Notes: a model not told the origin generated them from the sequence alone. A stretch of 64,000 nucleotides of DNA from an uncultured Candidatus Saccharibacteria bacterium (GCA_964550035.1 CAZJVU010000001.1:83990-147989), one strand, 5' to 3'. Shown: positions 1 to 64,000, numbered from the stretch's first letter. Program-made: numbers and translations.

Positions 1-2
1 TT

Positions 3-236
3 GACGCTATCGGGGGCGTGCTTGTATTTCGTGGGCCGGGTTCTTTTACCGGGCTGCGCATTGGCATTACGGTGGCGAACACATTGAGCCATGGGCTATC
101 GGTGCCGATTGTGGGGATTGCCGACGAGCACGAATGGCTCGAGCGGGGTCTGGCCAAGCTAAAAGATGGCGAAAGCGACCAGCTTGTTATGCCGGAGTAT
201 GGTGCCGAAGCACACATTACTCAGCAGAAGAAATAG
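3..236 (+). CDS. tsaB: TsaB (tRNA t6A biosynthesis, YeaZ family), C-terminal part; 5' end outside window
   Basis: Frame stays open to the window edge. FRGPGSFTGLRIGITVANTL matches the conserved TsaB/YeaZ motif. Listed ORF 18..236 is its in-frame tail. Confidence 0.75.
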   Translation, partial: DAIGGVLVFRGPGSFTGLRIGITVANTLSHGLSVPIVGIADEHEWLERGLAKLKDGESDQLVMPEYGAEAHITQQKK

Positions 237-248
237 CGCTTTAGGTAT

Positions 249-278
249 TTGACGAAACTATCTTTTCGCATGTATAGT
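249..278 (+). promoter_or_regulatory. sigma70-type promoter for 317..811
   Basis: TTGACG (249-254), 18-nt spacer, TATAGT (273-278). This rules out the GTG at 281 as the start codon. Confidence 0.5.
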
Positions 279-316
279 ACGTGCGTTCTTGTTGCCAACA
301 GATTGGAAGAGCCGCG

Positions 317-811
317 ATGGGCACATTCCATCCTACACTCCCTGACGCTCAGGCGTTGATACTGGTGCGCGCTGCGCTGGCGGTTCGGGCGATCTGCATC
401 GAAGTGGCCGCGAGCATGGAAGGCCAGCCGAATGCTCCTCGCTACGGCCGGCCTCTGGCTTGGCCGCCACACCTCAAGGCCAGGCCGGCCAACGGCGCCG
501 GACTGTCGTTAGTGCTCGAAGGGTTGCCGCTGAGGGTCGCCTCGGAGTGGGGCACGCTGGAGATTGCGCCTTCGTGTTCGGAGGCGACGTCGCAGCAGAC
601 CAAGAAGGTTCTGCAGCAGCTCGCTGCGCGCCATGTTGTGCTCGACCTGGAGGGTGACCCGGACACCGAGTTCTTGCTGGTCGCGCACGTCAAGTCAGTG
701 CGCGGTGTACCGCTGCCGGCCGTCGACCCGGGTGGTCCCGGCGCGTTCCGATACTTCACGGAAGCCAAGCGGGCTTACCTGGCGGCGTGCGAGGCGATCG
801 TCCGCCGATAA
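317..811 (+). CDS. hypothetical protein (high-GC3 unit 1)
   Basis: ATG at 317 follows GGAAGAG. Codons mostly end in G/C. Own promoter and hairpin. No recognisable motif. Confidence 0.6.
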   Translation: MGTFHPTLPDAQALILVRAALAVRAICIEVAASMEGQPNAPRYGRPLAWPPHLKARPANGAGLSLVLEGLPLRVASEWGTLEIAPSCSEATSQQTKKVLQQLAARHVVLDLEGDPDTEFLLVAHVKSVRGVPLPAVDPGGPGAFRYFTEAKRAYLAACEAIVRR

Positions 812-837
812 GCCGCAGGAGCCCTCGAGGCCCAACG

Positions 838-880
838 AAAAAGAGGCTCCGCGGAGCCCATTTCCGCGGGCCTCTTTTTC
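838..880 (+). terminator. intrinsic terminator hairpin
   Basis: AAAAAGAGGC..GCCTCTTTTT arms with inner CCGCGG pairing and a T-run. Confidence 0.7.
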
Positions 881-1089
881 GTATTTATAATGCGTTTGAC
901 TATCTTTCGTTGTGGAGCGTACAATGAAAATGGTTTTCTTATACATTAAGACAAGATAACCGACTGACTGCTTTTCATTACATACTTAAGAATTTTTCTG
1001 ATACACCCTTGGACTTTAGCGGGCCCTGATAGTTGCTCACCGCGACGCCGCACACCAAGCGGTTGTGTCGTGAACAGAAAGGAAATGCT

Positions 1090-2607
1090 ATGGAAATAGC
1101 TGCTGTAATTGCCGCCATTTTAGCCGGTACTGCTGCTGGTGTTGGCGGAACGACATTACTGGCGAGGCGCCAAGGGGTGTCTGGTGCGCACAAAGCCGAG
1201 GAACTTATAGCAAAAGCAAAAAACGAGGCTCAAGACATTCTCCTTGAGGCCAAGAACAAAGCGCTCGCCGTCACGGAAGAGGCCAACAAAGCCGAGCAAA
1301 TTCGGCGCAAAGAAGTAAAAGCTGCCGAGAATCGCATCGCTGATCGCGAGCAGACACTCGACAAGAAGCTCGACGATCTCGACAAGCGCTCCGAAAAGCT
1401 CCGCAAAGCTGAATCCGAAGTCGACAACCTCAAGCAAGAGATTCGCGATATTCGAAGCAAGCAGCAAGAAAAGCTCGAGAAGATCGCCGGCCTCACCAAG
1501 AAGGACGCCGCCCAAAAACTCATGACAATGACTGAGCGCGACATTCGGAACGACCTCGTCGGTCTGGTCGCCAAGCTCCAGGCTGACGCCGAGCGCGACG
1601 CCGAAGAGCGTGCGCAGGTTGTATTGGTCAGCGCGATGGAGCGTATGGCTTCTGAGGTGACTGCCGAGAAGACCGTGACCGCTGTGAAGCTCGAAGACGA
1701 AGAAATGAAAGGTCGCATTATCGGCAAAGAAGGCCGCAACATCCAGGCGCTCCAGCGCGAGACAGGTGTTGACGTGCTTGTGGACGACACGCCTGGTATG
1801 GTTATCCTCAGCAGTTTCGACCCGGTTCGCCGCCAGGTTGCCCGCGTGGCGCTCGAGCTCCTTATGAAAGACGGTCGTATCCATCCGGCGCGCATCGAAG
1901 AAGTCGTGGCCAAAGCTCACAAACAGATCGACAAAGAAATCGACCAAGCTGGTGAAGACGCCGCGCGTGAAGTTGGCGTTGTAGGCATTCCGAAGGAAGT
2001 TTTGCGACTCCTGGGTGAGCTGAAGTTCCGCACCAGTTACGGCCAGAACGTGTTGAAGCACTCTACCGAGATGGCTCACATTGCTGGCCTCATCGCCGAA
2101 GACATCGGCGCTGACGTTCGCACCGCAAAGTACGCGGCGCTGATCCACGACATGGGCAAGGCGCTGACGCACAAGATGGAAGGCAAGCACCACCACATCA
2201 GCGGTGAAATGGCTCGCAAGTATGGCGTGCCAGAGGAAGTCGCTGTTGCTGCCGAACAACACCACGATGATGTCGAAGCCACAACGCCAGAGGCACTCAT
2301 CGTCCGTGTCGTCGACGCCCTCAGTGCTGCTCGTCCGGGTGCTCGTAACATTAGTGCCGAGAACTTTGTGGAGCGCATGCGTGAGCTCGAGAATGTCGCG
2401 ACCAGTTTCGATGGTATCGACAAGGCCTACGCCATTAGCGCTGGCCGCGAAATTCGCGTGATCGTGAAGCCGCAATCTATCGACGATCTCAGCGCGATCA
2501 AGCTCGCCCGTGATATTGCCACTAAGATCGAGAGCACCATGCAATACCCTGGTACGATCAAGGTGAACGTCGTCCGAGAAACCCGCGCAATCGAATACGC
2601 CAAATAG
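1090..2607 (+). CDS. rny: ribonuclease Y
   Basis: N-terminal TM helix, coiled-coil, KH motif (IGKEGRNIQALQRETGVDV) and HD domain (HSTEMAHIAG..IHDMGK). ATG at 1090 follows GAAAGGAA; the track start at 1033 is less likely. Confidence 0.93.
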   Translation: MEIAAVIAAILAGTAAGVGGTTLLARRQGVSGAHKAEELIAKAKNEAQDILLEAKNKALAVTEEANKAEQIRRKEVKAAENRIADREQTLDKKLDDLDKRSEKLRKAESEVDNLKQEIRDIRSKQQEKLEKIAGLTKKDAAQKLMTMTERDIRNDLVGLVAKLQADAERDAEERAQVVLVSAMERMASEVTAEKTVTAVKLEDEEMKGRIIGKEGRNIQALQRETGVDVLVDDTPGMVILSSFDPVRRQVARVALELLMKDGRIHPARIEEVVAKAHKQIDKEIDQAGEDAAREVGVVGIPKEVLRLLGELKFRTSYGQNVLKHSTEMAHIAGLIAEDIGADVRTAKYAALIHDMGKALTHKMEGKHHHISGEMARKYGVPEEVAVAAEQHHDDVEATTPEALIVRVVDALSAARPGARNISAENFVERMRELENVATSFDGIDKAYAISAGREIRVIVKPQSIDDLSAIKLARDIATKIESTMQYPGTIKVNVVRETRAIEYAK

Positions 2608-2667
2608 TCCTCTTGTGGCTGCCCCCGACGTTCGCGTACTATTAGAACTATAGTCGAAGGGAGCGCC

Positions 2668-3603
2668 ATGTCAGCCAGCCAAGTTGTAAACGATATTTTT
2701 CAGAAAGCGACCACAACTCGATCGGTTATCGTCTTGGTATTGGTCTTTGCGGTGGCGTATATCCTGAGCACACTCGGCGCGAAGCTCGTTGTGAAACTTG
2801 CCCAGGCGATCTCGGTGCGCTCAGATACGGCTTCGACAGAGGAGCGCAGTATTCGACTGCGCCGCGTTGAGACATATCTGAGCGTGGGTATTGCGATTAT
2901 GCGTGCGGTTATCATCGGGGCGGCCGCGTATATTGCCTTTACTATAATCCTGCCGGAGCAAGGTGCGTTGGTGACAACCATTGGCGCCGGTACGTTCTTC
3001 ATCGTGATTGCGAACGCGACGGTTGCGCCGCTACTGCGTGACTTTACGTCGGGTGCAGTGATGATCGTCGAGCGGTGGTTCTCGGTAGGCGACTTTGTAC
3101 GAGTAGAGCCATTCATCGAGGTCGGCGGTGTGGTCGAGCGGGTCACGCTTCGCTCGACAAAGCTTCGTGACCTCAACGGCGAAACGATCTGGCTTCACAA
3201 CCAATACATCCAGGGCGTCAAAGTGACCCCGCGCGGCGTGCGAACCATGGCCGTCGATGTTTTTGTGCGTAAACCAGATGAAGCCGAAGAAATTTTGCGC
3301 GATGTCGCCAAGACGCTCCCAACCGGCCCAACTATGCTCGTGCGTCCACTTGCTATCCAAGAGAAGGAGCAACTTGCCGATAATCTCTGGCGTATCACTA
3401 TGATGGCCCACACGGCGCCGGGGCGTGAATGGCTTATCCAGGATTTCCTGGCGCCCGCCATCAAAGACGCCGATGCCTCGCGAGGCAATAAGGGCAAAGA
3501 GCGAATCATCGTCTACGGTCCGCTCGTACGCTACGCCGACGAGCTCGCCGAGAAACGCTTTCGCCGCGCTGTTCGCGTGGGTAATAAGCTCCGAGCAGGA
3601 TAG
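2668..3603 (+). CDS. MscS-family mechanosensitive channel
   Basis: Three N-terminal TM helices followed by VGDFVRV..GGVVERVTLRSTKLRDLNGETIWLHNQ, a typical MscS beta-domain. Confidence 0.8.
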   Translation: MSASQVVNDIFQKATTTRSVIVLVLVFAVAYILSTLGAKLVVKLAQAISVRSDTASTEERSIRLRRVETYLSVGIAIMRAVIIGAAAYIAFTIILPEQGALVTTIGAGTFFIVIANATVAPLLRDFTSGAVMIVERWFSVGDFVRVEPFIEVGGVVERVTLRSTKLRDLNGETIWLHNQYIQGVKVTPRGVRTMAVDVFVRKPDEAEEILRDVAKTLPTGPTMLVRPLAIQEKEQLADNLWRITMMAHTAPGREWLIQDFLAPAIKDADASRGNKGKERIIVYGPLVRYADELAEKRFRRAVRVGNKLRAG

Positions 3604-3745
3604 CAATGACCGTCGAAGAAGTCCACTAGTTATTCCTCGACGGGTCGAACAGATTGCCGAGCTATGTTATCGTTACTTTGAAGCCCTCTCGCGGAAGGCG
3701 AACGAATCACAAGCACGTAAAGGCGTCTGACGCGCGGCGAAAATT

Positions 3746-4564
3746 ATGAGCAATTATCTACGAGTACTCTATATTGGTGACATCATGGGCAGACCTGGGC
3801 GCGACGTGGCCAAGAAGTTGCTGCCAGGGCTACTAAAGACGCTCAAGCCTGATCTCACGATCGCCCAAGCTGAGAACGTGACGCACGGCAAGGGGATGAG
3901 CCCGACACATATGCGTGAGCTACAGGAGGCCGGTATACAGTTCTTCACCGGTGGCAATCATACTATTGAGCGGCCAGCAATCAAGCCGCTCCTGGCTGAC
4001 CCTGCCGAACCGGTTATCGCGCCTATCAACCAGCACGGTGTGGAGCCAGAGTGGGGCGTGAAGGCTATCGAGACAAAGCACGGCATTGTGCAGGTGATCA
4101 GCTTGCTTGGCACGGTCTTCCCAAACATCAACGGCTACATGCAGAACCCGCTGCAGGCGATGGATGCGATTTTGGCTAAGACGACTGGTCCGTATGCGGC
4201 ACGCATTGTCAATTTCCACGCTGATTGGTCGAGCGAGAAGCGCGTGATTGGGTACTATCTGGATGGAAAAGTGAGCGCTGTCGTGGGTGACCACTGGCAT
4301 GTGCCGACCGCTGACGCCATGGTTCTGCCCAAAGGCACGGCGCATATTACCGATGTCGGCATGGTCGGTACGCTCCATTCGTCGCTGGGTGTGAGCGTGA
4401 GCACGATCGTCGACCGTTGGCATGACGGCGTGGCTAATAAGAACGACATCGCCGAGGACGCGCCGTTCCAGTTCAATGCCGTGCTGATTGAAATTGACCC
4501 CAAAAACGGACAGGCCCGATCGATCGAGCCTGTCCAAAAGGTTATTGAATCGCTGGAGTCTTAG
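3746..4564 (+). CDS. ymdB: YmdB-like metallophosphoesterase (TIGR00282 family)
   Basis: LRVLYIGDIMGRPGR..AENVTHGKG..GGNHT motifs. Synteny with rny as in Firmicutes. Confidence 0.85.
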   Translation: MSNYLRVLYIGDIMGRPGRDVAKKLLPGLLKTLKPDLTIAQAENVTHGKGMSPTHMRELQEAGIQFFTGGNHTIERPAIKPLLADPAEPVIAPINQHGVEPEWGVKAIETKHGIVQVISLLGTVFPNINGYMQNPLQAMDAILAKTTGPYAARIVNFHADWSSEKRVIGYYLDGKVSAVVGDHWHVPTADAMVLPKGTAHITDVGMVGTLHSSLGVSVSTIVDRWHDGVANKNDIAEDAPFQFNAVLIEIDPKNGQARSIEPVQKVIESLES

Positions 4565-6036
4565 GCGCCAGGAACGGCAGCCAAGGCTTCGGCTTCGCTT
4601 TCGCGTTCTTCGCTGAGCGATGCGGTTGGTTTCTTCGAGCGAAGGACAACGAGTGCCACGACGCTTGCGGCGATCGCAAAGAACACGGCAGCACGGAATC
4701 CTTCCTGGAATCCATGCACCAGTGCCTCTGGCAGAAGCGCAGGATTGCCATGTGCTGCGGCGAGTTTGTCGTTCGTTGCTTGCGTTGAAATGACGCTGAG
4801 AACCGCCAGGCCAAGCGCGCCACCAATCTGCTGCGCAGTGTTGAGCAGGCCAGAAACGAGGCCAGACTCTTTGTGGCTCACACCACTCGTCGCGGTAACG
4901 GTAACGAGTACAAACCCGACTGCCATACCAGCGGCCATCGTAATGATACCGGGCAGTAGATCGATCCAATAGTTACTCGTGAGCGGCAAGCGCGACAGGT
5001 AGAGCAATCCACCAGCAACAAGCAATGGAGCTGCCACGAGGAATGGCTTGGGGTTGATCTTTGCGGCTCGGCGCGACAGAAAACCGGCGATGAGAATTAT
5101 TACGAGAGTGAATGGCACATTCGCAATACCCGTCTCGGTTGGTGTGTAGTGTAGCAAGCCCTGCAGGTAAATCGACAGGTAGAAGAACATGCTAAACATT
5201 GCCGCTGGCATAAATGTCTGAATCAGCGCACCGCCAGTTACATTGCGCCGCTTAAAGATCGACAAGTCGATCAGCGGTTGCTTGACGAGTCGCTCATTTA
5301 CAATGAACGCCGCAAGAAGTACGGCCGAAGCCACAAACATCCAGATCGTGTTTGCGCCAGCCCAGCCAAACTCAGGCACTTTGGCGAGCGCATACACAGC
5401 AGCCATCAGGCTACCGGTAATGGTGAGCGCACCGAGAATGTCGAGTTTCTGCTTTGCAGTCGGGATGCTTGCCGGTACGAAGCGCGGTGCAAGCAGTAAG
5501 ACTGCTATCGCGATCGGTACGTTAATAAAGAACGTCCAGCGCCAATCAACAAACTGCGTGAGCAGTCCACCGAGTACCAGTCCTACGGCGCCACCACCAC
5601 CGGCAACCATACTCCATACGCCAAGCGCGCGGTTGCGCTCTGGGCCTTCTTTGAAGATGGTGAGCACGAGTGACAGGGCCGCTGGTGACAGTAGCGCGCC
5701 ACCAAGACCTTGGATTGCGCGGAAGACAATCAGCTCAGTCGATCCCTGTGCAAAACCACCGAGCAGAGAGGCCACGGCAAAGATTGCCGTACCGATGAGC
5801 AGCATGCGGCGTCGACCAAATAGGTCTGCCAGGCGGCCACCGAGTAGGAGGAATCCGCCGAACACGAGTGCGTAAGCGGTCACAATCCACTGGAGGTCAG
5901 AGGCAGAAGCAAAGCCGAGTGACTTTTGAATGGCAGGTAGGGCAACATTGACGATCGTAGCGTCAAGGATCACCATAAACTGCGCAGTCGCGAGCAGTGC
6001 AAGCGCCAGGCCTTTATGTTTTACCTTTTCAATCAT
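4561..6036 (-). CDS. MFS transporter, DHA2 (EmrB/QacA-like, 14-TMS) family
   Basis: LLATAQFMVILDATIVNVALPAI and GRLADLFGRRR motifs. About 14 hydrophobic segments. Confidence 0.85.
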   Translation of the reverse strand: MIEKVKHKGLALALLATAQFMVILDATIVNVALPAIQKSLGFASASDLQWIVTAYALVFGGFLLLGGRLADLFGRRRMLLIGTAIFAVASLLGGFAQGSTELIVFRAIQGLGGALLSPAALSLVLTIFKEGPERNRALGVWSMVAGGGGAVGLVLGGLLTQFVDWRWTFFINVPIAIAVLLLAPRFVPASIPTAKQKLDILGALTITGSLMAAVYALAKVPEFGWAGANTIWMFVASAVLLAAFIVNERLVKQPLIDLSIFKRRNVTGGALIQTFMPAAMFSMFFYLSIYLQGLLHYTPTETGIANVPFTLVIILIAGFLSRRAAKINPKPFLVAAPLLVAGGLLYLSRLPLTSNYWIDLLPGIITMAAGMAVGFVLVTVTATSGVSHKESGLVSGLLNTAQQIGGALGLAVLSVISTQATNDKLAAAHGNPALLPEALVHGFQEGFRAAVFFAIAASVVALVVLRSKKPTASLSEERESEAEALAAVPGA

Positions 6037-6135
6037 TATTTCTCCTTCGTTTTAATTACTTGAGGTACCAAAGTAATAGTATACATATATATTTGAAGTA
6101 TTCAAGTATTTACAATTTCATGTATAATATGTCGT
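6037..6135. promoter_or_regulatory. AT-rich divergent promoter/operator region between MFS and marR
   Basis: Imperfect palindromes TACTTGAGGTACCAAAGTA and TTGAAGTATTCAA. TATAAT at 6123-6128 lies 7 nt before the marR ATG. Confidence 0.45.
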
Positions 6136-6540
6136 ATGGAACTTACAGCCGAAGTCGTTTGTCAGGATTTGCTCTCACTACTGAGCCGTTTCAAGCAAGA
6201 AATGGGCTCTATTGCTGACGAGCGGGGTCTGACGCCTGTGCAGCTCGCGGCGCTCTATAGGATAGACGAGCATGGTGAGCTGGCGATGGGTAAGGTTGCG
6301 CATGTCTTGCACTGTGACCCATCTAATGTAACAGGCATCGTCGATCGACTTGTCGGACACCATCTCGTGACCCGTCAGGAATGCGCAACCGACCGCCGCG
6401 CCAAGACAATCGCGCTGACCGATGAGGGTAAAAAAGTCGTCACAGAAATTATGAAAACCATGCCAGATCGGCTCGGCTGCTCTAAATTTACCCAGGCCGA
6501 GCGTGAGGCGATACATTCGGCTGTGCAGAAAGTTAGCTAG
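6136..6540 (+). CDS. MarR family transcriptional regulator
   Basis: Winged-helix pattern LTPVQLAALYRI..MGKVAHVLHCDPSNVTGIVDRLV..LV.R....DRR. Divergent from an efflux gene. Confidence 0.85.
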   Translation: MELTAEVVCQDLLSLLSRFKQEMGSIADERGLTPVQLAALYRIDEHGELAMGKVAHVLHCDPSNVTGIVDRLVGHHLVTRQECATDRRAKTIALTDEGKKVVTEIMKTMPDRLGCSKFTQAEREAIHSAVQKVS

Positions 6541-7367
6541 GTATTTTCTGGCGGCCCATCCTGGGCTAAGGCTTCTACGACCCGAACTGTCTGCTCGAGC
6601 ATTTTACTAAATCCCTGGAGTAATCCGTCCGTCCGATTTTTATCATCCGTTGCGGTAATCAATGAACTAATCTGGATTTCACCGCTGACTTTGCCTAGTT
6701 TTCTGTCGGAAACAAGGTGAAAGACTGGCGATTCATTTTCAAACGATAGAGAGGGGACGCTGAAGGTCCATTGCCACTCGTGGGGCGGCTCATCCCCAAA
6801 GGGGTCTGCTTTGAGTTCATTCTGTGCGTGACTGATTGCCGTCGCCGCAAGGATGGGCGTGCGGTGTTTGTCGATGTTATTGAATGATGCGAGTCTAAGG
6901 AGGTGGACGCCCACCACTTGGCCTAGATTGAAGGGCTGCAGATTCTTGATGGTGACCTTCAAACTTGCCGGTAAGGCGGCTAGCTTGTGCGATTTATTTT
7001 GCCAGTCTTTTGGAGTTTCGCAGATCGGAAACTCTAGCAGGTTGAGTTTTTCTGTGATGTCGAGCGAGAGCGCTTTTTCATAGACAGCATTGTCAAGCGC
7101 GCTCCTTGTGTTGTGAATCGCGTCACTAAACATAAAGCCCAGCTTTTCTAGAGGTGGCGGGGTGTCTAGCTTAATTCTCCAGGTGCAAGTGAGCCTATCC
7201 TTGGATATAGTTGGTTCAATGGCAAAGTTTGAGTGTTGTTGCCAGTGCTTAATCAATTCCTGCATGGCACGGCCTTGCTCGTCGGCCCATTCAAGCCTTC
7301 TGGCAACGTTAGGTAGTTTCTGATAGACAACATGGGGGATAAAGCTTCGCATAGTTCTATTAGACAT
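6537..7367 (-). CDS. hypothetical protein (lower-GC orphan; possible Abi/HEPN-like, unproven)
   Basis: Single long ORF with natural amino-acid composition. FSDAIHNTRSALDN and FNNIDKHRTPI motifs. No family firmly recognised. Confidence 0.6.
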   Translation of the reverse strand: MSNRTMRSFIPHVVYQKLPNVARRLEWADEQGRAMQELIKHWQQHSNFAIEPTISKDRLTCTWRIKLDTPPPLEKLGFMFSDAIHNTRSALDNAVYEKALSLDITEKLNLLEFPICETPKDWQNKSHKLAALPASLKVTIKNLQPFNLGQVVGVHLLRLASFNNIDKHRTPILAATAISHAQNELKADPFGDEPPHEWQWTFSVPSLSFENESPVFHLVSDRKLGKVSGEIQISSLITATDDKNRTDGLLQGFSKMLEQTVRVVEALAQDGPPENT

Positions 7368-7406
7368 GAAAAAACATCATCGCGCAAAACGGATGATGCC
7401 TTTTCA

Positions 7407-7482
7407 TGGTCGGGGTGAAAGGACTCGAACCTTCGACCTCACGGTCCCAAACCGCGCGCGCTACCAGCTGCGCCACACCCCG
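7407..7482 (-). tRNA. tRNA-Pro (anticodon TGG), CCA encoded
   Basis: Reverse complement folds as a cloverleaf: CGGGGTG acceptor, anticodon loop TTTGGGA, T-loop TTCGAGT. Confidence 0.9.
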
Positions 7483-7578
7483 ATAGGTGTTAATCAAACA
7501 GAATTATACTTGAAATTACCCCTGTGCACAAGAGTATTGCAAAAAGAGTCGGAGAAGGCGTAGTCTAGAAAATAGCTT

Positions 7579-7655
7579 CGGGGATTAGCGCAGCTTGGTA
7601 GCGCGCACCGTTCGGGACGGTGAGGTCGTCGGTTCAAATCCGATATCCCCGACCA
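7579..7655 (+). tRNA. tRNA-Pro (anticodon CGG), CCA encoded
   Basis: CGGGGAT acceptor, anticodon loop TTCGGGA, T-loop TTCAAAT. Confidence 0.9.
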
Positions 7656-7656
7656 T

Positions 7657-8046
7657 TTACGTTATTTCTGGATATCGATCGGCGTTTTTGCGGTAGTACG
7701 CAACCCATTTGTCGTCCTCGTCTATTTCGATGAAGTCGACGTAGAAGCCTTTTGTGAAAGGTCCGTCCTTCTTGTTTTTTATCGATTGAGCCTGCGCTAC
7801 CTCTGAACTGCTGATACCATAGAGCTCTCGTAGATCATCGAGCGCTTGCTGGACGTCTGCGATTTCGGCTGCAATGTCCTGAGGAGGAGCGTGGAGTATT
7901 TCGTGTGCTTCCTCGATGATTTTTTTGATAAGTTCTTCTTTGTGCTCTTCGGTGCCTAGCGAGCGATACGATGGTTTTGCACCGGATGCGGTTTGGTGGT
8001 CAACGATCTTGTCGCGGACGAGCTTCTTCAATTGAAATTTCAACAT
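7657..8046 (-). CDS. MazG-like all-alpha NTP pyrophosphohydrolase (house-cleaning type)
   Basis: N-terminal KLVRDKI motif and EEAHE..EIADV acidic helices, typical of the MazG/PRA-PH superfamily. Confidence 0.65.
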   Translation of the reverse strand: MLKFQLKKLVRDKIVDHQTASGAKPSYRSLGTEEHKEELIKKIIEEAHEILHAPPQDIAAEIADVQQALDDLRELYGISSSEVAQAQSIKNKKDGPFTKGFYVDFIEIDEDDKWVAYYRKNADRYPEIT

Positions 8047-8070
8047 ACTCTAACAATAGCAAAAGTTGGC

Positions 8071-8110
8071 GCGGGGCGGCCCGAGGACACTGCTGCCCGG
8101 GCCGCCCCGC
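8071..8110 (-). terminator. GC-rich hairpin downstream of 8118..8441
   Basis: Perfect 13-bp stem GCGGGGCGGCCCG/CGGGCCGCCCCGC. Confidence 0.65.
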
Positions 8111-8117
8111 CGTTGGC

Positions 8118-8441
8118 CTACCGCGGTCGTGTTCTGAACCACTGGAGGGTCTTGGCCCTCATGTCTAAAAGTTTGGCAGCCTGGAAGGTGTTCAGCACGA
8201 TGTTGTGGTCGGCCATGCTGATCGGCTCGCAGAAGGTCAGGTCCCTGACTTCGCCGGTTTTCGACGAGACGGCCAAGAAAAGTGTTCCTGCGTTCTCCGT
8301 GGCTCGAATGAGGTAGAGACCACTCATTGTGGACAGGTACAGCTCCCAGCCGGCATCATGCTGCCAGATGGGCGTGATGTTTTTGATCCTGGACTCGATG
8401 AGGAGGTTGCGGAGCTCGGCGGTCGCGATCTTCGGATCCAT
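8118..8441 (-). CDS. hypothetical protein (high-GC3 unit 2)
   Basis: AAGGGAG SD before the ATG. Mostly G/C-ending codons. Own hairpin. Confidence 0.6.
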   Translation of the reverse strand: MDPKIATAELRNLLIESRIKNITPIWQHDAGWELYLSTMSGLYLIRATENAGTLFLAVSSKTGEVRDLTFCEPISMADHNIVLNTFQAAKLLDMRAKTLQWFRTRPR

Positions 8442-8503
8442 GATTAACTCCCTTGCGGTCGGGCGTGCTTCTAGCCTACCTTGCCCATGTTAAAATGCCA
8501 ATA

Positions 8504-8893
8504 ATGAATGCAACCAAAGACGCACGAATAGACGATGCAATCGAGGCGCTACCTGAGTGGCAGCGCCTTGTCGCGACTCAAGTGCGCGAGCTCATCCACC
8601 AAGCCGAGCCAGAGATTGAGGAGACGATCAAGCGCGGTGACCGCCCGTACTTCGCACTGCAGGGAACCGTAGCGGCACTGCTTGGCGCAAAAGATCACCT
8701 GAATATATTTATCTACGATCCGATTGCGCCTGACCCGCACAAGATTATCAATCAGGGCGAGGGCAATAAGACTGCGCGAGCAATTCAGTTGTATGAGTAT
8801 GACACGCTGAACGAATCGGCATTTGTCGATCTGATAAAAGCTGTCGTCGCCAACAACCGCGCCGGCGGATGGCGCAAACTCTCAGGAAAATAG
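8504..8893 (+). CDS. DUF1801 (YdhG-like) domain protein
   Basis: Pattern ..LPEWQRLVATQVRELI..AEPEIEETIKRGDRPYF.. resembles YdhG/DUF1801. ATG at 8504 lies 7 nt after TGTTAAAAT, so it is probably leaderless. The track start at 8453 is TTG. Confidence 0.65.
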   Translation: MNATKDARIDDAIEALPEWQRLVATQVRELIHQAEPEIEETIKRGDRPYFALQGTVAALLGAKDHLNIFIYDPIAPDPHKIINQGEGNKTARAIQLYEYDTLNESAFVDLIKAVVANNRAGGWRKLSGK

Positions 8894-8911
8894 TGATATT
8901 ATAAAGCGAAG

Positions 8912-11356
8912 ATGAAACTCAAATCGTCACGTCGATCAAGCATTCGTCGTCCTAGTTCTGTCGCTGGTGGGCAGCGGGGCGGCCGTATTGGAAATTTGAT
9001 AGCCGCGTATCGTCGGCTACCTCTCTGGAAAAAGATATTTGTCATTGTTTGGCCAACGGTCATTCTGTTGGTATTTGTTGCGGTCATTACGACTATTTCG
9101 TTCGCGAGTGCACTCGGTAGCAAAGAAGCACTGATGAACCGAAACAACACCGGTGTGACGCTGCTCGATCGCAATGGTAAAGTCTTTTATACATTCAATA
9201 ACGCGCACAATGACACCTACGTTCAGCTGAAAGATATTGCGCCAATCGCACAGAAAGCCGTTGTGTCGTCAGAGGACAAAGACTTTTACAAGCATCCAGG
9301 CTTCTCGGTTGCGGGTATCGCGAATGCGCTGCTACAGAACGTCACTCATGGCGGCGGTGCTGGCGGTGGCTCGACACTGACACAGCAGTTGGTCAAGAAC
9401 GCCTTGCTCAGCCAGGAGCGAAGTATTTTCCGTAAGTATCAGGAGCTCGTGCTGTCCATTGAAGTCGAGCGTCGGTACTCCAAGGATGAAATCCTCGAAA
9501 TGTATCTGAATTCGGTTTACTTTGGCGAAGGTGCGTTCGGCATTGAGGACGCGGCCAAGACGTACTTTGGTAAGTCCGCCAAAGATCTCGATAACGCCCA
9601 AGCGGCCATGTTGATTGGTCTATTGCCAGCGCCGAGTGTGTATTCGCCAATTTCGGGTGATGAGCATAAGGCAAAGGTCCGCCAAGATTATGTGCTTGGA
9701 CGAATGCAAGAGGACGGTATCCTGAACGCTGATCAAGCAACTGCTGCCGAAGGCGAGCAGCTCAGTTATCAGCCTGCCAAGGCCGAGGAAGCGCCAGAAG
9801 CGCCGCACTTTGCACTCATGGTTAAGCAATGGCTTGAGGATAAGTATGGTGAAGAAAAAGTCGCTCGCTCGGGCTACAAAGTGACAACCACGCTCGATCT
9901 CGACGCACAGTCCAAAGCACAGGCCGCCGTACAGAACCAGGTCAATCGCTTGGCGACAAGTAAGGTGAGTAACGGTAGTGCAGTCGTGATGGACCCGCGC
10001 TCGGGTGAGGTATTGGCCCTCGTAGGTAGCGCCGACTGGAGCAATAATACCTTTGGTAAGGTAAATATGGCCACGGCCAGCCGCCAGCCTGGTTCGTCGT
10101 TCAAGCCATTTGTCTATGCCACGGGTATTCAGAACCGGCAGATGACTGGTGCAACAATCTTCTCTGATACACCGCAAGATTTTAGTGGCTACAAGCCAAA
10201 AGATTACGACCTGCGATACCGTGGCGATGTCACACTTCGCCGTGCGCTGAGTAACTCGCTGAACATCCCGGCCATTGAGGCAATGCAGAAGGTTGGCATC
10301 AATAACGTCATCCAAAACGCCAAAGCCGCTGGGCTGACCACGCTCGACAAGACGGCTGACCAATATGGTTTGCCGCTGGCGCTCGGTAGTGGTCAGGCTA
10401 AGCTGATCGAGATGACGAGTGCTTACGGCGCGTTTGCCAGCGAAGGTAACCACGCACAAACTCAAATGGTGCTGAATATTGTGAACAAAGACAAGCAGAA
10501 GATCTACGAAGAAAAAGTCTCGAGCAATTCGGTGTGGTCGTCTGGCACGGCGTATATCATGTCGAATATATTGTCCGACAACAGCGCGCGTTCAGAGATC
10601 TTTGGCAGTAGCTTGACCGTCTCCGCCAACCGCCCTGTCGCTGTCAAAACAGGTACGACCGAGGATTACCGCGATGCCTGGACGATCGGCTACACGCCAA
10701 GCCTCGCTATCGGCGTCTGGATTGGTAACAACGACAACAGCCAGATGAGCTCGGTCGCCGGGTCGAGCGGTTCGGGTCCGATATGGCTTAGCCTAATGCG
10801 CCAGTTACTGACAAATAAAGCTGTCGAGAAATTCAACCAGCCTTCAACCGTTGTCTCGCATGACGTCTGTAAGAATAACGGTGCACTCGCGCAAACATCG
10901 GGTAGCAACACCTACAGCGAAGTGTTCCTCAGCGGCACGCTCCCGACGACGACCTGCAACGAAGCCAAGCAAGAACAAAAGCAAGATACAACGCCGCAAA
11001 ACCAACAAGAGCAGCAAACCAAAGAAGACACCAGCATTCCAACCGTTCCAACCGGGCTCTCAGCAACGCCAGGCATCACCACCATCTCGCTATCATGGAA
11101 CGCAAGTAGAGATGATACTGGTGTCACGGGCTACCGAGTGTATCGCAATGGCGCTTTGGTCACAACCGTCACAACGCCAACTTATAAAGACACCGGCCTC
11201 ACGCCGCTCACCAAGTACAATTACTACGTCGTCGCTGTTGATGCGGCAGGCAATATGTCGCAGCAGAGCTCAACAGCTACCGCAACAACAACCGCCGATA
11301 GCGGCAACGGTAATGGAAACGGCGGCGGTAATGGCGGCGTGACGCCGAATCAGTAA
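8912..11356 (+). CDS. class A penicillin-binding protein (glycosyltransferase + transpeptidase) with C-terminal fibronectin type III domain
   Basis: GT51 motifs EDKDFYKHPG, GGSTLTQQLVKN and RKYQELVLSIEVERRYSK. Transpeptidase motifs SSFKP and KTGT. FN3-like tail LSWNASRDDTGVTGYRVYRNG. Confidence 0.92.
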   Translation: MKLKSSRRSSIRRPSSVAGGQRGGRIGNLIAAYRRLPLWKKIFVIVWPTVILLVFVAVITTISFASALGSKEALMNRNNTGVTLLDRNGKVFYTFNNAHNDTYVQLKDIAPIAQKAVVSSEDKDFYKHPGFSVAGIANALLQNVTHGGGAGGGSTLTQQLVKNALLSQERSIFRKYQELVLSIEVERRYSKDEILEMYLNSVYFGEGAFGIEDAAKTYFGKSAKDLDNAQAAMLIGLLPAPSVYSPISGDEHKAKVRQDYVLGRMQEDGILNADQATAAEGEQLSYQPAKAEEAPEAPHFALMVKQWLEDKYGEEKVARSGYKVTTTLDLDAQSKAQAAVQNQVNRLATSKVSNGSAVVMDPRSGEVLALVGSADWSNNTFGKVNMATASRQPGSSFKPFVYATGIQNRQMTGATIFSDTPQDFSGYKPKDYDLRYRGDVTLRRALSNSLNIPAIEAMQKVGINNVIQNAKAAGLTTLDKTADQYGLPLALGSGQAKLIEMTSAYGAFASEGNHAQTQMVLNIVNKDKQKIYEEKVSSNSVWSSGTAYIMSNILSDNSARSEIFGSSLTVSANRPVAVKTGTTEDYRDAWTIGYTPSLAIGVWIGNNDNSQMSSVAGSSGSGPIWLSLMRQLLTNKAVEKFNQPSTVVSHDVCKNNGALAQTSGSNTYSEVFLSGTLPTTTCNEAKQEQKQDTTPQNQQEQQTKEDTSIPTVPTGLSATPGITTISLSWNASRDDTGVTGYRVYRNGALVTTVTTPTYKDTGLTPLTKYNYYVVAVDAAGNMSQQSSTATATTTADSGNGNGNGGGNGGVTPNQ

Positions 11357-11820
11357 TGAAAATGAAAGCACCTGACTTTACCCTCCTCGATCAAGATGGT
11401 CGCCAGCGCAGCCTCGCCGACTATAAAGGCTCGTGGCTGGTATTGTACTTTTACCCCAAGGACGATACGCCAGGATGTACAACAGAAGCGTGTGCGTTTC
11501 GCGACGAGCGAGAGGTCATTGCCGAGCACGGCGCGGAAATCGTCGGTATCAGTAAGGATAGCGTGAAAAGCCACAAGAAATTTGCCGAGAAGTACGGGCT
11601 GAACTTTACATTACTCAGCGACGAAGATCACGCCGTGATCGAAGCGTATGGTGCGTGGGCACCGAAGAAGATGTTTGGGCGTGAGTTCATCGGCACGCTG
11701 CGCAGGACGTTCATCATCGACCCGCATGGTGAGATCGTCCGCGAATATCCCGATGTGACGCCGAAGGAACACGCATTGCAGATCATCCATGATCTCGAGA
11801 CCTTAAAAGCGGCAGCGTAA
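11356..11820 (+). CDS. bcp: thiol peroxidase Bcp (peroxiredoxin)
   Basis: APDFTLLDQDG..WLVLYFYPKDDTPGCTTEA active-site motif. Confidence 0.92.
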   Translation: MKMKAPDFTLLDQDGRQRSLADYKGSWLVLYFYPKDDTPGCTTEACAFRDEREVIAEHGAEIVGISKDSVKSHKKFAEKYGLNFTLLSDEDHAVIEAYGAWAPKKMFGREFIGTLRRTFIIDPHGEIVREYPDVTPKEHALQIIHDLETLKAAA

Positions 11821-11859
11821 CTGGTCAGTCGACTGCATAAATGCTAAAGTAACAGTAGT

Positions 11860-14499
11860 ATGTGCGGAATTGCTGGTTATTGTCATCTTGAAAACGGATC
11901 CGAAAAACTCCTAAAGTCCATGAATGCCTCGCAGGCCCACCGCGGTCCTGACGGCGAGGGCTATTACGTGGATGGGTCGATTGGTCTAGCGCAGCTGCGT
12001 CTGGCTATTATCGACCGCGAACACGGCGTACAGCCGCTGTATAACAAAGACAAATCACTCGTGATCGTCTATAACGGTGAGGTCTACAACTACCGTGAGC
12101 TCCGCACAGAACTCGAAGCCGAAGGGCATGAGTTTGCCACGCAGTCGGACACCGAAGTTGTGCTCCAAGCCTACGCCGCCTGGGGTACTGCCGCATTCGA
12201 CAAACTCAATGGCATGTTTGCGCTGGCTATCCACGACAAGAAGGCCGACAAGCTCGTCCTGGCGCGCGACCATTTCGGCATCAAGCCGCTGTATGTGGCG
12301 CGACCAGCAAAAGGTCAGCTCATGTTCGCTTCAGAGATCAAACCACTTATCGAATCTGGTCTTATCGAGAAAAAACCAAATGACCGCGCTATCTACCGCT
12401 ATCTTCGTTTCCGCATCCACGAAGACTCGAGTGAGACGTTCTTTGCTGGCATCACCAAGCTGATGCCGGGCGAAGTCCTCGAAATCACCAAAGACGGTGA
12501 GAAACTCAGTAGCTTCACAACGCTCAAAGACGACCTCAAACGCTTGGCGAGCGAAAACAACCCATACAGCGCCGACGCAGCCGCAGAGTACAAAAAGCGT
12601 CTGATGGAGTCGATCAAAGTCCGTCTGCAAAGCGAAGTGCCAGTTGGTACCAGCTTCTCTGGTGGGCTCGACAGTTCGACTGTCGTCGCGGTCATCAACC
12701 AGCTCATGAAGGATGACAAAGGTTCGACTGCATCAGTCGGCGCGCGCCAGAACACTTTCAGCGCTATCTTCCCTGGCTCGGCCAATGACGAAGAAAAATA
12801 CGTCGACTCGCTACTCCAGCGTGTTGGCGACAGCGTCACGGCGCACAAGATCAAGCCCGACGCCGACACATTCGTGAAGGATCTCGAAGATTTCATCCGT
12901 ACCCAGGAAGAACCACTCATCAGCACTGGACCATACGCTCAGTACAAGGTTATGCAAGAAGCAACCAACCACGTCACCGTTCTACTGGATGGCCAGGGCG
13001 CCGACGAGACAATGGCTGGCTATATCCCGTATTACTTCGTGTACCTCAGACAGCTGAAGGCACGGGGCGAGTGGGGCAAGCTGATCAGCGAGATCATCAG
13101 CAGCTCTGATATTTTCTATCGCTTCGCCAAAGTAAACCTCCGCGAGCGGATCCTCCGCAAGACGCCAGTCCGCGTGGCCCAGCTCATGAACCGCGAATTC
13201 AGCACAAAGTTTGCCGACGAGAAGTTCGTGACCACGCCGGACAATCTCAAGCTCCGTCTTGTCGAGGACACATTCAGCAACAGCCTGCCGTCGCTCCTGC
13301 GCTACGAAGATAAAAACACCATGCGCTTCAGCCTGGAAGGTCGTGTGCCATTCCTCGACAAAGACGTGCTGAAGTTCCTCTTTGCGCTGGACGACGAGTC
13401 GATCATCAAGGGCGGCTGGAACAAACGCATCTTGCGCGACGCCACTCGTGACTTACTACCACCGATGATCAACCGCCGGCGCAACAAGATCGGCTTCACG
13501 ACTCCAGAGCACGAATGGTTTATGCGCCTCAAGAATCGCTTCTACGGCATATTCCTGAGCGAAGAGTTCGTCAACCGACCGTACTGGGATGCACAGGCAG
13601 TCGCCGAAGCGTTCGAAGGATTTATCAAAGGCAAGAACGACAGCAACAGCTTGCTGTACTGGCGATTCCTGAACGTCGAACTCTGGCTGCGCGAGTTCTT
13701 TGACGAGAAGAAAGACGAAGAGCCCGTGCACGAGAAGGGCGAGCTCGAACCAAACGAAGGCAAGCAGCTCGATATCACAGCCGGCGGTGCAGAATATCGC
13801 CGCTATCCGCTGCGCACCGACTTCGTGACGGCTAAGGACAACTTGCAGGAGTTTGTCACGGCTCGGGTCAGCAAATTCTTCGAAAATCTCAGTTCCGACA
13901 AAGCGCATGCTGAGTACAAAACACACGATTGGTACTTCCTCATCAGCGAAAAGATTGTCGCCATCACACAAGGTCGTAGCTACTTTGTATGGGATATTAC
14001 GCCAGGCTGGTGGGCGCGGTTCCTGAGCAAGCGCGTGACCAAGACGCCGTATGGCATTGGTTTGGGCAGTCCATGGACAATGCAGCTTGCCATCCAGGAA
14101 GTGGGCTTGCCAAAGATTCTGTATGCCTCAATCGGCGGCGCCATTGGCAAGATGATCGGTAAGCGCGGCACATTCTATAATCTCGTGGGCAGCGACATCC
14201 GCGCCATCGACGGCCCGACCGAATATTCAGTCTACCCCAGTAATGTCAGTGCTAAGCTTGCACCGAAAGACCCTGACCTTGTTTCGCAGCAGCTTGCTGA
14301 CGCCATTCGTGCGGCCGTCCCAAAGACAGCAGCTGAGCATTTCAAAGGCGTGGTCGTGATCGATAGCAACGACATCGGCCGCAATGTCTTGGGTCAAAAC
14401 ACGGGCGAGGACGAGAAGCTTTTCGAAGATATCTTTGGCGACAATCCGCTCGGACAGGCCGATCAGCGAACGCCGCTTTGCATTGTATTTAAGAAATAG
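11860..14499 (+). CDS. asnB: asparagine synthase (glutamine-hydrolysing) fused to a C-terminal CofE-like (F420-0:gamma-glutamyl ligase fold) domain
   Basis: MCGIAGY Ntn nucleophile and SGGLDSS PP-loop. The last ~250 aa carry ISEKIVAITQGR, IRAIDGP, VVVIDSNDIGRN and LGQADQRTPLCIV, collinear with CofE motifs. Confidence 0.8.
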   Translation: MCGIAGYCHLENGSEKLLKSMNASQAHRGPDGEGYYVDGSIGLAQLRLAIIDREHGVQPLYNKDKSLVIVYNGEVYNYRELRTELEAEGHEFATQSDTEVVLQAYAAWGTAAFDKLNGMFALAIHDKKADKLVLARDHFGIKPLYVARPAKGQLMFASEIKPLIESGLIEKKPNDRAIYRYLRFRIHEDSSETFFAGITKLMPGEVLEITKDGEKLSSFTTLKDDLKRLASENNPYSADAAAEYKKRLMESIKVRLQSEVPVGTSFSGGLDSSTVVAVINQLMKDDKGSTASVGARQNTFSAIFPGSANDEEKYVDSLLQRVGDSVTAHKIKPDADTFVKDLEDFIRTQEEPLISTGPYAQYKVMQEATNHVTVLLDGQGADETMAGYIPYYFVYLRQLKARGEWGKLISEIISSSDIFYRFAKVNLRERILRKTPVRVAQLMNREFSTKFADEKFVTTPDNLKLRLVEDTFSNSLPSLLRYEDKNTMRFSLEGRVPFLDKDVLKFLFALDDESIIKGGWNKRILRDATRDLLPPMINRRRNKIGFTTPEHEWFMRLKNRFYGIFLSEEFVNRPYWDAQAVAEAFEGFIKGKNDSNSLLYWRFLNVELWLREFFDEKKDEEPVHEKGELEPNEGKQLDITAGGAEYRRYPLRTDFVTAKDNLQEFVTARVSKFFENLSSDKAHAEYKTHDWYFLISEKIVAITQGRSYFVWDITPGWWARFLSKRVTKTPYGIGLGSPWTMQLAIQEVGLPKILYASIGGAIGKMIGKRGTFYNLVGSDIRAIDGPTEYSVYPSNVSAKLAPKDPDLVSQQLADAIRAAVPKTAAEHFKGVVVIDSNDIGRNVLGQNTGEDEKLFEDIFGDNPLGQADQRTPLCIVFKK

Positions 14500-14545
14500 T
14501 TTTGACATACTGGCTAGGTCCGACGCGTTGGATTTGGAGGGTCGC

Positions 14546-14842
14546 ATGTCCCAGAAAGTGTTCGAATACATCGGCATCACACTGGAGGTGTCGTATGCGG
14601 AAGAGCGTGAGCTCGATGTGCGTGACGTATTCGACAACGGGAGTCGCTTGAGTTTCGAGGGCGGGAAGTTCATCATCGACTTCGTCCTTCGGGTGGTCCT
14701 GGAAGAGCGTGGCGCCAGGCTGGCGTACCGAGTCCTCGAAGGGAAGACGGAGGTCTTCGCCGTAAGTGGGAGCGGCAGTCGCTCCTACCGTGGTGGTACG
14801 CGTAGGGGGACGGTGCTCGGCACTGTGGGCTTTGGTTTCTAG
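14546..14842 (+). CDS. hypothetical protein (elevated-GC3 unit 3)
   Basis: GGAGGG SD 6 nt before the ATG at 14546. The track ORF start at 14384 overlaps asnB and is rejected. Hairpin follows. Confidence 0.5.
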   Translation: MSQKVFEYIGITLEVSYAEERELDVRDVFDNGSRLSFEGGKFIIDFVLRVVLEERGARLAYRVLEGKTEVFAVSGSGSRSYRGGTRRGTVLGTVGFGF

Positions 14843-14850
14843 CTCGGACG

Positions 14851-14886
14851 AGTCGCTCAGCCCCAGATTCTCGGGGCTGAGCGACT
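14851..14886 (+). terminator. hairpin terminator
   Basis: Perfect 14-bp stem AGTCGCTCAGCCCC/GGGGCTGAGCGACT. Confidence 0.65.
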
Positions 14887-14932
14887 ACAGCAACAAGGTG
14901 GTTTTCCGCCTTGCGGATGATACAATGAACTT

Positions 14933-15304
14933 ATGGTAATCGTTGCGCTCTTTTCGTGGTGGTACACCGCCGGGTGGGCCCAGTTGGGTAGGCGCGCCGT
15001 CTTGCGTATCGCTGGGGTGCTCGATTTCTTCTCGGTCGGGTTGTTGCTGAAGAGCCTGTTTGCGCCATTCCGGCAAATATCGGTCGGACGCGTACAGGGC
15101 TCACTTGATACACAAGTTCGTGCGTGGGCTGATCGGCAGATTTCGCGTGGTATTGGTGCGATGGTGCGACTTGGCGTTATTTTGTTTGGGCTGATCGCGA
15201 CTGTGCTGATGGTTATCGTGGCTGTGGCGCTGCTTGTGCTGTGGCCGTTGGTGCCCTTTGTGCCGATTATCGTAACGGTGCTGGTGGTGGGGACGCACGT
15301 ATGA
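14933..15304 (+). CDS. small integral membrane protein
   Basis: Three or four hydrophobic helices. Stop overlaps the next start (ATGA). Confidence 0.6.
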   Translation: MVIVALFSWWYTAGWAQLGRRAVLRIAGVLDFFSVGLLLKSLFAPFRQISVGRVQGSLDTQVRAWADRQISRGIGAMVRLGVILFGLIATVLMVIVAVALLVLWPLVPFVPIIVTVLVVGTHV

Positions 15305-17760
15305 ACCAAGGCATGTTCGACTACCGCTCGGCGCGTGCACAGAAGGCACGATTTGGCGTACTCCTGGGGACCAAGCCGGTAAAATTATCGCTGATGGCGG
15401 CTGTCGCGGGGTTGTTTCTGCTGGGCGCGGTAATTGTGGTCGTGGCGCTCCAGCCGGTCGGTGTGATCGTTGCGAGTTTGGCGGTTTGGCCGCTCATGCT
15501 GCTCATTTGGCACAAATACGAACTCGACGATCTCCATCCGCTAAAGGAAGCGCAACCAACAATGCACGGTCAACTCAGCGGTGATGTTCTGGGGCGGCTC
15601 GGCGCAAACCCCTCACCGCAACAGATCGCTGACGTGGTAATGAGCTTGAACGGTGGGCTGTTCTTTGTGACTCGGTTTGGGGTGGGGCCGAACTTTCTGA
15701 CCGAGCTGAGTAGTCATTTGCCTGAAAGCACGGAGGTTATTTGGAAGCGAGCGCTTGAGCTCCGCGATAAGTACCGAGCTGAAAGCGTCGATGCTGCCAC
15801 GCTCCTGACTGCACTTGTCGAGCAAATTCCTGGAAACGACCAGATACTTGCTCATCTCCAGCTCAGTCCGGACGATATCGAGGCTGGCCTGGGATGGTAT
15901 CAACACATCCGACATATCGTAAAGACACATGGCACGAAGGAACAAACAGGCGGTATTGGTCGCGACTGGGCCTTCGGGTATACGCCAATGCTGAGTCGAT
16001 TTGCCTTGAACGTATCTGAAAGCGTGTCGGGCGGGCTGCTGACGCGTGACCTCGAAGGACACCAAGAAGTTATCGGGCAAGTCACCAAGCTGTTGGCCGG
16101 TGGCGGCCGTCAGAACGCGGTGTTGGTGGGGCCAACCGGTGTCGGCAAGACGACGCTCGTGTATGCACTGGCCGAGCGACTTATCAACCCGTCGCCTGAG
16201 CTGCCGCAGAGTTTACGCTACCGCCAAGTAATGGCGCTGGACCCGGCAAGTCTTATCGCTCAAGCCCGGGGAAGGGGCGAGCTCGAAAACCTCGTGCAAG
16301 GATTGTTCGTTGAGGCGCTCAAAGCCAAGAACGTCGTGCTCTTCCTGGATGATGCGCAGCTGTTTCTTCAGGAGGGCACTGGTTCGGTTGACCTCAGTAA
16401 TTTGCTTCTGCCGATTCTGGAAGGTGGTGGCCTGCGAATTATTCTAGCCATGGACGAACAGCGCTGGCTACAGCTCTCGCAGACCAACCCGGCGCTGACG
16501 CAGTATATGAACCGCATCACCGTCGCGCCGCTTGGCAAAGACGACACGTTGCTTGTGCTGCAAGATCAATTGCTCATCCTCGAATTCCGCAACAACGTGA
16601 CGTATATGTATCAGTCGCTGGAGGAGGCCTATCGCTTGGGTGACCGTTACGTGCAAGACCGCGCGATGCCGGGTCAGGCCATCAGCTTACTCGAAGCCGC
16701 GGCGCAGCAGACGACGAACGGCCTGGTGACGGCGAGCTCAATCCAGCAAGCGGTTGAAAAGACTTTTGGCGTGAAGGTTGGGAATGCCAACGCCGCCGAC
16801 GAGCGCACCAAGCTTCTTAACCTCGAGCAACTTATCCACGAGCGGATGATCAATCAAGTCCGTGCCGTCAATGTCGTGAGTAGCGCGCTTCGTCGCGCCC
16901 GTGCTGGTGTGCGCAACCAAGATAGACCGATCGGTACGTTCCTGTTTCTTGGGCCAACTGGTGTCGGTAAGACTGAGCTGAGCAAAGCACTTGCTTCGGT
17001 GTACTTCGGTGGTGAGGATCGACTGGTACGTCTGGATCTCAACGAATTCTCTCGCCCCGATGACGTTACGCGATTAATCGCCGACGGCGCGCATGACCCG
17101 AACGGCCTGGCTGCGCAGATCGCCAAGCAGCCATTCAGCGTTGTGTTGCTTGACGAGATCGAAAAGGCGCACCCGAACGTGCTCAATACGCTCCTGCAGC
17201 TGCTGGATGAAGGCGTGCTGCGCGATATCAATAACCGCGCCGTGAGCTTCAAGGATGCGATTGTTATCGCGACAAGTAACGCCGGCGCTGACCGAATTCG
17301 TCAGTATATCGATGCGGGGTGGAAGCTGGAGCAGTTCGAGGAGAAGTTTGTGAATGAACTCATCGATTCTGGTCAGTTCAAACCTGAGTTCCTGAACCGC
17401 TTCGACGAAATTGTTGTCTTCCGTCCGCTCAACCAAGATGAGTTGCTGCAAGTGCTTGACCTCATTGTCGCGAGTATTAACAAGACGCTCGCGCTGCAGA
17501 AAGTCACGGTGCATGTCGCCGACGATGCCAAAAAGATGCTCGTAAGCGCCGGATACGACCCACGCCTGGGCGCGCGTCCGATGCGCCGTATTGTGCAGCG
17601 AAGTATCGAGGATATCGTGGCCAAGCGTATGCTTTCGGGTACCGTCATGCCGGGCACGGCTATGGATATTACACTCGCCGACGTACAGGCCGCGCTCAAT
17701 CAAAACGGCGAGCCTGCGCCCGCCGCCCCCCCCGAAAACTCAGCCGTAATTACGCGCTGA
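15301..17760 (+). CDS. membrane-anchored Clp/Hsp100-family double AAA+ ATPase
   Basis: Two N-terminal TM helices. D1 has GPTGVGKTT with VLFLDDAQ; D2 has GPTGVGKTELSKALA with VVLLDEIEKAH. ATG at 15301 makes an ATGA overlap with the upstream gene. Confidence 0.85.
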   Translation: MNQGMFDYRSARAQKARFGVLLGTKPVKLSLMAAVAGLFLLGAVIVVVALQPVGVIVASLAVWPLMLLIWHKYELDDLHPLKEAQPTMHGQLSGDVLGRLGANPSPQQIADVVMSLNGGLFFVTRFGVGPNFLTELSSHLPESTEVIWKRALELRDKYRAESVDAATLLTALVEQIPGNDQILAHLQLSPDDIEAGLGWYQHIRHIVKTHGTKEQTGGIGRDWAFGYTPMLSRFALNVSESVSGGLLTRDLEGHQEVIGQVTKLLAGGGRQNAVLVGPTGVGKTTLVYALAERLINPSPELPQSLRYRQVMALDPASLIAQARGRGELENLVQGLFVEALKAKNVVLFLDDAQLFLQEGTGSVDLSNLLLPILEGGGLRIILAMDEQRWLQLSQTNPALTQYMNRITVAPLGKDDTLLVLQDQLLILEFRNNVTYMYQSLEEAYRLGDRYVQDRAMPGQAISLLEAAAQQTTNGLVTASSIQQAVEKTFGVKVGNANAADERTKLLNLEQLIHERMINQVRAVNVVSSALRRARAGVRNQDRPIGTFLFLGPTGVGKTELSKALASVYFGGEDRLVRLDLNEFSRPDDVTRLIADGAHDPNGLAAQIAKQPFSVVLLDEIEKAHPNVLNTLLQLLDEGVLRDINNRAVSFKDAIVIATSNAGADRIRQYIDAGWKLEQFEEKFVNELIDSGQFKPEFLNRFDEIVVFRPLNQDELLQVLDLIVASINKTLALQKVTVHVADDAKKMLVSAGYDPRLGARPMRRIVQRSIEDIVAKRMLSGTVMPGTAMDITLADVQAALNQNGEPAPAAPPENSAVITR

Positions 17761-19636
17761 GTTTCTGCCTGACTTTCTTGGCGAAACTGCCATGCGCACG
17801 CAGAGCGTTGATGATCACTACGACATCGACAACCTCTTGCAGCGCCGCACCAAGCACGGCGGGGAAGTGGCCAGTCGAGAACACGAGCATCATGCCGACG
17901 CTTATGATGATGCCAGTCCAGATGCTCTGCAGACCAATACGAATTGTATCCTTCGCAATACGAACCGCCTGCGCGACTTTGTGCACATCGTCGAGCATGA
18001 TCACCACATCAGCCGACTCGCTTGCCGCGGTTGAACCACGTGCACCCAGCGCGATGCCAACGTCGCTGGCAGCAAGTACTGGCGCGTCATTGACGCCGTC
18101 GCCAACCATGCCGGTCGGGTGGTAGCTACGGTCGATGTTTTTGATCCCCGAAACTTTGTCCTTAGGCAGGAGGCCGGCGTAGACTTCCGTGATGCCAACT
18201 TGCTGGGCGATGTTTTTGGCGACGCTTTGGTTGTCGCCGGTAAGCATGAGGATATGTTCGACGCCATGCTCACGGAGGTCCTGAATGGTGGCTTTGGCTT
18301 CTTGGCGAATCTCATCGGTGAAATGTAGCGCACCCACAACCTTGCCATCAACAGCGACGAACGTTGTGGTGCGCTCGTTTTCGGCTGCTGCTTGTTCGCT
18401 ACGGAAGGTCGCGTCGTTGTCGTGCATGAAGGCGTATTTGCCCAGGAGAACTTTCTTGCCGTTCCAGTCGGCACGGAGGCCGAAGCCTGGTTCCTCGCTC
18501 ACATTCTCAACGCTGGTCGAGGTGACTTTGCGGTTCTTGGCTTCAGCAACGACAGCTTCAGCTAAGATGTGGGCGGAGTTTGATTCGATCGCGGCAGCCA
18601 GACTGAGCACAGTGTTCTCGTCCATATCGCCATACGACTCGACGGCGTCAATAACCGGCTTGCCTTTGGTGAGCGTACCTGTCTTGTCGAACGCGATGCT
18701 CTTGATGGCAGCAAGACGTTCAAGACTCGAACCGTTCTTAACGATAATGCCGTGCTTGGCGGCGCGGCTCATGCCGGAGATGATCGCAACTGGTGCGCCA
18801 ATCAGCAGCGGACACGGTGTCGCCACGACGATGACTTCTAGGAAGCGATGCACGTCGCTCGAGATTGCCCAGGCGGTGAACGCAATCGCGTAAGAAATAG
18901 CAGTGAAGGGCAGGCTGTAGCGATCAGCAAGGCGTACGAAAGGTGACTTCGCAGTGGTTGCTTCAGTGACTAGCTTGATGATCTGGGAGTATTGGCTGTC
19001 GGCGCTGGTGTGTAGCGCCTCGATGATGATCGGTGCGTCGACGTTTACGGCACCACTCATGAGCTCGTCGCCGGGTTTTTTGCCGACAGGCAGGCTCTCA
19101 CCGGTCAGGCTGGACTCGTCGAGGCTGGTGGTGCCTTTGACGATCTTGCCATCAACTGGGATAACTTCGCCTGGCTTGACCAAGACGCGGTCGCCGACCT
19201 TGACGGCTTCGATACGCACGTCGGTTGTCGAACCGTCCTTTCCCGCAAGGTGCGCTTGCTTCGGCGCGCGGTCCATCAGGTCGGTGAGCTCGTTGGTCGC
19301 GCGGAGCTCAGCATAGTCCTCGAGCGCCTCACCGCCGGTGAGCATCAGTGCAATGACGACGGCCGCCCAATATTCCTGCAGAAGCACGCCCACCACGATG
19401 GCGGTCAGCGCTAGCACATCGAGCCCCAGCCCGCCTTCGCGAACCGTCTTAGCCATCTCGATAACTATCTGGATAGCCGCAATGACCGATACGGCCACGA
19501 GAAGCACGTTAGTAATAGAGTGCATGCCGGCCAGCTGGAATCCGAGGCCCACAAGCATGGCGGCGGCGACCAACGCGAAAACTGGATATTTCCGCACCGA
19601 AGAAACCGCCCGGGTGTAAAATGTCGTTTTGTTCAT
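17750..19636 (-). CDS. heavy-metal translocating P-type (P1B) ATPase without N-terminal metal-binding domain
   Basis: DKTGTLT phosphorylation site, TPCPLL membrane motif, GDGVNDAP hinge. Confidence 0.9.
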   Translation of the reverse strand: MNKTTFYTRAVSSVRKYPVFALVAAAMLVGLGFQLAGMHSITNVLLVAVSVIAAIQIVIEMAKTVREGGLGLDVLALTAIVVGVLLQEYWAAVVIALMLTGGEALEDYAELRATNELTDLMDRAPKQAHLAGKDGSTTDVRIEAVKVGDRVLVKPGEVIPVDGKIVKGTTSLDESSLTGESLPVGKKPGDELMSGAVNVDAPIIIEALHTSADSQYSQIIKLVTEATTAKSPFVRLADRYSLPFTAISYAIAFTAWAISSDVHRFLEVIVVATPCPLLIGAPVAIISGMSRAAKHGIIVKNGSSLERLAAIKSIAFDKTGTLTKGKPVIDAVESYGDMDENTVLSLAAAIESNSAHILAEAVVAEAKNRKVTSTSVENVSEEPGFGLRADWNGKKVLLGKYAFMHDNDATFRSEQAAAENERTTTFVAVDGKVVGALHFTDEIRQEAKATIQDLREHGVEHILMLTGDNQSVAKNIAQQVGITEVYAGLLPKDKVSGIKNIDRSYHPTGMVGDGVNDAPVLAASDVGIALGARGSTAASESADVVIMLDDVHKVAQAVRIAKDTIRIGLQSIWTGIIISVGMMLVFSTGHFPAVLGAALQEVVDVVVIINALRAHGSFAKKVRQKLSA

Positions 19637-19699
19637 GATTACTTCTAATTATACACGACCCACAGATGAGCCATGGTATAATAACTGAGGTAAAACTGT

Positions 19700-19774
19700 G
19701 CGAGTGTTGTATAAAGGCTATTATGTCAGCCTTCCAAGCTGAAGATGAGGGTTCGATTCCCTCCACTCGCACCA
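19700..19774 (+). tRNA. tRNA-Gly (anticodon TCC), CCA encoded
   Basis: GCGAGTG/CACTCGC acceptor, anticodon loop CTTCCAA, T-arm GAGGGTTCGATTCCCTC. Confidence 0.88.
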
Positions 19775-19813
19775 AGTTATGAAAAGTACCCTTGCAGTAG
19801 TTTTCATAACTTG
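19773..19813 (+). terminator. hairpin starting in the CCA end of tRNA-Gly
   Basis: Perfect 13-bp stem CAAGTTATGAAAA/TTTTCATAACTTG. Confidence 0.6.
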
Positions 19814-19954
19814 TATGTCTGAGGTTTCGAACCCGTTAGGGCGAGAATTGCCAGTGGCAATTCGAGTTTTCCTTGCTTGGCCGAGCGAAAGTGCTTGTCA
19901 CTTTGAGCGAGCAGGAGTGTCGATTCCCTCTCGATCAGTGTATTATTTCAATAT

Positions 19955-20031
19955 GCCCCGGTAGCTCAGCTGGATAGAGCAGGAGACTTCTAAGCTTCAG
20001 GCCGTTGGTTCGATTCCAACCCGGGGTACCA
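19955..20031 (+). tRNA. tRNA-Arg (anticodon TCT), CCA encoded
   Basis: GCCCCGG acceptor, D-arm GCTCAGCTGGATAGAGC, anticodon loop CTTCTAA, T-loop TTCGATT. Confidence 0.88.
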
Positions 20032-20071
20032 TTTCCGTGGTGCAAAGGAATTATTTGCTAAAATACTAAGT

Positions 20072-20500
20072 ATGGATATACAAAAAGTTACGCTACCAGA
20101 TGGATATCGCTTTGTGTATAGCGACATCCAACCAGAAGAAGTAAACGAGCTGCGTCGAAAATATGGTTGGAATCCAGATACGGCCGAGAGGTGGCGTGAA
20201 TGCTTAGATAATTCAATCGTTGTTGGAGTTCGTTACGATTCGGAGCTTGTTGGTATTGGATTCATAGCCGGTAATTCACGACATGGTGTTTTATGCGATC
20301 TTAGTGTTGATCCCGATCACAAAAACCTTGGAATCGCTGAAGCTATTACAGATGAAAACCTACGGCTTGCTAAAGAAAGAGGTATGCGATACTTCTACTT
20401 ACATGAGTCGGATCCTAAACTGCTTCATGAAAAGTACCTAGAGTGTGGATTTAGAGATACCGACGGCAGCCTTTTCCGCAACGATACCCTGCAAACTTAG
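20072..20500 (+). CDS. GNAT family N-acetyltransferase
   Basis: VVGVRYDSELVGIGFI..LCDLSVDPDHKNLGIAEAI matches GNAT motif A. Low GC. ATG lies 7 nt after TGCTAAAAT. Confidence 0.75.
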   Translation: MDIQKVTLPDGYRFVYSDIQPEEVNELRRKYGWNPDTAERWRECLDNSIVVGVRYDSELVGIGFIAGNSRHGVLCDLSVDPDHKNLGIAEAITDENLRLAKERGMRYFYLHESDPKLLHEKYLECGFRDTDGSLFRNDTLQT

Positions 20501-20537
20501 TTCTAATCTCATACAACACGCTGTACCAGCACTTATA

Positions 20538-21251
20538 CTAAGAGACTTCTTCGGGAATCTTCTGCAACGCCATATAGTAATACGGAGTTGCGTTGCTCGG
20601 CTTTTCGTTGACGGCCGCGACTACTTTATAGCCTAGGCGCTCGAATGCAACCCTCTCGGCCTCAGTACCATCGGCCAGGTATAGACCGCCAGGCTTAAGG
20701 CAGCGCTGTATTTCTGCAGCAGCGGTTAATCTCAAGGATTTTTGTAGATCTGCCTCGTCGACTTTGCCCGACACCGCAAGGTCGTCTATGGCTTGTTCAG
20801 CGGCAGCCTGACGTCGTTTGTATTCAATATTGTCTTCCTCGCTGAAGTCTGAGAATTCAAAATCATCTTCGGCAATTGCTGGAAGATGCGCTGCAACGAT
20901 CATGTCAACCGAACTATCCGCGAAATCTAAATGCCGGACGTCAAGGAGTTTATCAAGCGATTCGTTTTCGTCACGCTGAGAAGCAAGTGTACCCTCGGCG
21001 ACGTTGCTGATAACCGGTTCATGTTGTAACTTGACGCCCTCAAGATAGTAATGGCCTATAGCTGTCGGTCCGGCCAGCTCGATGACCGGCCCTTGCATAT
21101 GTTCGATAGCGCCCTTTAGGTCAAAACCTGGCTCAACCCATTCATCAACTTTTTCGCCACGTTCGCGGCGCTGCTTGATCGTCGAAGCCAGCTCCGAATC
21201 AAAAGGATATGAATGCGTCATTGGACCCTCGAGTGTTTCGTGATCTTCCAT
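20538..21251 (-). CDS. putative class I SAM-dependent methyltransferase with acidic insertion
   Basis: VIELAGPT (motif I-like), LDFADSSVDMIVAAHL and LKPGGLYL. Confidence 0.5.
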   Translation of the reverse strand: MEDHETLEGPMTHSYPFDSELASTIKQRRERGEKVDEWVEPGFDLKGAIEHMQGPVIELAGPTAIGHYYLEGVKLQHEPVISNVAEGTLASQRDENESLDKLLDVRHLDFADSSVDMIVAAHLPAIAEDDFEFSDFSEEDNIEYKRRQAAAEQAIDDLAVSGKVDEADLQKSLRLTAAAEIQRCLKPGGLYLADGTEAERVAFERLGYKVVAAVNEKPSNATPYYYMALQKIPEEVS

Positions 21252-21396
21252 ATACTTTATCTTAGCACGAGCACTTACTATTTGACGGCGTTCAGGCGAC
21301 AGGGTATGCTAAACATAAGCCTTATTATACAAGTGCAAGTGGAGTAGATGTTGGAGGGCAGGTGCCTTTTAACTTACAAACAAAAAGGGTGAAACG

Positions 21397-23907
21397 TTGA
21401 AGAAAAAGGTACTTATTATAATTGCTGCGCTCGTGGCGATTTCGCTCGGATTAGGGGCGTGGTTTGTGCTACGCCCTGGTCAGCAAACGTCAAATTCAAA
21501 CCCCACGCGGCAAAACGCGACCGTTCCATCTATCCAGTTGAATGTTTCTCAGGAGAGCTTAGCCTCGGCCCAGAACAGCAGGCGCTTACCAGTTGCGGTC
21601 CGAACCGACAGCTACCAGGACGTTGCTCGCGTAGAGTATCTGATCGATGGCAAGTTGGCGACCTACAGTACACAGGCACCGTTCAATGTCGAGATTGACC
21701 TCTCTACGCTCGCAGCAGGGGAGCACACGCTGCAAGCAATTGCTTACGGGGTACATGGCGGTGTTGCCAAGAGCGGCGTCTTCAGGTTTACGCTGAGTGG
21801 GGATAGCAAAGTTGAGCCGTCTAACGACGAGTCACAAACAGTAGTCGACCAGAGTGTTACATCGAGCGTGCTCGGGCGTAGTGCCAGCCATGGGGCAAGA
21901 ACCGTTTCGACATCGACCAGCAGTGGATCGCAAAATAGCGATGGCACAGGCGGAAGCGGGGGAGATTCTGGCAACGGCGGAGGTGGCGGCGACACCACAC
22001 CATGGCCAGACGCGCCGGAGACACTTATCTGCGGCAACACAGCACTCCTGAGTGGCCCGAGCAGCGCACCTACTGGACCGAATACGATTATAGTAGCCGC
22101 CGGGGATAATAGCGGCGTGGACTTTACGCTTGCAAGCAAGACCTACTGGTTTGCGCCTGGAACACACAGGCTTGGCAGCGGGCAATTTAGCCAAATTTCC
22201 CCAGGGAACAACTCGACATTTGTAGGTGCGCCCGGTGCTGTTCTAGACGGGCAAGGCCTCAATAATTATGCGTTTTCTGGAAGTGCCACGAATGTCAAAA
22301 TCCAATATTTAACTATCAAGAATTTTATCTCGCCCAAAGATGAGGGCGTCATCAACCACAACAGCGGTGTAGGTTGGACTATGGAGTACCTAACCGCACA
22401 GAACAACAAGGGCGGCGCAGTCTTCGTCGGTACAAACAATCTCCTACGCTATAGCTGTTTGAAAGATAATGGCCAGTATGGCTTCCAGGTTTACAGTGGC
22501 GACGTCGGCGGCCCGCAGAACGCGACACTCGACCATAACGAGATCGTCGGTAACAACACTGACAACTGGGAAGTCGACACCAACGGCGATCCAACCGGCT
22601 GCGGCTGTACCGGTGGTGGTAAGTTCTGGGATGCGCATACGGTAAACGTGACTAATAACTACGTTCATAACAACTTGAGCGTTGGTCTCTGGGCTGATAC
22701 GAACGATACGGACTTCCTCGTCGAGGGTAACTACATCTCTGATAATGAGAGCCAGGGCTTATTCTACGAGATCAGCTACAACATGATCGTGCGCAATAAT
22801 AACTTCGTTCGCAATGGCTGGCCGGCAGGTGCGGGGAACTCAGGCTTCCCCACCGGCGCTATTTACCTCTCTGAGTCGGGTGGTGACAGCCGTGTGGCCG
22901 GACGTACCGACAAGATCGATATTTACGACAACCAATTTACCGATAACTGGGGCGGCGTGGTCTTGTGGGAGAATGCCGACCGATTCTGCTCATCGCCGGC
23001 CAACACGAGCTCGGGTTACTGTACCATCGTGAATCCGGCCGCGACGCTCGCAAACTGTACCGACCCGGCAAATGGCGGACACGTCAATGTCGAGCCGTAC
23101 AAGTCTGATTGTCGCTGGAAGACGCAGAATGTTTCTGTTCACAACAACGTTTTCTCGATGAACAGGGCTACCATTACCAACTGCGCATCAACCGCGAGCT
23201 GTGGTTTCCAGGGAATTTTCTCGAATAGCGGCTCCTTCCCGAGTTGGTCGCCGTATATGGGCGATGTCATCCAGACGGCTATTACGTATAACCAGAACAA
23301 TCATTTCAGCAACAATACGTACATCGGCGACTGGAGGTTCCGTCCATTAACCGAAAGTGCAACGACCATCTTTGCGATCTGGCAGGGCTCGCCATACAGT
23401 CAGGATGTAGGTAGTACGTACAATGGCGCCGATCACCAACAGGTGACGAACTATCTCGACGATAACACCGCGACGCTCGAGGGCTCGATCGGTCAGTGGC
23501 AAAGCTGGTTCTCCACAACGGTCGCGCAGTCGACGGCCGAAGCACATACCGGTACGCACAGCCTCAAGATCAACATCACAGCGCCGTTCGGGTGGGGTGT
23601 CCAGCTGTCAGATCCGGTCGGGCCGCAGATCACGACGCGGGATAAGCACATTAGTTTTTGGGGTAAGCTTGGCTCCGGCACGAACATCAAGGCTAAATTG
23701 GAAGTTCGGTGGTTGGGCGCAACGCAGAATTTGATTAGGACCGACATCCTGACCTCGCCGATCCTTAACGCAACGTGGCAAGAGACCGCCAGTACGTTGA
23801 CGCCGCCGGCGGGTGCTAAGACGGTGAGCATTGTGGTTGATGACAGTTCGGGCACTGCTGGCAACTCGCTGTATCTCGACGATATTGTTATCGCGGATAG
23901 CAACTAG
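21397..23907 (+). CDS. secreted right-handed beta-helix protein with N-terminal Ig-like and C-terminal CBM4/9-like domains
   Basis: TTG start after AAGGGTGA and a signal/TM helix. Repeated N..V.NN / beta-helix turns (HNEIVGNNTDN, TNNYVHNN, VRNNNFVRNG). C-terminal EGSIGQWQSW..AHTGTHSLKI. Confidence 0.75.
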   Translation: MKKKVLIIIAALVAISLGLGAWFVLRPGQQTSNSNPTRQNATVPSIQLNVSQESLASAQNSRRLPVAVRTDSYQDVARVEYLIDGKLATYSTQAPFNVEIDLSTLAAGEHTLQAIAYGVHGGVAKSGVFRFTLSGDSKVEPSNDESQTVVDQSVTSSVLGRSASHGARTVSTSTSSGSQNSDGTGGSGGDSGNGGGGGDTTPWPDAPETLICGNTALLSGPSSAPTGPNTIIVAAGDNSGVDFTLASKTYWFAPGTHRLGSGQFSQISPGNNSTFVGAPGAVLDGQGLNNYAFSGSATNVKIQYLTIKNFISPKDEGVINHNSGVGWTMEYLTAQNNKGGAVFVGTNNLLRYSCLKDNGQYGFQVYSGDVGGPQNATLDHNEIVGNNTDNWEVDTNGDPTGCGCTGGGKFWDAHTVNVTNNYVHNNLSVGLWADTNDTDFLVEGNYISDNESQGLFYEISYNMIVRNNNFVRNGWPAGAGNSGFPTGAIYLSESGGDSRVAGRTDKIDIYDNQFTDNWGGVVLWENADRFCSSPANTSSGYCTIVNPAATLANCTDPANGGHVNVEPYKSDCRWKTQNVSVHNNVFSMNRATITNCASTASCGFQGIFSNSGSFPSWSPYMGDVIQTAITYNQNNHFSNNTYIGDWRFRPLTESATTIFAIWQGSPYSQDVGSTYNGADHQQVTNYLDDNTATLEGSIGQWQSWFSTTVAQSTAEAHTGTHSLKINITAPFGWGVQLSDPVGPQITTRDKHISFWGKLGSGTNIKAKLEVRWLGATQNLIRTDILTSPILNATWQETASTLTPPAGAKTVSIVVDDSSGTAGNSLYLDDIVIADSN

Positions 23908-24156
23908 CTTCGAATAATTTCTCCAGAAATTTATAAGGGCCCCGGTTAAGGGGCCATATATCGGGCGCGCCACGAGGGCGGCCGTGGTGGTGCGTCACGC
24001 TTTTTAGCGTGGTACATCAGGGGCTGTCCCGGGTGGGAGCTAGCGCCTCATCGAAAAGCGACGGGCGCGCACATAGTGCACAGTCTTACGTGTATTACAC
24101 CAGGTGAGTCTTCGTTACATCTTGCAGTATAGCCTACCTCAAACGACTAGCAGTTG

Positions 24157-24726
24157 TTAGGCCAACTCGTCGGCCTCACGTTGCTTGTCGTCCTCCTCCA
24201 GCCAGAAGAGCAGATCCGCCTCGGACTCCATCTCCCTGTAGAATTCGGCCAGGTGAATCTGCCGGAACTCTTCAGCGGTGCAGCCGAGCACTTTGTGCGC
24301 GTGCTGGAGCTTCACGATGAAGTGAGGCAGCCAGAACGTGTACGGATCGCGCCGGTCGCGCACGGGCGTGGAGGCGCCGTTGAACCGGGTTCTGACCTCC
24401 TCGTCGGTAGGCGGGGTCATCGGCTTGTTCAGCCAGTCGAGACGCCAAAACGTCTCGAAAGGCACCAAGCCAAGCTCGGCCGGCGTGTACACCCAGTGCT
24501 CCTGTCCGTAGTACGGGTGGACGTAGCTGGTGCGGAACGTCGTCCTGAACTTCGCCCAGATCCGATTCTGGTCCGAGCGGAAGTCGGCCAAGATCTGACC
24601 GATCTTATTGATCCGGAACTCACCCTCGTCGATTCGCTCGAAGAGGACCCACGTCGCCGGGCTCGGGTGAACCTGAGCTAACGTGGCCGCCATCGGGTGG
24701 GTGGGGGACTTGCGGGACGGTGCCAT
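24157..24726 (-). CDS. hypothetical protein (high-GC unit 4)
   Basis: GGAGG SD and TTGACA-N17-TATTAT promoter upstream on the minus strand. W/F/Y-rich natural composition; the opposite-strand ORF is R/L/V/G/P-rich. Confidence 0.65.
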   Translation of the reverse strand: MAPSRKSPTHPMAATLAQVHPSPATWVLFERIDEGEFRINKIGQILADFRSDQNRIWAKFRTTFRTSYVHPYYGQEHWVYTPAELGLVPFETFWRLDWLNKPMTPPTDEEVRTRFNGASTPVRDRRDPYTFWLPHFIVKLQHAHKVLGCTAEEFRQIHLAEFYREMESEADLLFWLEEDDKQREADELA

Positions 24727-24824
24727 GATGGCCTCCAGCGGTAGGAACGCTGCTGAATGAGCAGAATATGCCTATAATATACTATGTTATAGGTTATGTC
24801 AAGTAATAAGATCTGGGAATGTCT

Positions 24825-24871
24825 CTACCCTCCGGGATAACGCAGCCAGAGGCGGCCATCCCGGAGGGTAG
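24825..24871 (-). terminator. hairpin terminator of 24877..25989
   Basis: Perfect 13-bp stem CTACCCTCCGGGA/TCCCGGAGGGTAG. Confidence 0.7.
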
Positions 24872-24876
24872 TCAAA

Positions 24877-25989
24877 TTATGGAGCGAGCAAGGCACGGAC
24901 TCGCTCTTTGTAGAGCGCGACGTTCTGGGCCCTCACTACATGTCGAGCAGGAAGTCGTCCCTGGGTGGTGCGGCCTGCGCCACGGTACCCAAGCTTACGC
25001 ACTACGTCCCTTGTGATCGGCTGGGAGTAACTGTCGGGCACTCGCAGTTGGGCCGCAGCGATGAGGTTGCCAACCGCCTCATCGGGGTCGACAGGCGCGA
25101 ACTGGTACAGGCCCTTCTCGTTGCCCAGAGCCTGAGACAGTGCGAGCACCGCCTGGAGGTCGTGAATCGACAGCGCCGGGTAGGGCTTGAGGTATTCGCC
25201 TTGGGCCTGGCGACGCAGCTGCTCTTTCTTGTGTCGCTGCTCGGCACGGGCCCGATGACGAAGGAAAAGCTGTCCAATTTCAGGCTGTACGCCCAGACGG
25301 ACAAGCTCCTCGGCGCCCGAGAACGTCACGCTTGGATCTCGTGTGATATCCGAAGGTACGACATACATTTGCTGCGGATAGCGCAAGTACACTTCGAGTG
25401 CCGCCATCATGTCGACGTCCACATTGAACGCGAGCTTGCTGTAGATCGCGCGCTGCGACAGATCGAACCCGGCTTGAGCGGCCAGGTAGCCGAGCTTCTG
25501 TCGTATGCGTTTGTACTGCAGCATGCGGGAAACTTCCGAAAAAGGACCACCCACAATGAGGTGGACCCGCCCCGGGAGTGAAGCGACATGCTTGAGGGCA
25601 TCGTCGAACCCGCCGGCGATAGAACGCGCGCCCAAACCGGAGGCGTCGCCGTAGATATCGTAGTCTTCATGCCTTACGTGGGCCTGATGCGGAATGGGCG
25701 ATGTGATCGCCGTATCCGCTATATCCAGCCCCATGTAGACAGGAACATCCTCTTCGGCCCGCGTGAACATTCCAGCCATTCGCGCAGTGTGCAGCCTGTG
25801 TGCCGCCCGGGAGTCCTTGATGTTTCGTGATCCCAGGGGAGCATTTTTACCATAGTTGACGGCCGTTGCTGACACAATGACGGCTGCCAGCTTGTATCTT
25901 TTGGACCAAAACGCCTTCCGTGCACCCCAGGCGCATGCCGGGTTGTCTGCGTTTACTCCATCCGCGAGAGCAATCACGTATTCGGTCAC
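24877..25989 (-). CDS. hypothetical protein (GC-elevated unit 5; weak nucleoside-hydrolase-like pattern)
   Basis: GTG start after TAAGGAC. VHLIVGGPFSEVSRML resembles the IU-nucleoside hydrolase GPLTN segment, but the N-terminal Asp cluster is not conserved. Confidence 0.6.
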   Translation of the reverse strand: MTEYVIALADGVNADNPACAWGARKAFWSKRYKLAAVIVSATAVNYGKNAPLGSRNIKDSRAAHRLHTARMAGMFTRAEEDVPVYMGLDIADTAITSPIPHQAHVRHEDYDIYGDASGLGARSIAGGFDDALKHVASLPGRVHLIVGGPFSEVSRMLQYKRIRQKLGYLAAQAGFDLSQRAIYSKLAFNVDVDMMAALEVYLRYPQQMYVVPSDITRDPSVTFSGAEELVRLGVQPEIGQLFLRHRARAEQRHKKEQLRRQAQGEYLKPYPALSIHDLQAVLALSQALGNEKGLYQFAPVDPDEAVGNLIAAAQLRVPDSYSQPITRDVVRKLGYRGAGRTTQGRLPARHVVRAQNVALYKERVRALLAP

Positions 25990-26160
25990 AGATCGTCCTT
26001 ATCGGTCGTGTTTTTCTGTGGTGACAACGGCTGACAGTATATCACAGATTTATGCTGAGGCTGGAGCGAGTGGAGAGTTGCAATTATGAAGCCAATTGCG
26101 ACTTATTTGCAAAAAGTAACGCCAATCTGCAAAAATAGAGAAAACTAAAGGAAAATTACC

Positions 26161-26889
26161 GTGTTTCTACCTATCGTACTCGCATTTTCGACATTTCTAT
26201 CAACACTTCTGGGCGGTATAACCGCGCTGCGTAATCGCGATCGGCTGCATCGCATTCTGGGCTACACCGCGGGCGTGATATTGGGTGTGGTTGCTTTTGA
26301 TCTGTTGCCTGAGATATTCGAGAGCGTTCATGCTAACAATATTGACCCGACGCTGCCGATGGTTGCATTGGTCGTGGGCTTCTTGGCATTTCATGTCGTC
26401 GAGAAGCTTATGGCGCTGCATCATGCGCACGACGACGAATACAGTGACCACAAGCATCCACAGATTGGTCTGGCGTCGGCTATGGCGCTGGTGGGGCATA
26501 GCTTCCTAGATGGTGTCGGTATCGGCCTCGCATTTCAGGCGGGTGAGGCGGTCGGTGTGACCGTAGCGATTGCGGTCATTGCGCACGACTTCGCCGATGG
26601 CCTCAACACCGTCAGCCTCATGCTGGCGCATCGTAATTCGCGCAAGCGAAGCATTGTACTCCTGATTCTCGACGCGCTCGCGCCGGTGCTTGGCGCGCTT
26701 TCGACGCTGTTCTTTGCGCTGAATGCTTCGACGCTTGTTATCTACCTCGGGTTCTTTACAGGATTTTTGCTCTACATTGGCGCGAGTGATATCTTGCCAG
26801 AGGCCCACGCAAAGCATTCGTCGAAGGTGACGATTGCGCTGACCGTGCTTGGGGCTGTGTTTATGTTTGTGGTGACAAGGTTTGTATAA
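26161..26889 (+). CDS. ZIP family metal transporter (ZupT-like)
   Basis: GHSFLDGVGIGLAF and AVIAHDFADGL motifs. Eight TM pattern. GTG start after AAAGGAA. Confidence 0.88.
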   Translation: MFLPIVLAFSTFLSTLLGGITALRNRDRLHRILGYTAGVILGVVAFDLLPEIFESVHANNIDPTLPMVALVVGFLAFHVVEKLMALHHAHDDEYSDHKHPQIGLASAMALVGHSFLDGVGIGLAFQAGEAVGVTVAIAVIAHDFADGLNTVSLMLAHRNSRKRSIVLLILDALAPVLGALSTLFFALNASTLVIYLGFFTGFLLYIGASDILPEAHAKHSSKVTIALTVLGAVFMFVVTRFV

Positions 26890-26907
26890 GATTATATAAT
26901 ATAGTTC

Positions 26908-27189
26908 ATGACAGAAGAAACGGAGCTCACGCCCGAGAAGATCATCGGTATCGTGAAGCAGGTCCTGAACGAGCACGCACCCAATGCTGACCCGCAGGAC
27001 ATCGAGGAACTCCTCGAGACTCTGCGGGGCAACGACCCCGACGAGTTGGAGATGAACATCGGTGCCGGCTTCGCCGAGTTGTGCGAAGGTGAGGCGGCGT
27101 GCGACGCGGCGTTCGCGCGCTACGCCGAACTGATCGGCACCGGGGAGGTCAAGCACAACCCCATCCCCGGCCCGTCGTCCGAGTCCTGA
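26908..27189 (+). CDS. small acidic hypothetical protein (high-GC3 unit 6)
   Basis: ATG lies 7 nt after TATAAT (26895-26900). G/C-ending codons dominate. Hairpin follows. Confidence 0.6.
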   Translation: MTEETELTPEKIIGIVKQVLNEHAPNADPQDIEELLETLRGNDPDELEMNIGAGFAELCEGEAACDAAFARYAELIGTGEVKHNPIPGPSSES

Positions 27190-27200
27190 ACTGTCTGAGT

Positions 27201-27236
27201 CGCCCGCGCGGAGCCGCCCTGGCTTCCGCGCGGGCG
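27201..27236 (+). terminator. GC-rich hairpin
   Basis: Perfect 12-bp stem CGCCCGCGCGGA/TCCGCGCGGGCG. No U-tract. Confidence 0.6.
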
Positions 27237-27296
27237 CTCCCGATTACTCTGTTAAAAGTTGTTTTTATCTGGTAGAATAAGTTTCGTATCAAGTAT

Positions 27297-27374
27297 GGCG
27301 GACGTAGCTCAGTTGGTTAGAGCGCTGGATTGTGGCTCCGGAGGCCGTGGGTTCAAGACCCATCGTTCGCCCCA
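27297..27374 (+). tRNA. tRNA-His (anticodon GTG) with encoded G-1 and CCA
   Basis: G-1 opposite discriminator C, anticodon loop TTGTGGC, T-loop TTCAAGA. Confidence 0.88.
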
Positions 27375-27414
27375 TGATTAAAGCCCCACCTCGTGTGGGG
27401 CTTTAATCATGGGG
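27370..27414 (+). terminator. 19-bp hairpin overlapping the tRNA-His 3' end
   Basis: CCCCATGATTAAAGCCCCA / TGGGGCTTTAATCATGGGG. Confidence 0.6.
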
Positions 27415-27470
27415 CTGGCGGCGCTCGCGCCGAGCGAGAGGGAGAGTGTCAAGACCGTCGTTTTCTATGA

Positions 27471-28079
27471 TTACTGATGAAAGTATTCCGGATGCTGATC
27501 TATCAGTTCCCTAATCTCATCATAATATTCTCCTACCGCCCAGTGGGCGTGCGCTTTCTTGCGGTGCGGCTCCAGAACTTTGTTGTAAGCTTCCAACGTG
27601 AACTTGCGTTCTCGGAAAAGCTGCGCGTGGTCGAGGTAGTCGAAGTAGACTGGCAGGTATTTGTCGAGCGCGTAGACGAACTTTGCCTCTTCTGACTCCC
27701 TTCTTTCGTATTCGTGGATGATATTTACGATCCACGGGAATTGCGCATATTCCGCTTCTATCTTATGGAGTGCTCGCTTCTCGCGCTGTTCTTTTGAGGC
27801 TATCTTCTCTGAGTCTGCAAAGGTGGAGGTATCATCGGCAAATACTTCAACGATGTCATGAGCGATTGCCAGCTGGCATACTTTTCCAACATCCAAGCTC
27901 TTGTCGATCTCGGGCGCCAACGCGCAGGCTAAGAAAGCGAGAGACCATGAATGCTCGGCATCGTTTTCGAACCGTCGTTCATTCGTGGGGACGGGAATGT
28001 CGCGCTTGATGTGATAAAACGGCAACATGAGCGACGTAATGAGGTTCTGCACATCTGCATGATGAGGTTTGTTGGCCAT
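27471..28079 (-). CDS. HD-domain 5'-deoxynucleotidase (YfbR-like)
   Basis: ENDAEHSWSLAFLA and AHDIVEVFADD metal-binding motifs. ATG at 28079 chosen; the upstream extension to 28202 overlaps the MFS gene. Confidence 0.75.
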   Translation of the reverse strand: MANKPHHADVQNLITSLMLPFYHIKRDIPVPTNERRFENDAEHSWSLAFLACALAPEIDKSLDVGKVCQLAIAHDIVEVFADDTSTFADSEKIASKEQREKRALHKIEAEYAQFPWIVNIIHEYERRESEEAKFVYALDKYLPVYFDYLDHAQLFRERKFTLEAYNKVLEPHRKKAHAHWAVGEYYDEIRELIDQHPEYFHQ

Positions 28080-28149
28080 ATTGGTAATTAGTATAAACCT
28101 TTCGGATGACAAAACCCCAGAAGCAGCAAGCTCCTGGGGTCTGTCATCT

Positions 28150-29313
28150 CTAGCGGAAGGCTCCGATCTGGCGCAGTCGCGTAGTGGCCGCGAGGGCAAC
28201 AACGCTACAAATGACGCCGGTCAGAATCATGCCAGTGGCGAGGTTCGTCTTGTCGACGGCCACGCCGACCAGCGGTCCGGCTACCATGTAACCCATGCGT
28301 TGGACGAGGTTGGCGACGCTATTCAGCGTGGCACGGTGATCTTCCTCGATGTGCGCGTTCAGACGGTGTGTGAGCGGTGAATTGCCCAGCGCCTGGACAA
28401 CATCGTGGCCCAGGACGACCCACACCAACCAGAGTTGGCCAGTGGCCATCGCCAGGTATACGGCGCCGACGGTGATCGAGTAGATACTCATAGTGCGGCT
28501 GACGTGAGCCTCATGGTGGAATCGATGCGACAGCCAGGCCTTCCACAAACTGCGGACAGCGAGGATGGCACCGAACAGCACCACCGGAATACCCATTTGG
28601 GTGTAGTACAACGCGCTCAGCCAGAAGGCGAGGTACGTCGCGGTACTTAGGGTCGTCTTGAGGATGACCAGCCAGCGGACGTGGGACTTGCGCGCCAATT
28701 CGCGCAGGGCGTGCCAGGTGCTTCGCCGAAGTTTGTCTTGGCCGCCATTACTGCGCGGCGCTTCGACAAGCTTGAAGGCAAAGTATGCACCCAGGCCCGT
28801 CGCAATACCATCCGCGAGCAGTGCAGAGGCAACACCGAAGAAGTGAACCAGCACAACGGCCAGCGGAACTGCAACGGCGGTCGAGGCGAACCCCAGCCCG
28901 TCCATGCGTTGCTGGAGGCGGACGAAGTCTTTCTCTTTGCCATCGGCCTTCAGCGAGTCGATCAGCAGCGCCGTATCGATGCCGCTGATCAGACCGTTTG
29001 CCAATGCGAGAATCAACTCGCAGACCACGAACTGCCAGAATTCGTCACTCAGCCCATAGAGGATCATGCCCAGCGCTGCAATTGGCGCGCTGATCTTGAT
29101 GCTCGCGGCACGGCCCAGCCGGTCGGCCAACATGCCGCTCGGAATCTCCCACAACAGATACGCCGCGCTAAAGATAGACTGCAACAGAAAGATCTGCGTG
29201 GTGTTCAAACCGTGCTCGACAAAGAATGGCGTCAGGTACGCGGCACTGATGCTGAGGGCGCGAAAAGGCGCCAGCCAGAGCAACCAGCGAGCATTTTGAC
29301 TGTAGTGACGCAC
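28150..29313 (-). CDS. MFS transporter
   Basis: Twelve-TM pattern with GMLADRLGR loop motif. GTG start after GAAAGGAA. Confidence 0.8.
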   Translation of the reverse strand: MRHYSQNARWLLWLAPFRALSISAAYLTPFFVEHGLNTTQIFLLQSIFSAAYLLWEIPSGMLADRLGRAASIKISAPIAALGMILYGLSDEFWQFVVCELILALANGLISGIDTALLIDSLKADGKEKDFVRLQQRMDGLGFASTAVAVPLAVVLVHFFGVASALLADGIATGLGAYFAFKLVEAPRSNGGQDKLRRSTWHALRELARKSHVRWLVILKTTLSTATYLAFWLSALYYTQMGIPVVLFGAILAVRSLWKAWLSHRFHHEAHVSRTMSIYSITVGAVYLAMATGQLWLVWVVLGHDVVQALGNSPLTHRLNAHIEEDHRATLNSVANLVQRMGYMVAGPLVGVAVDKTNLATGMILTGVICSVVALAATTRLRQIGAFR

Positions 29314-29415
29314 GTGAATTCCTTTCGTTTGTTAGTTGATAGAGATGACAGGGGTCTTTCTCAGACCCGATCCGCCTCCGAGCCCTGCGGTGTAAAAATA
29401 CTTTTGAAACGATAA

Positions 29416-29437
29416 ACGCCTCCTGACTCGGAGGCGT
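29416..29437 (-). terminator. hairpin downstream of the 37-aa ORF
   Basis: ACGCCTCC/GGAGGCGT stem. Confidence 0.45.
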
Positions 29438-29468
29438 ATCGCGACTGACGAAGATGAAACTATATGTT

Positions 29469-29582
29469 TTACGTGAGTACGATACGCCCTAGGTCCCATG
29501 AAGTGACCATGCCAAAGACAGCAATGCCGCCGGTAAGTGCGGTTGCCATACGTTGGTTATGATTTGGGCGATATCGTTTCAT
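29469..29582 (-). CDS. 37-aa basic/hydrophobic micro-protein (MKRYRPNHNQRMATALTGGIAVFGMVTSWDLGRIVLT)
   Basis: Own TTTACA-N16-TGCTATACT promoter 9 nt upstream of the ATG (includes GGAG), plus a downstream hairpin. One predicted TM helix. Confidence 0.45.
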   Translation of the reverse strand: MKRYRPNHNQRMATALTGGIAVFGMVTSWDLGRIVLT

Positions 29583-29591
29583 ATCTCCGCC

Positions 29592-29619
29592 AGTATAGCA
29601 GAGTTGGAAAGTTTGTAAA
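29592..29619 (-). promoter_or_regulatory. near-consensus promoter for the micro-ORF
   Basis: Minus strand: TTTACA (29619-29614), 16 nt, TGc-TATACT (29597-29592). Confidence 0.55.
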
Positions 29620-29691
29620 TACAGTGTTTTATTTTGTGGTATAGTAATTATATTCGTGGCGTACTTGTTACGAAGTACTGAGGAGGCGGTT

Positions 29692-30084
29692 ATGAGCATG
29701 CAGGAGACCCCTGAGGCTCAACTGGCAGATTTTCGAGGCCCCTTTTACCCCTTGACGATCGAGGAGGTCGCCAAGGCCTACGTGGGATGCGGTAACCTGG
29801 ATGCTTCCAGGGTGGAACTCGCCGCACGTCGTGGCTACGCGTTCCATTCCATCAGGTGGAATGTCATCACCCAAGACGGCTACCAGTGGTACGCAGTAGC
29901 GACATTTGGTCTCGTTGGTGGGAGGGGAGCAATTGCCCTACCGCGGGCGCGAGACCTCAACAGGCGGGACAACGTTCCGCTTGACCGTTCGCCAGCCGTC
30001 TACCTGAAGGGGACGGTTTCTACGCGGGATGCAGCTCGGATCGCGGAACGATTCGCCCGAGCCCTGCGCAGTGTGCAGGGCTGA
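29692..30084 (+). CDS. hypothetical protein, paralogue A (high-GC3 unit 7)
   Basis: GAGGAGG SD. TGGTATAGT extended -10 at 29637-29645. Shares LDRSPAVY, KAY and YP motifs with the next gene. Confidence 0.65.
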   Translation: MSMQETPEAQLADFRGPFYPLTIEEVAKAYVGCGNLDASRVELAARRGYAFHSIRWNVITQDGYQWYAVATFGLVGGRGAIALPRARDLNRRDNVPLDRSPAVYLKGTVSTRDAARIAERFARALRSVQG

Positions 30085-30103
30085 GTCAGAAAGGAACCTG
30101 TTC

Positions 30104-30499
30104 ATGAGCCTGAACCAAGTGGCCGAGGCGAACCTCGATGGTTACGGCCCGCCCATCTACCCGCAGGCTGAGATCTGGAGCCTCACAAAGGCGTACACCT
30201 CACAGGGGCCGGAGGGCTTCATGGCGAGGACGTTGGATGCGGCGGCCAGAGCCTGCCACGGTTTCGACACGGCCAGCCGAGTCATCCGGACATCGGACGA
30301 CTACGTCTGGCGTCGGATCATCGAGTTCAAGTTCCAGGGTAAAGCCCGGGTGGCAGTAGCCTTTCCGGGCGCTCGAAGGAACGACTGCGATGGCTCGCAG
30401 CTCGACCGTTCGCCGGCCGTCTACATCGCGGGCGGCGCAACGGAGACGCTCGCCAAGGCTGTGCTGGTGGCGCTCGCGAGAACTCTGTACCGCCGCTGA
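30104..30499 (+). CDS. hypothetical protein, paralogue B (high-GC3 unit 7)
   Basis: GAAAGGAA SD. Collinear similarity with 29692..30084. Confidence 0.65.
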   Translation: MSLNQVAEANLDGYGPPIYPQAEIWSLTKAYTSQGPEGFMARTLDAAARACHGFDTASRVIRTSDDYVWRRIIEFKFQGKARVAVAFPGARRNDCDGSQLDRSPAVYIAGGATETLAKAVLVALARTLYRR

Positions 30500-30512
30500 C
30501 GCACACACAACT

Positions 30513-30550
30513 GGCCCGGGGCAGAAAGCAAACTGCCCATGCCCCGGGCC
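30513..30550 (+). terminator. GC-rich hairpin
   Basis: GGCCCGGGGCA/TGCCCCGGGCC 11-bp stem. No U-tract. Confidence 0.6.
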
Positions 30551-30572
30551 GGTGCAACACCTATGAAATTAT

Positions 30573-31508
30573 CTATTTGATTCGGATGACAACCTTGCCG
30601 CGGTGATGACCGACGTGGATGTACTCTAGCGCCTCAGCGGCGTTCTCCAGCGGGAACGTTTTGTCGATAGTCACAGGCAGCGCGTCGCTATCGACGAGCT
30701 CTGCAATGCGAGAAAGGCGCTCAGTCGTGACTATGGTGAACTGATTCGTTGCCGTGACGTTGTGCTCAGCTTCGAGCTGCTTGTCGGGTTGCTCTACCAT
30801 CGAGACGATCTGGCCGCCGGATTTCAGCGCGGCAAACGAGCGCCTGTATGTTTCACCGCCAACCGTGTCGAAGACTGCGTCGTAGTCGTGTAGCTTGTCC
30901 TCAAACTTTTCGGCAGTGTAGTCGATGACTTCGTCCGCGCCGAGCTGCCGAACGTAGTCGAGGTCTTCTGGCGATGCGGTCGTCGCTACGTATGCGCCTA
31001 GATGCTTGGCCAGCGGAATCGCAAAGCTCCCGATGCCGCCAGCACCACCGTGGATAAGGATTTTCTGCCCCGCGCTCAAGTGGAGCGTGTCGACGAGTGC
31101 TTGGTATGCGCTCACAGCTGTCAGCGGAATCGCCGCGGCCGTGATGAAGTCGACGCTGGCTGGTTTGCTCGCCAGAGATTCTGCTTTGACAGGAGTAAAC
31201 TCCGCGAACGACCCGTGGCCGCTCAGCGGGCTTGTCTGGCCATACACTTCCTGGCCAACTTCAAAGCCATTGACGCCGTCACCTATCTCGACGATCGTTC
31301 CCGCAAAATCCCCACCCAATGTGGCAGGGAAGGTGAGCTGCGCGATTTGTTGGGTTTGTCCGGCGCGAACCTTGTAGTCAAACGGATTGACGCTGGCAGC
31401 GTGCACTTCCACGAGCACTTGGCCCGCGCCGGCGGTCGGCTTGTCTGCATCCGTGGTGAATTGTAGGACGTCTGCATCGCCATATTCGTTGATTTGAGCT
31501 GCTCGCAT
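30573..31508 (-). CDS. NADPH:quinone oxidoreductase / zinc-type MDR family oxidoreductase
   Basis: VLVEVHAASVNPFDYKVR and HGGAGGIGSFAIPLAK Rossmann motif. ATG at 31508 follows GGAGGTT. Confidence 0.85.
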   Translation of the reverse strand: MRAAQINEYGDADVLQFTTDADKPTAGAGQVLVEVHAASVNPFDYKVRAGQTQQIAQLTFPATLGGDFAGTIVEIGDGVNGFEVGQEVYGQTSPLSGHGSFAEFTPVKAESLASKPASVDFITAAAIPLTAVSAYQALVDTLHLSAGQKILIHGGAGGIGSFAIPLAKHLGAYVATTASPEDLDYVRQLGADEVIDYTAEKFEDKLHDYDAVFDTVGGETYRRSFAALKSGGQIVSMVEQPDKQLEAEHNVTATNQFTIVTTERLSRIAELVDSDALPVTIDKTFPLENAAEALEYIHVGHHRGKVVIRIK

Positions 31509-31595
31509 AGAATAACCTCCACAAATACTATTATTTTTATAGTAGCATGCTCGAAGGTGCGGGCAAAAAGCTAACGCTAATGCTATACTTTGGTC

Positions 31596-32255
31596 ATGGC
31601 ACGGTATCACTATCGCGAGGGTGTGACTCTTGATAAGAAAAAGAGTCGTTGGTTTCTCTATCTTATTGGTGCGATTATCTTTGCTGCCGCTGCGTATGTA
31701 GCTGCCGTGTACTTGGCGCCGCAACTCGTCACAGTACCCTTTACAAGCCTGACCGCGGATGCTACGGACAACAAGATTCAGAGCTCAAAGGCTGGGCAGT
31801 TTGGTGATCATCTCTTCATCCCGCAAATAAACGTCGATGTGGCCATCAACGTTGGCGGCGATAAATCACAGCTCGAAGCTGGTGTGTGGCAACGCAATAC
31901 TGATCTTGGTAACCCTGATAAGGGCGGCAACTTTGTGCTCAGTGGATACAAATTTACCTGGGACACACTGCCGCAATGGGCGCGTGCAAAATCGCCGTTC
32001 TTTAACCTCGGCAAGCTGAAGACTGGTGATGACTTGACGCTCGACTACAAGGGGAAGCGTTATGTCTATAAGGTAGATCGCACGGCCAGTGTCGCATCGG
32101 GCGATACAAGCGTCGAGCAGAAGAGTGACGGCTACCGTCTGACGCTCTATGCAGCCGATGCGACCGGAACGGCGTTGGCCGGGCCGGCTATTGGCGCGCA
32201 TCGCATCAGCCCAGCGCTTGATCAACAGGCGAACGCGAGCTTTGGCGAACAGTAG
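31596..32255 (+). CDS. sortase-fold protein lacking catalytic His and Cys (pseudo-sortase)
   Basis: N-terminal TM and sortase-like LFIPQINVDV..GNFVLSGY..GDDL..YKV..RLTLYAAD. Tyr replaces the GH histidine and the TLxTC cysteine is absent. ATG lies 6 nt after TGCTATACT. Confidence 0.6.
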   Translation: MARYHYREGVTLDKKKSRWFLYLIGAIIFAAAAYVAAVYLAPQLVTVPFTSLTADATDNKIQSSKAGQFGDHLFIPQINVDVAINVGGDKSQLEAGVWQRNTDLGNPDKGGNFVLSGYKFTWDTLPQWARAKSPFFNLGKLKTGDDLTLDYKGKRYVYKVDRTASVASGDTSVEQKSDGYRLTLYAADATGTALAGPAIGAHRISPALDQQANASFGEQ

Positions 32256-34220
32256 TTAGAGCTGTGGCGTGATCTCGTTTAATGCCTGCGAAACAGTCAG
32301 AACAGGAATCCCTGTTGCTTTGATAGCGCCCAACTGCGCATCGAGATTGGCGGCGGTAATAGACCACGCAGCGCTGTCAGCGATGACAGGGTCGCCGACA
32401 CCGTGATAGACGAGCACGAGCCAGGTGTGCTGAGCTTGGGCTTGATTGACCCACGCGGCAACCTCTTCGGTTGTGGTTGTGGCCAGAATGTTTTGCACCT
32501 TGATGTTATAGATGTCGAAGTTATCTTTGCTGTTGAATCCAACGTCGACTGAGCGGTGTGATCGGTAGTACTGCTTGATCGCGGCGATCGATTCGGCGTT
32601 GTATTCGCCGTGTGGCGTTGCAAAGTCGGTTGGCTTCTGGCCAGTGATCGTCGTGAGGTCGCTCTGCGACTGCGACAGTTCCTGCTGGAGCTGTGTGGCA
32701 GTGAGAGTGATGAGCGAGCTGTGCGTCACGGTGTGCGAGCCAATCTCGTGGCCAGTGTCGGCGAAGGCTTTCATCATTGCAGGTGTCATGTAGTTAGGGT
32801 CGGTTGTGTAGCCGCTCAGCATGTACTGGGTCGAGAGGAAGTTGTACTTCTGGAGGAGTGGCAAGCCGTTGAGGTATACCGAGCGAAGCGAATCGTCGAA
32901 TGTCAGGCTGACCATGCCTCGGGTGAAGCCAATTGGTTCGTATTTGACCAGCTTGTAATCATCCGTGTTGAGGTAGCCCACGCCGGCCATGCTGTGATAT
33001 ACCATGATCGAAGCCGCGCCAGCTGGTACGGTAAACTGCTGGTCGAAGTGGTTCCAGCCTGTGCTGTGCCATGCAGTCCCGATGTTCAGCCACTGCTGAC
33101 TGCCGTCCTTCATGGTTACTTCGGCGTAAATGTACGTGTCGACGTTTGACTGGTAGTAATCAGAGAATTCGTAAAGCGCGCCACCGGTGACAGGCTGCGT
33201 CGGATATGACCAGTAGGCGTCGCCGTTCGTGTAGGCGCTCATAGTGATGTTAAGGCTGCGACTGCCGCTATGGCCGCTGTTTTGGTAGGCAAAAGTGGTT
33301 GTATTCGTCTTGGATTTGTTGGTTTGCCAGTTTGCAGGCAGACTGCCGGATGCGGTCTCGACCGATGGATTAGGCACAAGGTTCGATCCTGTCGGCTGCG
33401 CGTTATTAGCGACCGTTACGATAACTGCACTCGAAGTGGTTGTCTTGCCTGACGTATTGCGAGCAACGGCCGTGAGCGTGTGCTGACCGTCGGCGACGAC
33501 TTTGGTGTTCCATTGTGTCTGGTACGGGGCGGCCGTTACTTCTGCGCCAAGGTTCGCGCCATCAAGCTTGAACTGGACGCCGGCCATGCCGATCGTGTCG
33601 CTGGCGTTAGCTGCTACGGTGACGGTTTGGCTGATGGTTGAGCCATTCGACGGGCTCGTGATGCTGACCGTAGGAGCAGCTGGCGCTGTGGTGGCAAGGC
33701 TGAAGTTGTCTGTCTGAAGGTTGCCGGTGCCGCTCAGGATGTGCATAACGGTCATAGTAACAGCATTGCTTGGTGTTTTGACGCTGGCGGTGAGCTTTTT
33801 CCAGCTGGTGCTTTTATTGGCGCCACCGAGCCATTGGAAGGAGTCGTTGCCCTGTGCATCGGTGAAGCGAGCCAGGAGATCGGTCCAGGTCGAAGACTTG
33901 TAGTAGTCGCTATACGTATATGTGGTGTCAGGAGTGACGGTGACGGGTGCAAAGATCCATTTTGCATCACCACTGCTATGAGTTGTCATAGAGACGTACA
34001 GACTGTGGCTGCCATTTTGGCCGTTGTTTTTATATGCAAAGGTCGCGTTATTGGTACCCCATTTATCGGTAGACCAGCCCGTTGGTTGGCCGCTGGCGCT
34101 TTGTTCGACTGATGGGTTGCTAATAAGATTAGGCGAGGCGGCAAGGGCTCCCTGGAACGGGGTCAGAGTCAGCCAGCTGAGGAGTATGCCAAGGGCAATA
34201 CGTGGCGCAAGTTTTTTCAT
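32256..34220 (-). CDS. secreted polysaccharide deacetylase (NodB domain) with two CBM-like modules and an Ig-like domain
   Basis: Signal peptide. VSLTFDDSLRS and GHEIGSHTVTH NodB motifs. Duplicated N-terminal NPSVE..W modules. Confidence 0.85.
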   Translation of the reverse strand: MKKLAPRIALGILLSWLTLTPFQGALAASPNLISNPSVEQSASGQPTGWSTDKWGTNNATFAYKNNGQNGSHSLYVSMTTHSSGDAKWIFAPVTVTPDTTYTYSDYYKSSTWTDLLARFTDAQGNDSFQWLGGANKSTSWKKLTASVKTPSNAVTMTVMHILSGTGNLQTDNFSLATTAPAAPTVSITSPSNGSTISQTVTVAANASDTIGMAGVQFKLDGANLGAEVTAAPYQTQWNTKVVADGQHTLTAVARNTSGKTTTSSAVIVTVANNAQPTGSNLVPNPSVETASGSLPANWQTNKSKTNTTTFAYQNSGHSGSRSLNITMSAYTNGDAYWSYPTQPVTGGALYEFSDYYQSNVDTYIYAEVTMKDGSQQWLNIGTAWHSTGWNHFDQQFTVPAGAASIMVYHSMAGVGYLNTDDYKLVKYEPIGFTRGMVSLTFDDSLRSVYLNGLPLLQKYNFLSTQYMLSGYTTDPNYMTPAMMKAFADTGHEIGSHTVTHSSLITLTATQLQQELSQSQSDLTTITGQKPTDFATPHGEYNAESIAAIKQYYRSHRSVDVGFNSKDNFDIYNIKVQNILATTTTEEVAAWVNQAQAQHTWLVLVYHGVGDPVIADSAAWSITAANLDAQLGAIKATGIPVLTVSQALNEITPQL

Positions 34221-34330
34221 GATCTCGAATACCTTTCACGTAATTAGAGAATGAGACTTTAAGTTAATGATACAACTTATAAAACAGATGTCAATACCTA
34301 TTATCACTAGTGCTTAGCCTGACATTAGTA

Positions 34331-34359
34331 TTTACAAATCAGGTAAATAGGTATATAGT
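34331..34359 (+). promoter_or_regulatory. near-consensus promoter of the mini LPNTAG gene
   Basis: TTTACA, 17 nt, TATAGT. AAGGAG SD at 34380-34385. Confidence 0.55.
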
Positions 34360-34393
34360 CACGTTCCGACGGATAATGTAAGGAGTAAAGTAC

Positions 34394-34579
34394 ATGTCTG
34401 GTAACGATATTGGTAAAGGTGCGGGTCCTGTTGCTCCAATTGCAGCAGGCGTCGCAGTCCTCCCAAACACCGCCGGCAATCCACTACTGATGGTCTTTAG
34501 CATCGTAGCAATTGTCGCAGGCGTCGTCGCATTGAGCAGCTTCATCGCTTCTCGTCTCGTGCTTCGCGCAACCCGCTAA
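34394..34579 (+). CDS. 61-aa protein consisting essentially of an LPNTAG sortase sorting signal (motif + TM + basic tail)
   Basis: ..AAGVAVLPNTAGNPLLMVFSIVAIVAGVVALSSFIASRLVLRATR. Strong promoter, SD and terminator. Confidence 0.65.
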   Translation: MSGNDIGKGAGPVAPIAAGVAVLPNTAGNPLLMVFSIVAIVAGVVALSSFIASRLVLRATR

Positions 34580-34605
34580 TTTTTATTAACGGTTGTCTCA
34601 AATAA

Positions 34606-34655
34606 AAATACAAATAACCGCTTCGAGGGTACCCTTCGGGCGGTTATTTGTATTT
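34606..34655 (+). terminator. long AT-rich hairpin terminator
   Basis: AAATACAAATAACCGC / GCGGTTATTTGTATTT with T-rich tail. Confidence 0.75.
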
Positions 34656-34669
34656 GAGGCTTAGTCATT

Positions 34670-35944
34670 ATGAATATCATACTCTATATCATTATTGTTC
34701 TCGGGATTCTCAACCTTATTCGGCTGACGACTTTTATGGTCAGCGCCGATCTGTACGAAATGCGCCGCAAGCGCCAGCAAGCCCTGGCCGCAAAGACGCC
34801 GCAGGAATCGTACACGCCGTTTGTATCTATCGTCATTCCGGCATATAACGAAGAACTTTGTATTATCCGTACGCTCGAGTCGGTGTTGGCGAACGACTAT
34901 GTGTACAAGCAAATTATCATCGTCGACGATGGCTCGAAGGATAAGACCTATAACCGGGTTCGTTACTACCTCCGTAAGCACAATATCGGTATCGTCAAAC
35001 TCGTCCACCAAGCCAATAAAGGCAAGGCCGCTGCCATCAACAACGGCATAAAGAAGCACGCGCTCGGTAGCCTCGTAATGGTACTCGACGCCGACTCGCT
35101 GTTGCACCGACAGGCTATCAGTAAGATGGTCGAGTACTTTCGTGACCCAACCGTTACGGCGGCAGCGACAAACGTCAAGGTTATCTCTGGTCGCAGTGTT
35201 CTGAACGCAGCACAGCGGCTCGAGTATGTTGTTTCGCACCGTATGAAGCGTGCGCTGACGGCACTGAACATGGAGTACATTGTGGGCGGCGTCGGCTCAA
35301 CCTTTCGCAAAGATATCATCGAAAAGTGTGAGTACTACGACACTGACACCATGACCGAAGACATCGACTTCACCATGAAGATCATTGCTCGCCAGGGCAA
35401 TCGCAACAGTAAAGTTGTGTTCGCCGCTGACGTGCTGGCGTACACCGAGGGCGTGACACGCTTCAAGAGTCTTATCCGTCAGCGTTTCCGCTGGAAGTAC
35501 GGGCGTATGCAGACATTCGTCAAGAACCGCTCGGTGTTCTTCAGCCGCGACGCAAAGCATACCAAGCAGCTCAGCTGGTTGTACCTGCCGTTCGTTGTCT
35601 TCAGCGAGCTAGAGCTCCTGTTGGAGCCGGTGCTCACGGGGTTCGTGCTCTATAACTCGTTCCTGTACGGTGGCATGGGCGGTTTCCTGAGTGCCTATAT
35701 ATTTGTGGTTATCTTTAGCACGATCAACATTTTGAGCGAGACGACCGAGTCGGGCCGCGGTAAGCTGTCGCTGATGCTCCTTACGCCGTTTGCGTATGGG
35801 CTGCTGCTGATTATGTCATTCGTTGACTTCATGGCGCTCATCAAGTCGCTGGTCCGCTTGCCAAAGCTCTTTGGTGGTCAGGTGAGCGTCGGCCACTGGG
35901 AGCATGTGGAGCGGACCGGTGGCGCCGTGAAGGTTGCGGCTTAG
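34670..35944 (+). CDS. processive family-2 glycosyltransferase (PgaC/IcaA/NodC-like synthase)
   Basis: VSIVIPAYNEE, IIIVDDGSKD, VLDADS and QRFRWKYG (QxxRW). TM helices at both ends. Confidence 0.85.
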   Translation: MNIILYIIIVLGILNLIRLTTFMVSADLYEMRRKRQQALAAKTPQESYTPFVSIVIPAYNEELCIIRTLESVLANDYVYKQIIIVDDGSKDKTYNRVRYYLRKHNIGIVKLVHQANKGKAAAINNGIKKHALGSLVMVLDADSLLHRQAISKMVEYFRDPTVTAAATNVKVISGRSVLNAAQRLEYVVSHRMKRALTALNMEYIVGGVGSTFRKDIIEKCEYYDTDTMTEDIDFTMKIIARQGNRNSKVVFAADVLAYTEGVTRFKSLIRQRFRWKYGRMQTFVKNRSVFFSRDAKHTKQLSWLYLPFVVFSELELLLEPVLTGFVLYNSFLYGGMGGFLSAYIFVVIFSTINILSETTESGRGKLSLMLLTPFAYGLLLIMSFVDFMALIKSLVRLPKLFGGQVSVGHWEHVERTGGAVKVAA

Positions 35945-35965
35945 CGGCCGGATATCGTAGGGATG

Positions 35966-35995
35966 AAACACCACCAGAGAGTGGTGTTTTGTTTT
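35966..35995 (+). terminator. intrinsic terminator
   Basis: AAACACCAC/GTGGTGTTT stem followed by a T-run. Confidence 0.7.
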
Positions 35996-36040
35996 AGGCA
36001 GATATTATTCTATAATATGTTTAAGACTATCTGAAGGGAA

Positions 36041-36238
36041 GTGGTCGTTGTGTTTGGGTTGATCATGGCGTCTCTCGGCTTCGGCCTCATCGTCGGTCTC
36101 TTCGGTGGTGCTTTCCGCGTCGCGAATGCCCACGACTGGGGCTACATCGTCCGATTCTGGCCGTCCTTCGTGATGTGCGCCGTACCGACCGTGGTGCTGA
36201 TGTTCCTCATCGGAGGGCTCATGCTTCTTCTCCACTGA
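36041..36238 (+). CDS. 65-aa two-TM membrane protein (high-GC3 unit 8)
   Basis: GTG start after GAAGGGAAG. 52 of 65 codons end in G/C (hand count). Hairpin follows. Confidence 0.5.
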   Translation: MVVVFGLIMASLGFGLIVGLFGGAFRVANAHDWGYIVRFWPSFVMCAVPTVVLMFLIGGLMLLLH

Positions 36239-36244
36239 TCGTCC

Positions 36245-36274
36245 GGCTTGGGCGGGGTAACTCCCGCTCAAGCC
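36245..36274 (+). terminator. GC-rich hairpin
   Basis: GGCTTGGGCGGG/CCCGCTCAAGCC. Confidence 0.55.
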
Positions 36275-36290
36275 ATACAGCTTCCGTAAA

Positions 36291-36326
36291 CCACAAAACC
36301 ACGCATTATGCGTGGTTTCTTTGTGG
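36291..36326. terminator. hairpin, probable terminator of the sortase gene
   Basis: CCACAAAACCACGC/GCGTGGTTTCTTTGTGG. Confidence 0.55.
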
Positions 36327-36344
36327 CTGAGGGTGGGGGGTAGG

Positions 36345-36953
36345 TTAGACCTTTTCAACCTTCGTAAAGTCGAGGATGAAGAAACGGCGGCTTTCCGAGA
36401 AGGCACCGACGCACGTCTGCAGCAGCAGGCGAGGCGAGCCTTCGTACGAGAGGACGTTCGTCGTCTGAGGGGTGACGGTCTCGGTTTCCTTGAGCGTATA
36501 GGTGAACTTGTAGCCGTTGCTGGTGTAGACTTCGACGACCTGGCCGACCTTCATGTTCAACAGTTTACCGAACACACGCTGCGTAGCGTGGCCGTAGATG
36601 AACGTCTGGCCGGACTTGTCGTTTGGCTCAGTAGTCATAGCGGCAAACATAGCTTTATCGTCGTAGAGCGTCCAGTCACCAGATGATTTGTCGTAGAAAC
36701 CATCAACAACTGACATATCCACACCAACAGATGGCGAGACGACACGAACGGGGTGACCACTGATAGATTCAGGGGCCGGCTCGGTTTTTTTCACCTCTGT
36801 CACAGGGGTTGCAACCTGGGAAGAATTCGATTCAGCAAAAGCAGTGGTAGCGCCACTGTTAAAGAGGGCGGGGATCAAGCCCATCAGTCCAATGACTGTG
36901 AGCGCAACACCAGCAATAGCAATATTTGGAGGGGTTAAAAACTTCTTCTTCAT
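36345..36953 (-). CDS. sortase (catalytically complete)
   Basis: TM anchor, TFIYGH histidine motif, LLLQTC cysteine motif and downstream Arg. ATG at 36953 follows AAGGGAG. Confidence 0.85.
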   Translation of the reverse strand: MKKKFLTPPNIAIAGVALTVIGLMGLIPALFNSGATTAFAESNSSQVATPVTEVKKTEPAPESISGHPVRVVSPSVGVDMSVVDGFYDKSSGDWTLYDDKAMFAAMTTEPNDKSGQTFIYGHATQRVFGKLLNMKVGQVVEVYTSNGYKFTYTLKETETVTPQTTNVLSYEGSPRLLLQTCVGAFSESRRFFILDFTKVEKV

Positions 36954-37057
36954 CACAAACTCCCTTGAGGTGGGGTATACGAATACTATACCATAGTATG
37001 TCAATAATGTAAATACCTTTTATGCTTATCACCGGACGTGGTAAGCTCTAGATAACC

Positions 37058-37891
37058 ATGAGCGCTTTTTCTTCTTTAAAGATACGTCGACGTGGGGCAG
37101 CGCTCGCCCTGGCTTTTGGCGTCTCGCTGATGTTAGCACCTCTGGCAAGTGCGCAGTCGAATGGTTCGTTAGCTCAGGGGTACGCAGTGAGTACTGACAG
37201 GGGTCAGATCGTATCTGGGGCGCTGGTGAGCCTCAAATCTGACTCGCAGAGCGTCGAATTGGCAGCAACGGACACCGTGGATCGCCTTGTTGGCGTGGTT
37301 GATCAGAAGCCGCTGGTCGTCATATCGGGTAATGCGCAGGAGTCGCAAATCGTCTTAAGCGGTACGACCGCGGTGCTCGTGAGCGATATCAACGGTACTA
37401 TTAAGGCTGGCGACAAAGTGACTGCCTCGCCGATTGCCGGGGTTGGCATGCGTGCGACGACAGATGCGCGGATTGTTGGCGGGGCGCAAACCGACTTCGA
37501 TACAGGAAAGGCTCAGACGCAAACCATCACTGACATTCATGGCGCCTCACATGAGGTACACGTCGGATATATTCAGCTCCAGGTAGGGCTTGCGAACTAT
37601 CAAGCACCGGGGAGTAATTTCTTGCCACCATTTGTACAGAATATCGCTAACAGCGTCGCGGGGCGGCAGGTATCGCTGATACGAGTGGTCTTTGCGACGA
37701 TTTTGCTTCTGTTTAGCTTTGTGAGTATTGCGATTCTTATATCCAGCTCAATCCGTTCAGCCATGATCTCGCTCGGGCGCAACCCACTGGCGGCGAGCAA
37801 TATTCGTAAAAGCATTTACCAAGTCGGTGGCGTAACGTTGCTGGTGCTGGGCGCTACTCTGGTAGCGTGTTATCTTATCCTGATTTTGTAG
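37058..37891 (+). CDS. secreted/membrane protein of unknown function (signal peptide plus C-terminal two-TM hairpin)
   Basis: Signal peptide ..APLASAQS. C-terminal helices flank a GRNPLA loop. Confidence 0.65.
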   Translation: MSAFSSLKIRRRGAALALAFGVSLMLAPLASAQSNGSLAQGYAVSTDRGQIVSGALVSLKSDSQSVELAATDTVDRLVGVVDQKPLVVISGNAQESQIVLSGTTAVLVSDINGTIKAGDKVTASPIAGVGMRATTDARIVGGAQTDFDTGKAQTQTITDIHGASHEVHVGYIQLQVGLANYQAPGSNFLPPFVQNIANSVAGRQVSLIRVVFATILLLFSFVSIAILISSSIRSAMISLGRNPLAASNIRKSIYQVGGVTLLVLGATLVACYLILIL

Positions 37892-37978
37892 ATAAGCGCA
37901 AGCAAGTTCTTGCCTTTTTGCCTCGCCTCATTGTAAAATAAACATAACAACTGAGGTTGGGTTTTTAAAACAAACAAA

Positions 37979-40219
37979 ATGCAAAACGAGCGCTCCTTCG
38001 ACGTAGCGCCAGACCCTTCGGTCCAACAAACAGGGACCGCGACGGCTGGCACGTCGCCTTCCCAGGCGATCCCTCTTCGGGTGGCGCCTCCACCTCAGGG
38101 GACGCCCATCCCACCACGCGCCCCTTCATATACTGCACCAGCACAGGCACGGCGCAGCTTGTGGCGGTTTATTGCGATTGGACTCGTCGTCATTGTGGCG
38201 TTGGTTGGTGGCATTATCGCGCTGTTTACGCAGCTTAGTCGTCAGCAGCAAGTCCAATCCGGTGAGTACAATGTCTTGAAAGTACCTCTCACGAGCTTTG
38301 CGGGCAAAGGTGTCCCGCTCCAGAATGCAACCAGCCTGAAGGTGAATGGTCAACTCGACATCAGCCAGTCGGTACGGTTTACTCCTTCGACACAGCCCAA
38401 GAACCCGCTTGCCGGCCAACTCTACTTCGACCAAGCGTCGAGTAAGCTGCTGTACTACGACGGCCAGCAATTCATAAGTGTCGGATCTTCGAATACGACC
38501 GTAAACAACACCACGAATACGACCGGCGGCGCTATCACGACGAATGTCACTAATGTGCTGGGCGGCTCTGGCAACTCACAGTTTGGTGTGGAGCTACAGT
38601 CAGCGGCGCCAGGCGTGCAGCAGGTGGGCAACTTTAACGTTTCAGGGACGGGGCAGGTCGGTAACCTGAAGACATCATTGATTGATCCAGATAATGGCAC
38701 ATTGGTGGTTAAGGCGCCGACATTTAGCGTGCAGAATTCGATCGGACAGAGTGTTATTACCTCGAATACAAGCGGAATTACCGTCACGACCACTCCGGCT
38801 AGCGGCGTAACCGGCGATATAACGATCAAGAGCGGGGATTCGTCTACCACGGCTTCGGGCGATGTTACTGTCGACGCTGGAGCGGGGTTTGTATCTGGTA
38901 CGGTTGTTGGAAATAAGACTTTTGAGAGCGGGCTCGACAACATGACGCCTTGGTTTGGCAGCACGATTGCGCAGTCGTCGGCACAGGCGCACAGCGGCGT
39001 CGAGAGTTTGCAGATGACGACAACAGGTGGATTCTGGGGCGTCATAGAAGGCGTCAATAATCAGATGGCGCCGGCTGTGCCTGGGCACAGCTATCACTTT
39101 AGTCTGTGGGTACGCGCAGCTACGACGCCTCGAACAGTTGGCGCAACGATTGTTTGGAATGGTGGCTCCGGGACGATTCCTCTGCAGCCAGTCGTAGACA
39201 GCACAACCGGTTGGATCGAAATGACCGGTAATGGCGTGGCACCGGCGGGCACAACCGGTGCGTATTGGGAAGTTTCGGGAAGCGGTACGTCAGCTGGCGA
39301 AGTGCATTACTTCGACGACATGGTCGTTACCGACCTCAGTTCTTCGAGCGCGACGTCAGTTCTGAACCTTGGTAATACGAACGCGCAGATCGTGAACATC
39401 GGCAATATGAATCAGATTGGCGCAACGACCATAAAAGGCGGCAGTGGCGTCGATATCCAGAGTGGACAGAGCGGCATCACGCTGACTGGTGGAGCTATCA
39501 ACCTCACCGGAAGCGCGGCTTCGACACTGAGCACGACTGGTGGCGCCTTGACTGTCAATTCTGCCACGACCGCAAGCTGGGGTGTCTCGACTGCAACGTC
39601 AGGAGTGGGCGGTAATCTCACGCTCCATGGTGGTAATGGAGCTACCGGCGGTGCAAATAATGGTGGCGACCTCGTCCTGCAGGGCGGCAACCAGAATGGT
39701 GGTGGCATCGGAGGTAGCGTGGTGGTCAAGCCTCAGGCAGATTCGGCTCAGGCGTTTCAGGTTCAGAACAGCACGGGCGTACAGCTGCTTGTGGCTGACA
39801 CAACGGCCATGAAACTCTCTGTTACCGGCACCGCGACGACCTTTGCATCGCTGACGCTTGCCAACGCGCACTTTGGTTCGACGCAAACTAACCCGCCAAC
39901 GATCGCCACGCCAACTAACTGTGGCACCACGCCAACGGCGGCCGTTACGGCTGGTTCCACTGACTCTGCGGGTTCATTTACCATTACGACTGGGACGGGC
40001 GGGACATCATCGACGTGCGACACGGTGTTTACGTTCAATAAGCCATACGGCGCTGCACCGAAATCTATTATCGTCGTGGGCAAAACCGATGCCGCATCTG
40101 CCGCGCGCCAAGCCTACGTGGTCTCGTCGAACGCGACGAGCTTTACGGTCAGCTTTGGCGCAAGTGCGGCGGGCGCCAATAGCACGACATATAACTTCAG
40201 CTATTGGATCATCGAATGA
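37979..40219 (+). CDS. large N-terminally anchored surface protein with CBM4/9-like module and Gly/Thr/Ser-rich beta-repeats
   Basis: Pro-rich cytoplasmic head and a TM helix. FESGLDNMTPWFGSTIAQSSAQAHSG..GHSYHFSLWVRA resembles the CBM of 21397..23907. Confidence 0.7.
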   Translation: MQNERSFDVAPDPSVQQTGTATAGTSPSQAIPLRVAPPPQGTPIPPRAPSYTAPAQARRSLWRFIAIGLVVIVALVGGIIALFTQLSRQQQVQSGEYNVLKVPLTSFAGKGVPLQNATSLKVNGQLDISQSVRFTPSTQPKNPLAGQLYFDQASSKLLYYDGQQFISVGSSNTTVNNTTNTTGGAITTNVTNVLGGSGNSQFGVELQSAAPGVQQVGNFNVSGTGQVGNLKTSLIDPDNGTLVVKAPTFSVQNSIGQSVITSNTSGITVTTTPASGVTGDITIKSGDSSTTASGDVTVDAGAGFVSGTVVGNKTFESGLDNMTPWFGSTIAQSSAQAHSGVESLQMTTTGGFWGVIEGVNNQMAPAVPGHSYHFSLWVRAATTPRTVGATIVWNGGSGTIPLQPVVDSTTGWIEMTGNGVAPAGTTGAYWEVSGSGTSAGEVHYFDDMVVTDLSSSSATSVLNLGNTNAQIVNIGNMNQIGATTIKGGSGVDIQSGQSGITLTGGAINLTGSAASTLSTTGGALTVNSATTASWGVSTATSGVGGNLTLHGGNGATGGANNGGDLVLQGGNQNGGGIGGSVVVKPQADSAQAFQVQNSTGVQLLVADTTAMKLSVTGTATTFASLTLANAHFGSTQTNPPTIATPTNCGTTPTAAVTAGSTDSAGSFTITTGTGGTSSTCDTVFTFNKPYGAAPKSIIVVGKTDAASAARQAYVVSSNATSFTVSFGASAAGANSTTYNFSYWIIE

Positions 40220-40965
40220 GCGTTCCGTCGCTGCACGTTCCGGCGCGGGTTCGTCAGATTGCAGGAGAGCCGAACTGGTACGACCATCTTGACCTAATAC
40301 GGAGCTGCTTGTCGCTCGGATCACTAGCAGTGGATGCGAGTAAGAAGCCAGGCGAACAAGCTTCGCAGCTCACGCTCACGCTTTTTACGCAGCTGCTCAA
40401 GGAGGGCGCCGCGACACTCGGAGAGGCAGGACCAAACTGGGACGTCGAGCGCCAGGCGATCGATACGGTTGTCGTGCATCATACCTCTCGGCCAGCACCG
40501 ATGGACTTGTCGCAGCTGAACGCCATGCACCTCCTGAATCTCTATGTGCCAAAGTACCGCAATCCTGGCCCCGACCTCGAGATTATTGGTGGCACGCCGG
40601 TGTATTCGGGCCATGCAGATCAAGCCGGAAGGCAGGTGTTTTACGGCTATCATTGGCTGATTCGGGAAGATGGTTCAAGAGAGCGCCTGCTGGATGATGC
40701 GGCGATCGGCTGGCATTCGGGCGATTGGGAGACGAATGCGCGGAGTGTTGCGGTGTGCTTTGACGGCGACTTTGAGACCGGTCGGCCACCGCAGGCTGCG
40801 CTGGACTCGGCGGCTGAGCTCATAGCTGAGCAGTATGCGGGCGTTGTATCGACCAGAATTTTGGGGCACAACGCTGTCGTGCAGACGGTTTGTCCCGGTA
40901 ACGACTTTAGTTTGTGGGGCGAAGAGCTCCGCGCACTGGTCGATGCCACCCGGGCAACTTCTTAA
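40216..40965 (+). CDS. N-acetylmuramoyl-L-alanine amidase (Amidase_2/PGRP fold)
   Basis: VVVHHTS, GYHWLIREDG, GWHSGDWETNARSVAVCFDG and LGHNAV..CPGN. ATGA overlap with the upstream stop. Confidence 0.8.
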   Translation: MSVPSLHVPARVRQIAGEPNWYDHLDLIRSCLSLGSLAVDASKKPGEQASQLTLTLFTQLLKEGAATLGEAGPNWDVERQAIDTVVVHHTSRPAPMDLSQLNAMHLLNLYVPKYRNPGPDLEIIGGTPVYSGHADQAGRQVFYGYHWLIREDGSRERLLDDAAIGWHSGDWETNARSVAVCFDGDFETGRPPQAALDSAAELIAEQYAGVVSTRILGHNAVVQTVCPGNDFSLWGEELRALVDATRATS

Positions 40966-42488
40966 ATTTCGCGGAATACTTCGATACTAGCGCCAAGCTC
41001 GTTGAGTCGAGCGGCGAGATCTTCATAGCCACGGCTGATGCTGTACACATTGCGCAGGATAGATGTACCAGGGGCGGCCAACATGCCGATCAGTACCAAC
41101 ACGGCTGGGCGCAGCGCTGGCGGGCAGATGACTTCGGCGGCTTTCCACTTGGTTGGGCCAGTTACATAGGCACGGTGCACATCGGCGAGCTGGACGTTGG
41201 CGTTGAGCTTGGTGAGCTCGGTGTAGTAGATGGCGCGATTTTCGTAGCTCCAGTCGTGGATGAGCGTGCGGCCTTCGGCTGTCGCGGCGATAGGTACAAA
41301 GTAGGGCAGGTTGTCCATGTTCATGCCTGGCGCATCGTGGGCTTCGAGCTTGTCTTCTGGGGCAATGAGCTGTGGTGATTCGTGGCACTGGATATCGACG
41401 AGCGTCACCTTGCCGTTATCTGACTTGTATTCAGGCCCCACGGTGAAGTACATGCCCATTTTCTCAAGCTTGAGCAGCTCGAGGTCGAGAAAGTCGATAG
41501 GACAGCGCGTAATTTTGATAGGCGAGTTAGTCGTCGCGGCGATGCTGAGGAACGTCATGGCCTCGATAGGATCTTCGGCCGGACTATAGGTGACATTCTT
41601 GTTGATGTCTTTGATGCCGTGGATGCGGAGGCGGTCGGTGCCGATGCCTTCGATTTTGACGCCCAGCTTTTCAAGGAAATTACAGAGGTCGACAACCATG
41701 TAGTTGTATGCGGCGCGGCGGATTTCGGTGACACCTGGCGTGCGCGCAGCGGCCATAATGGCATTCTCGGTTGGTGTGTTGCCGGGCTCGTACATAACGA
41801 CACGGCCGGGAGCTTTTGGCTTGCTGTAACAGGTGTACCATCCGGTGTGAGTCTCGACGTTCAAGCCGAACTCTTCCAGTGCAAAGAGGTGTGGACGAAT
41901 GGTGCGTTCGCCAAGCTTACAGCCACCAGCGTAGGGCAGGCGGAATTCCTTAAACATGTGCATCAGTGGCGCCATGTACATGATGACGCTGCGGGTTTTG
42001 CGGCCGGCTTCGGCGTTCATCTCATCGAGCTTGAGCTTGGCGGGTGGTTTGATCTCGAGGTCGTTGTGCTCGTTGAGCCAACGTGTCTGCACGCCGATAC
42101 TATTGAGCACCTCGAGGAGTCGGTTGACTTCTTCGATACGCGGCATCCGCCTCAGCGTCGTCTTGCCTTTGTTGAGGAGCGCTGCGCACATGATAGCGAC
42201 AGCTGCGTTTTTGGAGGTTTTAACAGCAATGGTGCCATGCAGCTTGCGGCCACCTTCAATGCGAAAGTTAAGCGTGCCAGGCTTGTTGAGCGAGACGATC
42301 TCGCTGTTAAGCACGTCACTGATGCGCGCCAGCATCTCCATGCTAAGGTTCTGGCCGCCATTCTCGATACGGTTCACCGCGCTTTGGCTGGTGCCGAGCG
42401 CTTTCGCCATTTCGGCCTGAGTCAGCCCCCGATCTTGGCGGGCTTTCTGAATAAGTTTGCCTATTTTTTCCTTGTAGCTTGCATCCAT
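40962..42488 (-). CDS. murA: UDP-N-acetylglucosamine 1-carboxyvinyltransferase with N-terminal XRE-type HTH domain
   Basis: Residues 1-65: KARQDRGLTQAEMAKALGTSQSAVNRIENG. Then MurA motifs GTIAVKTSKNAAV and YAGGCKLGERTIRPH (catalytic Cys loop). Confidence 0.88.
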   Translation of the reverse strand: MDASYKEKIGKLIQKARQDRGLTQAEMAKALGTSQSAVNRIENGGQNLSMEMLARISDVLNSEIVSLNKPGTLNFRIEGGRKLHGTIAVKTSKNAAVAIMCAALLNKGKTTLRRMPRIEEVNRLLEVLNSIGVQTRWLNEHNDLEIKPPAKLKLDEMNAEAGRKTRSVIMYMAPLMHMFKEFRLPYAGGCKLGERTIRPHLFALEEFGLNVETHTGWYTCYSKPKAPGRVVMYEPGNTPTENAIMAAARTPGVTEIRRAAYNYMVVDLCNFLEKLGVKIEGIGTDRLRIHGIKDINKNVTYSPAEDPIEAMTFLSIAATTNSPIKITRCPIDFLDLELLKLEKMGMYFTVGPEYKSDNGKVTLVDIQCHESPQLIAPEDKLEAHDAPGMNMDNLPYFVPIAATAEGRTLIHDWSYENRAIYYTELTKLNANVQLADVHRAYVTGPTKWKAAEVICPPALRPAVLVLIGMLAAPGTSILRNVYSISRGYEDLAARLNELGASIEVFREI

Positions 42489-42585
42489 AATGCTTTTATT
42501 ATATCACGAATGAGATAAATGCAAGTTTTTGTCGCGCACAAGCGGCCATTTTTGACATAGTATATCTAGGTGGTACGATTGATAC

Positions 42586-42980
42586 GTTCAGAATCCCTGC
42601 TATCAAGAGGAGTCAGGATGTCCACGCGCACCATGGAGTCGCACGACAGGGTCAAGATCGTCGACGTGCGGTCCACGTACGCCAACATCGAGATCACGGC
42701 GGGCGACGGCCCCACCGTTCCGAAGGTGAAGGGTCCGCGCTCGATGATCGGCCTGGTGCACTGCAACGCGCTGCCGGTGAAGAAGGGCGTCACGCTGATC
42801 GTGTCCAACGTGGAGAAGCCGGTCGGTGACGCCGTGGAGCACACGGTGACCAAGAAGGCGCCGTTCCGCTCCGCTCCGCCCATGGCGGGAGTCACGATCA
42901 CGATGACCGTGGAGCCGGGCACGATCGTGCAGAGCTGAATACCAGCGGTGGCTCGGTCGGGTACCTCGCCCGACCGAGCC
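42586..42980 (+). repeat. cassette copy 1 (conserved 5' leader + diverged CDS + conserved hairpin)
   Basis: GTTCAGAATCCC at 42586 and the 42-nt block CCAGCGGTGGCTCGGTCGGG.ACCTCGCC.GACCGAGCCCCG (40/42 identical to copy 2). Confidence 0.75.
42618..42938 (+). CDS. hypothetical protein, cassette paralogue 1 (high-GC3 unit 9)
   Basis: AGAGGAG SD. Only 5 of 106 sense codons end in A/T (hand count). Confidence 0.7.
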   Translation: MSTRTMESHDRVKIVDVRSTYANIEITAGDGPTVPKVKGPRSMIGLVHCNALPVKKGVTLIVSNVEKPVGDAVEHTVTKKAPFRSAPPMAGVTITMTVEPGTIVQS

Positions 42981-43017
42981 CCGTTGCGAAAAATCAGAAA
43001 GATGCTATTATAGTTTT

Positions 43018-43418
43018 GTTCAGAATCCCCGATCTCGAGGAGTTGAGTCGTGAGCGAATACAGGTTGGGCCGGTTCAAGGAGGTGGGGGTGGTGGACGTT
43101 CGCAGACTGAACGCCCAGGTCAAGATTTTCCCCAGCGGACAGGGCATCACCGACCCGCTCGTCACCGGTCCTCCCGTGAGGATCCGTCGCGTGACGACCA
43201 CCGTGACGCGCAACGAAAAGGACGGCAAGAAGCTGGTCCTGACCAACAGCAAGGCGCAGGCCGGCGGTGATCCGCAGGTCACAGTGATCACGGACAAACC
43301 GTTCGAACGCCTCGACTCGGGCGCGCCGATCATGGTCGAACTGTTCGTCCGACCCGGCACACGCGTCTTCCACTGAACGCCAGCGGTGGCTCGGTCGGGC
43401 ACCTCGCCTGACCGAGCC
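43018..43418 (+). repeat. cassette copy 2
   Basis: Same GTTCAGAATCCC leader (43018) and same 3' hairpin block (43388-43418). Confidence 0.75.
43050..43376 (+). CDS. hypothetical protein, cassette paralogue 2 (high-GC3 unit 10)
   Basis: GTG start after GAGGAG. Shares V.VVDVR near the N-terminus and PF...V.PGT.V at the C-terminus with 42618..42938. Confidence 0.65.
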   Translation: MSEYRLGRFKEVGVVDVRRLNAQVKIFPSGQGITDPLVTGPPVRIRRVTTTVTRNEKDGKKLVLTNSKAQAGGDPQVTVITDKPFERLDSGAPIMVELFVRPGTRVFH

Positions 43419-43507
43419 CCGCGGCACACTATAGTGATACAATGAACTTATGATCTAATAGAACTCGCATCAACCAGAGTTACTAAACTTTATACGGAGA
43501 TTAACCG

Positions 43508-44785
43508 ATGAAAGATGCGGATGTTGCACGACTTATAGAAGCAGAAGAAAAGCGCCAGCGCGAGGGACTTGAACTTATACCGTCCGAGAATTACGTCAGC
43601 CGCGATGTACTGACGGCGATGGGGAGTGTCTTTACGAACAAGTATTCCGAAGGCTTCCCAGGCCGGCGCTACTACGGCGGCCAAGAAAACACCGATCAGA
43701 TCGAGACGCTGGCAATCGAACGCGCGAAGAAGCTTTTCGGTGCTGATCACGTAAATGTTCAACCGCTGAGTGGCGCGCAGGCCAACGAAGCTGCCTACCA
43801 CGCCTGGATGGAACCGGGCGACACGATCCTCGGTATGGAGCTCAGCCATGGTGGCCACCTGACGCACGGTCGGCCGGGTACGGTGCTGGCGAAGCTGTTT
43901 AACTTTGTGCGCTATGGCATGAAGGACGTGGAAACCGGCGAGATCGACTACGACCAGCTGCGCGATCTGGCGCTGAAGCACAAGCCAAAGATGATTCTAG
44001 CGGGCTTTAGCAGCTTCCCGCGTGAGCTCGACTACCAGAAGTTTGCAGATATCGCGAACGAAGTCGGCGCGGTGGCCATCATGGATATGGCGCACATCGC
44101 CGGGCTCATCGCCGGCAAAGCGCTGAAGAACCCGTTCGACTACGGCTTCCATATGGTTACGACTACGACACACAAGACGCTTCGCGGTCCTCGGGGTGGC
44201 ATGATTTTGACCAAGGGCACAGTCGGCAACCCACTGAAGGCGCCAGAGAAGACGATCGAGAATCTGCCGACGCTTGTCGACCGAACCGTATTCCCGGGTG
44301 TGCAAGGCGGTCCACACATGCACGTCATCGCGGCAAAGGCAGTGGCATTTGGCGAAGCGAACACGCCGGAGTTCGAAGCGTACGCCGAGCAAGTCCTGAA
44401 GAACGCAAAGGTCTTGGCCAGTGAGCTCATGAAGCGAAACTTCAAGCTCATCACCAACGGTACTGACAATCACATGGTGGTCGCTGATGTGCAAACCAGC
44501 TTTGGCATGCATGGCGGCGAAGCTGAGGCCGCGCTCGATGCGATTGGTTTGAATCTCAACAAGAACGTCATACCAGATGACCCACTCCCGCCATTCCGCC
44601 CGAGTGGTATTCGCCTCGGCACGCCGGCGATTACGACGCGTGGACTGAGGGAAGAACACATGGCGCAGATCGCCGAGTGGATGCTCGCCGCCTTGCAGGC
44701 AAAGGGCGACGAAAAGAAACTGGCAAGCCTGAAGAGCGAGGTAGTCGACTTCGCCAGCCAGTACCCGCTGCCGAGCGACAAGTAG
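43508..44785 (+). CDS. glyA: serine hydroxymethyltransferase
   Basis: LELIPSENY, YSEGFPGRRYYGG and TTTTHKTLRGPRGG (PLP lysine). Confidence 0.95.
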   Translation: MKDADVARLIEAEEKRQREGLELIPSENYVSRDVLTAMGSVFTNKYSEGFPGRRYYGGQENTDQIETLAIERAKKLFGADHVNVQPLSGAQANEAAYHAWMEPGDTILGMELSHGGHLTHGRPGTVLAKLFNFVRYGMKDVETGEIDYDQLRDLALKHKPKMILAGFSSFPRELDYQKFADIANEVGAVAIMDMAHIAGLIAGKALKNPFDYGFHMVTTTTHKTLRGPRGGMILTKGTVGNPLKAPEKTIENLPTLVDRTVFPGVQGGPHMHVIAAKAVAFGEANTPEFEAYAEQVLKNAKVLASELMKRNFKLITNGTDNHMVVADVQTSFGMHGGEAEAALDAIGLNLNKNVIPDDPLPPFRPSGIRLGTPAITTRGLREEHMAQIAEWMLAALQAKGDEKKLASLKSEVVDFASQYPLPSDK

Positions 44786-44786
44786 C

Positions 44787-45170
44787 ATGAAGGAATCGCT
44801 CCCTACGATATTTCAGCGTATCGAAAACGTCAGCATCGCGATGCTTGCGCTGCTGGTATATACGCGGCTCGAGTTTGCATGGTGGTGGCTGCCGATTTTG
44901 TTCATAGCTTTTGACCTATCGACGCTCGGGTACATCGTGAATCCACGCATCGGCGCGATTATGTACAATGCATTTCACAACTACCTCGTGCCGGTCGGCG
45001 CACTGACGGTTGGCTATGCGATGGGTGCGACGCCGAGCTGGCTACTACTGGTCTGCTTGGTGTGGATTTTCCACATCGCAACAGACCGCGTGCTGGGGTA
45101 TGGACTGAAATATCCTGATGGGTTTGGGCACACGCATCTCGGCATAATTGGCAAGAAGGAGCGCTCATGA
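44787..45170 (+). CDS. DUF4260 family membrane protein
   Basis: W.LP..F.AFDLS.LGY..NPRIGA..YN.FHNY pattern. Confidence 0.6.
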   Translation: MKESLPTIFQRIENVSIAMLALLVYTRLEFAWWWLPILFIAFDLSTLGYIVNPRIGAIMYNAFHNYLVPVGALTVGYAMGATPSWLLLVCLVWIFHIATDRVLGYGLKYPDGFGHTHLGIIGKKERS

Positions 45171-45808
45171 CCATCGACCAAGCAACGCAGATACTCTGGG
45201 ACTATCACCATATGCATCACGAGCTCAAGCCAGCAGACTGCTTGTTCGTGCTGGGCAATAGCGATATCCGCACCGCTGATCGCGCGGTTGAATTGTACGA
45301 TCAAGGTCTCGCGCCGCTGGTGCTGGTGACCGGAGGTGCCGGACGGTTTACGAAAGATATGTTTACCGAGAGTGAAGCATCGGTCTTTGCCAAGCGCATG
45401 GTCTCAAAGGGTGTGCCGGCGCGCGTCATCCTCCAAGAGGATCGGTCGACAAACACGGGTGATAACTTCGTGATGGGTATGCGTCGGCTCGCGGAGATGG
45501 GCTACATGGCGCAGTCGCTCATCGTGGTGACCAAGCCGTATATGGAGCGCCGGGCATACGCCACAGGCATGAAGCAGCTTGCTGGTGTGACGATGCAAAT
45601 GGCTTCGCCAGAGATTAGCTGGGAAGATTATCCGACGGACGAACTTCCTCGCGATAAAGTTATCAACATTATGGTTGGCGATCTCCAGCGTATTATCGAG
45701 TATCCCAAGCTTGGCTTCCAGATTGAGCAAGACGTTCCAACCGAAGCTCGAGCCGCGATGGAATATCTAATCGCGCAAGGGTACGACCAGTCGCTTATCA
45801 AAGAATAG
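45167..45808 (+). CDS. YdcF/DUF218 family protein
   Basis: ADCLFVLGNSD..RA.ELY..GLAPLVLVTGG. Confidence 0.7.
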   Translation: MTIDQATQILWDYHHMHHELKPADCLFVLGNSDIRTADRAVELYDQGLAPLVLVTGGAGRFTKDMFTESEASVFAKRMVSKGVPARVILQEDRSTNTGDNFVMGMRRLAEMGYMAQSLIVVTKPYMERRAYATGMKQLAGVTMQMASPEISWEDYPTDELPRDKVINIMVGDLQRIIEYPKLGFQIEQDVPTEARAAMEYLIAQGYDQSLIKE

Positions 45809-45838
45809 CCCCGGGGAGTTGCTGCGCCCTGGGAACCC

Positions 45839-45871
45839 GCCCTGTGCCCGACATTTCGCCAGGCACAGGGC
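45839..45871. terminator. GC-rich hairpin between convergent genes
   Basis: GCCCTGTGCC/GGCACAGGGC. Confidence 0.55.
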
Positions 45872-45875
45872 AGGA

Positions 45876-46136
45876 TTAGTCTGCTTGTGAGGGGGAGATG
45901 ACGACGGTGCCGGTCTGGTCTGTGGGCTCGACGGTGTGGTCGAGCTCGAGGATTGCGGCCACTACTTCGTCGAGTAGTTCGAAGTCGTCGCAATGAAATC
46001 GCAACCCCTTACCCGACCGCTTGAGTTCCCACGGAGAGTCGCCCCTACGGTAGACGTTCAACTCCACGTAGGTCTCAAGCCCAATGAATCGCAGCCCCAA
46101 CTGTATGTAGTCGAGTGCCGCGGCAGCAGAGTCCAT
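45876..46136 (-). CDS. hypothetical 86-aa protein (high-GC3 unit 11)
   Basis: AGAGGAG SD. C-terminal C.D...L.E.V....D.H.VE......V.I.P pattern shared with 46257..46547. Confidence 0.55.
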   Translation of the reverse strand: MDSAAAALDYIQLGLRFIGLETYVELNVYRRGDSPWELKRSGKGLRFHCDDFELLDEVVAAILELDHTVEPTDQTGTVVISPSQAD

Positions 46137-46218
46137 ACTCGCTCCTCTATCGTAGACGCAGCAGGTCTTACTGTAGAGCGCGTGAAGTCTCAGGGGTAGC
46201 GAATTTACGCAATAAGTT

Positions 46219-46257
46219 CAGGGGGGTGCTACAGCCCCTGGTCGGGCCCCGCGGGGC
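46219..46257 (-). terminator. GC-rich hairpins overlapping the stop of 46257..46547
   Basis: CAGGGG..CCCCTG and GCCCCGCGGGGC. Confidence 0.5.
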
Positions 46258-46547
46258 TACTTGAATGTGGGGGTGATCAGTACTTTCTGGTTGTTGACGC
46301 GTTCCACGGAGTGGCCGTCAGCTTCGACGAGCTGTACGAATTCACGCAGCACGTCCACGTCGATGCACACTGCCACCACCTTGCCGGTGGGCTTGGGCCT
46401 GCGCGACCAGCGGTGCTTCTTGAGCTTCTCTCTGGACAGAGACCACATCAGAGGGTCCGTGGCCTCAAAGGCACCACCTGCCTTCAAGGTGGGAAGAGCA
46501 TTTGTGAGGTTGTCCATCATGAATTGAGCGTGATCGTGGTGGGGCAT
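46257..46547 (-). CDS. hypothetical 96-aa protein (high-GC3 unit 12)
   Basis: TAAGGAC SD with TGGTATAGT extended -10 upstream on the minus strand. Confidence 0.55.
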   Translation of the reverse strand: MPHHDHAQFMMDNLTNALPTLKAGGAFEATDPLMWSLSREKLKKHRWSRRPKPTGKVVAVCIDVDVLREFVQLVEADGHSVERVNNQKVLITPTFK

Positions 46548-46607
46548 CGCAGTCCTTACCGGGCTGTAGCTTGTATACTATACCATCTATGTGTGGACTC
46601 AGCTATG

Positions 46608-47096
46608 TCAGTCGATGCTTGCGATGGTCAGTTCTTGCTTATTGGGGAGTGTAACGCTCTCGCCAACCTGTTTGTCGAGGAGTGAAGCGCCCAGCGGTGA
46701 CTGGCAACTGATGACCATGTGCTCGTCGATGAATTCACCGAGGCGGAATGTCCAGTGGCCAGCGAGGAAGTAGTGATGGTGCGACCGCTTGGCTTTGTTC
46801 TCGAGTTTGACGCGCGAACCAATGCTGACCTTGTCGGTCTGTGCGGTAGGGACGGAGGGCGAAGATTTACTGAGCGTCTCTTTGAGTGTCTGAAGTTCGG
46901 CCACAAGGACGGCTTGTTTTTCGCGGAGTGCATCGAATGGGGCATTGTCGTGCCAGGTTTCGGATGTTTGGTTGAGTGCCTCGTGGAAAGCTGGCCCGAG
47001 GTTCAGAATCTCGCGTTCAATAGCAGCAATTCTCGTACGGGCGAGGGTCTTATCTTCCTCGAGGATGTAGTAGGTTTGTGCAGTATTTTGGGTCAT
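46608..47096 (-). CDS. greA: transcription elongation factor GreA
   Basis: N-terminal coiled-coil with ..ETWHDNAPFDALREKQ.. and C-terminal ISCQSPLGASLLDKQVGESV. Confidence 0.88.
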   Translation of the reverse strand: MTQNTAQTYYILEEDKTLARTRIAAIEREILNLGPAFHEALNQTSETWHDNAPFDALREKQAVLVAELQTLKETLSKSSPSVPTAQTDKVSIGSRVKLENKAKRSHHHYFLAGHWTFRLGEFIDEHMVISCQSPLGASLLDKQVGESVTLPNKQELTIASID

Positions 47097-47254
47097 TGGA
47101 CCACTTATTATAGTGGGCGAATGTGAAAAATCAAGTCATGGCGGTCCTCCATCCTGTATACTTTCTCAGCCTCGCTTCATGAAGAGCATCTACTATGACG
47201 CATGGTGTCCAGGCGCCGGACACAAGAAACTAATGCAACATAAGAGGAGGCACT

Positions 47255-47710
47255 ATGCGTATACCAAAACGCTTGATCATACCTGGTGCTGTCGTGGCAG
47301 CAGGGATCAGCGGACTCGTCGGGGTCAGCGCGGTGAATGCCGCGAGCGCCAACACCGGCCAAGACGGCTTGGTTGATAAAATAGCGAACACTTTTCACCT
47401 CAACAAAGCTGATGTTCAGAAAGTTTTTGACCAAAATCACCAGGACAGAGAGAAAGAGCACCAGCAGAAGTACGAGGCAAAGGTCAAGCAAGCAGTAACC
47501 GATGGCAAGATCACGCAGGATCTGGCCGATCAGCTGATCGCCAAGCAGAAAGAGCTTGCGACGTACCGCGACTCGCTGAAGGACAAGAAGCCTGGCGAGC
47601 GAATGGGCGCGGTGAAGACTAAGATGGATGAGTTTGTGAAATGGGCAGAAGCAAACAATATCGCCAAAGATCTGTGGCCAATGGGTCCACGAATTGACGC
47701 ACAAGAGTAA
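47255..47710 (+). CDS. secreted helical protein of unknown function
   Basis: AGGAGG SD, signal peptide, then a K/E/Q/D-rich region. Confidence 0.6.
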   Translation: MRIPKRLIIPGAVVAAGISGLVGVSAVNAASANTGQDGLVDKIANTFHLNKADVQKVFDQNHQDREKEHQQKYEAKVKQAVTDGKITQDLADQLIAKQKELATYRDSLKDKKPGERMGAVKTKMDEFVKWAEANNIAKDLWPMGPRIDAQE

Positions 47711-47732
47711 ACAACGTGGAGGTTAGGTTTCG

Positions 47733-47760
47733 CCGCCGCTCCGAAAGGAGTGGCGGTTTT
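47733..47760 (+). terminator. intrinsic terminator
   Basis: CCGCCGCTCC GAAA GGAGTGGCGG plus TTTT. Confidence 0.7.
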
Positions 47761-48142
47761 AGTGGCCGCGGCGGACGAATTTGAGAGCGCTCCAGGTGTC
47801 ATCGATGGAGCACACTTTCACGTCGACCCAATCATACGGCAAGATGATGTCGCGGAGGTCTTGCTCGGAAATGTCACTGTGAACGCCGCTGGCTTTCTTG
47901 GGCCAGCTGATCCAGAGGCCTTTTTGGATTTCATTGAACTTAAGATGCTGCATAAAATGTTCGGTCTGTTCGCGGCGAGTCATGAACATGTGCAGCCACT
48001 CGCTCGGCAGCTTGGCATGGGTATGGACGCCATTGCCGCGAAGGTATTCCAGGAACCATTCGGGTGCGTCGACCGTATCGACTGCGTCACCTTCCTGGTA
48101 GCCCAGCTTGTCGATGAGATGTTTGGGGTTATCTTCATGCAT
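47759..48142 (-). CDS. DUF3052-like protein
   Basis: GLWISWPKKASGVHSDISEQDLRD..VDVKVCSIDDTWSALKF resembles DUF3052. Confidence 0.5.
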   Translation of the reverse strand: MHEDNPKHLIDKLGYQEGDAVDTVDAPEWFLEYLRGNGVHTHAKLPSEWLHMFMTRREQTEHFMQHLKFNEIQKGLWISWPKKASGVHSDISEQDLRDIILPYDWVDVKVCSIDDTWSALKFVRRGH

Positions 48143-49182
48143 CAGATGAGCTCCGGTTCTTGTTCGAGTGTGATGCCGAAACGGTCGTGGACCTTATCGA
48201 CGATTTCTTGGCGGAATGCGGCGAGATCGTCATAGCCTTTGGCGGATTCGTTGATGAACACGAGTGCGTTTTTCTCGTAGATTTTCATACCGTGACTGCG
48301 ATAGCCCTTGAGGCCGGTGTGGTCGATGAGCCAGCCGGCGAGGAGCTTAATACGCCCGTCTTTCATCTCGTAGAAAGGCATATCGGGGTGCTCTTGCTGA
48401 AGGTGTGCGAGCGTTCCGCGCTGAACAATTGGATTCTTGAAGAACGACCCAGTGTTGGCCAAAATGTGCGGGTCGGGGAGTTTCTGTGCGCGGATTGCCA
48501 CAACGGCGCCACGAAGCGCCGCGGGTGAGTACTCGGTGACGTGGTGTTTATCTAGGTACGCCTGGAGCGCCTCGTAGAACGGTGGCTCGGGCGGTCGTTT
48601 GCTCAGACGGATGGTGATGCTGGTGATGACGTAGTGGCGGTCCTTGGGCGATTTGAAAATGCTGTCGCGATACGTGAAATTGCATTCGTCGCTTTTGAGC
48701 GTGACGAATGATTTCGTGCGAGTGTCATACGCCTCGAGTTCGAGCAGTACATCGGCTATCTCGGCGCCATATGCACCAACATTTTGCACAGGCGTTGCGC
48801 CAACGGTTCCAGGAATGGCCGAGAGCTTCTCGATGCCGCTGAGCCCTCGGGCGACGGACTGGGCCACGATGTCGTCCCAGATTTCGCCAGCGCCGATACG
48901 CATAACAACTGACTCGTTGTCCTCGCTCACAACTTCAAATCCGTGAAGCGCATTGATAATAACCAGCCCGTGATAGCCGTTGCTAAAGATGATATTACTG
49001 CCCCCGCCAAGCATCAGCGTTGGCTTGCCGTGTTGTTCGGCCCAGTCGAGTGCTTCCTTGAGATCTTCTTTGGATGAAACGGTTGTCAGTGCCTCGGCAA
49101 TACCACCCAGGCGCATGGTGGAATAATCTTTGAGCGGCACGTTGGTCTTGATCTGCATACTTTTATCATTATAGCGCGCCAA
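48142..49182 (-). CDS. murB: UDP-N-acetylenolpyruvoylglucosamine reductase
   Basis: YSTMRLGG, LGGGSNI FAD-binding motifs and GSFFKNP. Confidence 0.92.
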   Translation of the reverse strand: MARYNDKSMQIKTNVPLKDYSTMRLGGIAEALTTVSSKEDLKEALDWAEQHGKPTLMLGGGSNIIFSNGYHGLVIINALHGFEVVSEDNESVVMRIGAGEIWDDIVAQSVARGLSGIEKLSAIPGTVGATPVQNVGAYGAEIADVLLELEAYDTRTKSFVTLKSDECNFTYRDSIFKSPKDRHYVITSITIRLSKRPPEPPFYEALQAYLDKHHVTEYSPAALRGAVVAIRAQKLPDPHILANTGSFFKNPIVQRGTLAHLQQEHPDMPFYEMKDGRIKLLAGWLIDHTGLKGYRSHGMKIYEKNALVFINESAKGYDDLAAFRQEIVDKVHDRFGITLEQEPELI

Positions 49183-49261
49183 GTAAAAAAGTAGACACTA
49201 TGTGTGGTGTATGGTAAAAAATACATTGTTCTGTCCGTTTTTTCTGACACAGGGAGCAACG

Positions 49262-49606
49262 ATGGAGTTCTTGGGTGGAACCATGCGCGAGCGAGAAGCC
49301 AGCCGGGAAATTTGGAGAGCATGGCGACAGGCCAATCGCGAGTCGCCGAAGCGAGTTTTCGCTGAGCGCTTTGTGCCGCTGATGGAAGCTCAAATCACCG
49401 CGCCGGCCAAATCCACAAAGTTCCATCTCTCCAGTGTGGCGGGGGAGATCAAGGAGCAGGTGGAGAAGAACGAGCTGGACGGCCGCGCGCTGCAGCCCAG
49501 CGAGCTCAGGGATGCCCTCCTGACACTGATAAAGTGCTGGCAGTACAGTGTGTCACTGCGCAACTGGGCGATCTCGCAGGGCTACATCACGGCCAGCGAC
49601 CGCTGA
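49262..49606 (+). CDS. hypothetical protein, triple-array paralogue 1 (high-GC3 unit 13)
   Basis: CAGGGAG SD. MEFLGG start and C-terminal NWAISQGYI. Confidence 0.6.
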   Translation: MEFLGGTMREREASREIWRAWRQANRESPKRVFAERFVPLMEAQITAPAKSTKFHLSSVAGEIKEQVEKNELDGRALQPSELRDALLTLIKCWQYSVSLRNWAISQGYITASDR

Positions 49607-49634
49607 CTGCGATTCACCGACGCGAAGGAGCGCT

Positions 49635-49967
49635 ATGAAGTTCCTGGGCAAGAACGTGGTTCAGCAGAATCGAAGTCGCATCCGGTGGGAGCGATGGATC
49701 GAGTCGGTCGGGCCACAATCGCGTAAGGCGAAGTTCGCTGTTCGGTTTGTCGAAGCAGCCGAAGGTTTCATCGCGGGGACATTTCCTTTGGCCCCTGTGG
49801 CCTGGAGCGCCGTGCAGATAGCGAACCGCGAGGCGCTGAACAACAATTCGCTGACCGACGCAGAGCTCGTGGATGTCATCCGGGCACTCAGGCCGGTCTG
49901 GAAATACGGCCAAGCGTTACATAAATGGGCCATCTCGCGTGGATACATCGTGGAGGGACAAGCATGA
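49635..49967 (+). CDS. hypothetical protein, triple-array paralogue 2
   Basis: GAAGGAG SD. MKFLGK.., W..W..SVGPQSRKAKFA.RFV and KWAISRGYI. Confidence 0.65.
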   Translation: MKFLGKNVVQQNRSRIRWERWIESVGPQSRKAKFAVRFVEAAEGFIAGTFPLAPVAWSAVQIANREALNNNSLTDAELVDVIRALRPVWKYGQALHKWAISRGYIVEGQA

Positions 49968-50284
49968 AGTTCGTTGGTGATACTCCGGCTCAGCGTGGGC
50001 GAAGCGGCGAAGCATGGGAGGGCTGGCTGCAGTCCGTGGGCCCGAAGTCTCGAAAGGCACGCTTCGCTCGGCGGCTCGTTCGGGAAATCGAGTCGCGCGT
50101 GCGGCGCCCCAATCCGCATGTTGCGCAGGTGGCCGCAGACGCCGTAGCCACAGCCACCAGGGTAACCCTCAAAGAGCGGGGGCTGACCAAGGAGGAGTTC
50201 CAAGAAGTCGTGCAAGCGCTGCTGGCCTCGTGGCACCATGGTCACTCGTTCCGAATCTGGGCAAGCAGGAACGGTCACATCTAG
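49964..50284 (+). CDS. hypothetical protein, triple-array paralogue 3
   Basis: GGAGGG SD and ATGA overlap. MKFVGD.., W.GW.QSVGPKSRKARFA.R.V and IWASRNGHI. Confidence 0.65.
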   Translation: MKFVGDTPAQRGRSGEAWEGWLQSVGPKSRKARFARRLVREIESRVRRPNPHVAQVAADAVATATRVTLKERGLTKEEFQEVVQALLASWHHGHSFRIWASRNGHI

Positions 50285-50310
50285 AAGGAAGATCGCCGAC
50301 AGACGCTCGT

Positions 50311-50348
50311 GTTGGGCCCGCGCCACTCAGTGGCGGCGCGGGCCCAAC
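50311..50348 (+). terminator. GC-rich hairpin
   Basis: GTTGGGCCCGCGCC / GGCGCGGGCCCAAC 14-bp stem. No U-tract. Confidence 0.6.
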
Positions 50349-50405
50349 AAAAACCCAACAGGGTACACGGTCTCATCCCCATCTGTTATAATGAGCAGTT
50401 GTTAC

Positions 50406-50482
50406 GCCCCCGTAGCTCAGCGGATTAGAGTAACTGGCTTCGAACCAGTTGGTCGCAAGTTCGAATCTTGCCGGGGGTACCA
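50406..50482 (+). tRNA. tRNA-Arg (anticodon TCG), CCA encoded
   Basis: GCCCCCG acceptor, anticodon loop CTTCGAA, T-loop TTCGAAT. Confidence 0.88.
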
Positions 50483-50522
50483 AGATTAAAGCCTCTGCCT
50501 TTAGGTAGGGGCTTTAATCTTG
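50481..50522 (+). terminator. hairpin starting in the CCA end of tRNA-Arg
   Basis: CAAGATTAAAGCC / GGCTTTAATCTTG. Shares GATTAAAGCC..GGCTTTAATC with the tRNA-His hairpin. Confidence 0.6.
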
Positions 50523-50661
50523 TTCTGAGTGGTTGAACTTGCGGCCGCGACAGCTTCAGCTGACGCAAGGTCGTAAGTTCGTTCGCAAAACTCACGCGCA
50601 GGAGTTTACTCCGAGCATGAGTGGAAGCGGGCGTCCATCTTGCCGAAGCTAGACTTTTACC

Positions 50662-51438
50662 TTACTTAGGCAACGGAATCAACATCCGCGTCTTCTCCTT
50701 GTACTCAGGCCACTCTGGTTTCGCCTCGGCTCGTCGCTCTGCAGGTGGCACGCCGGATACGAACCGAAGCAGCACAGTGATGATGACCGGGCCGATCAGC
50801 CCAAAAAGTCCCAAGCTCGTGCCCAGCGCGATAATACCAATACCCCACCACTGCGTCATCTCGCCAAAGTAATTCGGGTGACGCGAGCGATGCCATAGCC
50901 CACTCATCATGAGCTTGCCTTTGTTGGCGGGCTGGGCCAGAAACTGCCTGAGCTGACGGTCGGCGGTTGCCTCGATACCAAATCCCGCCAGCCACACCAA
51001 GCTCCCCACTAGCACTACCCACCACTGTGGCGCAGGCGAGTGAGCGATAACAATAACTGGCAGTGATATGAGCGATGCCAGCACGGCCTGTACCAGATAC
51101 ACACGTGTGTATACTTGCAGGCCCACGTACTCCTGCGACCACTTACGGCGGAGGTCAGTGTAGCGCGGATCTTCGGCCGTCGCCCGCCTGAACCGCTGAA
51201 AGATATGCCACGCCAGTCGCGTTCCCCAGATCGTCACGAGCCCAACCACGAGCCATGCTGCCCAACTCGTCGGAGCGGTTGACGCGACATTGATCAGTGC
51301 AATGATAATAAACGTCGGCCCCCATGCCGTATCAATGATATCGTAGCGTTTTTGGGTGTGCCCGTACACAAACACGACCGACATGAACACTGCTGCCCAG
51401 AGAATCGACAGGCCGAGCGCAACGGCTAGCTGGTCCAT
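50662..51438 (-). CDS. DUF1295 / steroid 5-alpha-reductase-like membrane protein
   Basis: GLWHRSRHPNYFGEMTQWWG motif. Multi-TM. Confidence 0.75.
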   Translation of the reverse strand: MDQLAVALGLSILWAAVFMSVVFVYGHTQKRYDIIDTAWGPTFIIIALINVASTAPTSWAAWLVVGLVTIWGTRLAWHIFQRFRRATAEDPRYTDLRRKWSQEYVGLQVYTRVYLVQAVLASLISLPVIVIAHSPAPQWWVVLVGSLVWLAGFGIEATADRQLRQFLAQPANKGKLMMSGLWHRSRHPNYFGEMTQWWGIGIIALGTSLGLFGLIGPVIITVLLRFVSGVPPAERRAEAKPEWPEYKEKTRMLIPLPK

Positions 51439-51830
51439 GCTTTGACGATCCAGTAGGCCACGAGTGATACGATTGCTGTCATCAAGGCACCCCAAGCCAT
51501 GTCGACGAGGGTGAGCTTGAGCGTGTAGTGCTTCAGCGTGGCGAGGTTGGTGAGATCATACGTGGCAAAGCCGACAAGCCCAAATAATGCGCCGTAGCCA
51601 ACCGCATGTTGCCACGAGCCTTTCTCGAGCGCCGGCGAAAGCACAAACACCACAACGCCAACGACATACAGAACATAAAAGGCCAAGGCGGGAAGCATGT
51701 TGGGCTTTTCGAGAAGCAGCGAGCCAAGCTGGCTGCGATAAAACTTCTGTGTCATGGTGGTAAGCCACACAAAGTCGAGCACGCCCATCAACGCACCGGT
51801 GATGACGAACCGGATAAGAAAATCTTGCAT
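51426..51830 (-). CDS. DUF2177 family membrane protein
   Basis: LDFVWL...Q.FY pattern and four TM helices. ATG lies 6 nt after TGCTAGAAT on the minus strand. Confidence 0.55.
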   Translation of the reverse strand: MQDFLIRFVITGALMGVLDFVWLTTMTQKFYRSQLGSLLLEKPNMLPALAFYVLYVVGVVVFVLSPALEKGSWQHAVGYGALFGLVGFATYDLTNLATLKHYTLKLTLVDMAWGALMTAIVSLVAYWIVKAWTS

Positions 51831-51870
51831 ATGTTTATTCTAGCATTTATCGAATGGGTATGTGGTTATC

Positions 51871-51899
51871 TTTACATCGATGCCAAAATATTTTAGAAT
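51871..51899 (+). promoter_or_regulatory. near-consensus promoter upstream of 51987..53669
   Basis: TTTACA, 17 nt, TAGAAT. Confidence 0.55.
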
Positions 51900-51916
51900 A
51901 CTCATGTTGTAGCAGC

Positions 51917-51938
51917 AGAGGCACCCAGCCTCTTTTTT
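51917..51938 (+). terminator. terminator-like hairpin inside the leader (possible attenuator or very short RNA)
   Basis: AGAGGC ACCCA GCCTCT followed by TTTTT, about 10-35 nt after the predicted start site. Confidence 0.4.
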
Positions 51939-51986
51939 GCTACATGCACCCCATATCCGTCTCGATCGATTCCTCAGGGAGAATCC

Positions 51987-53669
51987 GTGAGTCAGACAAC
52001 TGCGCTGCCCAGGCGGCGGCGCAAAAACCGTGGCAAGACGATCGTCGTCCTGCTGGTGGTGCTGGCGCTCGGCGCCGGAGCCATCTACTGGTTCGGCTTC
52101 CGCAAGCCCGAAGACGTCACCAAGGATGCGTACCACGACATCGGCAACGGTGTCAGCATCTCGCAGGGCGCGCCGGACAACGTCAAGGCCGAGCTGGACG
52201 ACAAGATCGCGAAGGCGCAGATCCCGCAGGTCGAGCAGACCGGCGCCGTCGTGCACATCACGCCGGACGGGCCGCTCGCCGCATCGGCCACGCTGCGATT
52301 CAAGCTCACCCACAAGGTCGACGACCCCCGGGACATCCTCCTGGCGGTCAACAAGACCGGCAAGGCCGAGGACTGGACGCTGGAGCGCCCGACCAAGGTC
52401 GACGGTGAGTACGCCTACTTCATCACCGACCACCTGTCGTGGTGGGAGCCGCTGTGGCAGAGCTTCACGAACCTGGTCAACGCGACCGGGGACGAACTGA
52501 AGCGACAGTGGAACGGCCTGACGAGCGACGCGTTCGCCGAAGCCGAACAGCCGAAGTGCCAGAACGAGCAGGAGGCCCGCGACAAGGGTTACTCCATCGG
52601 CTGGAAGGGCGCCGAGGTGCTGTACTGGTGCCTCGGCCTGGAGAACGGCAAGCCCGTGGTGCACATCGCCAACAAGCGGCGGTACCCGGTGTTCGTCAAC
52701 CACAAGGGCATCAGTGTCCCCGAGAAGCCTAAGTCGAAGCTCGGCTTGGAGATGCTCGGGCGGCAGTCCTTCAGTGACGACCGCACGGTGATGATGCCCT
52801 TCGATCAGCTCGGACTCAACTTCGATCTGGACAAGGGCGGGAGCAAGACCTTCTACACCGAGTACAACGGCTTCGCCGAGAGTCTGTACCAGCTGGAGTT
52901 CGGTGTCACCACGCTGATCAACATCCTCACGCGCTACGGTGCGGGAGGGGGCACGATCAGCAACGGTGCCATCAAGATCACCGAGTTCGACCGTGTCGCC
53001 GAGAAGATGGGCAAAGCTATCGAGCGCAAGGAGTGTCTCAACGCGCTCAGCACCGACAAGCCCGACTCGGGCGCCATCCTCAGCGGCTGTTTCAGCCCCG
53101 CTGCCATCGCCGACATGTTCGGCTGGAAGGGCGTGCTCGTGGCCGTGGTGATGGCCGCGGCGCCGATCGTGAACTTCTTCCGGAACTCGTTCGAAACCCT
53201 CGGCGACCTGCTCCAGGCCAAGGACCAGGAGATGGTGACGGTCAGCTTCAACCCGCCGGCGCCGGCGGCTGCGTTGTTCGTCGGCAAGTGGACCGTGCAC
53301 GGCGCGCAGATGACGATCAACAAGGACGGCACCGGCACCTACAGCTGGAATGCCGGTCCTTGCACCGACACGGCCGGCCAGGACCAGATGTGTCAGGGCA
53401 ACGCCTCGCTGCGTTTCACGGTCAACGGTGACACGATGACCGGCACGTACGTCAAGGTGTGGTTCGCGGCCGACGGCAAGCCGGCGCCCGCGGGCTTCGA
53501 CGGTGGGTACAACGGCCGCATGGAAGGCAAGACGTTCACCATGCGGCGCAATGACGAGCACACGCTGATCACCAGCAACGGCACCGGGGACCGACCCGGC
53601 AACCCGTACCTGTGCGACGACTACGCCGAGAACCACAACGACTCGACGTACACGCTGTGCGGCGCGTGA
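51987..53669 (+). CDS. N-terminally anchored exported protein of unknown function (high-GC3 unit 14)
   Basis: GTG start after AGGGAG. RRRRKNRGK plus a TM helix. Cys-rich C-terminal module. The opposite-strand 637-aa ORF is R/V/G/H-rich shadow. Confidence 0.7.
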   Translation: MSQTTALPRRRRKNRGKTIVVLLVVLALGAGAIYWFGFRKPEDVTKDAYHDIGNGVSISQGAPDNVKAELDDKIAKAQIPQVEQTGAVVHITPDGPLAASATLRFKLTHKVDDPRDILLAVNKTGKAEDWTLERPTKVDGEYAYFITDHLSWWEPLWQSFTNLVNATGDELKRQWNGLTSDAFAEAEQPKCQNEQEARDKGYSIGWKGAEVLYWCLGLENGKPVVHIANKRRYPVFVNHKGISVPEKPKSKLGLEMLGRQSFSDDRTVMMPFDQLGLNFDLDKGGSKTFYTEYNGFAESLYQLEFGVTTLINILTRYGAGGGTISNGAIKITEFDRVAEKMGKAIERKECLNALSTDKPDSGAILSGCFSPAAIADMFGWKGVLVAVVMAAAPIVNFFRNSFETLGDLLQAKDQEMVTVSFNPPAPAAALFVGKWTVHGAQMTINKDGTGTYSWNAGPCTDTAGQDQMCQGNASLRFTVNGDTMTGTYVKVWFAADGKPAPAGFDGGYNGRMEGKTFTMRRNDEHTLITSNGTGDRPGNPYLCDDYAENHNDSTYTLCGA

Positions 53670-53706
53670 GCTCAGGGGTGCAATAAGGTCACGGAAACGT
53701 AACCTG

Positions 53707-53747
53707 CGGTGGGCGGCGGCCGGAGAAATCCTGGCCCCGCCCACCGT
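53707..53747 (+). terminator. GC-rich hairpin
   Basis: CGGTGGGCGG / CCGCCCACCG outer stem. Confidence 0.55.
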
Positions 53748-53777
53748 GAACACAATGAAATAATTTCATGGGGGTTA

Positions 53778-53800
53778 CGGGGGAGCGCGTGGCTCCCCCG
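53778..53800 (-). terminator. GC-rich hairpin
   Basis: CGGGGGAGC GCGTG GCTCCCCCG. Confidence 0.55.
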
Positions 53801-53808
53801 GCCCTTTT

Positions 53809-54555
53809 CTACAGGGGTTTGAGGTACTTGAAGTAGTTCTTCAGGTCAAATTCACCGATCTGCATGGCGTTGTAGTGGTCGGCCGAGTAGACCGGCCAGT
53901 CGGGCGTGAACTGCCTCCAGGCCTTCCTCCACTCCGGCGGAAGGTAGTAGAGCGGACGGCCCTGGTTCAGTGCGAGTTCGGTGTCGATCAGGCCTTCCAG
54001 GTGGTCGATCTCGTGCTGCAGGAACCACGCGTCGGTGCCCTCGACGATCTGGGGCGTTTTGCCGGGGACGTAGAGAATGATCTTCTTCCACCGCATGACC
54101 ACGACGCCGATTCCCGGTGCGGAGAAGCAGGACTCCCGCCGCTCCACCATGCCGGCTTCCTTGACCGGCTTGTAGCTCGGATTGAGCAGGGTGGCCACGT
54201 TCGCGGTGCGGTTCTCCTCGCGAGCGTCCGCCATCCCCAGCTGCACGGCCAGTGCGCGAACGTTGCGTTTGCTGGCGCACGCGAGCTGGGGGAAGGCCAT
54301 GCCGACCGCTTTGAGTGGTGAGGTGCTGTCGCGGTTGGTGTGCTCGCCCAAGAGCTCGATACCGCGACGGATCTCGGGGTTTTTCAGATCGGCGCGAGTC
54401 ACTCGCGAGGCCGGCCTGCGAAGGTGGGGCGATGACGGCGGCGCCAGTCCTTCGCTCAGCTCACGTCGGTAGGCCTCGACGAGTCCATGAGTGGGACGCC
54501 ACCAGCCTGGCGGCAGTCCGTTGCCAAGGAGCTTTACTTTCGGTAGCTGCTTCAT
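53809..54555 (-). CDS. divergent peptide deformylase-like metallohydrolase with N- and C-terminal extensions (high-GC3 unit 15)
   Basis: The three PDF motifs in order: GMAFPQ (GxGxAAxQ-like), ESCFS (EGCLS-like) and QHEIDHLEG (HExxH). AGGGAG SD. Confidence 0.65.
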   Translation of the reverse strand: MKQLPKVKLLGNGLPPGWWRPTHGLVEAYRRELSEGLAPPSSPHLRRPASRVTRADLKNPEIRRGIELLGEHTNRDSTSPLKAVGMAFPQLACASKRNVRALAVQLGMADAREENRTANVATLLNPSYKPVKEAGMVERRESCFSAPGIGVVVMRWKKIILYVPGKTPQIVEGTDAWFLQHEIDHLEGLIDTELALNQGRPLYYLPPEWRKAWRQFTPDWPVYSADHYNAMQIGEFDLKNYFKYLKPL

Positions 54556-54639
54556 GCCCGTCTCCCTGTCTCTCTGTAGAATGGGCAGAACAAATTATGA
54601 ACTAGAAATGCTAATTTTACAAGATGCTATACTGAAATC

Positions 54640-55203
54640 ATGAAACAGCTTATGGCTCGAAGCGGGGTTGTGGGACTTGTGACTAGCCTCGCTTTGGCGT
54701 TCTTTGCGTCGCCGATGCCAGCAGGCGCGTCACCATTTGGCTGGGGTAAGTTCGGCGCGAATGTGCCGTTCGGTTCGTCCACAAGCTTGTCGATCGCCCT
54801 CGGGGGAGACGTCGGAATCACCATGACGCCAGATGGTTCCAATAACTTTAGCGGCACCGGCTCGCACACGGTAACCGTGACCTCAACAGATGTTGTGGGC
54901 TATCAGCTCTACGTGCACACCACCGGCTCCACAAATATGACCAGCGGTAGTGCCACGATTCCGGCAAGCTCGAACAGCTCGGCCGCCGCTCTGGCCTTGA
55001 ACTCTTGGGGCTACAACACCACAGGTTCGACAACCAACTTCCTCGGCATGCTCTCTACAAACACACTCCTAAAGGACGCCAGCGGTCCATTCACCAGTGG
55101 CGATCCGACAACAATCACGTACGGCGCCTACGCAGCTTCGACGCAGCCGGCGGGCACCTATAGTGTAGCGGTGACGTACACGGCAGTCGCTAAGAATCAG
55201 TAG
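54640..55203 (+). CDS. secreted beta-rich WxL-like surface protein
   Basis: Signal peptide. S/T/G-rich. C-terminal AGTYSVAVTYTAVA strand. ATG lies 6 nt after TGCTATACT. Confidence 0.6.
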   Translation: MKQLMARSGVVGLVTSLALAFFASPMPAGASPFGWGKFGANVPFGSSTSLSIALGGDVGITMTPDGSNNFSGTGSHTVTVTSTDVVGYQLYVHTTGSTNMTSGSATIPASSNSSAAALALNSWGYNTTGSTTNFLGMLSTNTLLKDASGPFTSGDPTTITYGAYAASTQPAGTYSVAVTYTAVAKNQ

Positions 55204-56065
55204 ACTGCTTCGCTCTTCGCCGTTTCAGAGCAGGCCAGAGTATGATGACCAAACCGAGCGGTATAAGCACCGACCATGGTGGCATATACAGGACGTACTG
55301 TGATCGTTCGACGGTCTGGTTGTTGTCTGTCTTGTAGCCGTAGGTCATCTTGTAGACGCCAGGGAGGACGGGCACGCTAATAGTGCCATCCACGGCGCGC
55401 ACGCTGCCAGGCATGAGGATGTGCGCTGTGGCGGGTTCGCGCGGCTTGGCGGTGAGACCTTGGAGCTGACCAGAGACGTAGGCAAAGTAATGAGTGTTGC
55501 CCGTGTTGCGGACGTCGAAGCTATACGGAACCGTATTGCCAAAGATCAGCCATGGCGCTGAGCTTCTCTGTATCGTGCTGCTGTAGTCGAGCTTACCGGC
55601 GACCGTGACGTACAGCATGGTTGCGGCTTGGACATTGCTGGTGACGCTCCCGTTTTGGATGGTTGTCTTGGCGAAGAGTGTGAAGTAGTGACCGCCGGGC
55701 GTGGCTTTGGGCGGAACGCTGAGGGTGTAGTTGATGACCTCGCTCTTGAGCGGCTGAAGGGTGAGCTGGGTGGTGGCGAACCGTACCCAATCTTCTTTGG
55801 GTGGCGATTCGAACTTGAAGTTGTAGGTGAAGTCGCTCACCGAGAACTGATCGGCAAACAGCGAGATCGTGAGCGGCGTATTGGTGTAATTGCCTACCGT
55901 GAACGTGCCGCGTTGCACCGCGTCCGCGTTGGAGCTTATGTACGTCCGCAGTGGCGTGACGTAGAGGCCTTTGTTCTTGACCGGCTGGTTATCGGCGTGG
56001 ACCGGAGCAGCGCAAACCTGGGCAACAAGCAGCGCACTCGCAATAATCCCCAGCCCACGACGCAT
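55190..56065 (-). CDS. DUF916/DUF3324-like cell-surface protein with C-terminal TM anchor
   Basis: Signal peptide. GLYVTPLR..FTVGNYTNTPLTISL and GGHYFTLFA. C-terminal TM plus KRRRAK. Confidence 0.55.
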   Translation of the reverse strand: MRRGLGIIASALLVAQVCAAPVHADNQPVKNKGLYVTPLRTYISSNADAVQRGTFTVGNYTNTPLTISLFADQFSVSDFTYNFKFESPPKEDWVRFATTQLTLQPLKSEVINYTLSVPPKATPGGHYFTLFAKTTIQNGSVTSNVQAATMLYVTVAGKLDYSSTIQRSSAPWLIFGNTVPYSFDVRNTGNTHYFAYVSGQLQGLTAKPREPATAHILMPGSVRAVDGTISVPVLPGVYKMTYGYKTDNNQTVERSQYVLYMPPWSVLIPLGLVIILWPALKRRRAKQSTDS

Positions 56066-56070
56066 AGAGG

Positions 56071-56664
56071 CTAACTCTTCGGTCGTTTAATCAGCTGAAC
56101 CTGGATATCGTTGACGACGTTGTTGTAATGCTTGATGGCGAAAGCCTGTGCCTCGGCACTGCGATTCTGCCATTCAGGGTCGAGGATGTACGCATAGCTG
56201 AAGTCAAAGTCGCAGGTTACTGGGTAGTGGTCGAGCTTGTTGTCGATACGCCACTGCTTGTTGAAGTACAGAAAGCTCTGCTCTGAGATAGCGCGCTGAT
56301 GCGTTGGGTCCCACCATGCGCGGCTGCTGCTGTAGTACGGGCACGAGACACGGACGAAGCCTTTGGTTGGAATGTTTGGATTGTCGGGCGTAAACTCTGC
56401 TGGCTTGAGGATGCGATAGATCTCATCAAAGAACTGAAAGAATGGGTCATGGTACCCATCGCCGTGCGGAATGTGCTCGATAAAATGCGAGACTTCGATC
56501 TCGTCCACGCTGTCGTCTTCGAACTGGCTCCATGGAAATTTCAGTAGATCTTGGACGTAATCAACGGTAGGCGTCTTGGCGATGTCGACGCCCTTGAATC
56601 CTTCGGGTACGCGGTCGCCACAGGCGAGTGACAGTTTGAGGACGGTTTCTTTCTTCTTGGCCAT
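56071..56664 (-). CDS. class I SAM-dependent methyltransferase
   Basis: LKLSLACGDR..GFKGVDI (motif I) and VDEIEVSHFIEHI. ATG at 56664 follows AAGGAA. Confidence 0.65.
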   Translation of the reverse strand: MAKKKETVLKLSLACGDRVPEGFKGVDIAKTPTVDYVQDLLKFPWSQFEDDSVDEIEVSHFIEHIPHGDGYHDPFFQFFDEIYRILKPAEFTPDNPNIPTKGFVRVSCPYYSSSRAWWDPTHQRAISEQSFLYFNKQWRIDNKLDHYPVTCDFDFSYAYILDPEWQNRSAEAQAFAIKHYNNVVNDIQVQLIKRPKS

Positions 56665-56672
56665 ATGTTTCC

Positions 56673-57401
56673 TTACCACATTATTTGGTTAGCTGCGTCG
56701 TAGTGGCCCACCCGCACGCGCGAGTCGCAGGCAAATTTGTAGCCCATCTCGCGCGCTTTCATAAAGAACCACAGATCTTGCGTCATCATCGTGACGCCTC
56801 CGCTTGGTGTGACTTCCTGGATAGTCTTGAACCACTCGCCATACTCGAAGCGCTTGTCTTTGAGCATTTCCATGCGAAACAGTGTGAAGCCCATGCCGAG
56901 TCCATTGCACGGTGTGATCGTATCGGGGTGTGGAATCTGCGGCATGAAGCTCTGCGGCATAACGGAGGGGTCGCCGTAGCACATTGGCTGGCCGCCTTCG
57001 CCTTTGGTCCAGTAGAGTCCTCCGACGGCGTCGTATTCGTCGATCGATTCGTAGAGTTTCATGAGCCCGTCGACTGGCGGGGCGTTGTCCTCTTCGAGTG
57101 TGAGCAGGAACTTGAAATTACTGAGCTCGGGGTTCTCGAGAACCATCTTGATGACTTGGTTGTATGCCTCGCCAACCTCCATGCCCTCCATGAAGATTGG
57201 GCCGAGTACTTTCTGGTTCATCGGGCGGATGAGACCCTGCCAGCTCTGAACGATACGCGCAGGAATCATCCCGCGGGTCGGGCAGACGATGATGGTGCTG
57301 AGGTCGCGGTAGGTTTTCTCTTTCTTGAGGCGTGCAGTGTAATCGCTGGCATTGTGAAGGCCGGCATTATCAGGCACAAGGATTTGCGGCTTTGCTGTCA
57401 T
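56673..57401 (-). CDS. glycosyltransferase (GT-A fold, family 2-like)
   Basis: IIVCPTRG, LLTLEEDNAPP (DxD-like) and TQDLWFFMKAREMGYKFACD..VGH. Confidence 0.6.
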   Translation of the reverse strand: MTAKPQILVPDNAGLHNASDYTARLKKEKTYRDLSTIIVCPTRGMIPARIVQSWQGLIRPMNQKVLGPIFMEGMEVGEAYNQVIKMVLENPELSNFKFLLTLEEDNAPPVDGLMKLYESIDEYDAVGGLYWTKGEGGQPMCYGDPSVMPQSFMPQIPHPDTITPCNGLGMGFTLFRMEMLKDKRFEYGEWFKTIQEVTPSGGVTMMTQDLWFFMKAREMGYKFACDSRVRVGHYDAANQIMW

Positions 57402-57411
57402 ATGGCCTCTA

Positions 57412-58359
57412 TTATACCCTTATCCAGCTCAGTGCGGCATAGTAAACCAGAAAACTAATGTCACTGCCATACGTTGTCCCGTTGGCGTTGGTTGCATAGG
57501 CGCGGACGTGGTAGGTGAGGCCATTACTCAGGCCGGTAATTGAGGCGTTATACGACCCTGTGGTGCCGGATGCTGTGGCTTTGCTGTCGCTGGTCGTTGG
57601 GTTGGCGGACGTACTCCAGCAGACGCCGCGTTCGGTGATGGTGGAGCCGCCGTCAGAAACAACCGTGCCATTGCCGGTAGCAGTCGTGCCGGTGATACTC
57701 GTAACTGAGTCGGTTGTGACTGTAGGCGTCGATGGCGCGGCCTGGACACTGGCGCCGATGATACCCCACGAGTCACTATTGAGGTCATATGTCATGTTGA
57801 CCGTACCGGTGCTGCTCGACGTCGATTGTCCTGCGTTGCCGGCGGCGCTGTTGCTATTGGAGTCTTTGTGCCAACGCTCTGTCGTGCCAGAGCCTGCATT
57901 CACCCCTGCGCCGTCACAGAGTGCGTCGACGACCATGTTACCACTGGCGTTGGTGACAGAAACGCTTGCCGTCGTGCCGACCCCTGTATTGGTAGCGATA
58001 TTGATAAGCGGTGTTGTCTGGTGCGCGCCGGTAAAACTTACCGAACCACCGGTAATATCGACGGAACCACCGGTAATCGTTATCGCAACAGTGTTGGCTC
58101 CTGTTGCCGGACCAGCCAGATAAAACATCTGTACAAAACCATCGGTACCAGCTCCACTATGGACGACGCCAGCGGAAGTCATCGCCACGCCGTTATAGGT
58201 AGCCGAAGCGGACTTCCCGCTGTCGCCGATGATGCCAATGGCAACACCAACAACGAGCACCAAGTTGCTCCCTGTGCATGTATGGCTCCAGCTTAGGCTT
58301 GTGCCGCTCGCGGCGGTACCGGCTGAGCTTGGGCCTACTGCGTCAAATGCTACTGCCAT
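57412..58359 (-). CDS. signal-less G/S/T-rich fibre-like protein
   Basis: MAVAFDAVGPSS..SLSWSHTCTGSNLVLVVGV. C-terminal module ITERGVCWSTSANPTTSD..GLTYHVRAYATNANGTTYG. Confidence 0.6.
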   Translation of the reverse strand: MAVAFDAVGPSSAGTAASGTSLSWSHTCTGSNLVLVVGVAIGIIGDSGKSASATYNGVAMTSAGVVHSGAGTDGFVQMFYLAGPATGANTVAITITGGSVDITGGSVSFTGAHQTTPLINIATNTGVGTTASVSVTNASGNMVVDALCDGAGVNAGSGTTERWHKDSNSNSAAGNAGQSTSSSTGTVNMTYDLNSDSWGIIGASVQAAPSTPTVTTDSVTSITGTTATGNGTVVSDGGSTITERGVCWSTSANPTTSDSKATASGTTGSYNASITGLSNGLTYHVRAYATNANGTTYGSDISFLVYYAALSWIRV

Positions 58360-59694
58360 TTAGTATGTCGCGTTATAGATTGCATTATAGAAGTTCGCGC
58401 GTAACACGGCGCTGGCGCTGGTGTTATTAACTTGCGAGTTGGCGATCGAGGTTGGACCGGCTGTGGTGGTCGTCGAGTAGTAGCCTTGCAGTAGCATTGC
58501 GTCGCGCGCAGCCGTGGTGTTGCTGCCGATTGGCGTGAGCGCTGCTGCGCCGGCGGCCGTTGGCATGACGCTGTTGCCGTAGAGCGTGAATAACGCACCG
58601 GTGTACGTTGTGGCGCTGGTGATGACCGCAGCGATCCAGTATTCGCCTGGTGTCATGTTGACGTTCATGGGGGCAGTTAACTGACGTACGCCATTGATAG
58701 AAGTGTTTGCGCTCGAGCTGGCGGACTGCGACCACGCGAAGGCATGGTTGGCGCTACCCGAAGAGGCAAGTGATAGCGTCGAGCCATTCAGGGTGTAAAT
58801 GCCCATCCAGAGCGTTAGGTTTGCCGAGGCGGTTGTGGCTGAGGTGTTAGTGTTGGCAGAAAGAGATCCGCCGATCTTGATCGCCGTACCAGTCAGATTG
58901 AAGGGCATGTACATGTGGTTGATGGAAAGCTGTCCAGCCGAGACGGAACTAAGTGGACTGAAGAATCCTTCGGGGTAATCGAACCGTGAGAGCGTTACCG
59001 GTGATTGCACGCCCATGCTGATGGTAGAACCATTGGTGGAGATACTGAGGCCGCCCGTCGCCGACAGGCTCGATGTCTGCGGGACGTTAATCTTGAGAGA
59101 CTGGCCCGTGGTGGAGTTGATAGTAATCGCACCGCTGCCCTCGATAAGGTTGACTGTGCCGCTGCTAAATGTCGACTGTGAGTTGGCGATCGCCACGCCA
59201 CCACCCCCACCGCCGTTGCCGGCCGAGATGGTAATGGCGTTTCCGTTCTGGCTGAGCGTCACATTGTTGCCGCCGGCGAGCGTGAGCGTGCCTGAACTCA
59301 CATGGGCCATGGCGCCGGCCGTGTTACCACTGAGCGTGACGTTGTGGAGGTTTTGCGTCTGGATGGTTTGGCTTGCAGCAGAGATAGTCAAGGTGTTGCC
59401 GCCTACTGCGGTCGATTGACTGAGCGTAATATTATTGCCGCCAGCGAGCACGAGCTGGTTGGTGGCGAGCCCGGTGCTGCCGCTGGTGTTACCGATGTTG
59501 CTCATGCCAGCCGAGAATGCGCCGCCGCCTGCACCACCGGAAATAGTGATCGCATTGCCGTTCTGACTCAGCGTGATATTATTCCCGCCCGCAAGTGTCA
59601 TGGTGCCTGTCGAGACAAGCGCACCAGCGCCGGCGGTGTTGCCGGAAATTGTTGCGTTGATGCGACCGCCATTAGCAGGTGGGATATATGTCAT
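58360..59694 (-). CDS. signal-less repeat protein (three LAGGNNITLSQNGNAITIS repeats plus ~250-aa C-terminal domain)
   Basis: Repeats visible at protein and DNA level. Abuts the neighbouring gene with no gap. Confidence 0.6.
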   Translation of the reverse strand: MTYIPPANGGRINATISGNTAGAGALVSTGTMTLAGGNNITLSQNGNAITISGGAGGGAFSAGMSNIGNTSGSTGLATNQLVLAGGNNITLSQSTAVGGNTLTISAASQTIQTQNLHNVTLSGNTAGAMAHVSSGTLTLAGGNNVTLSQNGNAITISAGNGGGGGGVAIANSQSTFSSGTVNLIEGSGAITINSTTGQSLKINVPQTSSLSATGGLSISTNGSTISMGVQSPVTLSRFDYPEGFFSPLSSVSAGQLSINHMYMPFNLTGTAIKIGGSLSANTNTSATTASANLTLWMGIYTLNGSTLSLASSGSANHAFAWSQSASSSANTSINGVRQLTAPMNVNMTPGEYWIAAVITSATTYTGALFTLYGNSVMPTAAGAAALTPIGSNTTAARDAMLLQGYYSTTTTAGPTSIANSQVNNTSASAVLRANFYNAIYNATY

Positions 59695-59701
59695 ATCAAC
59701 C

Positions 59702-60403
59702 TCAGATTATATACCATGCGCTGCCGTCTGAGACGATCGTGAGCGAGGTGTATTGCTGCGAAAGTGAAACACTTGTTTGACCATCGATGGTGTCTGAACT
59801 GGAGCGAGCAATCGAGCAGGTATTGCCTGAGTTGTCGATGCGTTTGACATAAAATCGGTAGCCAGCAATCGAGGATGCTGTAGGTAACGTAATAGTGACG
59901 TTGCCGCTCGTGGCGTCAGCAAAGATGACTGTGTCGCTACTGCCGATAGTGTAGTTGCTTGTCTTGGTGCTGGTGGCGAACGTTGGGTCGCTCCAGGCGG
60001 GAAGGCCACTACTGACGCGGAGTGTTTTACCGTTACTGCCAGCCGCAAGTCGTACAAAGTTTCCAGATGAGTCTCGGTAGTGGAGGTCACCGGTTGCGCC
60101 GGACGAGTCGTCGTAGATAGCGACCTTTTTGCGCACCGTGCCAGTGGTGATCGTGAAGTAGAGGCTGTCAGTGTTGAACTCAACCGCACCGGCTTCTGGC
60201 GCAGTCATGAGCGTGCCGGATGTGAACTTGAGCGGCGCTGTGCCAGCGGTTGCGGTGCCTGCGCGGACGGTTATCTTTTGGTGGCCACCGTTAGCGGCGT
60301 TGTCGGTGTCGTCGTTGTAGTGTTCCTTCATGAGGAACTGGCGGATAATATCACCCCAAATGCCATCGTCGCTATTTACGATCGGAAGTCGCTGTTGCAC
60401 CAT
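59702..60403 (-). CDS. phage tail-fibre-like protein
   Basis: N-terminal LPIVNSDDGIWGDIIRQFL motif, as I recall it from actinophage minor tail / fibre proteins. No signal peptide. Confidence 0.6.
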   Translation of the reverse strand: MVQQRLPIVNSDDGIWGDIIRQFLMKEHYNDDTDNAANGGHQKITVRAGTATAGTAPLKFTSGTLMTAPEAGAVEFNTDSLYFTITTGTVRKKVAIYDDSSGATGDLHYRDSSGNFVRLAAGSNGKTLRVSSGLPAWSDPTFATSTKTSNYTIGSSDTVIFADATSGNVTITLPTASSIAGYRFYVKRIDNSGNTCSIARSSSDTIDGQTSVSLSQQYTSLTIVSDGSAWYII

Positions 60404-60406
60404 ATG

Positions 60407-60601
60407 CTACGCTCCGAACTTCCGTGAACCAAATCCGTGACGATCATCAACCTGCGTTTGCACAATGGTTCGTGTGGGTTGTCTGAGGAACGACAAAAGA
60501 TTGCTCAGACCCAGGAGCATCACTAATGTACCACCGGCGTAGCGGAGGAACTCCTTACGGGTCATCTGTTTATTTAGGATATCTTTTATATCATCCCGCA
60601 T
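60407..60601 (-). CDS. 64-aa protein with Tat-signal-like N-terminus
   Basis: TRKEFLRYAGGTLVMLLGL resembles S/TRRxFLK plus an h-region. Short polar tail ending GFGSRKFGA. Confidence 0.45.
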   Translation of the reverse strand: MRDDIKDILNKQMTRKEFLRYAGGTLVMLLGLSNLLSFLRQPTRTIVQTQVDDRHGFGSRKFGA

Positions 60602-60697
60602 ACGCGGTCCCCAAAATCCACACTATCTCCCTCGTAGCATACGCAAAAAACGCTTATGTTTCAAGATAGCGAGAATCTAGTCGTTCTCAGTTTGTTC

Positions 60698-61723
60698 TTA
60701 TTTTCGGCGTTTGACGCGCTTGGTGAGCTTGATGAATCGGCTGACGATAGACCACACGCCAGCGCCAATGACGAGGAGAATAGCAAGCGCAATCAGTAGG
60801 ATTTTCCACGGTATAACCCAGAAACTCACCGTGCCTTCGAGCGGAATATCGCGGTGGCCGTCGTTATAGATAGCGACGACTTTAGCGGTGTAGCGGCCGA
60901 TGCGCAGGTGTGACAGGTTGCTCCAGTTCCATTCGACATCTTTCTTTGTTGTGCCGTCGGCGGCTGTGGTTGTCTTCTCTACCTGGAATCCGTCGGTCCA
61001 CTGCGCTTTGATGATGCGGGTGGTGCCGGGGAGGATGTAGGCACTGCTCTGGTTGAGCGGGAGGGTGCCTATGGGCGACTTGTCGTTTTCTCCGCGCTGG
61101 ATGAATACATTACCGAGTGGCTGAAAGATAGAGTTGCCAGTGTTCTTGAGCTCGATATCAACTTCGGCTGGTAAGTATTCGTATATATTTTGGGTCGTCG
61201 TGATCTTACCCAATTCGAGTTTTCGAGTGGCGCCGGGACGGTCGACGTTGATAAGCGTAAAGAGTGCGAGCGACCCCTTAAGCTGATTGGTGCCGCCTTG
61301 GTTTGCAGGTTCGGTGACGCGGTTTATGACGAGGGCAAACGAATAGCTAAACCCAGCTTCCTTGGGGAGCGAAATAGTGATCTTCTCGGTGATAGTTTGA
61401 CCCGCCGCCACGGTGAACGTTGGTGACGAGAACTTTAGCCACGGCGCTACGGGCGCGAGCTTGGTGTCATCGATGTTTATCTTCTGTGTTTTGCTGTCAA
61501 ATTCAAAGCTGCGTGGCTGGATTCTGAGGTCCTCGGTATGGGTGCCTTGGTTACGGACGTTGAGCTCAAGCGTTGTGGATTGACCAGGCTTGAGCGTCGT
61601 CACGAGGGGCGAAGGGGTAACCTGAATCGCAAAATCACTAGCATTCTGAGCTTTTGCGCCGTGTGCAGTAGCAACCACAGCGAGAACTACAGAGAGCAGC
61701 GCTACGGGAAGATAGCGTCGCAT
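60698..61723 (-). CDS. DUF916/DUF3324-like cell-surface protein with C-terminal TM anchor
   Basis: Signal peptide. FAIQVTPSPL..LKPGQSTTLELNVRNQG. C-terminal TM plus KRVKRRK. Confidence 0.6.
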   Translation of the reverse strand: MRRYLPVALLSVVLAVVATAHGAKAQNASDFAIQVTPSPLVTTLKPGQSTTLELNVRNQGTHTEDLRIQPRSFEFDSKTQKINIDDTKLAPVAPWLKFSSPTFTVAAGQTITEKITISLPKEAGFSYSFALVINRVTEPANQGGTNQLKGSLALFTLINVDRPGATRKLELGKITTTQNIYEYLPAEVDIELKNTGNSIFQPLGNVFIQRGENDKSPIGTLPLNQSSAYILPGTTRIIKAQWTDGFQVEKTTTAADGTTKKDVEWNWSNLSHLRIGRYTAKVVAIYNDGHRDIPLEGTVSFWVIPWKILLIALAILLVIGAGVWSIVSRFIKLTKRVKRRK

Positions 61724-61730
61724 ATGCGGA

Positions 61731-62795
61731 CTAGAAGAGTCCCGCGCCGACCACCGTAATAGTATCGCTGTAGTCTGAGGCAGCTGCGGTCGTGGCCGAG
61801 ATGGCGGCGTTGTTGGTGAGTGTTAGGACAGCGTTATTGGCGGTGCCATTGGAGCTAGCGAGCGTTCGGAGCGATGTATCGAGGCCACCACCTTTTCCGG
61901 TCGAGCCGCCGACAAATGGCGTTGCGACAGTAATGGTGCCAGTCCCGCTCGTCTGCGTTTGTGTCACGCCGGTGTTGTAGCCGGCCGTACCGGCAGAAAG
62001 TGTGCTGTTACTGCCCGGTGTTGTGGATGCGATAGTGGACGAGGCGGTTGTGGACAGTAGGCCGGTATTGGCGTCTTTGGCCCAGACCATCCAGCCGTTT
62101 TTGGCATTTGTGTTGACTGTTGCGGTTCTTGGTGTCGGGCTACTACTGACCGAACCGGTAGTCAACGTGCCGAGGTTGTCGGTGGTGTTGTTGAGGGCAA
62201 ACGAAAAGCTTGATGGGACACTTGCCGAAACCGTTATTTGGTCGCTCGAAACACTTGCCGTATTGTATGTGGCGCTGTCGATTGTAGCAGGTCCTGAGGT
62301 GCGTGTCGTGACGGTTCCGGAGTTCGATGGCGTTGCGCTGGATGACACGGTAACTGCCGCGCTGTTTATCCAGTTGAAGCAATAGAGCGTGCCGACGACA
62401 AGGTCAGTGCTTGGGAATGTTACTGTTTGGCTTGTAACGTTGGTGGCCGTCCCAATACCAAGCCATGCGGTGCCGCCAGTTGGCCACCCCAGGTTGGTTG
62501 TGTTGACCGTAAAGGTTCCGGCTGCACCGAGTGTGTATCCGGTCGGGAACGTCACCTGTACGTCAGCTTCGGCGCCCACAGTAGCAGGGTTGGCGCACAC
62601 CGTTCCGGTTGTGGGCTGACTGGTTTGCATACGGTCAAACCGTACGAATACTTGCGAGAGCGTGCCAGCATGCGCTGTAGAGCTGGTTACGAGCGATAAC
62701 GCGACTGATAAAACAAGGAGGCAGGCAGCAGCAATGCTTCGTGTAAACACGAGTGGTTTGAATCGATTTTGCATATCTATTTGTTGTCGGCGCAT
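61731..62795 (-). CDS. secreted S/T/G-rich WxL-like surface protein
   Basis: Signal peptide (the start may be the ATG at 62774). NGWMVWAKD and C-terminal YSDTITVVGAGLF strand. Confidence 0.6.
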   Translation of the reverse strand: MRRQQIDMQNRFKPLVFTRSIAAACLLVLSVALSLVTSSTAHAGTLSQVFVRFDRMQTSQPTTGTVCANPATVGAEADVQVTFPTGYTLGAAGTFTVNTTNLGWPTGGTAWLGIGTATNVTSQTVTFPSTDLVVGTLYCFNWINSAAVTVSSSATPSNSGTVTTRTSGPATIDSATYNTASVSSDQITVSASVPSSFSFALNNTTDNLGTLTTGSVSSSPTPRTATVNTNAKNGWMVWAKDANTGLLSTTASSTIASTTPGSNSTLSAGTAGYNTGVTQTQTSGTGTITVATPFVGGSTGKGGGLDTSLRTLASSNGTANNAVLTLTNNAAISATTAAASDYSDTITVVGAGLF

Positions 62796-62890
62796 TAATC
62801 TTATTTCCTAAGCATAATCTGAATGCATTATTAGCGCAAGCGCTTTGTTCACTCAGGTGATATTATAAAGCCAAAGGCCATATACTTGCC

Positions 62891-63907
62891 ATGACAAAAT
62901 CAAAAAAGCCAAAGCTCCGTTTTCGTTTTCGTCGCCACCACTCTGAGCGACCGCTTCACAAGCGTGTGGCGTTGCATCCGCTGAGTATTTTTCTGGTGTT
63001 GTGTGCCGGTGTGCTTATCGTGGCGTCTACTTGGCGCGCAGGCGCCGATACCCTCGAGGTGACCGCCAAGGTTCCGGCGCCGCTTCCAGCAGGACCGGCT
63101 ATTATCACGTCCCCACACGACCAAGATCACCTCACCGAGACACCGATTACCGTTGCGGGTACATGCCCTGACAACACCTACGTCAAGCTGTACCGCGATG
63201 ATGTGTTTAGCGGTGTTTCACAGTGCGTCGGTGGGCATTTTAGTATCAGCACGAGCCTTGCCGACGGCGCCAACAAGCTCCAGGCAAAGGTATACAACAT
63301 AACGGACGATGAAGGACCTGCCTCTGCGCCGATCATCGTCTATTACGACCGTCCGGTCACGCCTACACCGAGTGCTCCGACGGGCCAAGCGCCGCCTGTA
63401 ACATCGACGCCGTCCGGCTCCGGTGCTATTTCGGGCACTGGCAATGGGCCACTCGTCATAACGGGGGACTATCAGTACCAGGCGCACTATACGGGGCAGC
63501 CATTTAGCTGGAAGTTCCAGGTGAGCGGCGGCGCACGGCCTTATACCATCACTATAACGTGGGGTGACGGTGAAACCACAACCTTCCAAAGCCAAGACGG
63601 CATCCTCAACCTCAGCCACGCATACAAGAAGGGCGGTGACTATCAGCCTATCCTGCACGTCACTGATGCCGACGGTGCCACTGTACAGTTGCAACTCTCG
63701 GCAGTTGTGAAAGATTGGCCAATCATAGCCGTCACCACTATGCCATTTGGCGCCGAGATAGAGCGATACTTATGGGCGCTCTGGCCGGCGTATCTCGCGA
63801 TCCTCCTCATGCTTGCGAGTTTTTGGCTCGGCGAGCTCGAAGTGGTGCACTATATCTGGATGGATAAGGTCCGTGGGAAGCGCCGCCATAAGCGTCGCCA
63901 CGTGTAA
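62891..63907 (+). CDS. membrane-anchored Ig-like + PKD-domain protein
   Basis: Basic N-terminus plus TM. ITWGDGETT..HAYKKGGDYQPILHVTDADGAT (PKD). C-terminal TM and a K/R/H tail. Confidence 0.7.
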   Translation: MTKSKKPKLRFRFRRHHSERPLHKRVALHPLSIFLVLCAGVLIVASTWRAGADTLEVTAKVPAPLPAGPAIITSPHDQDHLTETPITVAGTCPDNTYVKLYRDDVFSGVSQCVGGHFSISTSLADGANKLQAKVYNITDDEGPASAPIIVYYDRPVTPTPSAPTGQAPPVTSTPSGSGAISGTGNGPLVITGDYQYQAHYTGQPFSWKFQVSGGARPYTITITWGDGETTTFQSQDGILNLSHAYKKGGDYQPILHVTDADGATVQLQLSAVVKDWPIIAVTTMPFGAEIERYLWALWPAYLAILLMLASFWLGELEVVHYIWMDKVRGKRRHKRRHV

Positions 63908-64000
63908 CGTCTACACAATTCGGTGGTGCATCAGATACAGCAAGTCGCTGTAGTGCGCTGCACAGTACCATATATCGAAAACAAGAAGCGAAATAAAGAA

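Follow-up and report, generated by a model that had tools for sequence, protein, structure and literature searches.

A conserved, putatively phage-derived fibre and glycosylation cassette in the Pam pilus operon of Saccharibacteria

A six-gene cassette comprising sm64, p233, p444, the p315 slot, a GT-A glycosyltransferase, and a methyltransferase lies between genes that fit the Pam pilus operon of CPR bacteria and, judged by homology, is largely of phage origin. The cassette is fixed at one chromosomal place in the Pam operon of Saccharimonadia, in about 30 species. p233, the glycosyltransferase, and the methyltransferase are under strong purifying selection, and the C-terminus of p444 and the slot that follows turn over like receptor-binding modules. 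We regard the cassette as a domesticated phage fibre-plus-glycosylation module that probably serves host recognition as a glycosylated fibre on the cell surface, a reading whose export route and function we infer and whose chances we judge to be about even. As a conserved module in the Pam operon of soil Saccharibacteria, it is a candidate part of host recognition by these tiny parasites.

The window, i.e., the whole 64-kb stretch of DNA that was analyzed, is by its gene content a piece of Saccharimonadales chromosome. Homologues carry the names Candidatus Saccharimonadales or Saccharibacteria, and the flanks and large ORFs encode housekeeping proteins (such as peptide deformylase, MurB, SHMT, RNase Y, PBP, and ClpB). 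A preliminary description of this DNA had reported five ORFs, all of which were found at the same coordinates on the minus strand (Table 1). They span positions 60403-56071 and encode three fibre-like proteins, the glycosyltransferase, and the methyltransferase in close packing. The genes abut as described, with gaps of 7, 0, and 10 nt, followed by a 7-nt overlap of the two enzyme genes and 5 nt to the next gene. Backbone composition had also been claimed and is borne out by GC contents of 0.553 and 0.565 over 56-60 kb, compared to roughly 0.49-0.64, mostly 0.53-0.57, elsewhere in the window. The G/S/T/N-rich character of p444 and p315 is equally evident, with G+S+T+N+A accounting for 64% and 62% of their residues, respectively. 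The 64-aa gene sm64 just upstream and the pilus genes that flank the cassette had been overlooked.

Table 1. Features of the cassette and its flanks (positions counted from the first nucleotide of the window).
Feature	Position	Strand	Length (aa)	Basis or characteristics
PamR-like protein	62891..63907	+	338	N- and C-terminal hydrophobic segments; PKD/Ig-like domains; divergent from operon
w354, Pam pilin-like secreted protein	61731..62795	-	354	Position and architecture compared with the pam operon of the preprint
w341, PamC/PamD-like membrane-anchored chaperone candidate	60698..61723	-	341	Architecture and position
sm64, single-pass membrane protein	60407..60601	-	64	Direct sequence reading, tblastn; previously unannotated
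p233, conserved putative fibre adaptor	59702..60403	-	233	Homologues, domain HMMs, AF2/Foldseek
p444, fibre protein	58360..59694	-	444	Homologues, ctKR88 match, AF2 model, fold matches
p315, occupant of hypervariable slot	57412..58359	-	315	PHROG, NCBIfam, slot comparison
GT242, GT-A-fold glycosyltransferase of viral type	56673..57401	-		PHROG, profile match, motif, tree
MT202, SAM-dependent methyltransferase-like	56071..56679	-		Pfam, PHROG, ctKR88 identity
w291, second PamC/PamD-like membrane-anchored chaperone candidate	55190..56065	-	291	Architecture and position
w187, small secreted pilin-like protein, PamT-like by size	54640..55203	+	187	Architecture and position

The Pam pilus operon was described for CPR bacteria in a recent preprint (Troman et al., bioRxiv 2026, doi 10.64898/2026.03.03.709456), which reports in one sentence, without explanation or role, that the pam genes are consistently accompanied by a "tail fibre-like protein". 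On the two flanks of the cassette we found genes that fit PamR-like, pilin-like, two chaperone-like, and small pilin-like components. The PamR-like protein matches the NCBIfam model NF058578 (CPR_pilus_PamR) with an E-value of 1.7e-57 and 194.6 bits, which is below the equivalog cut-off of 300 bits; it also matches Pfam PKD_4 and is syntenic in most loci. The other four proteins were placed as Pam proteins by architecture and position relative to the description in the preprint. w354, which opens the long minus-strand operon, contains 32% S+T and a hydrophobic N-terminal segment (residues 13-43), and its position is kept in most loci at identities of 54-77% (38-40% in loci L018 and L029). The two chaperone candidates are syntenic and combine a signal-like N-terminus with a C-terminal TM segment (residues 297-333 in w341 and 257-281 in w291), the architecture described for PamC/D as signal peptide plus C-terminal TM helix (Troman et al., 2026). 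w341 has weak matches to fn3_5 and WxLIP_PGBD, and w291, which closes the operon, has weak Ig-like matches. w187 is convergent with the operon and syntenic, on the opposite strand in every case, and has a signal-like segment, 29% S+T, and a mature N-terminus, SPFGWGKFGA, that is conserved among the N-termini of its orthologues. In hydropathy analyses, both segments were seen in w341 and w291 and the N-terminal segments in w354 and w187, in agreement with the preprint. The match to the PamR model, the architecture, and the position together make the flanking genes fit the Pam operon.

The preprint describes Sec signal peptides on all Pam components and assembly by donor-strand exchange (Troman et al., 2026). 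All five flanking proteins indeed have hydrophobic, signal-peptide-like N-terminal segments. In contrast, signal peptides are absent from the cassette proteins, which are predicted to adopt phage folds. The earlier claim that export signals are absent thus holds: p233, p444, GT242, and MT202 have no hydrophobic segment at all, and the sole hydrophobic stretch of p315 (residues 26-46) is internal and beta-like, with no positively charged n-region. A glycosyltransferase, a methyltransferase, or sm64 is not mentioned in the preprint.

Sequence comparison showed that the fibre parts and the glycosyltransferase-methyltransferase pair are homologous to phage genes. p233 starts with MVQQRLPIVNSDDGIWGDIIRQFL, and its N-terminal domain (residues 1 to ~140) contains the invariant motif Q-R-L-P-x-V-N-x-D-D-x-x-W-G-D and heads proteins of roughly 90-2,800 aa. 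The C-terminal beta-sandwich (residues 143-233), which is exchanged in several genomes, is common to phage fibre tips; its matches lie at the very C-terminal end of tail fibres and minor tail proteins of phages (Thermocrinis virus "T7 tail fiber protein", 49% identity to its tip; phrog_37034, 6e-10). The best 120 of 979 p233 homologues are 76-94% identical. In the AF2 model, pLDDT was mostly >90 in the C-domain and <60 in the N-terminal half, and Foldseek matched tailspike N-terminal or adaptor parts (Solidus gp83, 7.9e-6; TSP4 residues 1-335, 1.6e-4) with low TM-scores of 0.24-0.35. An actinophage-type N-terminal motif had been proposed for p233, and it found weak backing in similarities to Streptomyces phage GiJojo gp34 (30% identity, E 7e-3) and to the N-terminus of a BRock collagen-like protein (53% over 32 residues, E 3e-3). 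An HMM of residues 1-140 had no match in 95 phage loci. The arrangement resembles modular tail fibres and tailspikes (T7-type; the N-terminal XD adaptor domains of CBA120 TSP4), in which a conserved N-terminal anchor is combined with an exchangeable C-terminal domain; it differs from them in this unmatched N-domain and in that there is no virion to attach to.

The N-terminal region of p444 consists of ~25-residue repeats (TLAGGNNITLSQNGNAITIS) that are conserved, phages included, and its variable C-terminus is predicted to form a jelly-roll/TNF-C1q-like knob. Homologues range from 273 to 771 aa at 36-100% identity, and residues 4-105 are 60% identical to a 598-aa protein of phage ctKR88. The p444 model matched phage fibres at 7.1e-5 in the PDB and 8.9e-14 in BFVD, with low TM-scores and a pLDDT <60 in the N-terminal half. 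Altogether, nearly all matches in the Foldseek comparison that had been suggested earlier were to phage fibres, spikes, and baseplate parts, at TM-scores of 0.24-0.35. p315 comprises a minor-tail-protein-like domain (residues 1-200; PHROG 553 at 3e-13, PHROG 2106 at 1e-10) and an Fn3/Ig-like domain (residues 211-304; partial NCBIfam match and uncultured-phage matches). In other genomes, the interval from p233 to the glycosyltransferase gene measures 1.3-5.6 kb and holds 1-4 ORFs, i.e., 0-3 besides the p444 homologue. Minor-tail PHROGs were matched by 6 (PHROG 2106), 5 (PHROG 553), and 1 (PHROG 9784) of the 31 slot proteins, in sets that may overlap. Direct or inverted repeats of at least 30 nt, looked for as the mark of a diversity-generating retroelement target, were absent from positions 54000-64000, which speaks against such a target there. 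The p233 C-domain, the p444 N-terminus, and p315 with its PHROG matches thus have homologues in phage fibre families.

GT242 matches PHROG 12406 (4e-7) and, by profile, the viral GT-A enzyme A197 of STIV (PDB 2c0n, 3.2e-4); no Pfam family reached threshold. In an alignment with phage members, the residues E103-x-D105 and the C-terminal H233 show no variation, so that the sequence combines a DxD-type motif with homology to a solved GT-A enzyme. Among 3,684 homologues, the best 120 are 77-100% identical; identity is 41% to the ctKR88 glycosyltransferase and 27% to mycobacteriophage Optimus gp12, and there are 387 matches in IMG/VR. MT202 has a weak match to Pfam Methyltransf_11 (0.013), matches PHROG 5399, and is 37% identical to the annotated methyltransferase of ctKR88. 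Its identity is 72-83% over most Saccharibacteria loci and 53% in L029.

p444-like, glycosyltransferase, and methyltransferase genes travel together in many phage genomes. Of 80 IMG/VR loci, 79 have the methyltransferase gene after the glycosyltransferase gene, and 45 have a p444-like gene upstream of the glycosyltransferase gene. In ctKR88, a p444-like gene, a methyltransferase domain, a glycosyltransferase, and a methyltransferase adjoin the capsid gene, and the viral locus L066 also includes tail and internal-virion genes. Small GT-A enzymes and methyltransferases are likewise found among structural genes in phage virion-glycosylation cassettes (mycobacteriophage Omega-like gp12-gp17, STIV A197, uncultured podovirus ctKR88). 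The ctKR88 module has the same order of p444-like, glycosyltransferase, and methyltransferase genes as the cassette, and Optimus gp12, which GT242 resembles, follows the major head protein together with a methyltransferase and further glycosyltransferases. Work attributed to Freeman and colleagues in 2023 reportedly found mycobacteriophage capsid and tail proteins to be glycosylated by such genes. Unlike these cassettes, the one in Saccharibacteria is chromosomal, vertically inherited, and placed in a pilus operon without capsid or tail genes, and glycosylation is predicted. A virus-encoded virion fibre was rejected as an identity for the fibre proteins, as the locus is chromosomal and syntenic in about 30 Saccharibacteria species, with no virion genes nearby.

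In the glycosyltransferase tree, the Saccharibacterial enzymes form a single clade with a median identity of 84%, whereas the viral enzymes are far more diverse (median 55%), which suggests a single acquisition. The asymmetry in diversity points to transfer from phage to cell in a tree whose root is arbitrary. The glycosyltransferases of the viral contigs L066 and L069 are nested inside the Saccharibacterial clade at about 82% identity, which implies that Saccharibacteria and their phages have exchanged genes recently. Such exchange, together with the close homology to a module widespread in phages, would also be expected if the cassette interfered with phages, its fibre proteins acting as decoys or assembly poisons that enter or obstruct the virions of phages with the related p444-glycosyltransferase-methyltransferase module, or if it supplied host parts that such phages borrow; missing export signals would be natural for action in the cytoplasm. 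However, defence genes are usually patchy and turn over fast, whereas this locus is fixed along with the pilus genes and shows extreme conservation of p233 and the glycosyltransferase. The pairing with sm64 and an N-domain unseen in phages further suggest docking to a cellular structure, and we consider interference or exploitation quite improbable.

As phage structural genes without export signals would also be expected in a decaying prophage or in a tailocin-type locus, whose particles are freed by lysis, we inspected the surroundings for phage genes. The preliminary description had seen no phage hallmark genes, and in the 64-kb window none were detected (best 25 of 45 Pfam families). Genes for integrase, capsid, terminase, portal, sheath, tube, baseplate, holin, or endolysin were absent from the locus and from the ~10-kb flanks of syntenic loci, so that no full prophage module borders the cassette. 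The tailocin-like variant proposed before fails on the same ground, as sheath, tube, baseplate, and lysis genes are lacking here and in syntenic loci and the neighbours are Pam pilus genes. R- and F-type pyocins and other domesticated phage tail structures likewise consist of phage structural genes that a cell keeps under selection, without signal peptides and with variable receptor-binding fibres, but the cassette has kept only fibre-type proteins and modification enzymes. The same position in about 30 species, intact ORFs with a dN/dS of about 0.05-0.07 where calculable, and a GC content equal to the backbone also contradict a remnant or particle locus, which we regard as very improbable; a prophage was rejected for its missing hallmark genes, fixed position, and backbone GC. 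The proposal of domesticated phage fibres, on the other hand, is well supported by the p233 C-domain, the p315 PHROG matches, and the fold matches of the p444 model, as well as by the recurrence of the p444-glycosyltransferase-methyltransferase trio in phages and by the single chromosomal place of the cassette under strong purifying selection.

Gene order is kept in about 30 species-level genomes, and the outer flanks differ. Constraint within the cluster is strongest on p233 and GT242, with 74-87% identity in most genomes and saturated synonymous sites. dN was 0.10-0.19 for p233 and 0.10-0.12 for the glycosyltransferase, with saturated dS, compared to 0.20-0.30 for the pilin-like gene and 0.35-0.59 for the chaperone-like genes. 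In L025, L027, and L030, p233 is kept, and p444, the glycosyltransferase, and the methyltransferase are absent within reach.

Since the two enzymes share one operon with pilin-like and chaperone-like genes and show much stronger conservation than p444 and p315, their substrate could be Pam pilins prior to export. GT242 and MT202 would then modify pilin precursors or another envelope component before Sec export, with the fibre-like proteins as accessories or scaffolds. The S/T-rich composition of w354 and w187 is compatible with such a function, and whether Pam pilins are modified after translation is left open in the preprint (Troman et al., 2026). However, at least 79 phage loci have the enzyme pair and no Pam-like genes, and as a p444-like gene lies just upstream in 45 of those, fibre or virion proteins appear to be the ancestral substrate. 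Modification of pilins would also leave three conserved fibre-like proteins and sm64 without a role, and we think it unlikely.

We thus favour a fibre that is modified by its own operon. Within the cytoplasm, GT242 and MT202 would transfer a (methylated) sugar onto the S/T/N-rich fibre proteins, in the manner of phage virion-glycosylation cassettes. p233 would be the constant base or adaptor, with an N-terminal domain that docks on a cellular partner, and its phage-type C-terminal domain, or p444, would bear the exchangeable distal proteins. The prime candidate for the partner is sm64, which would be translationally coupled, its stop codon lying 3 nt ahead of the p233 ATG. sm64 has a Tat-like motif (T-R-K-E-F-L) together with a hydrophobic helix, and its C-terminus (H-G-F-G-S-R-K-F-G-A) is conserved; it was gene-called as 64 aa on a Logan contig and has no match in Pfam, TAT_signal included. 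In most of ~40 matching loci (tblastn), sm64 immediately precedes the p233 homologue, also where the Pam genes are arranged differently, and in L033 and L040 it lies ~3 kb upstream; it was not found in the viral loci examined. Compared to the Tat consensus S/T-R-R-x-F-L-K, most orthologues have R-K, five have R-R, and some have R-A, R-S, R-Q, or R-G. Among analyzed Saccharibacteria, just one, from soil, had a complete Tat system (Starr et al., 2018).

The finished glycosylated fibre would leave the cell by some non-Sec route and be shown on the epibiont surface beside the Pam pili, where it may help to recognise or adhere to the host bacterium. Because the fibre proteins have no export signal and no export machinery was found, surface display is a proposal; the adhesin-like and non-classical-export readings advanced earlier are plausible. 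Serine-rich repeat adhesins (GtfA/B, accessory Sec) and HMW1 (HMW1C) are S/T/N-rich adhesins that are glycosylated in the cytoplasm by glycosyltransferases of the same operon, and they have signal peptides and are exported through Sec or accessory Sec. The likeness is one of function, with no homology claimed, and the cassette has no such signal or transporter. More tentatively, and with considerable doubt on our part, a signal-peptide-independent surface route may be envisaged, by which the cytoplasmically glycosylated, multi-protein, phage-derived fibre would reach a place beside or on the Pam pili via the p233 N-domain and sm64, with the distal cassette setting host range. If so, Saccharibacteria would recognise their bacterial hosts via a domesticated phage receptor-binding apparatus and a previously unknown export route, and the p444 C-terminus and the p315 slot would determine the host range. 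For a receptor-binding protein, conservation as strong as that of p233 would be unusual, and variation is confined to the distal parts.

The cassette genes belong to a run of seven open reading frames (ORFs) that follow one another head to tail on the minus strand from 60601 to 55190, with spacings of 3, 7, 0, 10, -7, and 5 nt in order from sm64, a small membrane protein, to w291, a chaperone-like protein. The pilin-like w354 and the chaperone-like w341 are encoded upstream on the same strand, with a gap of 96 nt to sm64. The GC content of the cassette (0.553-0.565) is like that of the remainder of the window.

Cassette ORFs and adjacent Pam-like genes, with amino acid identity to the window protein at most of the compared loci (values of the divergent genomes L018 and L029 are lower for several genes)
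Name	Description	Coordinates	Strand	Identity
PamR-like	338 aa	62891-63907		
w354	pilin-like	62795-60698 (with w341)	minus	53-77%
w341	chaperone-like	62795-60698 (with w354)	minus	29-56%
sm64	membrane protein, 64 aa; missed by the preliminary description	60601-60407	minus	
p233	fiber-like	60403-59702	minus	63-85%
p444	fiber-like	59694-58360	minus	
p315	fiber-like, in the variable slot	58359-57412	minus	
GT242	glycosyltransferase	57401-56673	minus	81-87%
MT202	methyltransferase	56679-56071	minus	72-83%
w291	chaperone-like, 291 aa; last of the seven ORFs	56065-55190	minus	29-56%
w187	small pilin-like	54640-55203	plus	

What the preliminary description had stated about the sequence is correct, including the N-terminus of p233 (LPIVNSDDGIWGDIIRQFL). 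A composition count assigned 62-64% of the residues of p444 and p315 to G, S, T, N, and A, and a hydropathy scan detected no N-terminal hydrophobic segment in p233, p444, GT242, and MT202, and one in each of the five neighboring proteins. In Pfam and NCBIfam searches, no cassette protein exceeded the threshold of any family, and a PDB sequence search with all five proteins gave no significant match. N-x-S/T sequons in p444 were marginally enriched (18 observed versus 12 expected, z 2.1) and were therefore left out of the evidence. Tandem DNA repeats were trivial ones only, and promoter and terminator scans gave no excess over the shuffled expectation; one promoter-like site upstream of sm64 (60664-60636) carries no weight.

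The cassette is chromosomal, vertically inherited, strongly constrained, and located inside a Pam-like pilus operon. The window is cellular, with six tRNAs and housekeeping genes for peptide deformylase, MurB, SHMT, an EPSP-synthase-family protein, RNase Y, a class A PBP, ClpB, asparagine synthase, and others, and, as the preliminary description had it, no phage hallmark family is found among the 25 strongest of its 45 Pfam families. Past the window end, a 7.7-kb Logan contig carries YdjM and a 134-aa ORF, both non-phage. Cassette homologs occur in Candidatus Saccharimonadales / Saccharibacteria MAGs, some on contigs of 0.5-1.26 Mb. The PamR-like protein matches the NCBIfam family CPR_pilus_PamR with an E-value of 1.7e-57 and a score below the equivalog cut-off. 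The Pam pilus of CPR bacteria was reported in a June 2026 preprint, in which a "tail fibre-like protein" is central in the neighborhood network and consistently co-localized with pam, a point made in a single sentence with no interpretation; a glycosyltransferase or methyltransferase is not mentioned (bioRxiv, doi 10.64898/2026.03.03.709456). Our w341 and w291 fit the description of the Pam system in that each starts with a signal-like segment and has a TM helix at its C-terminal end, and the S/T-rich secreted w354 and the small secreted w187 also fit described components. As the pairwise similarity of w341 and w291 was not significant, their architecture is the sole basis for regarding them as paralogous chaperones.

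Each GTDB species was represented by one genome in a scan that yielded 43 loci, onto which all window proteins were mapped by tblastn. The common order is PamR-like, pilin-like, chaperone-like, sm64, p233, p444, variable slot, GT, MT, chaperone-like, and small pilin-like, the last on the opposite strand; it is retained in about 30 species, and the genes outside the cluster vary. Synonymous sites were saturated (pS 0.62-0.98), dN was lowest for the GT (0.10-0.12) and p233 (0.10-0.19), and dN/dS was about 0.05-0.07 wherever calculable. As judged from these values, these genes are functional and strongly constrained and do not represent a decaying prophage. The view that the cassette is a prophage or tailocin remnant, the latter raised in the preliminary description, is contradicted by synteny, selection, and gene content alike.

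The constraint is unevenly distributed. The p444 homologs range from 273 to 771 aa; their N-terminal repeat region is conserved, their C-terminus diverges, and the stretch from p233 to the GT contains 1-4 ORFs in 1.3-5.6 kb across loci. Among 31 proteins of the slot, the variable stretch held by p315 in the window, PHROG minor-tail families were matched by 6 (2106), 5 (553), and 1 (9784), and further slot proteins match uncharacterized phage families. About 10 genomes keep residues 1 to ~140 of p233 alone, joined to different C-terminal regions. In these comparisons, the constant part comprises sm64, p233, the GT, the MT, and the p444 N-terminus, and the p444 C-terminus and the slot are rapidly exchanged. 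A DGR as the source of the slot variability was rejected, as no repeats were found. In another Saccharibacteria MAG (L038, 1009-11806), a 2,775-aa protein with the N-terminal domain of p233 at its start and a Pfam Phage_tail_C tip domain at its end is encoded directly after three type IV pilin-like genes. As prepilin motifs beside a protein with this domain were found in this locus alone, an association with type IV pilins is not general.

Most parts of the cassette are, by sequence comparison, homologous to genes for phage fibers and putative virion glycosylation. Residues 1-200 of p315 match the PHROG minor tail proteins 553 and 2106. Residues 143-233 of p233 match the extreme C-terminus of proteins annotated as tail fibers, minor tail proteins, or tailspikes in widely different phages, with 49% identity to a Thermocrinis virus protein annotated "T7 tail fiber protein" and further matches in Halorubrum tailed viruses and in Arthrobacter, Gordonia, and Microbacterium phages; an HMM of this domain also matched many IMG/VR proteins at their C-terminal end. 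For the N-terminal motif of p233, the preliminary description had named an actinophage link, which is weakly supported because an HMM of residues 1-140 had no match in 95 phage loci and a comparison with 50,697 phage genomes gave borderline similarity to Streptomyces phage proteins only. This domain forms the N-terminus of proteins of ~90-2,800 aa (26,852 representatives at E <= 1e-3, 1.84 billion searched), which is the anchor-plus-variable-body architecture typical of fibers.

In the AlphaFold2 model of p233, the C-terminal beta-sandwich is predicted with confidence (pLDDT mostly > 90) and the N-terminal half is poorly defined, as would be expected when an oligomeric fiber is modeled as a monomer. 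Foldseek matched p233 to tailspike N-terminal or adaptor regions (Solidus gp83, CBA120 TSP4 residues 1-335, a Klebsiella phage baseplate component), and the predicted C-terminal jelly-roll of p444 to a capsid-associated chain of cyanophage A4, the central fibers of mycobacteriophages Douge and Bxb1, and lambda gpJ. In BFVD, p444 had 41 matches at E <= 1e-3, mostly of phage fiber type (beta-helix, collagen-like, C1q, Stf, minor tail); a few were collagen-like proteins of giant viruses, and one was the coat protein of a plant virus. As TM-scores were low, the folds are taken as supportive and not decisive.

GT242 has no Pfam match, and it contains an invariant E-x-D motif and a C-terminal His. 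In PDB, where its plain sequence had no significant match, its profile matches A197, a GT-A glycosyltransferase from the archaeal virus STIV, and PHROG glycosyltransferases were matched as well. GT242 shares 27% identity with gp12 of Omega-like mycobacteriophages, the gene of which comes after the major head protein gene and is accompanied by a methyltransferase and four more glycosyltransferases. In ctKR88 (MW202524), a complete 42.6-kb podovirus-like genome from Manatee Spring, a capsid gene and three glycosyltransferases are followed by a p444 homolog (598 aa, 60% identity across the N-terminal 100 residues), a methyltransferase-domain protein, and homologs of GT242 (41%) and MT202 (37%). 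This looks like a large virion-glycosylation block, apparently uncharacterized. At 1656-11978 of the same genome (MW202524.1), ~9 kb by the capsid gene hold four glycosyltransferases, two methyltransferase-type genes, and the p444-like fiber.

An IMG/VR profile scan found 387 viral stretches with GT242 relatives. Among the best 80 of these 387, an MT202-like gene followed the GT in 79 and a p444-like gene was located upstream in 45; Pam-like genes and sm64 were found in none. The phage module of fiber, GT, and MT is widespread in uncultivated phages and apparently uncharacterized. That GT242 and MT202 modify the Pam pilins encoded in the same operon was also considered. The 26 distinct Saccharibacterial GTs form one clade in a neighbor-joining tree (median pairwise identity 84%), and the viral GTs are far more diverse (median 55%). 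Two viral contigs only, L066 (UViG_3300049846_000701) and L069 (UViG_3300017780_003752), nest inside this clade with ~82% identity to some Saccharibacterial copies and are good candidates for Saccharibacteria phages; L066, the closest viral locus, also contains tail, virion-structural, and podovirus-type internal-virion genes. The simplest history would be one capture of a phage fiber-plus-glycosylation module by an ancestor of this Saccharimonadales group, followed by vertical inheritance with occasional return exchange to phages, with the direction being inferred, as the root of the tree is arbitrary.

The small protein sm64 matches about 40 loci and is located directly upstream of the p233 homolog in most, and ~3 kb upstream in L033 and L040; in the window, its stop codon is 3 nt ahead of the p233 start. 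It remains beside p233 where the Pam genes are rearranged or elsewhere (L034-36, L042, L044). Its features are the conserved motif [T/S]-R-x-[E/Q]-F-[L/I]-Q, a single hydrophobic helix, a linker that varies, and a conserved C-terminal G-F-G-S-R-K-F-G; the window protein has a Tat-like T-R-K-E-F-L and ends in HGFGSRKFGA. Tat targeting is doubtful, as the position of the second basic residue is mostly occupied by K and in some cases by A, S, Q, or G. The element F-G-x-x-x-F-G-A is common to the sm64 C-terminus and to the N-terminus of the mature small pilin-like protein, which reads SPFG[QW]G[VK]FGA (for example S-P-F-G-Q-G-V-F-G-A) and is kept in ~35 orthologs. Speculatively, this may hint at the same binding partner, possibly by a donor-strand-like interaction. 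An sm64 paralog ending in NGYGASAYGG is encoded ahead of a chaperone-like gene in L036 (1942-2121). The L040 locus (6756-13818) comprises sm64, a MacB-type ABC transporter, a 585-aa fusion protein that includes the N-terminal domain of p233, and a minor-tail-like protein of 698 aa. This transporter, an ATPase and a 640-aa FtsX-family permease, is encoded between sm64 and the fusion protein and could hint at an export route.

In the role that we propose, GT242 and MT202 would decorate the fiber proteins in the cytoplasm, p233 would form the base, with its N-terminal domain docking to a cell structure for which sm64 is the best candidate, and the fiber would be displayed at the surface, sharing in host recognition with the Pam pili. 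Export is the main weakness of this reading, as there is no signal peptide and no transporter was identified, and a cytoplasmic role, either anti-phage or exploited by phages, was considered as well. If the proteins were cytoplasmic, the cassette would still clearly show that a bacterium with a reduced genome has retained phage structural genes over the long term.

A central question about ultrasmall CPR epibionts is how they locate their hosts and stay attached to them. To our knowledge, the structures implicated so far are type IV pili and, since 2026, Pam pili alone, and we know of no identified host-specificity determinant. The cassette would fit such a determinant in being one of the segments of the Pam locus under the strongest constraint, in having a hypervariable slot of phage receptor-binding-type proteins, and in encoding its own putative glycosylation enzymes; in combination, these properties make it a source of specific candidates that can be tested for a part in host range, in a possible new export route, and in the glycosylation of proteins by CPR bacteria. 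The Pam pilus and the co-localized tail-fiber-like gene were already known (doi 10.64898/2026.03.03.709456). A literature search on tail fibers in Saccharibacteria and Patescibacteria gave no paper on the present locus, and the Southlakia Tn-seq paper, which mentions phage in passing, contains no tail fibers, glycosyltransferases, or WxL and nothing on the locus. We found no description in the literature of the cassette composition, its descent from a phage module, the pairing of a glycosyltransferase with a methyltransferase, sm64, the contrast between conserved and hypervariable parts, or the absent export signals. With its function being putative, the cassette probably represents a domesticated phage receptor-binding or structural module of real interest for CPR biology.

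Three other regions of the window stood out. The stretch 51840-53753 has a markedly higher GC content (0.64 versus ~0.55) and may be horizontally acquired; its 560-aa ORF (51987-53669, plus strand) has no Pfam match and encodes 8 cysteines and a TM segment near the N-terminus, and a 637-aa antisense ORF is probably spurious. A 508-aa protein (40962-42488, minus strand) is an unusual fusion of an N-terminal XRE-type helix-turn-helix with an EPSP-synthase/MurA-family domain. The peptide deformylase homolog (53809-54555, minus strand) is long (248 aa); compared with the Pfam model of 156 positions, it has insertions or extensions.
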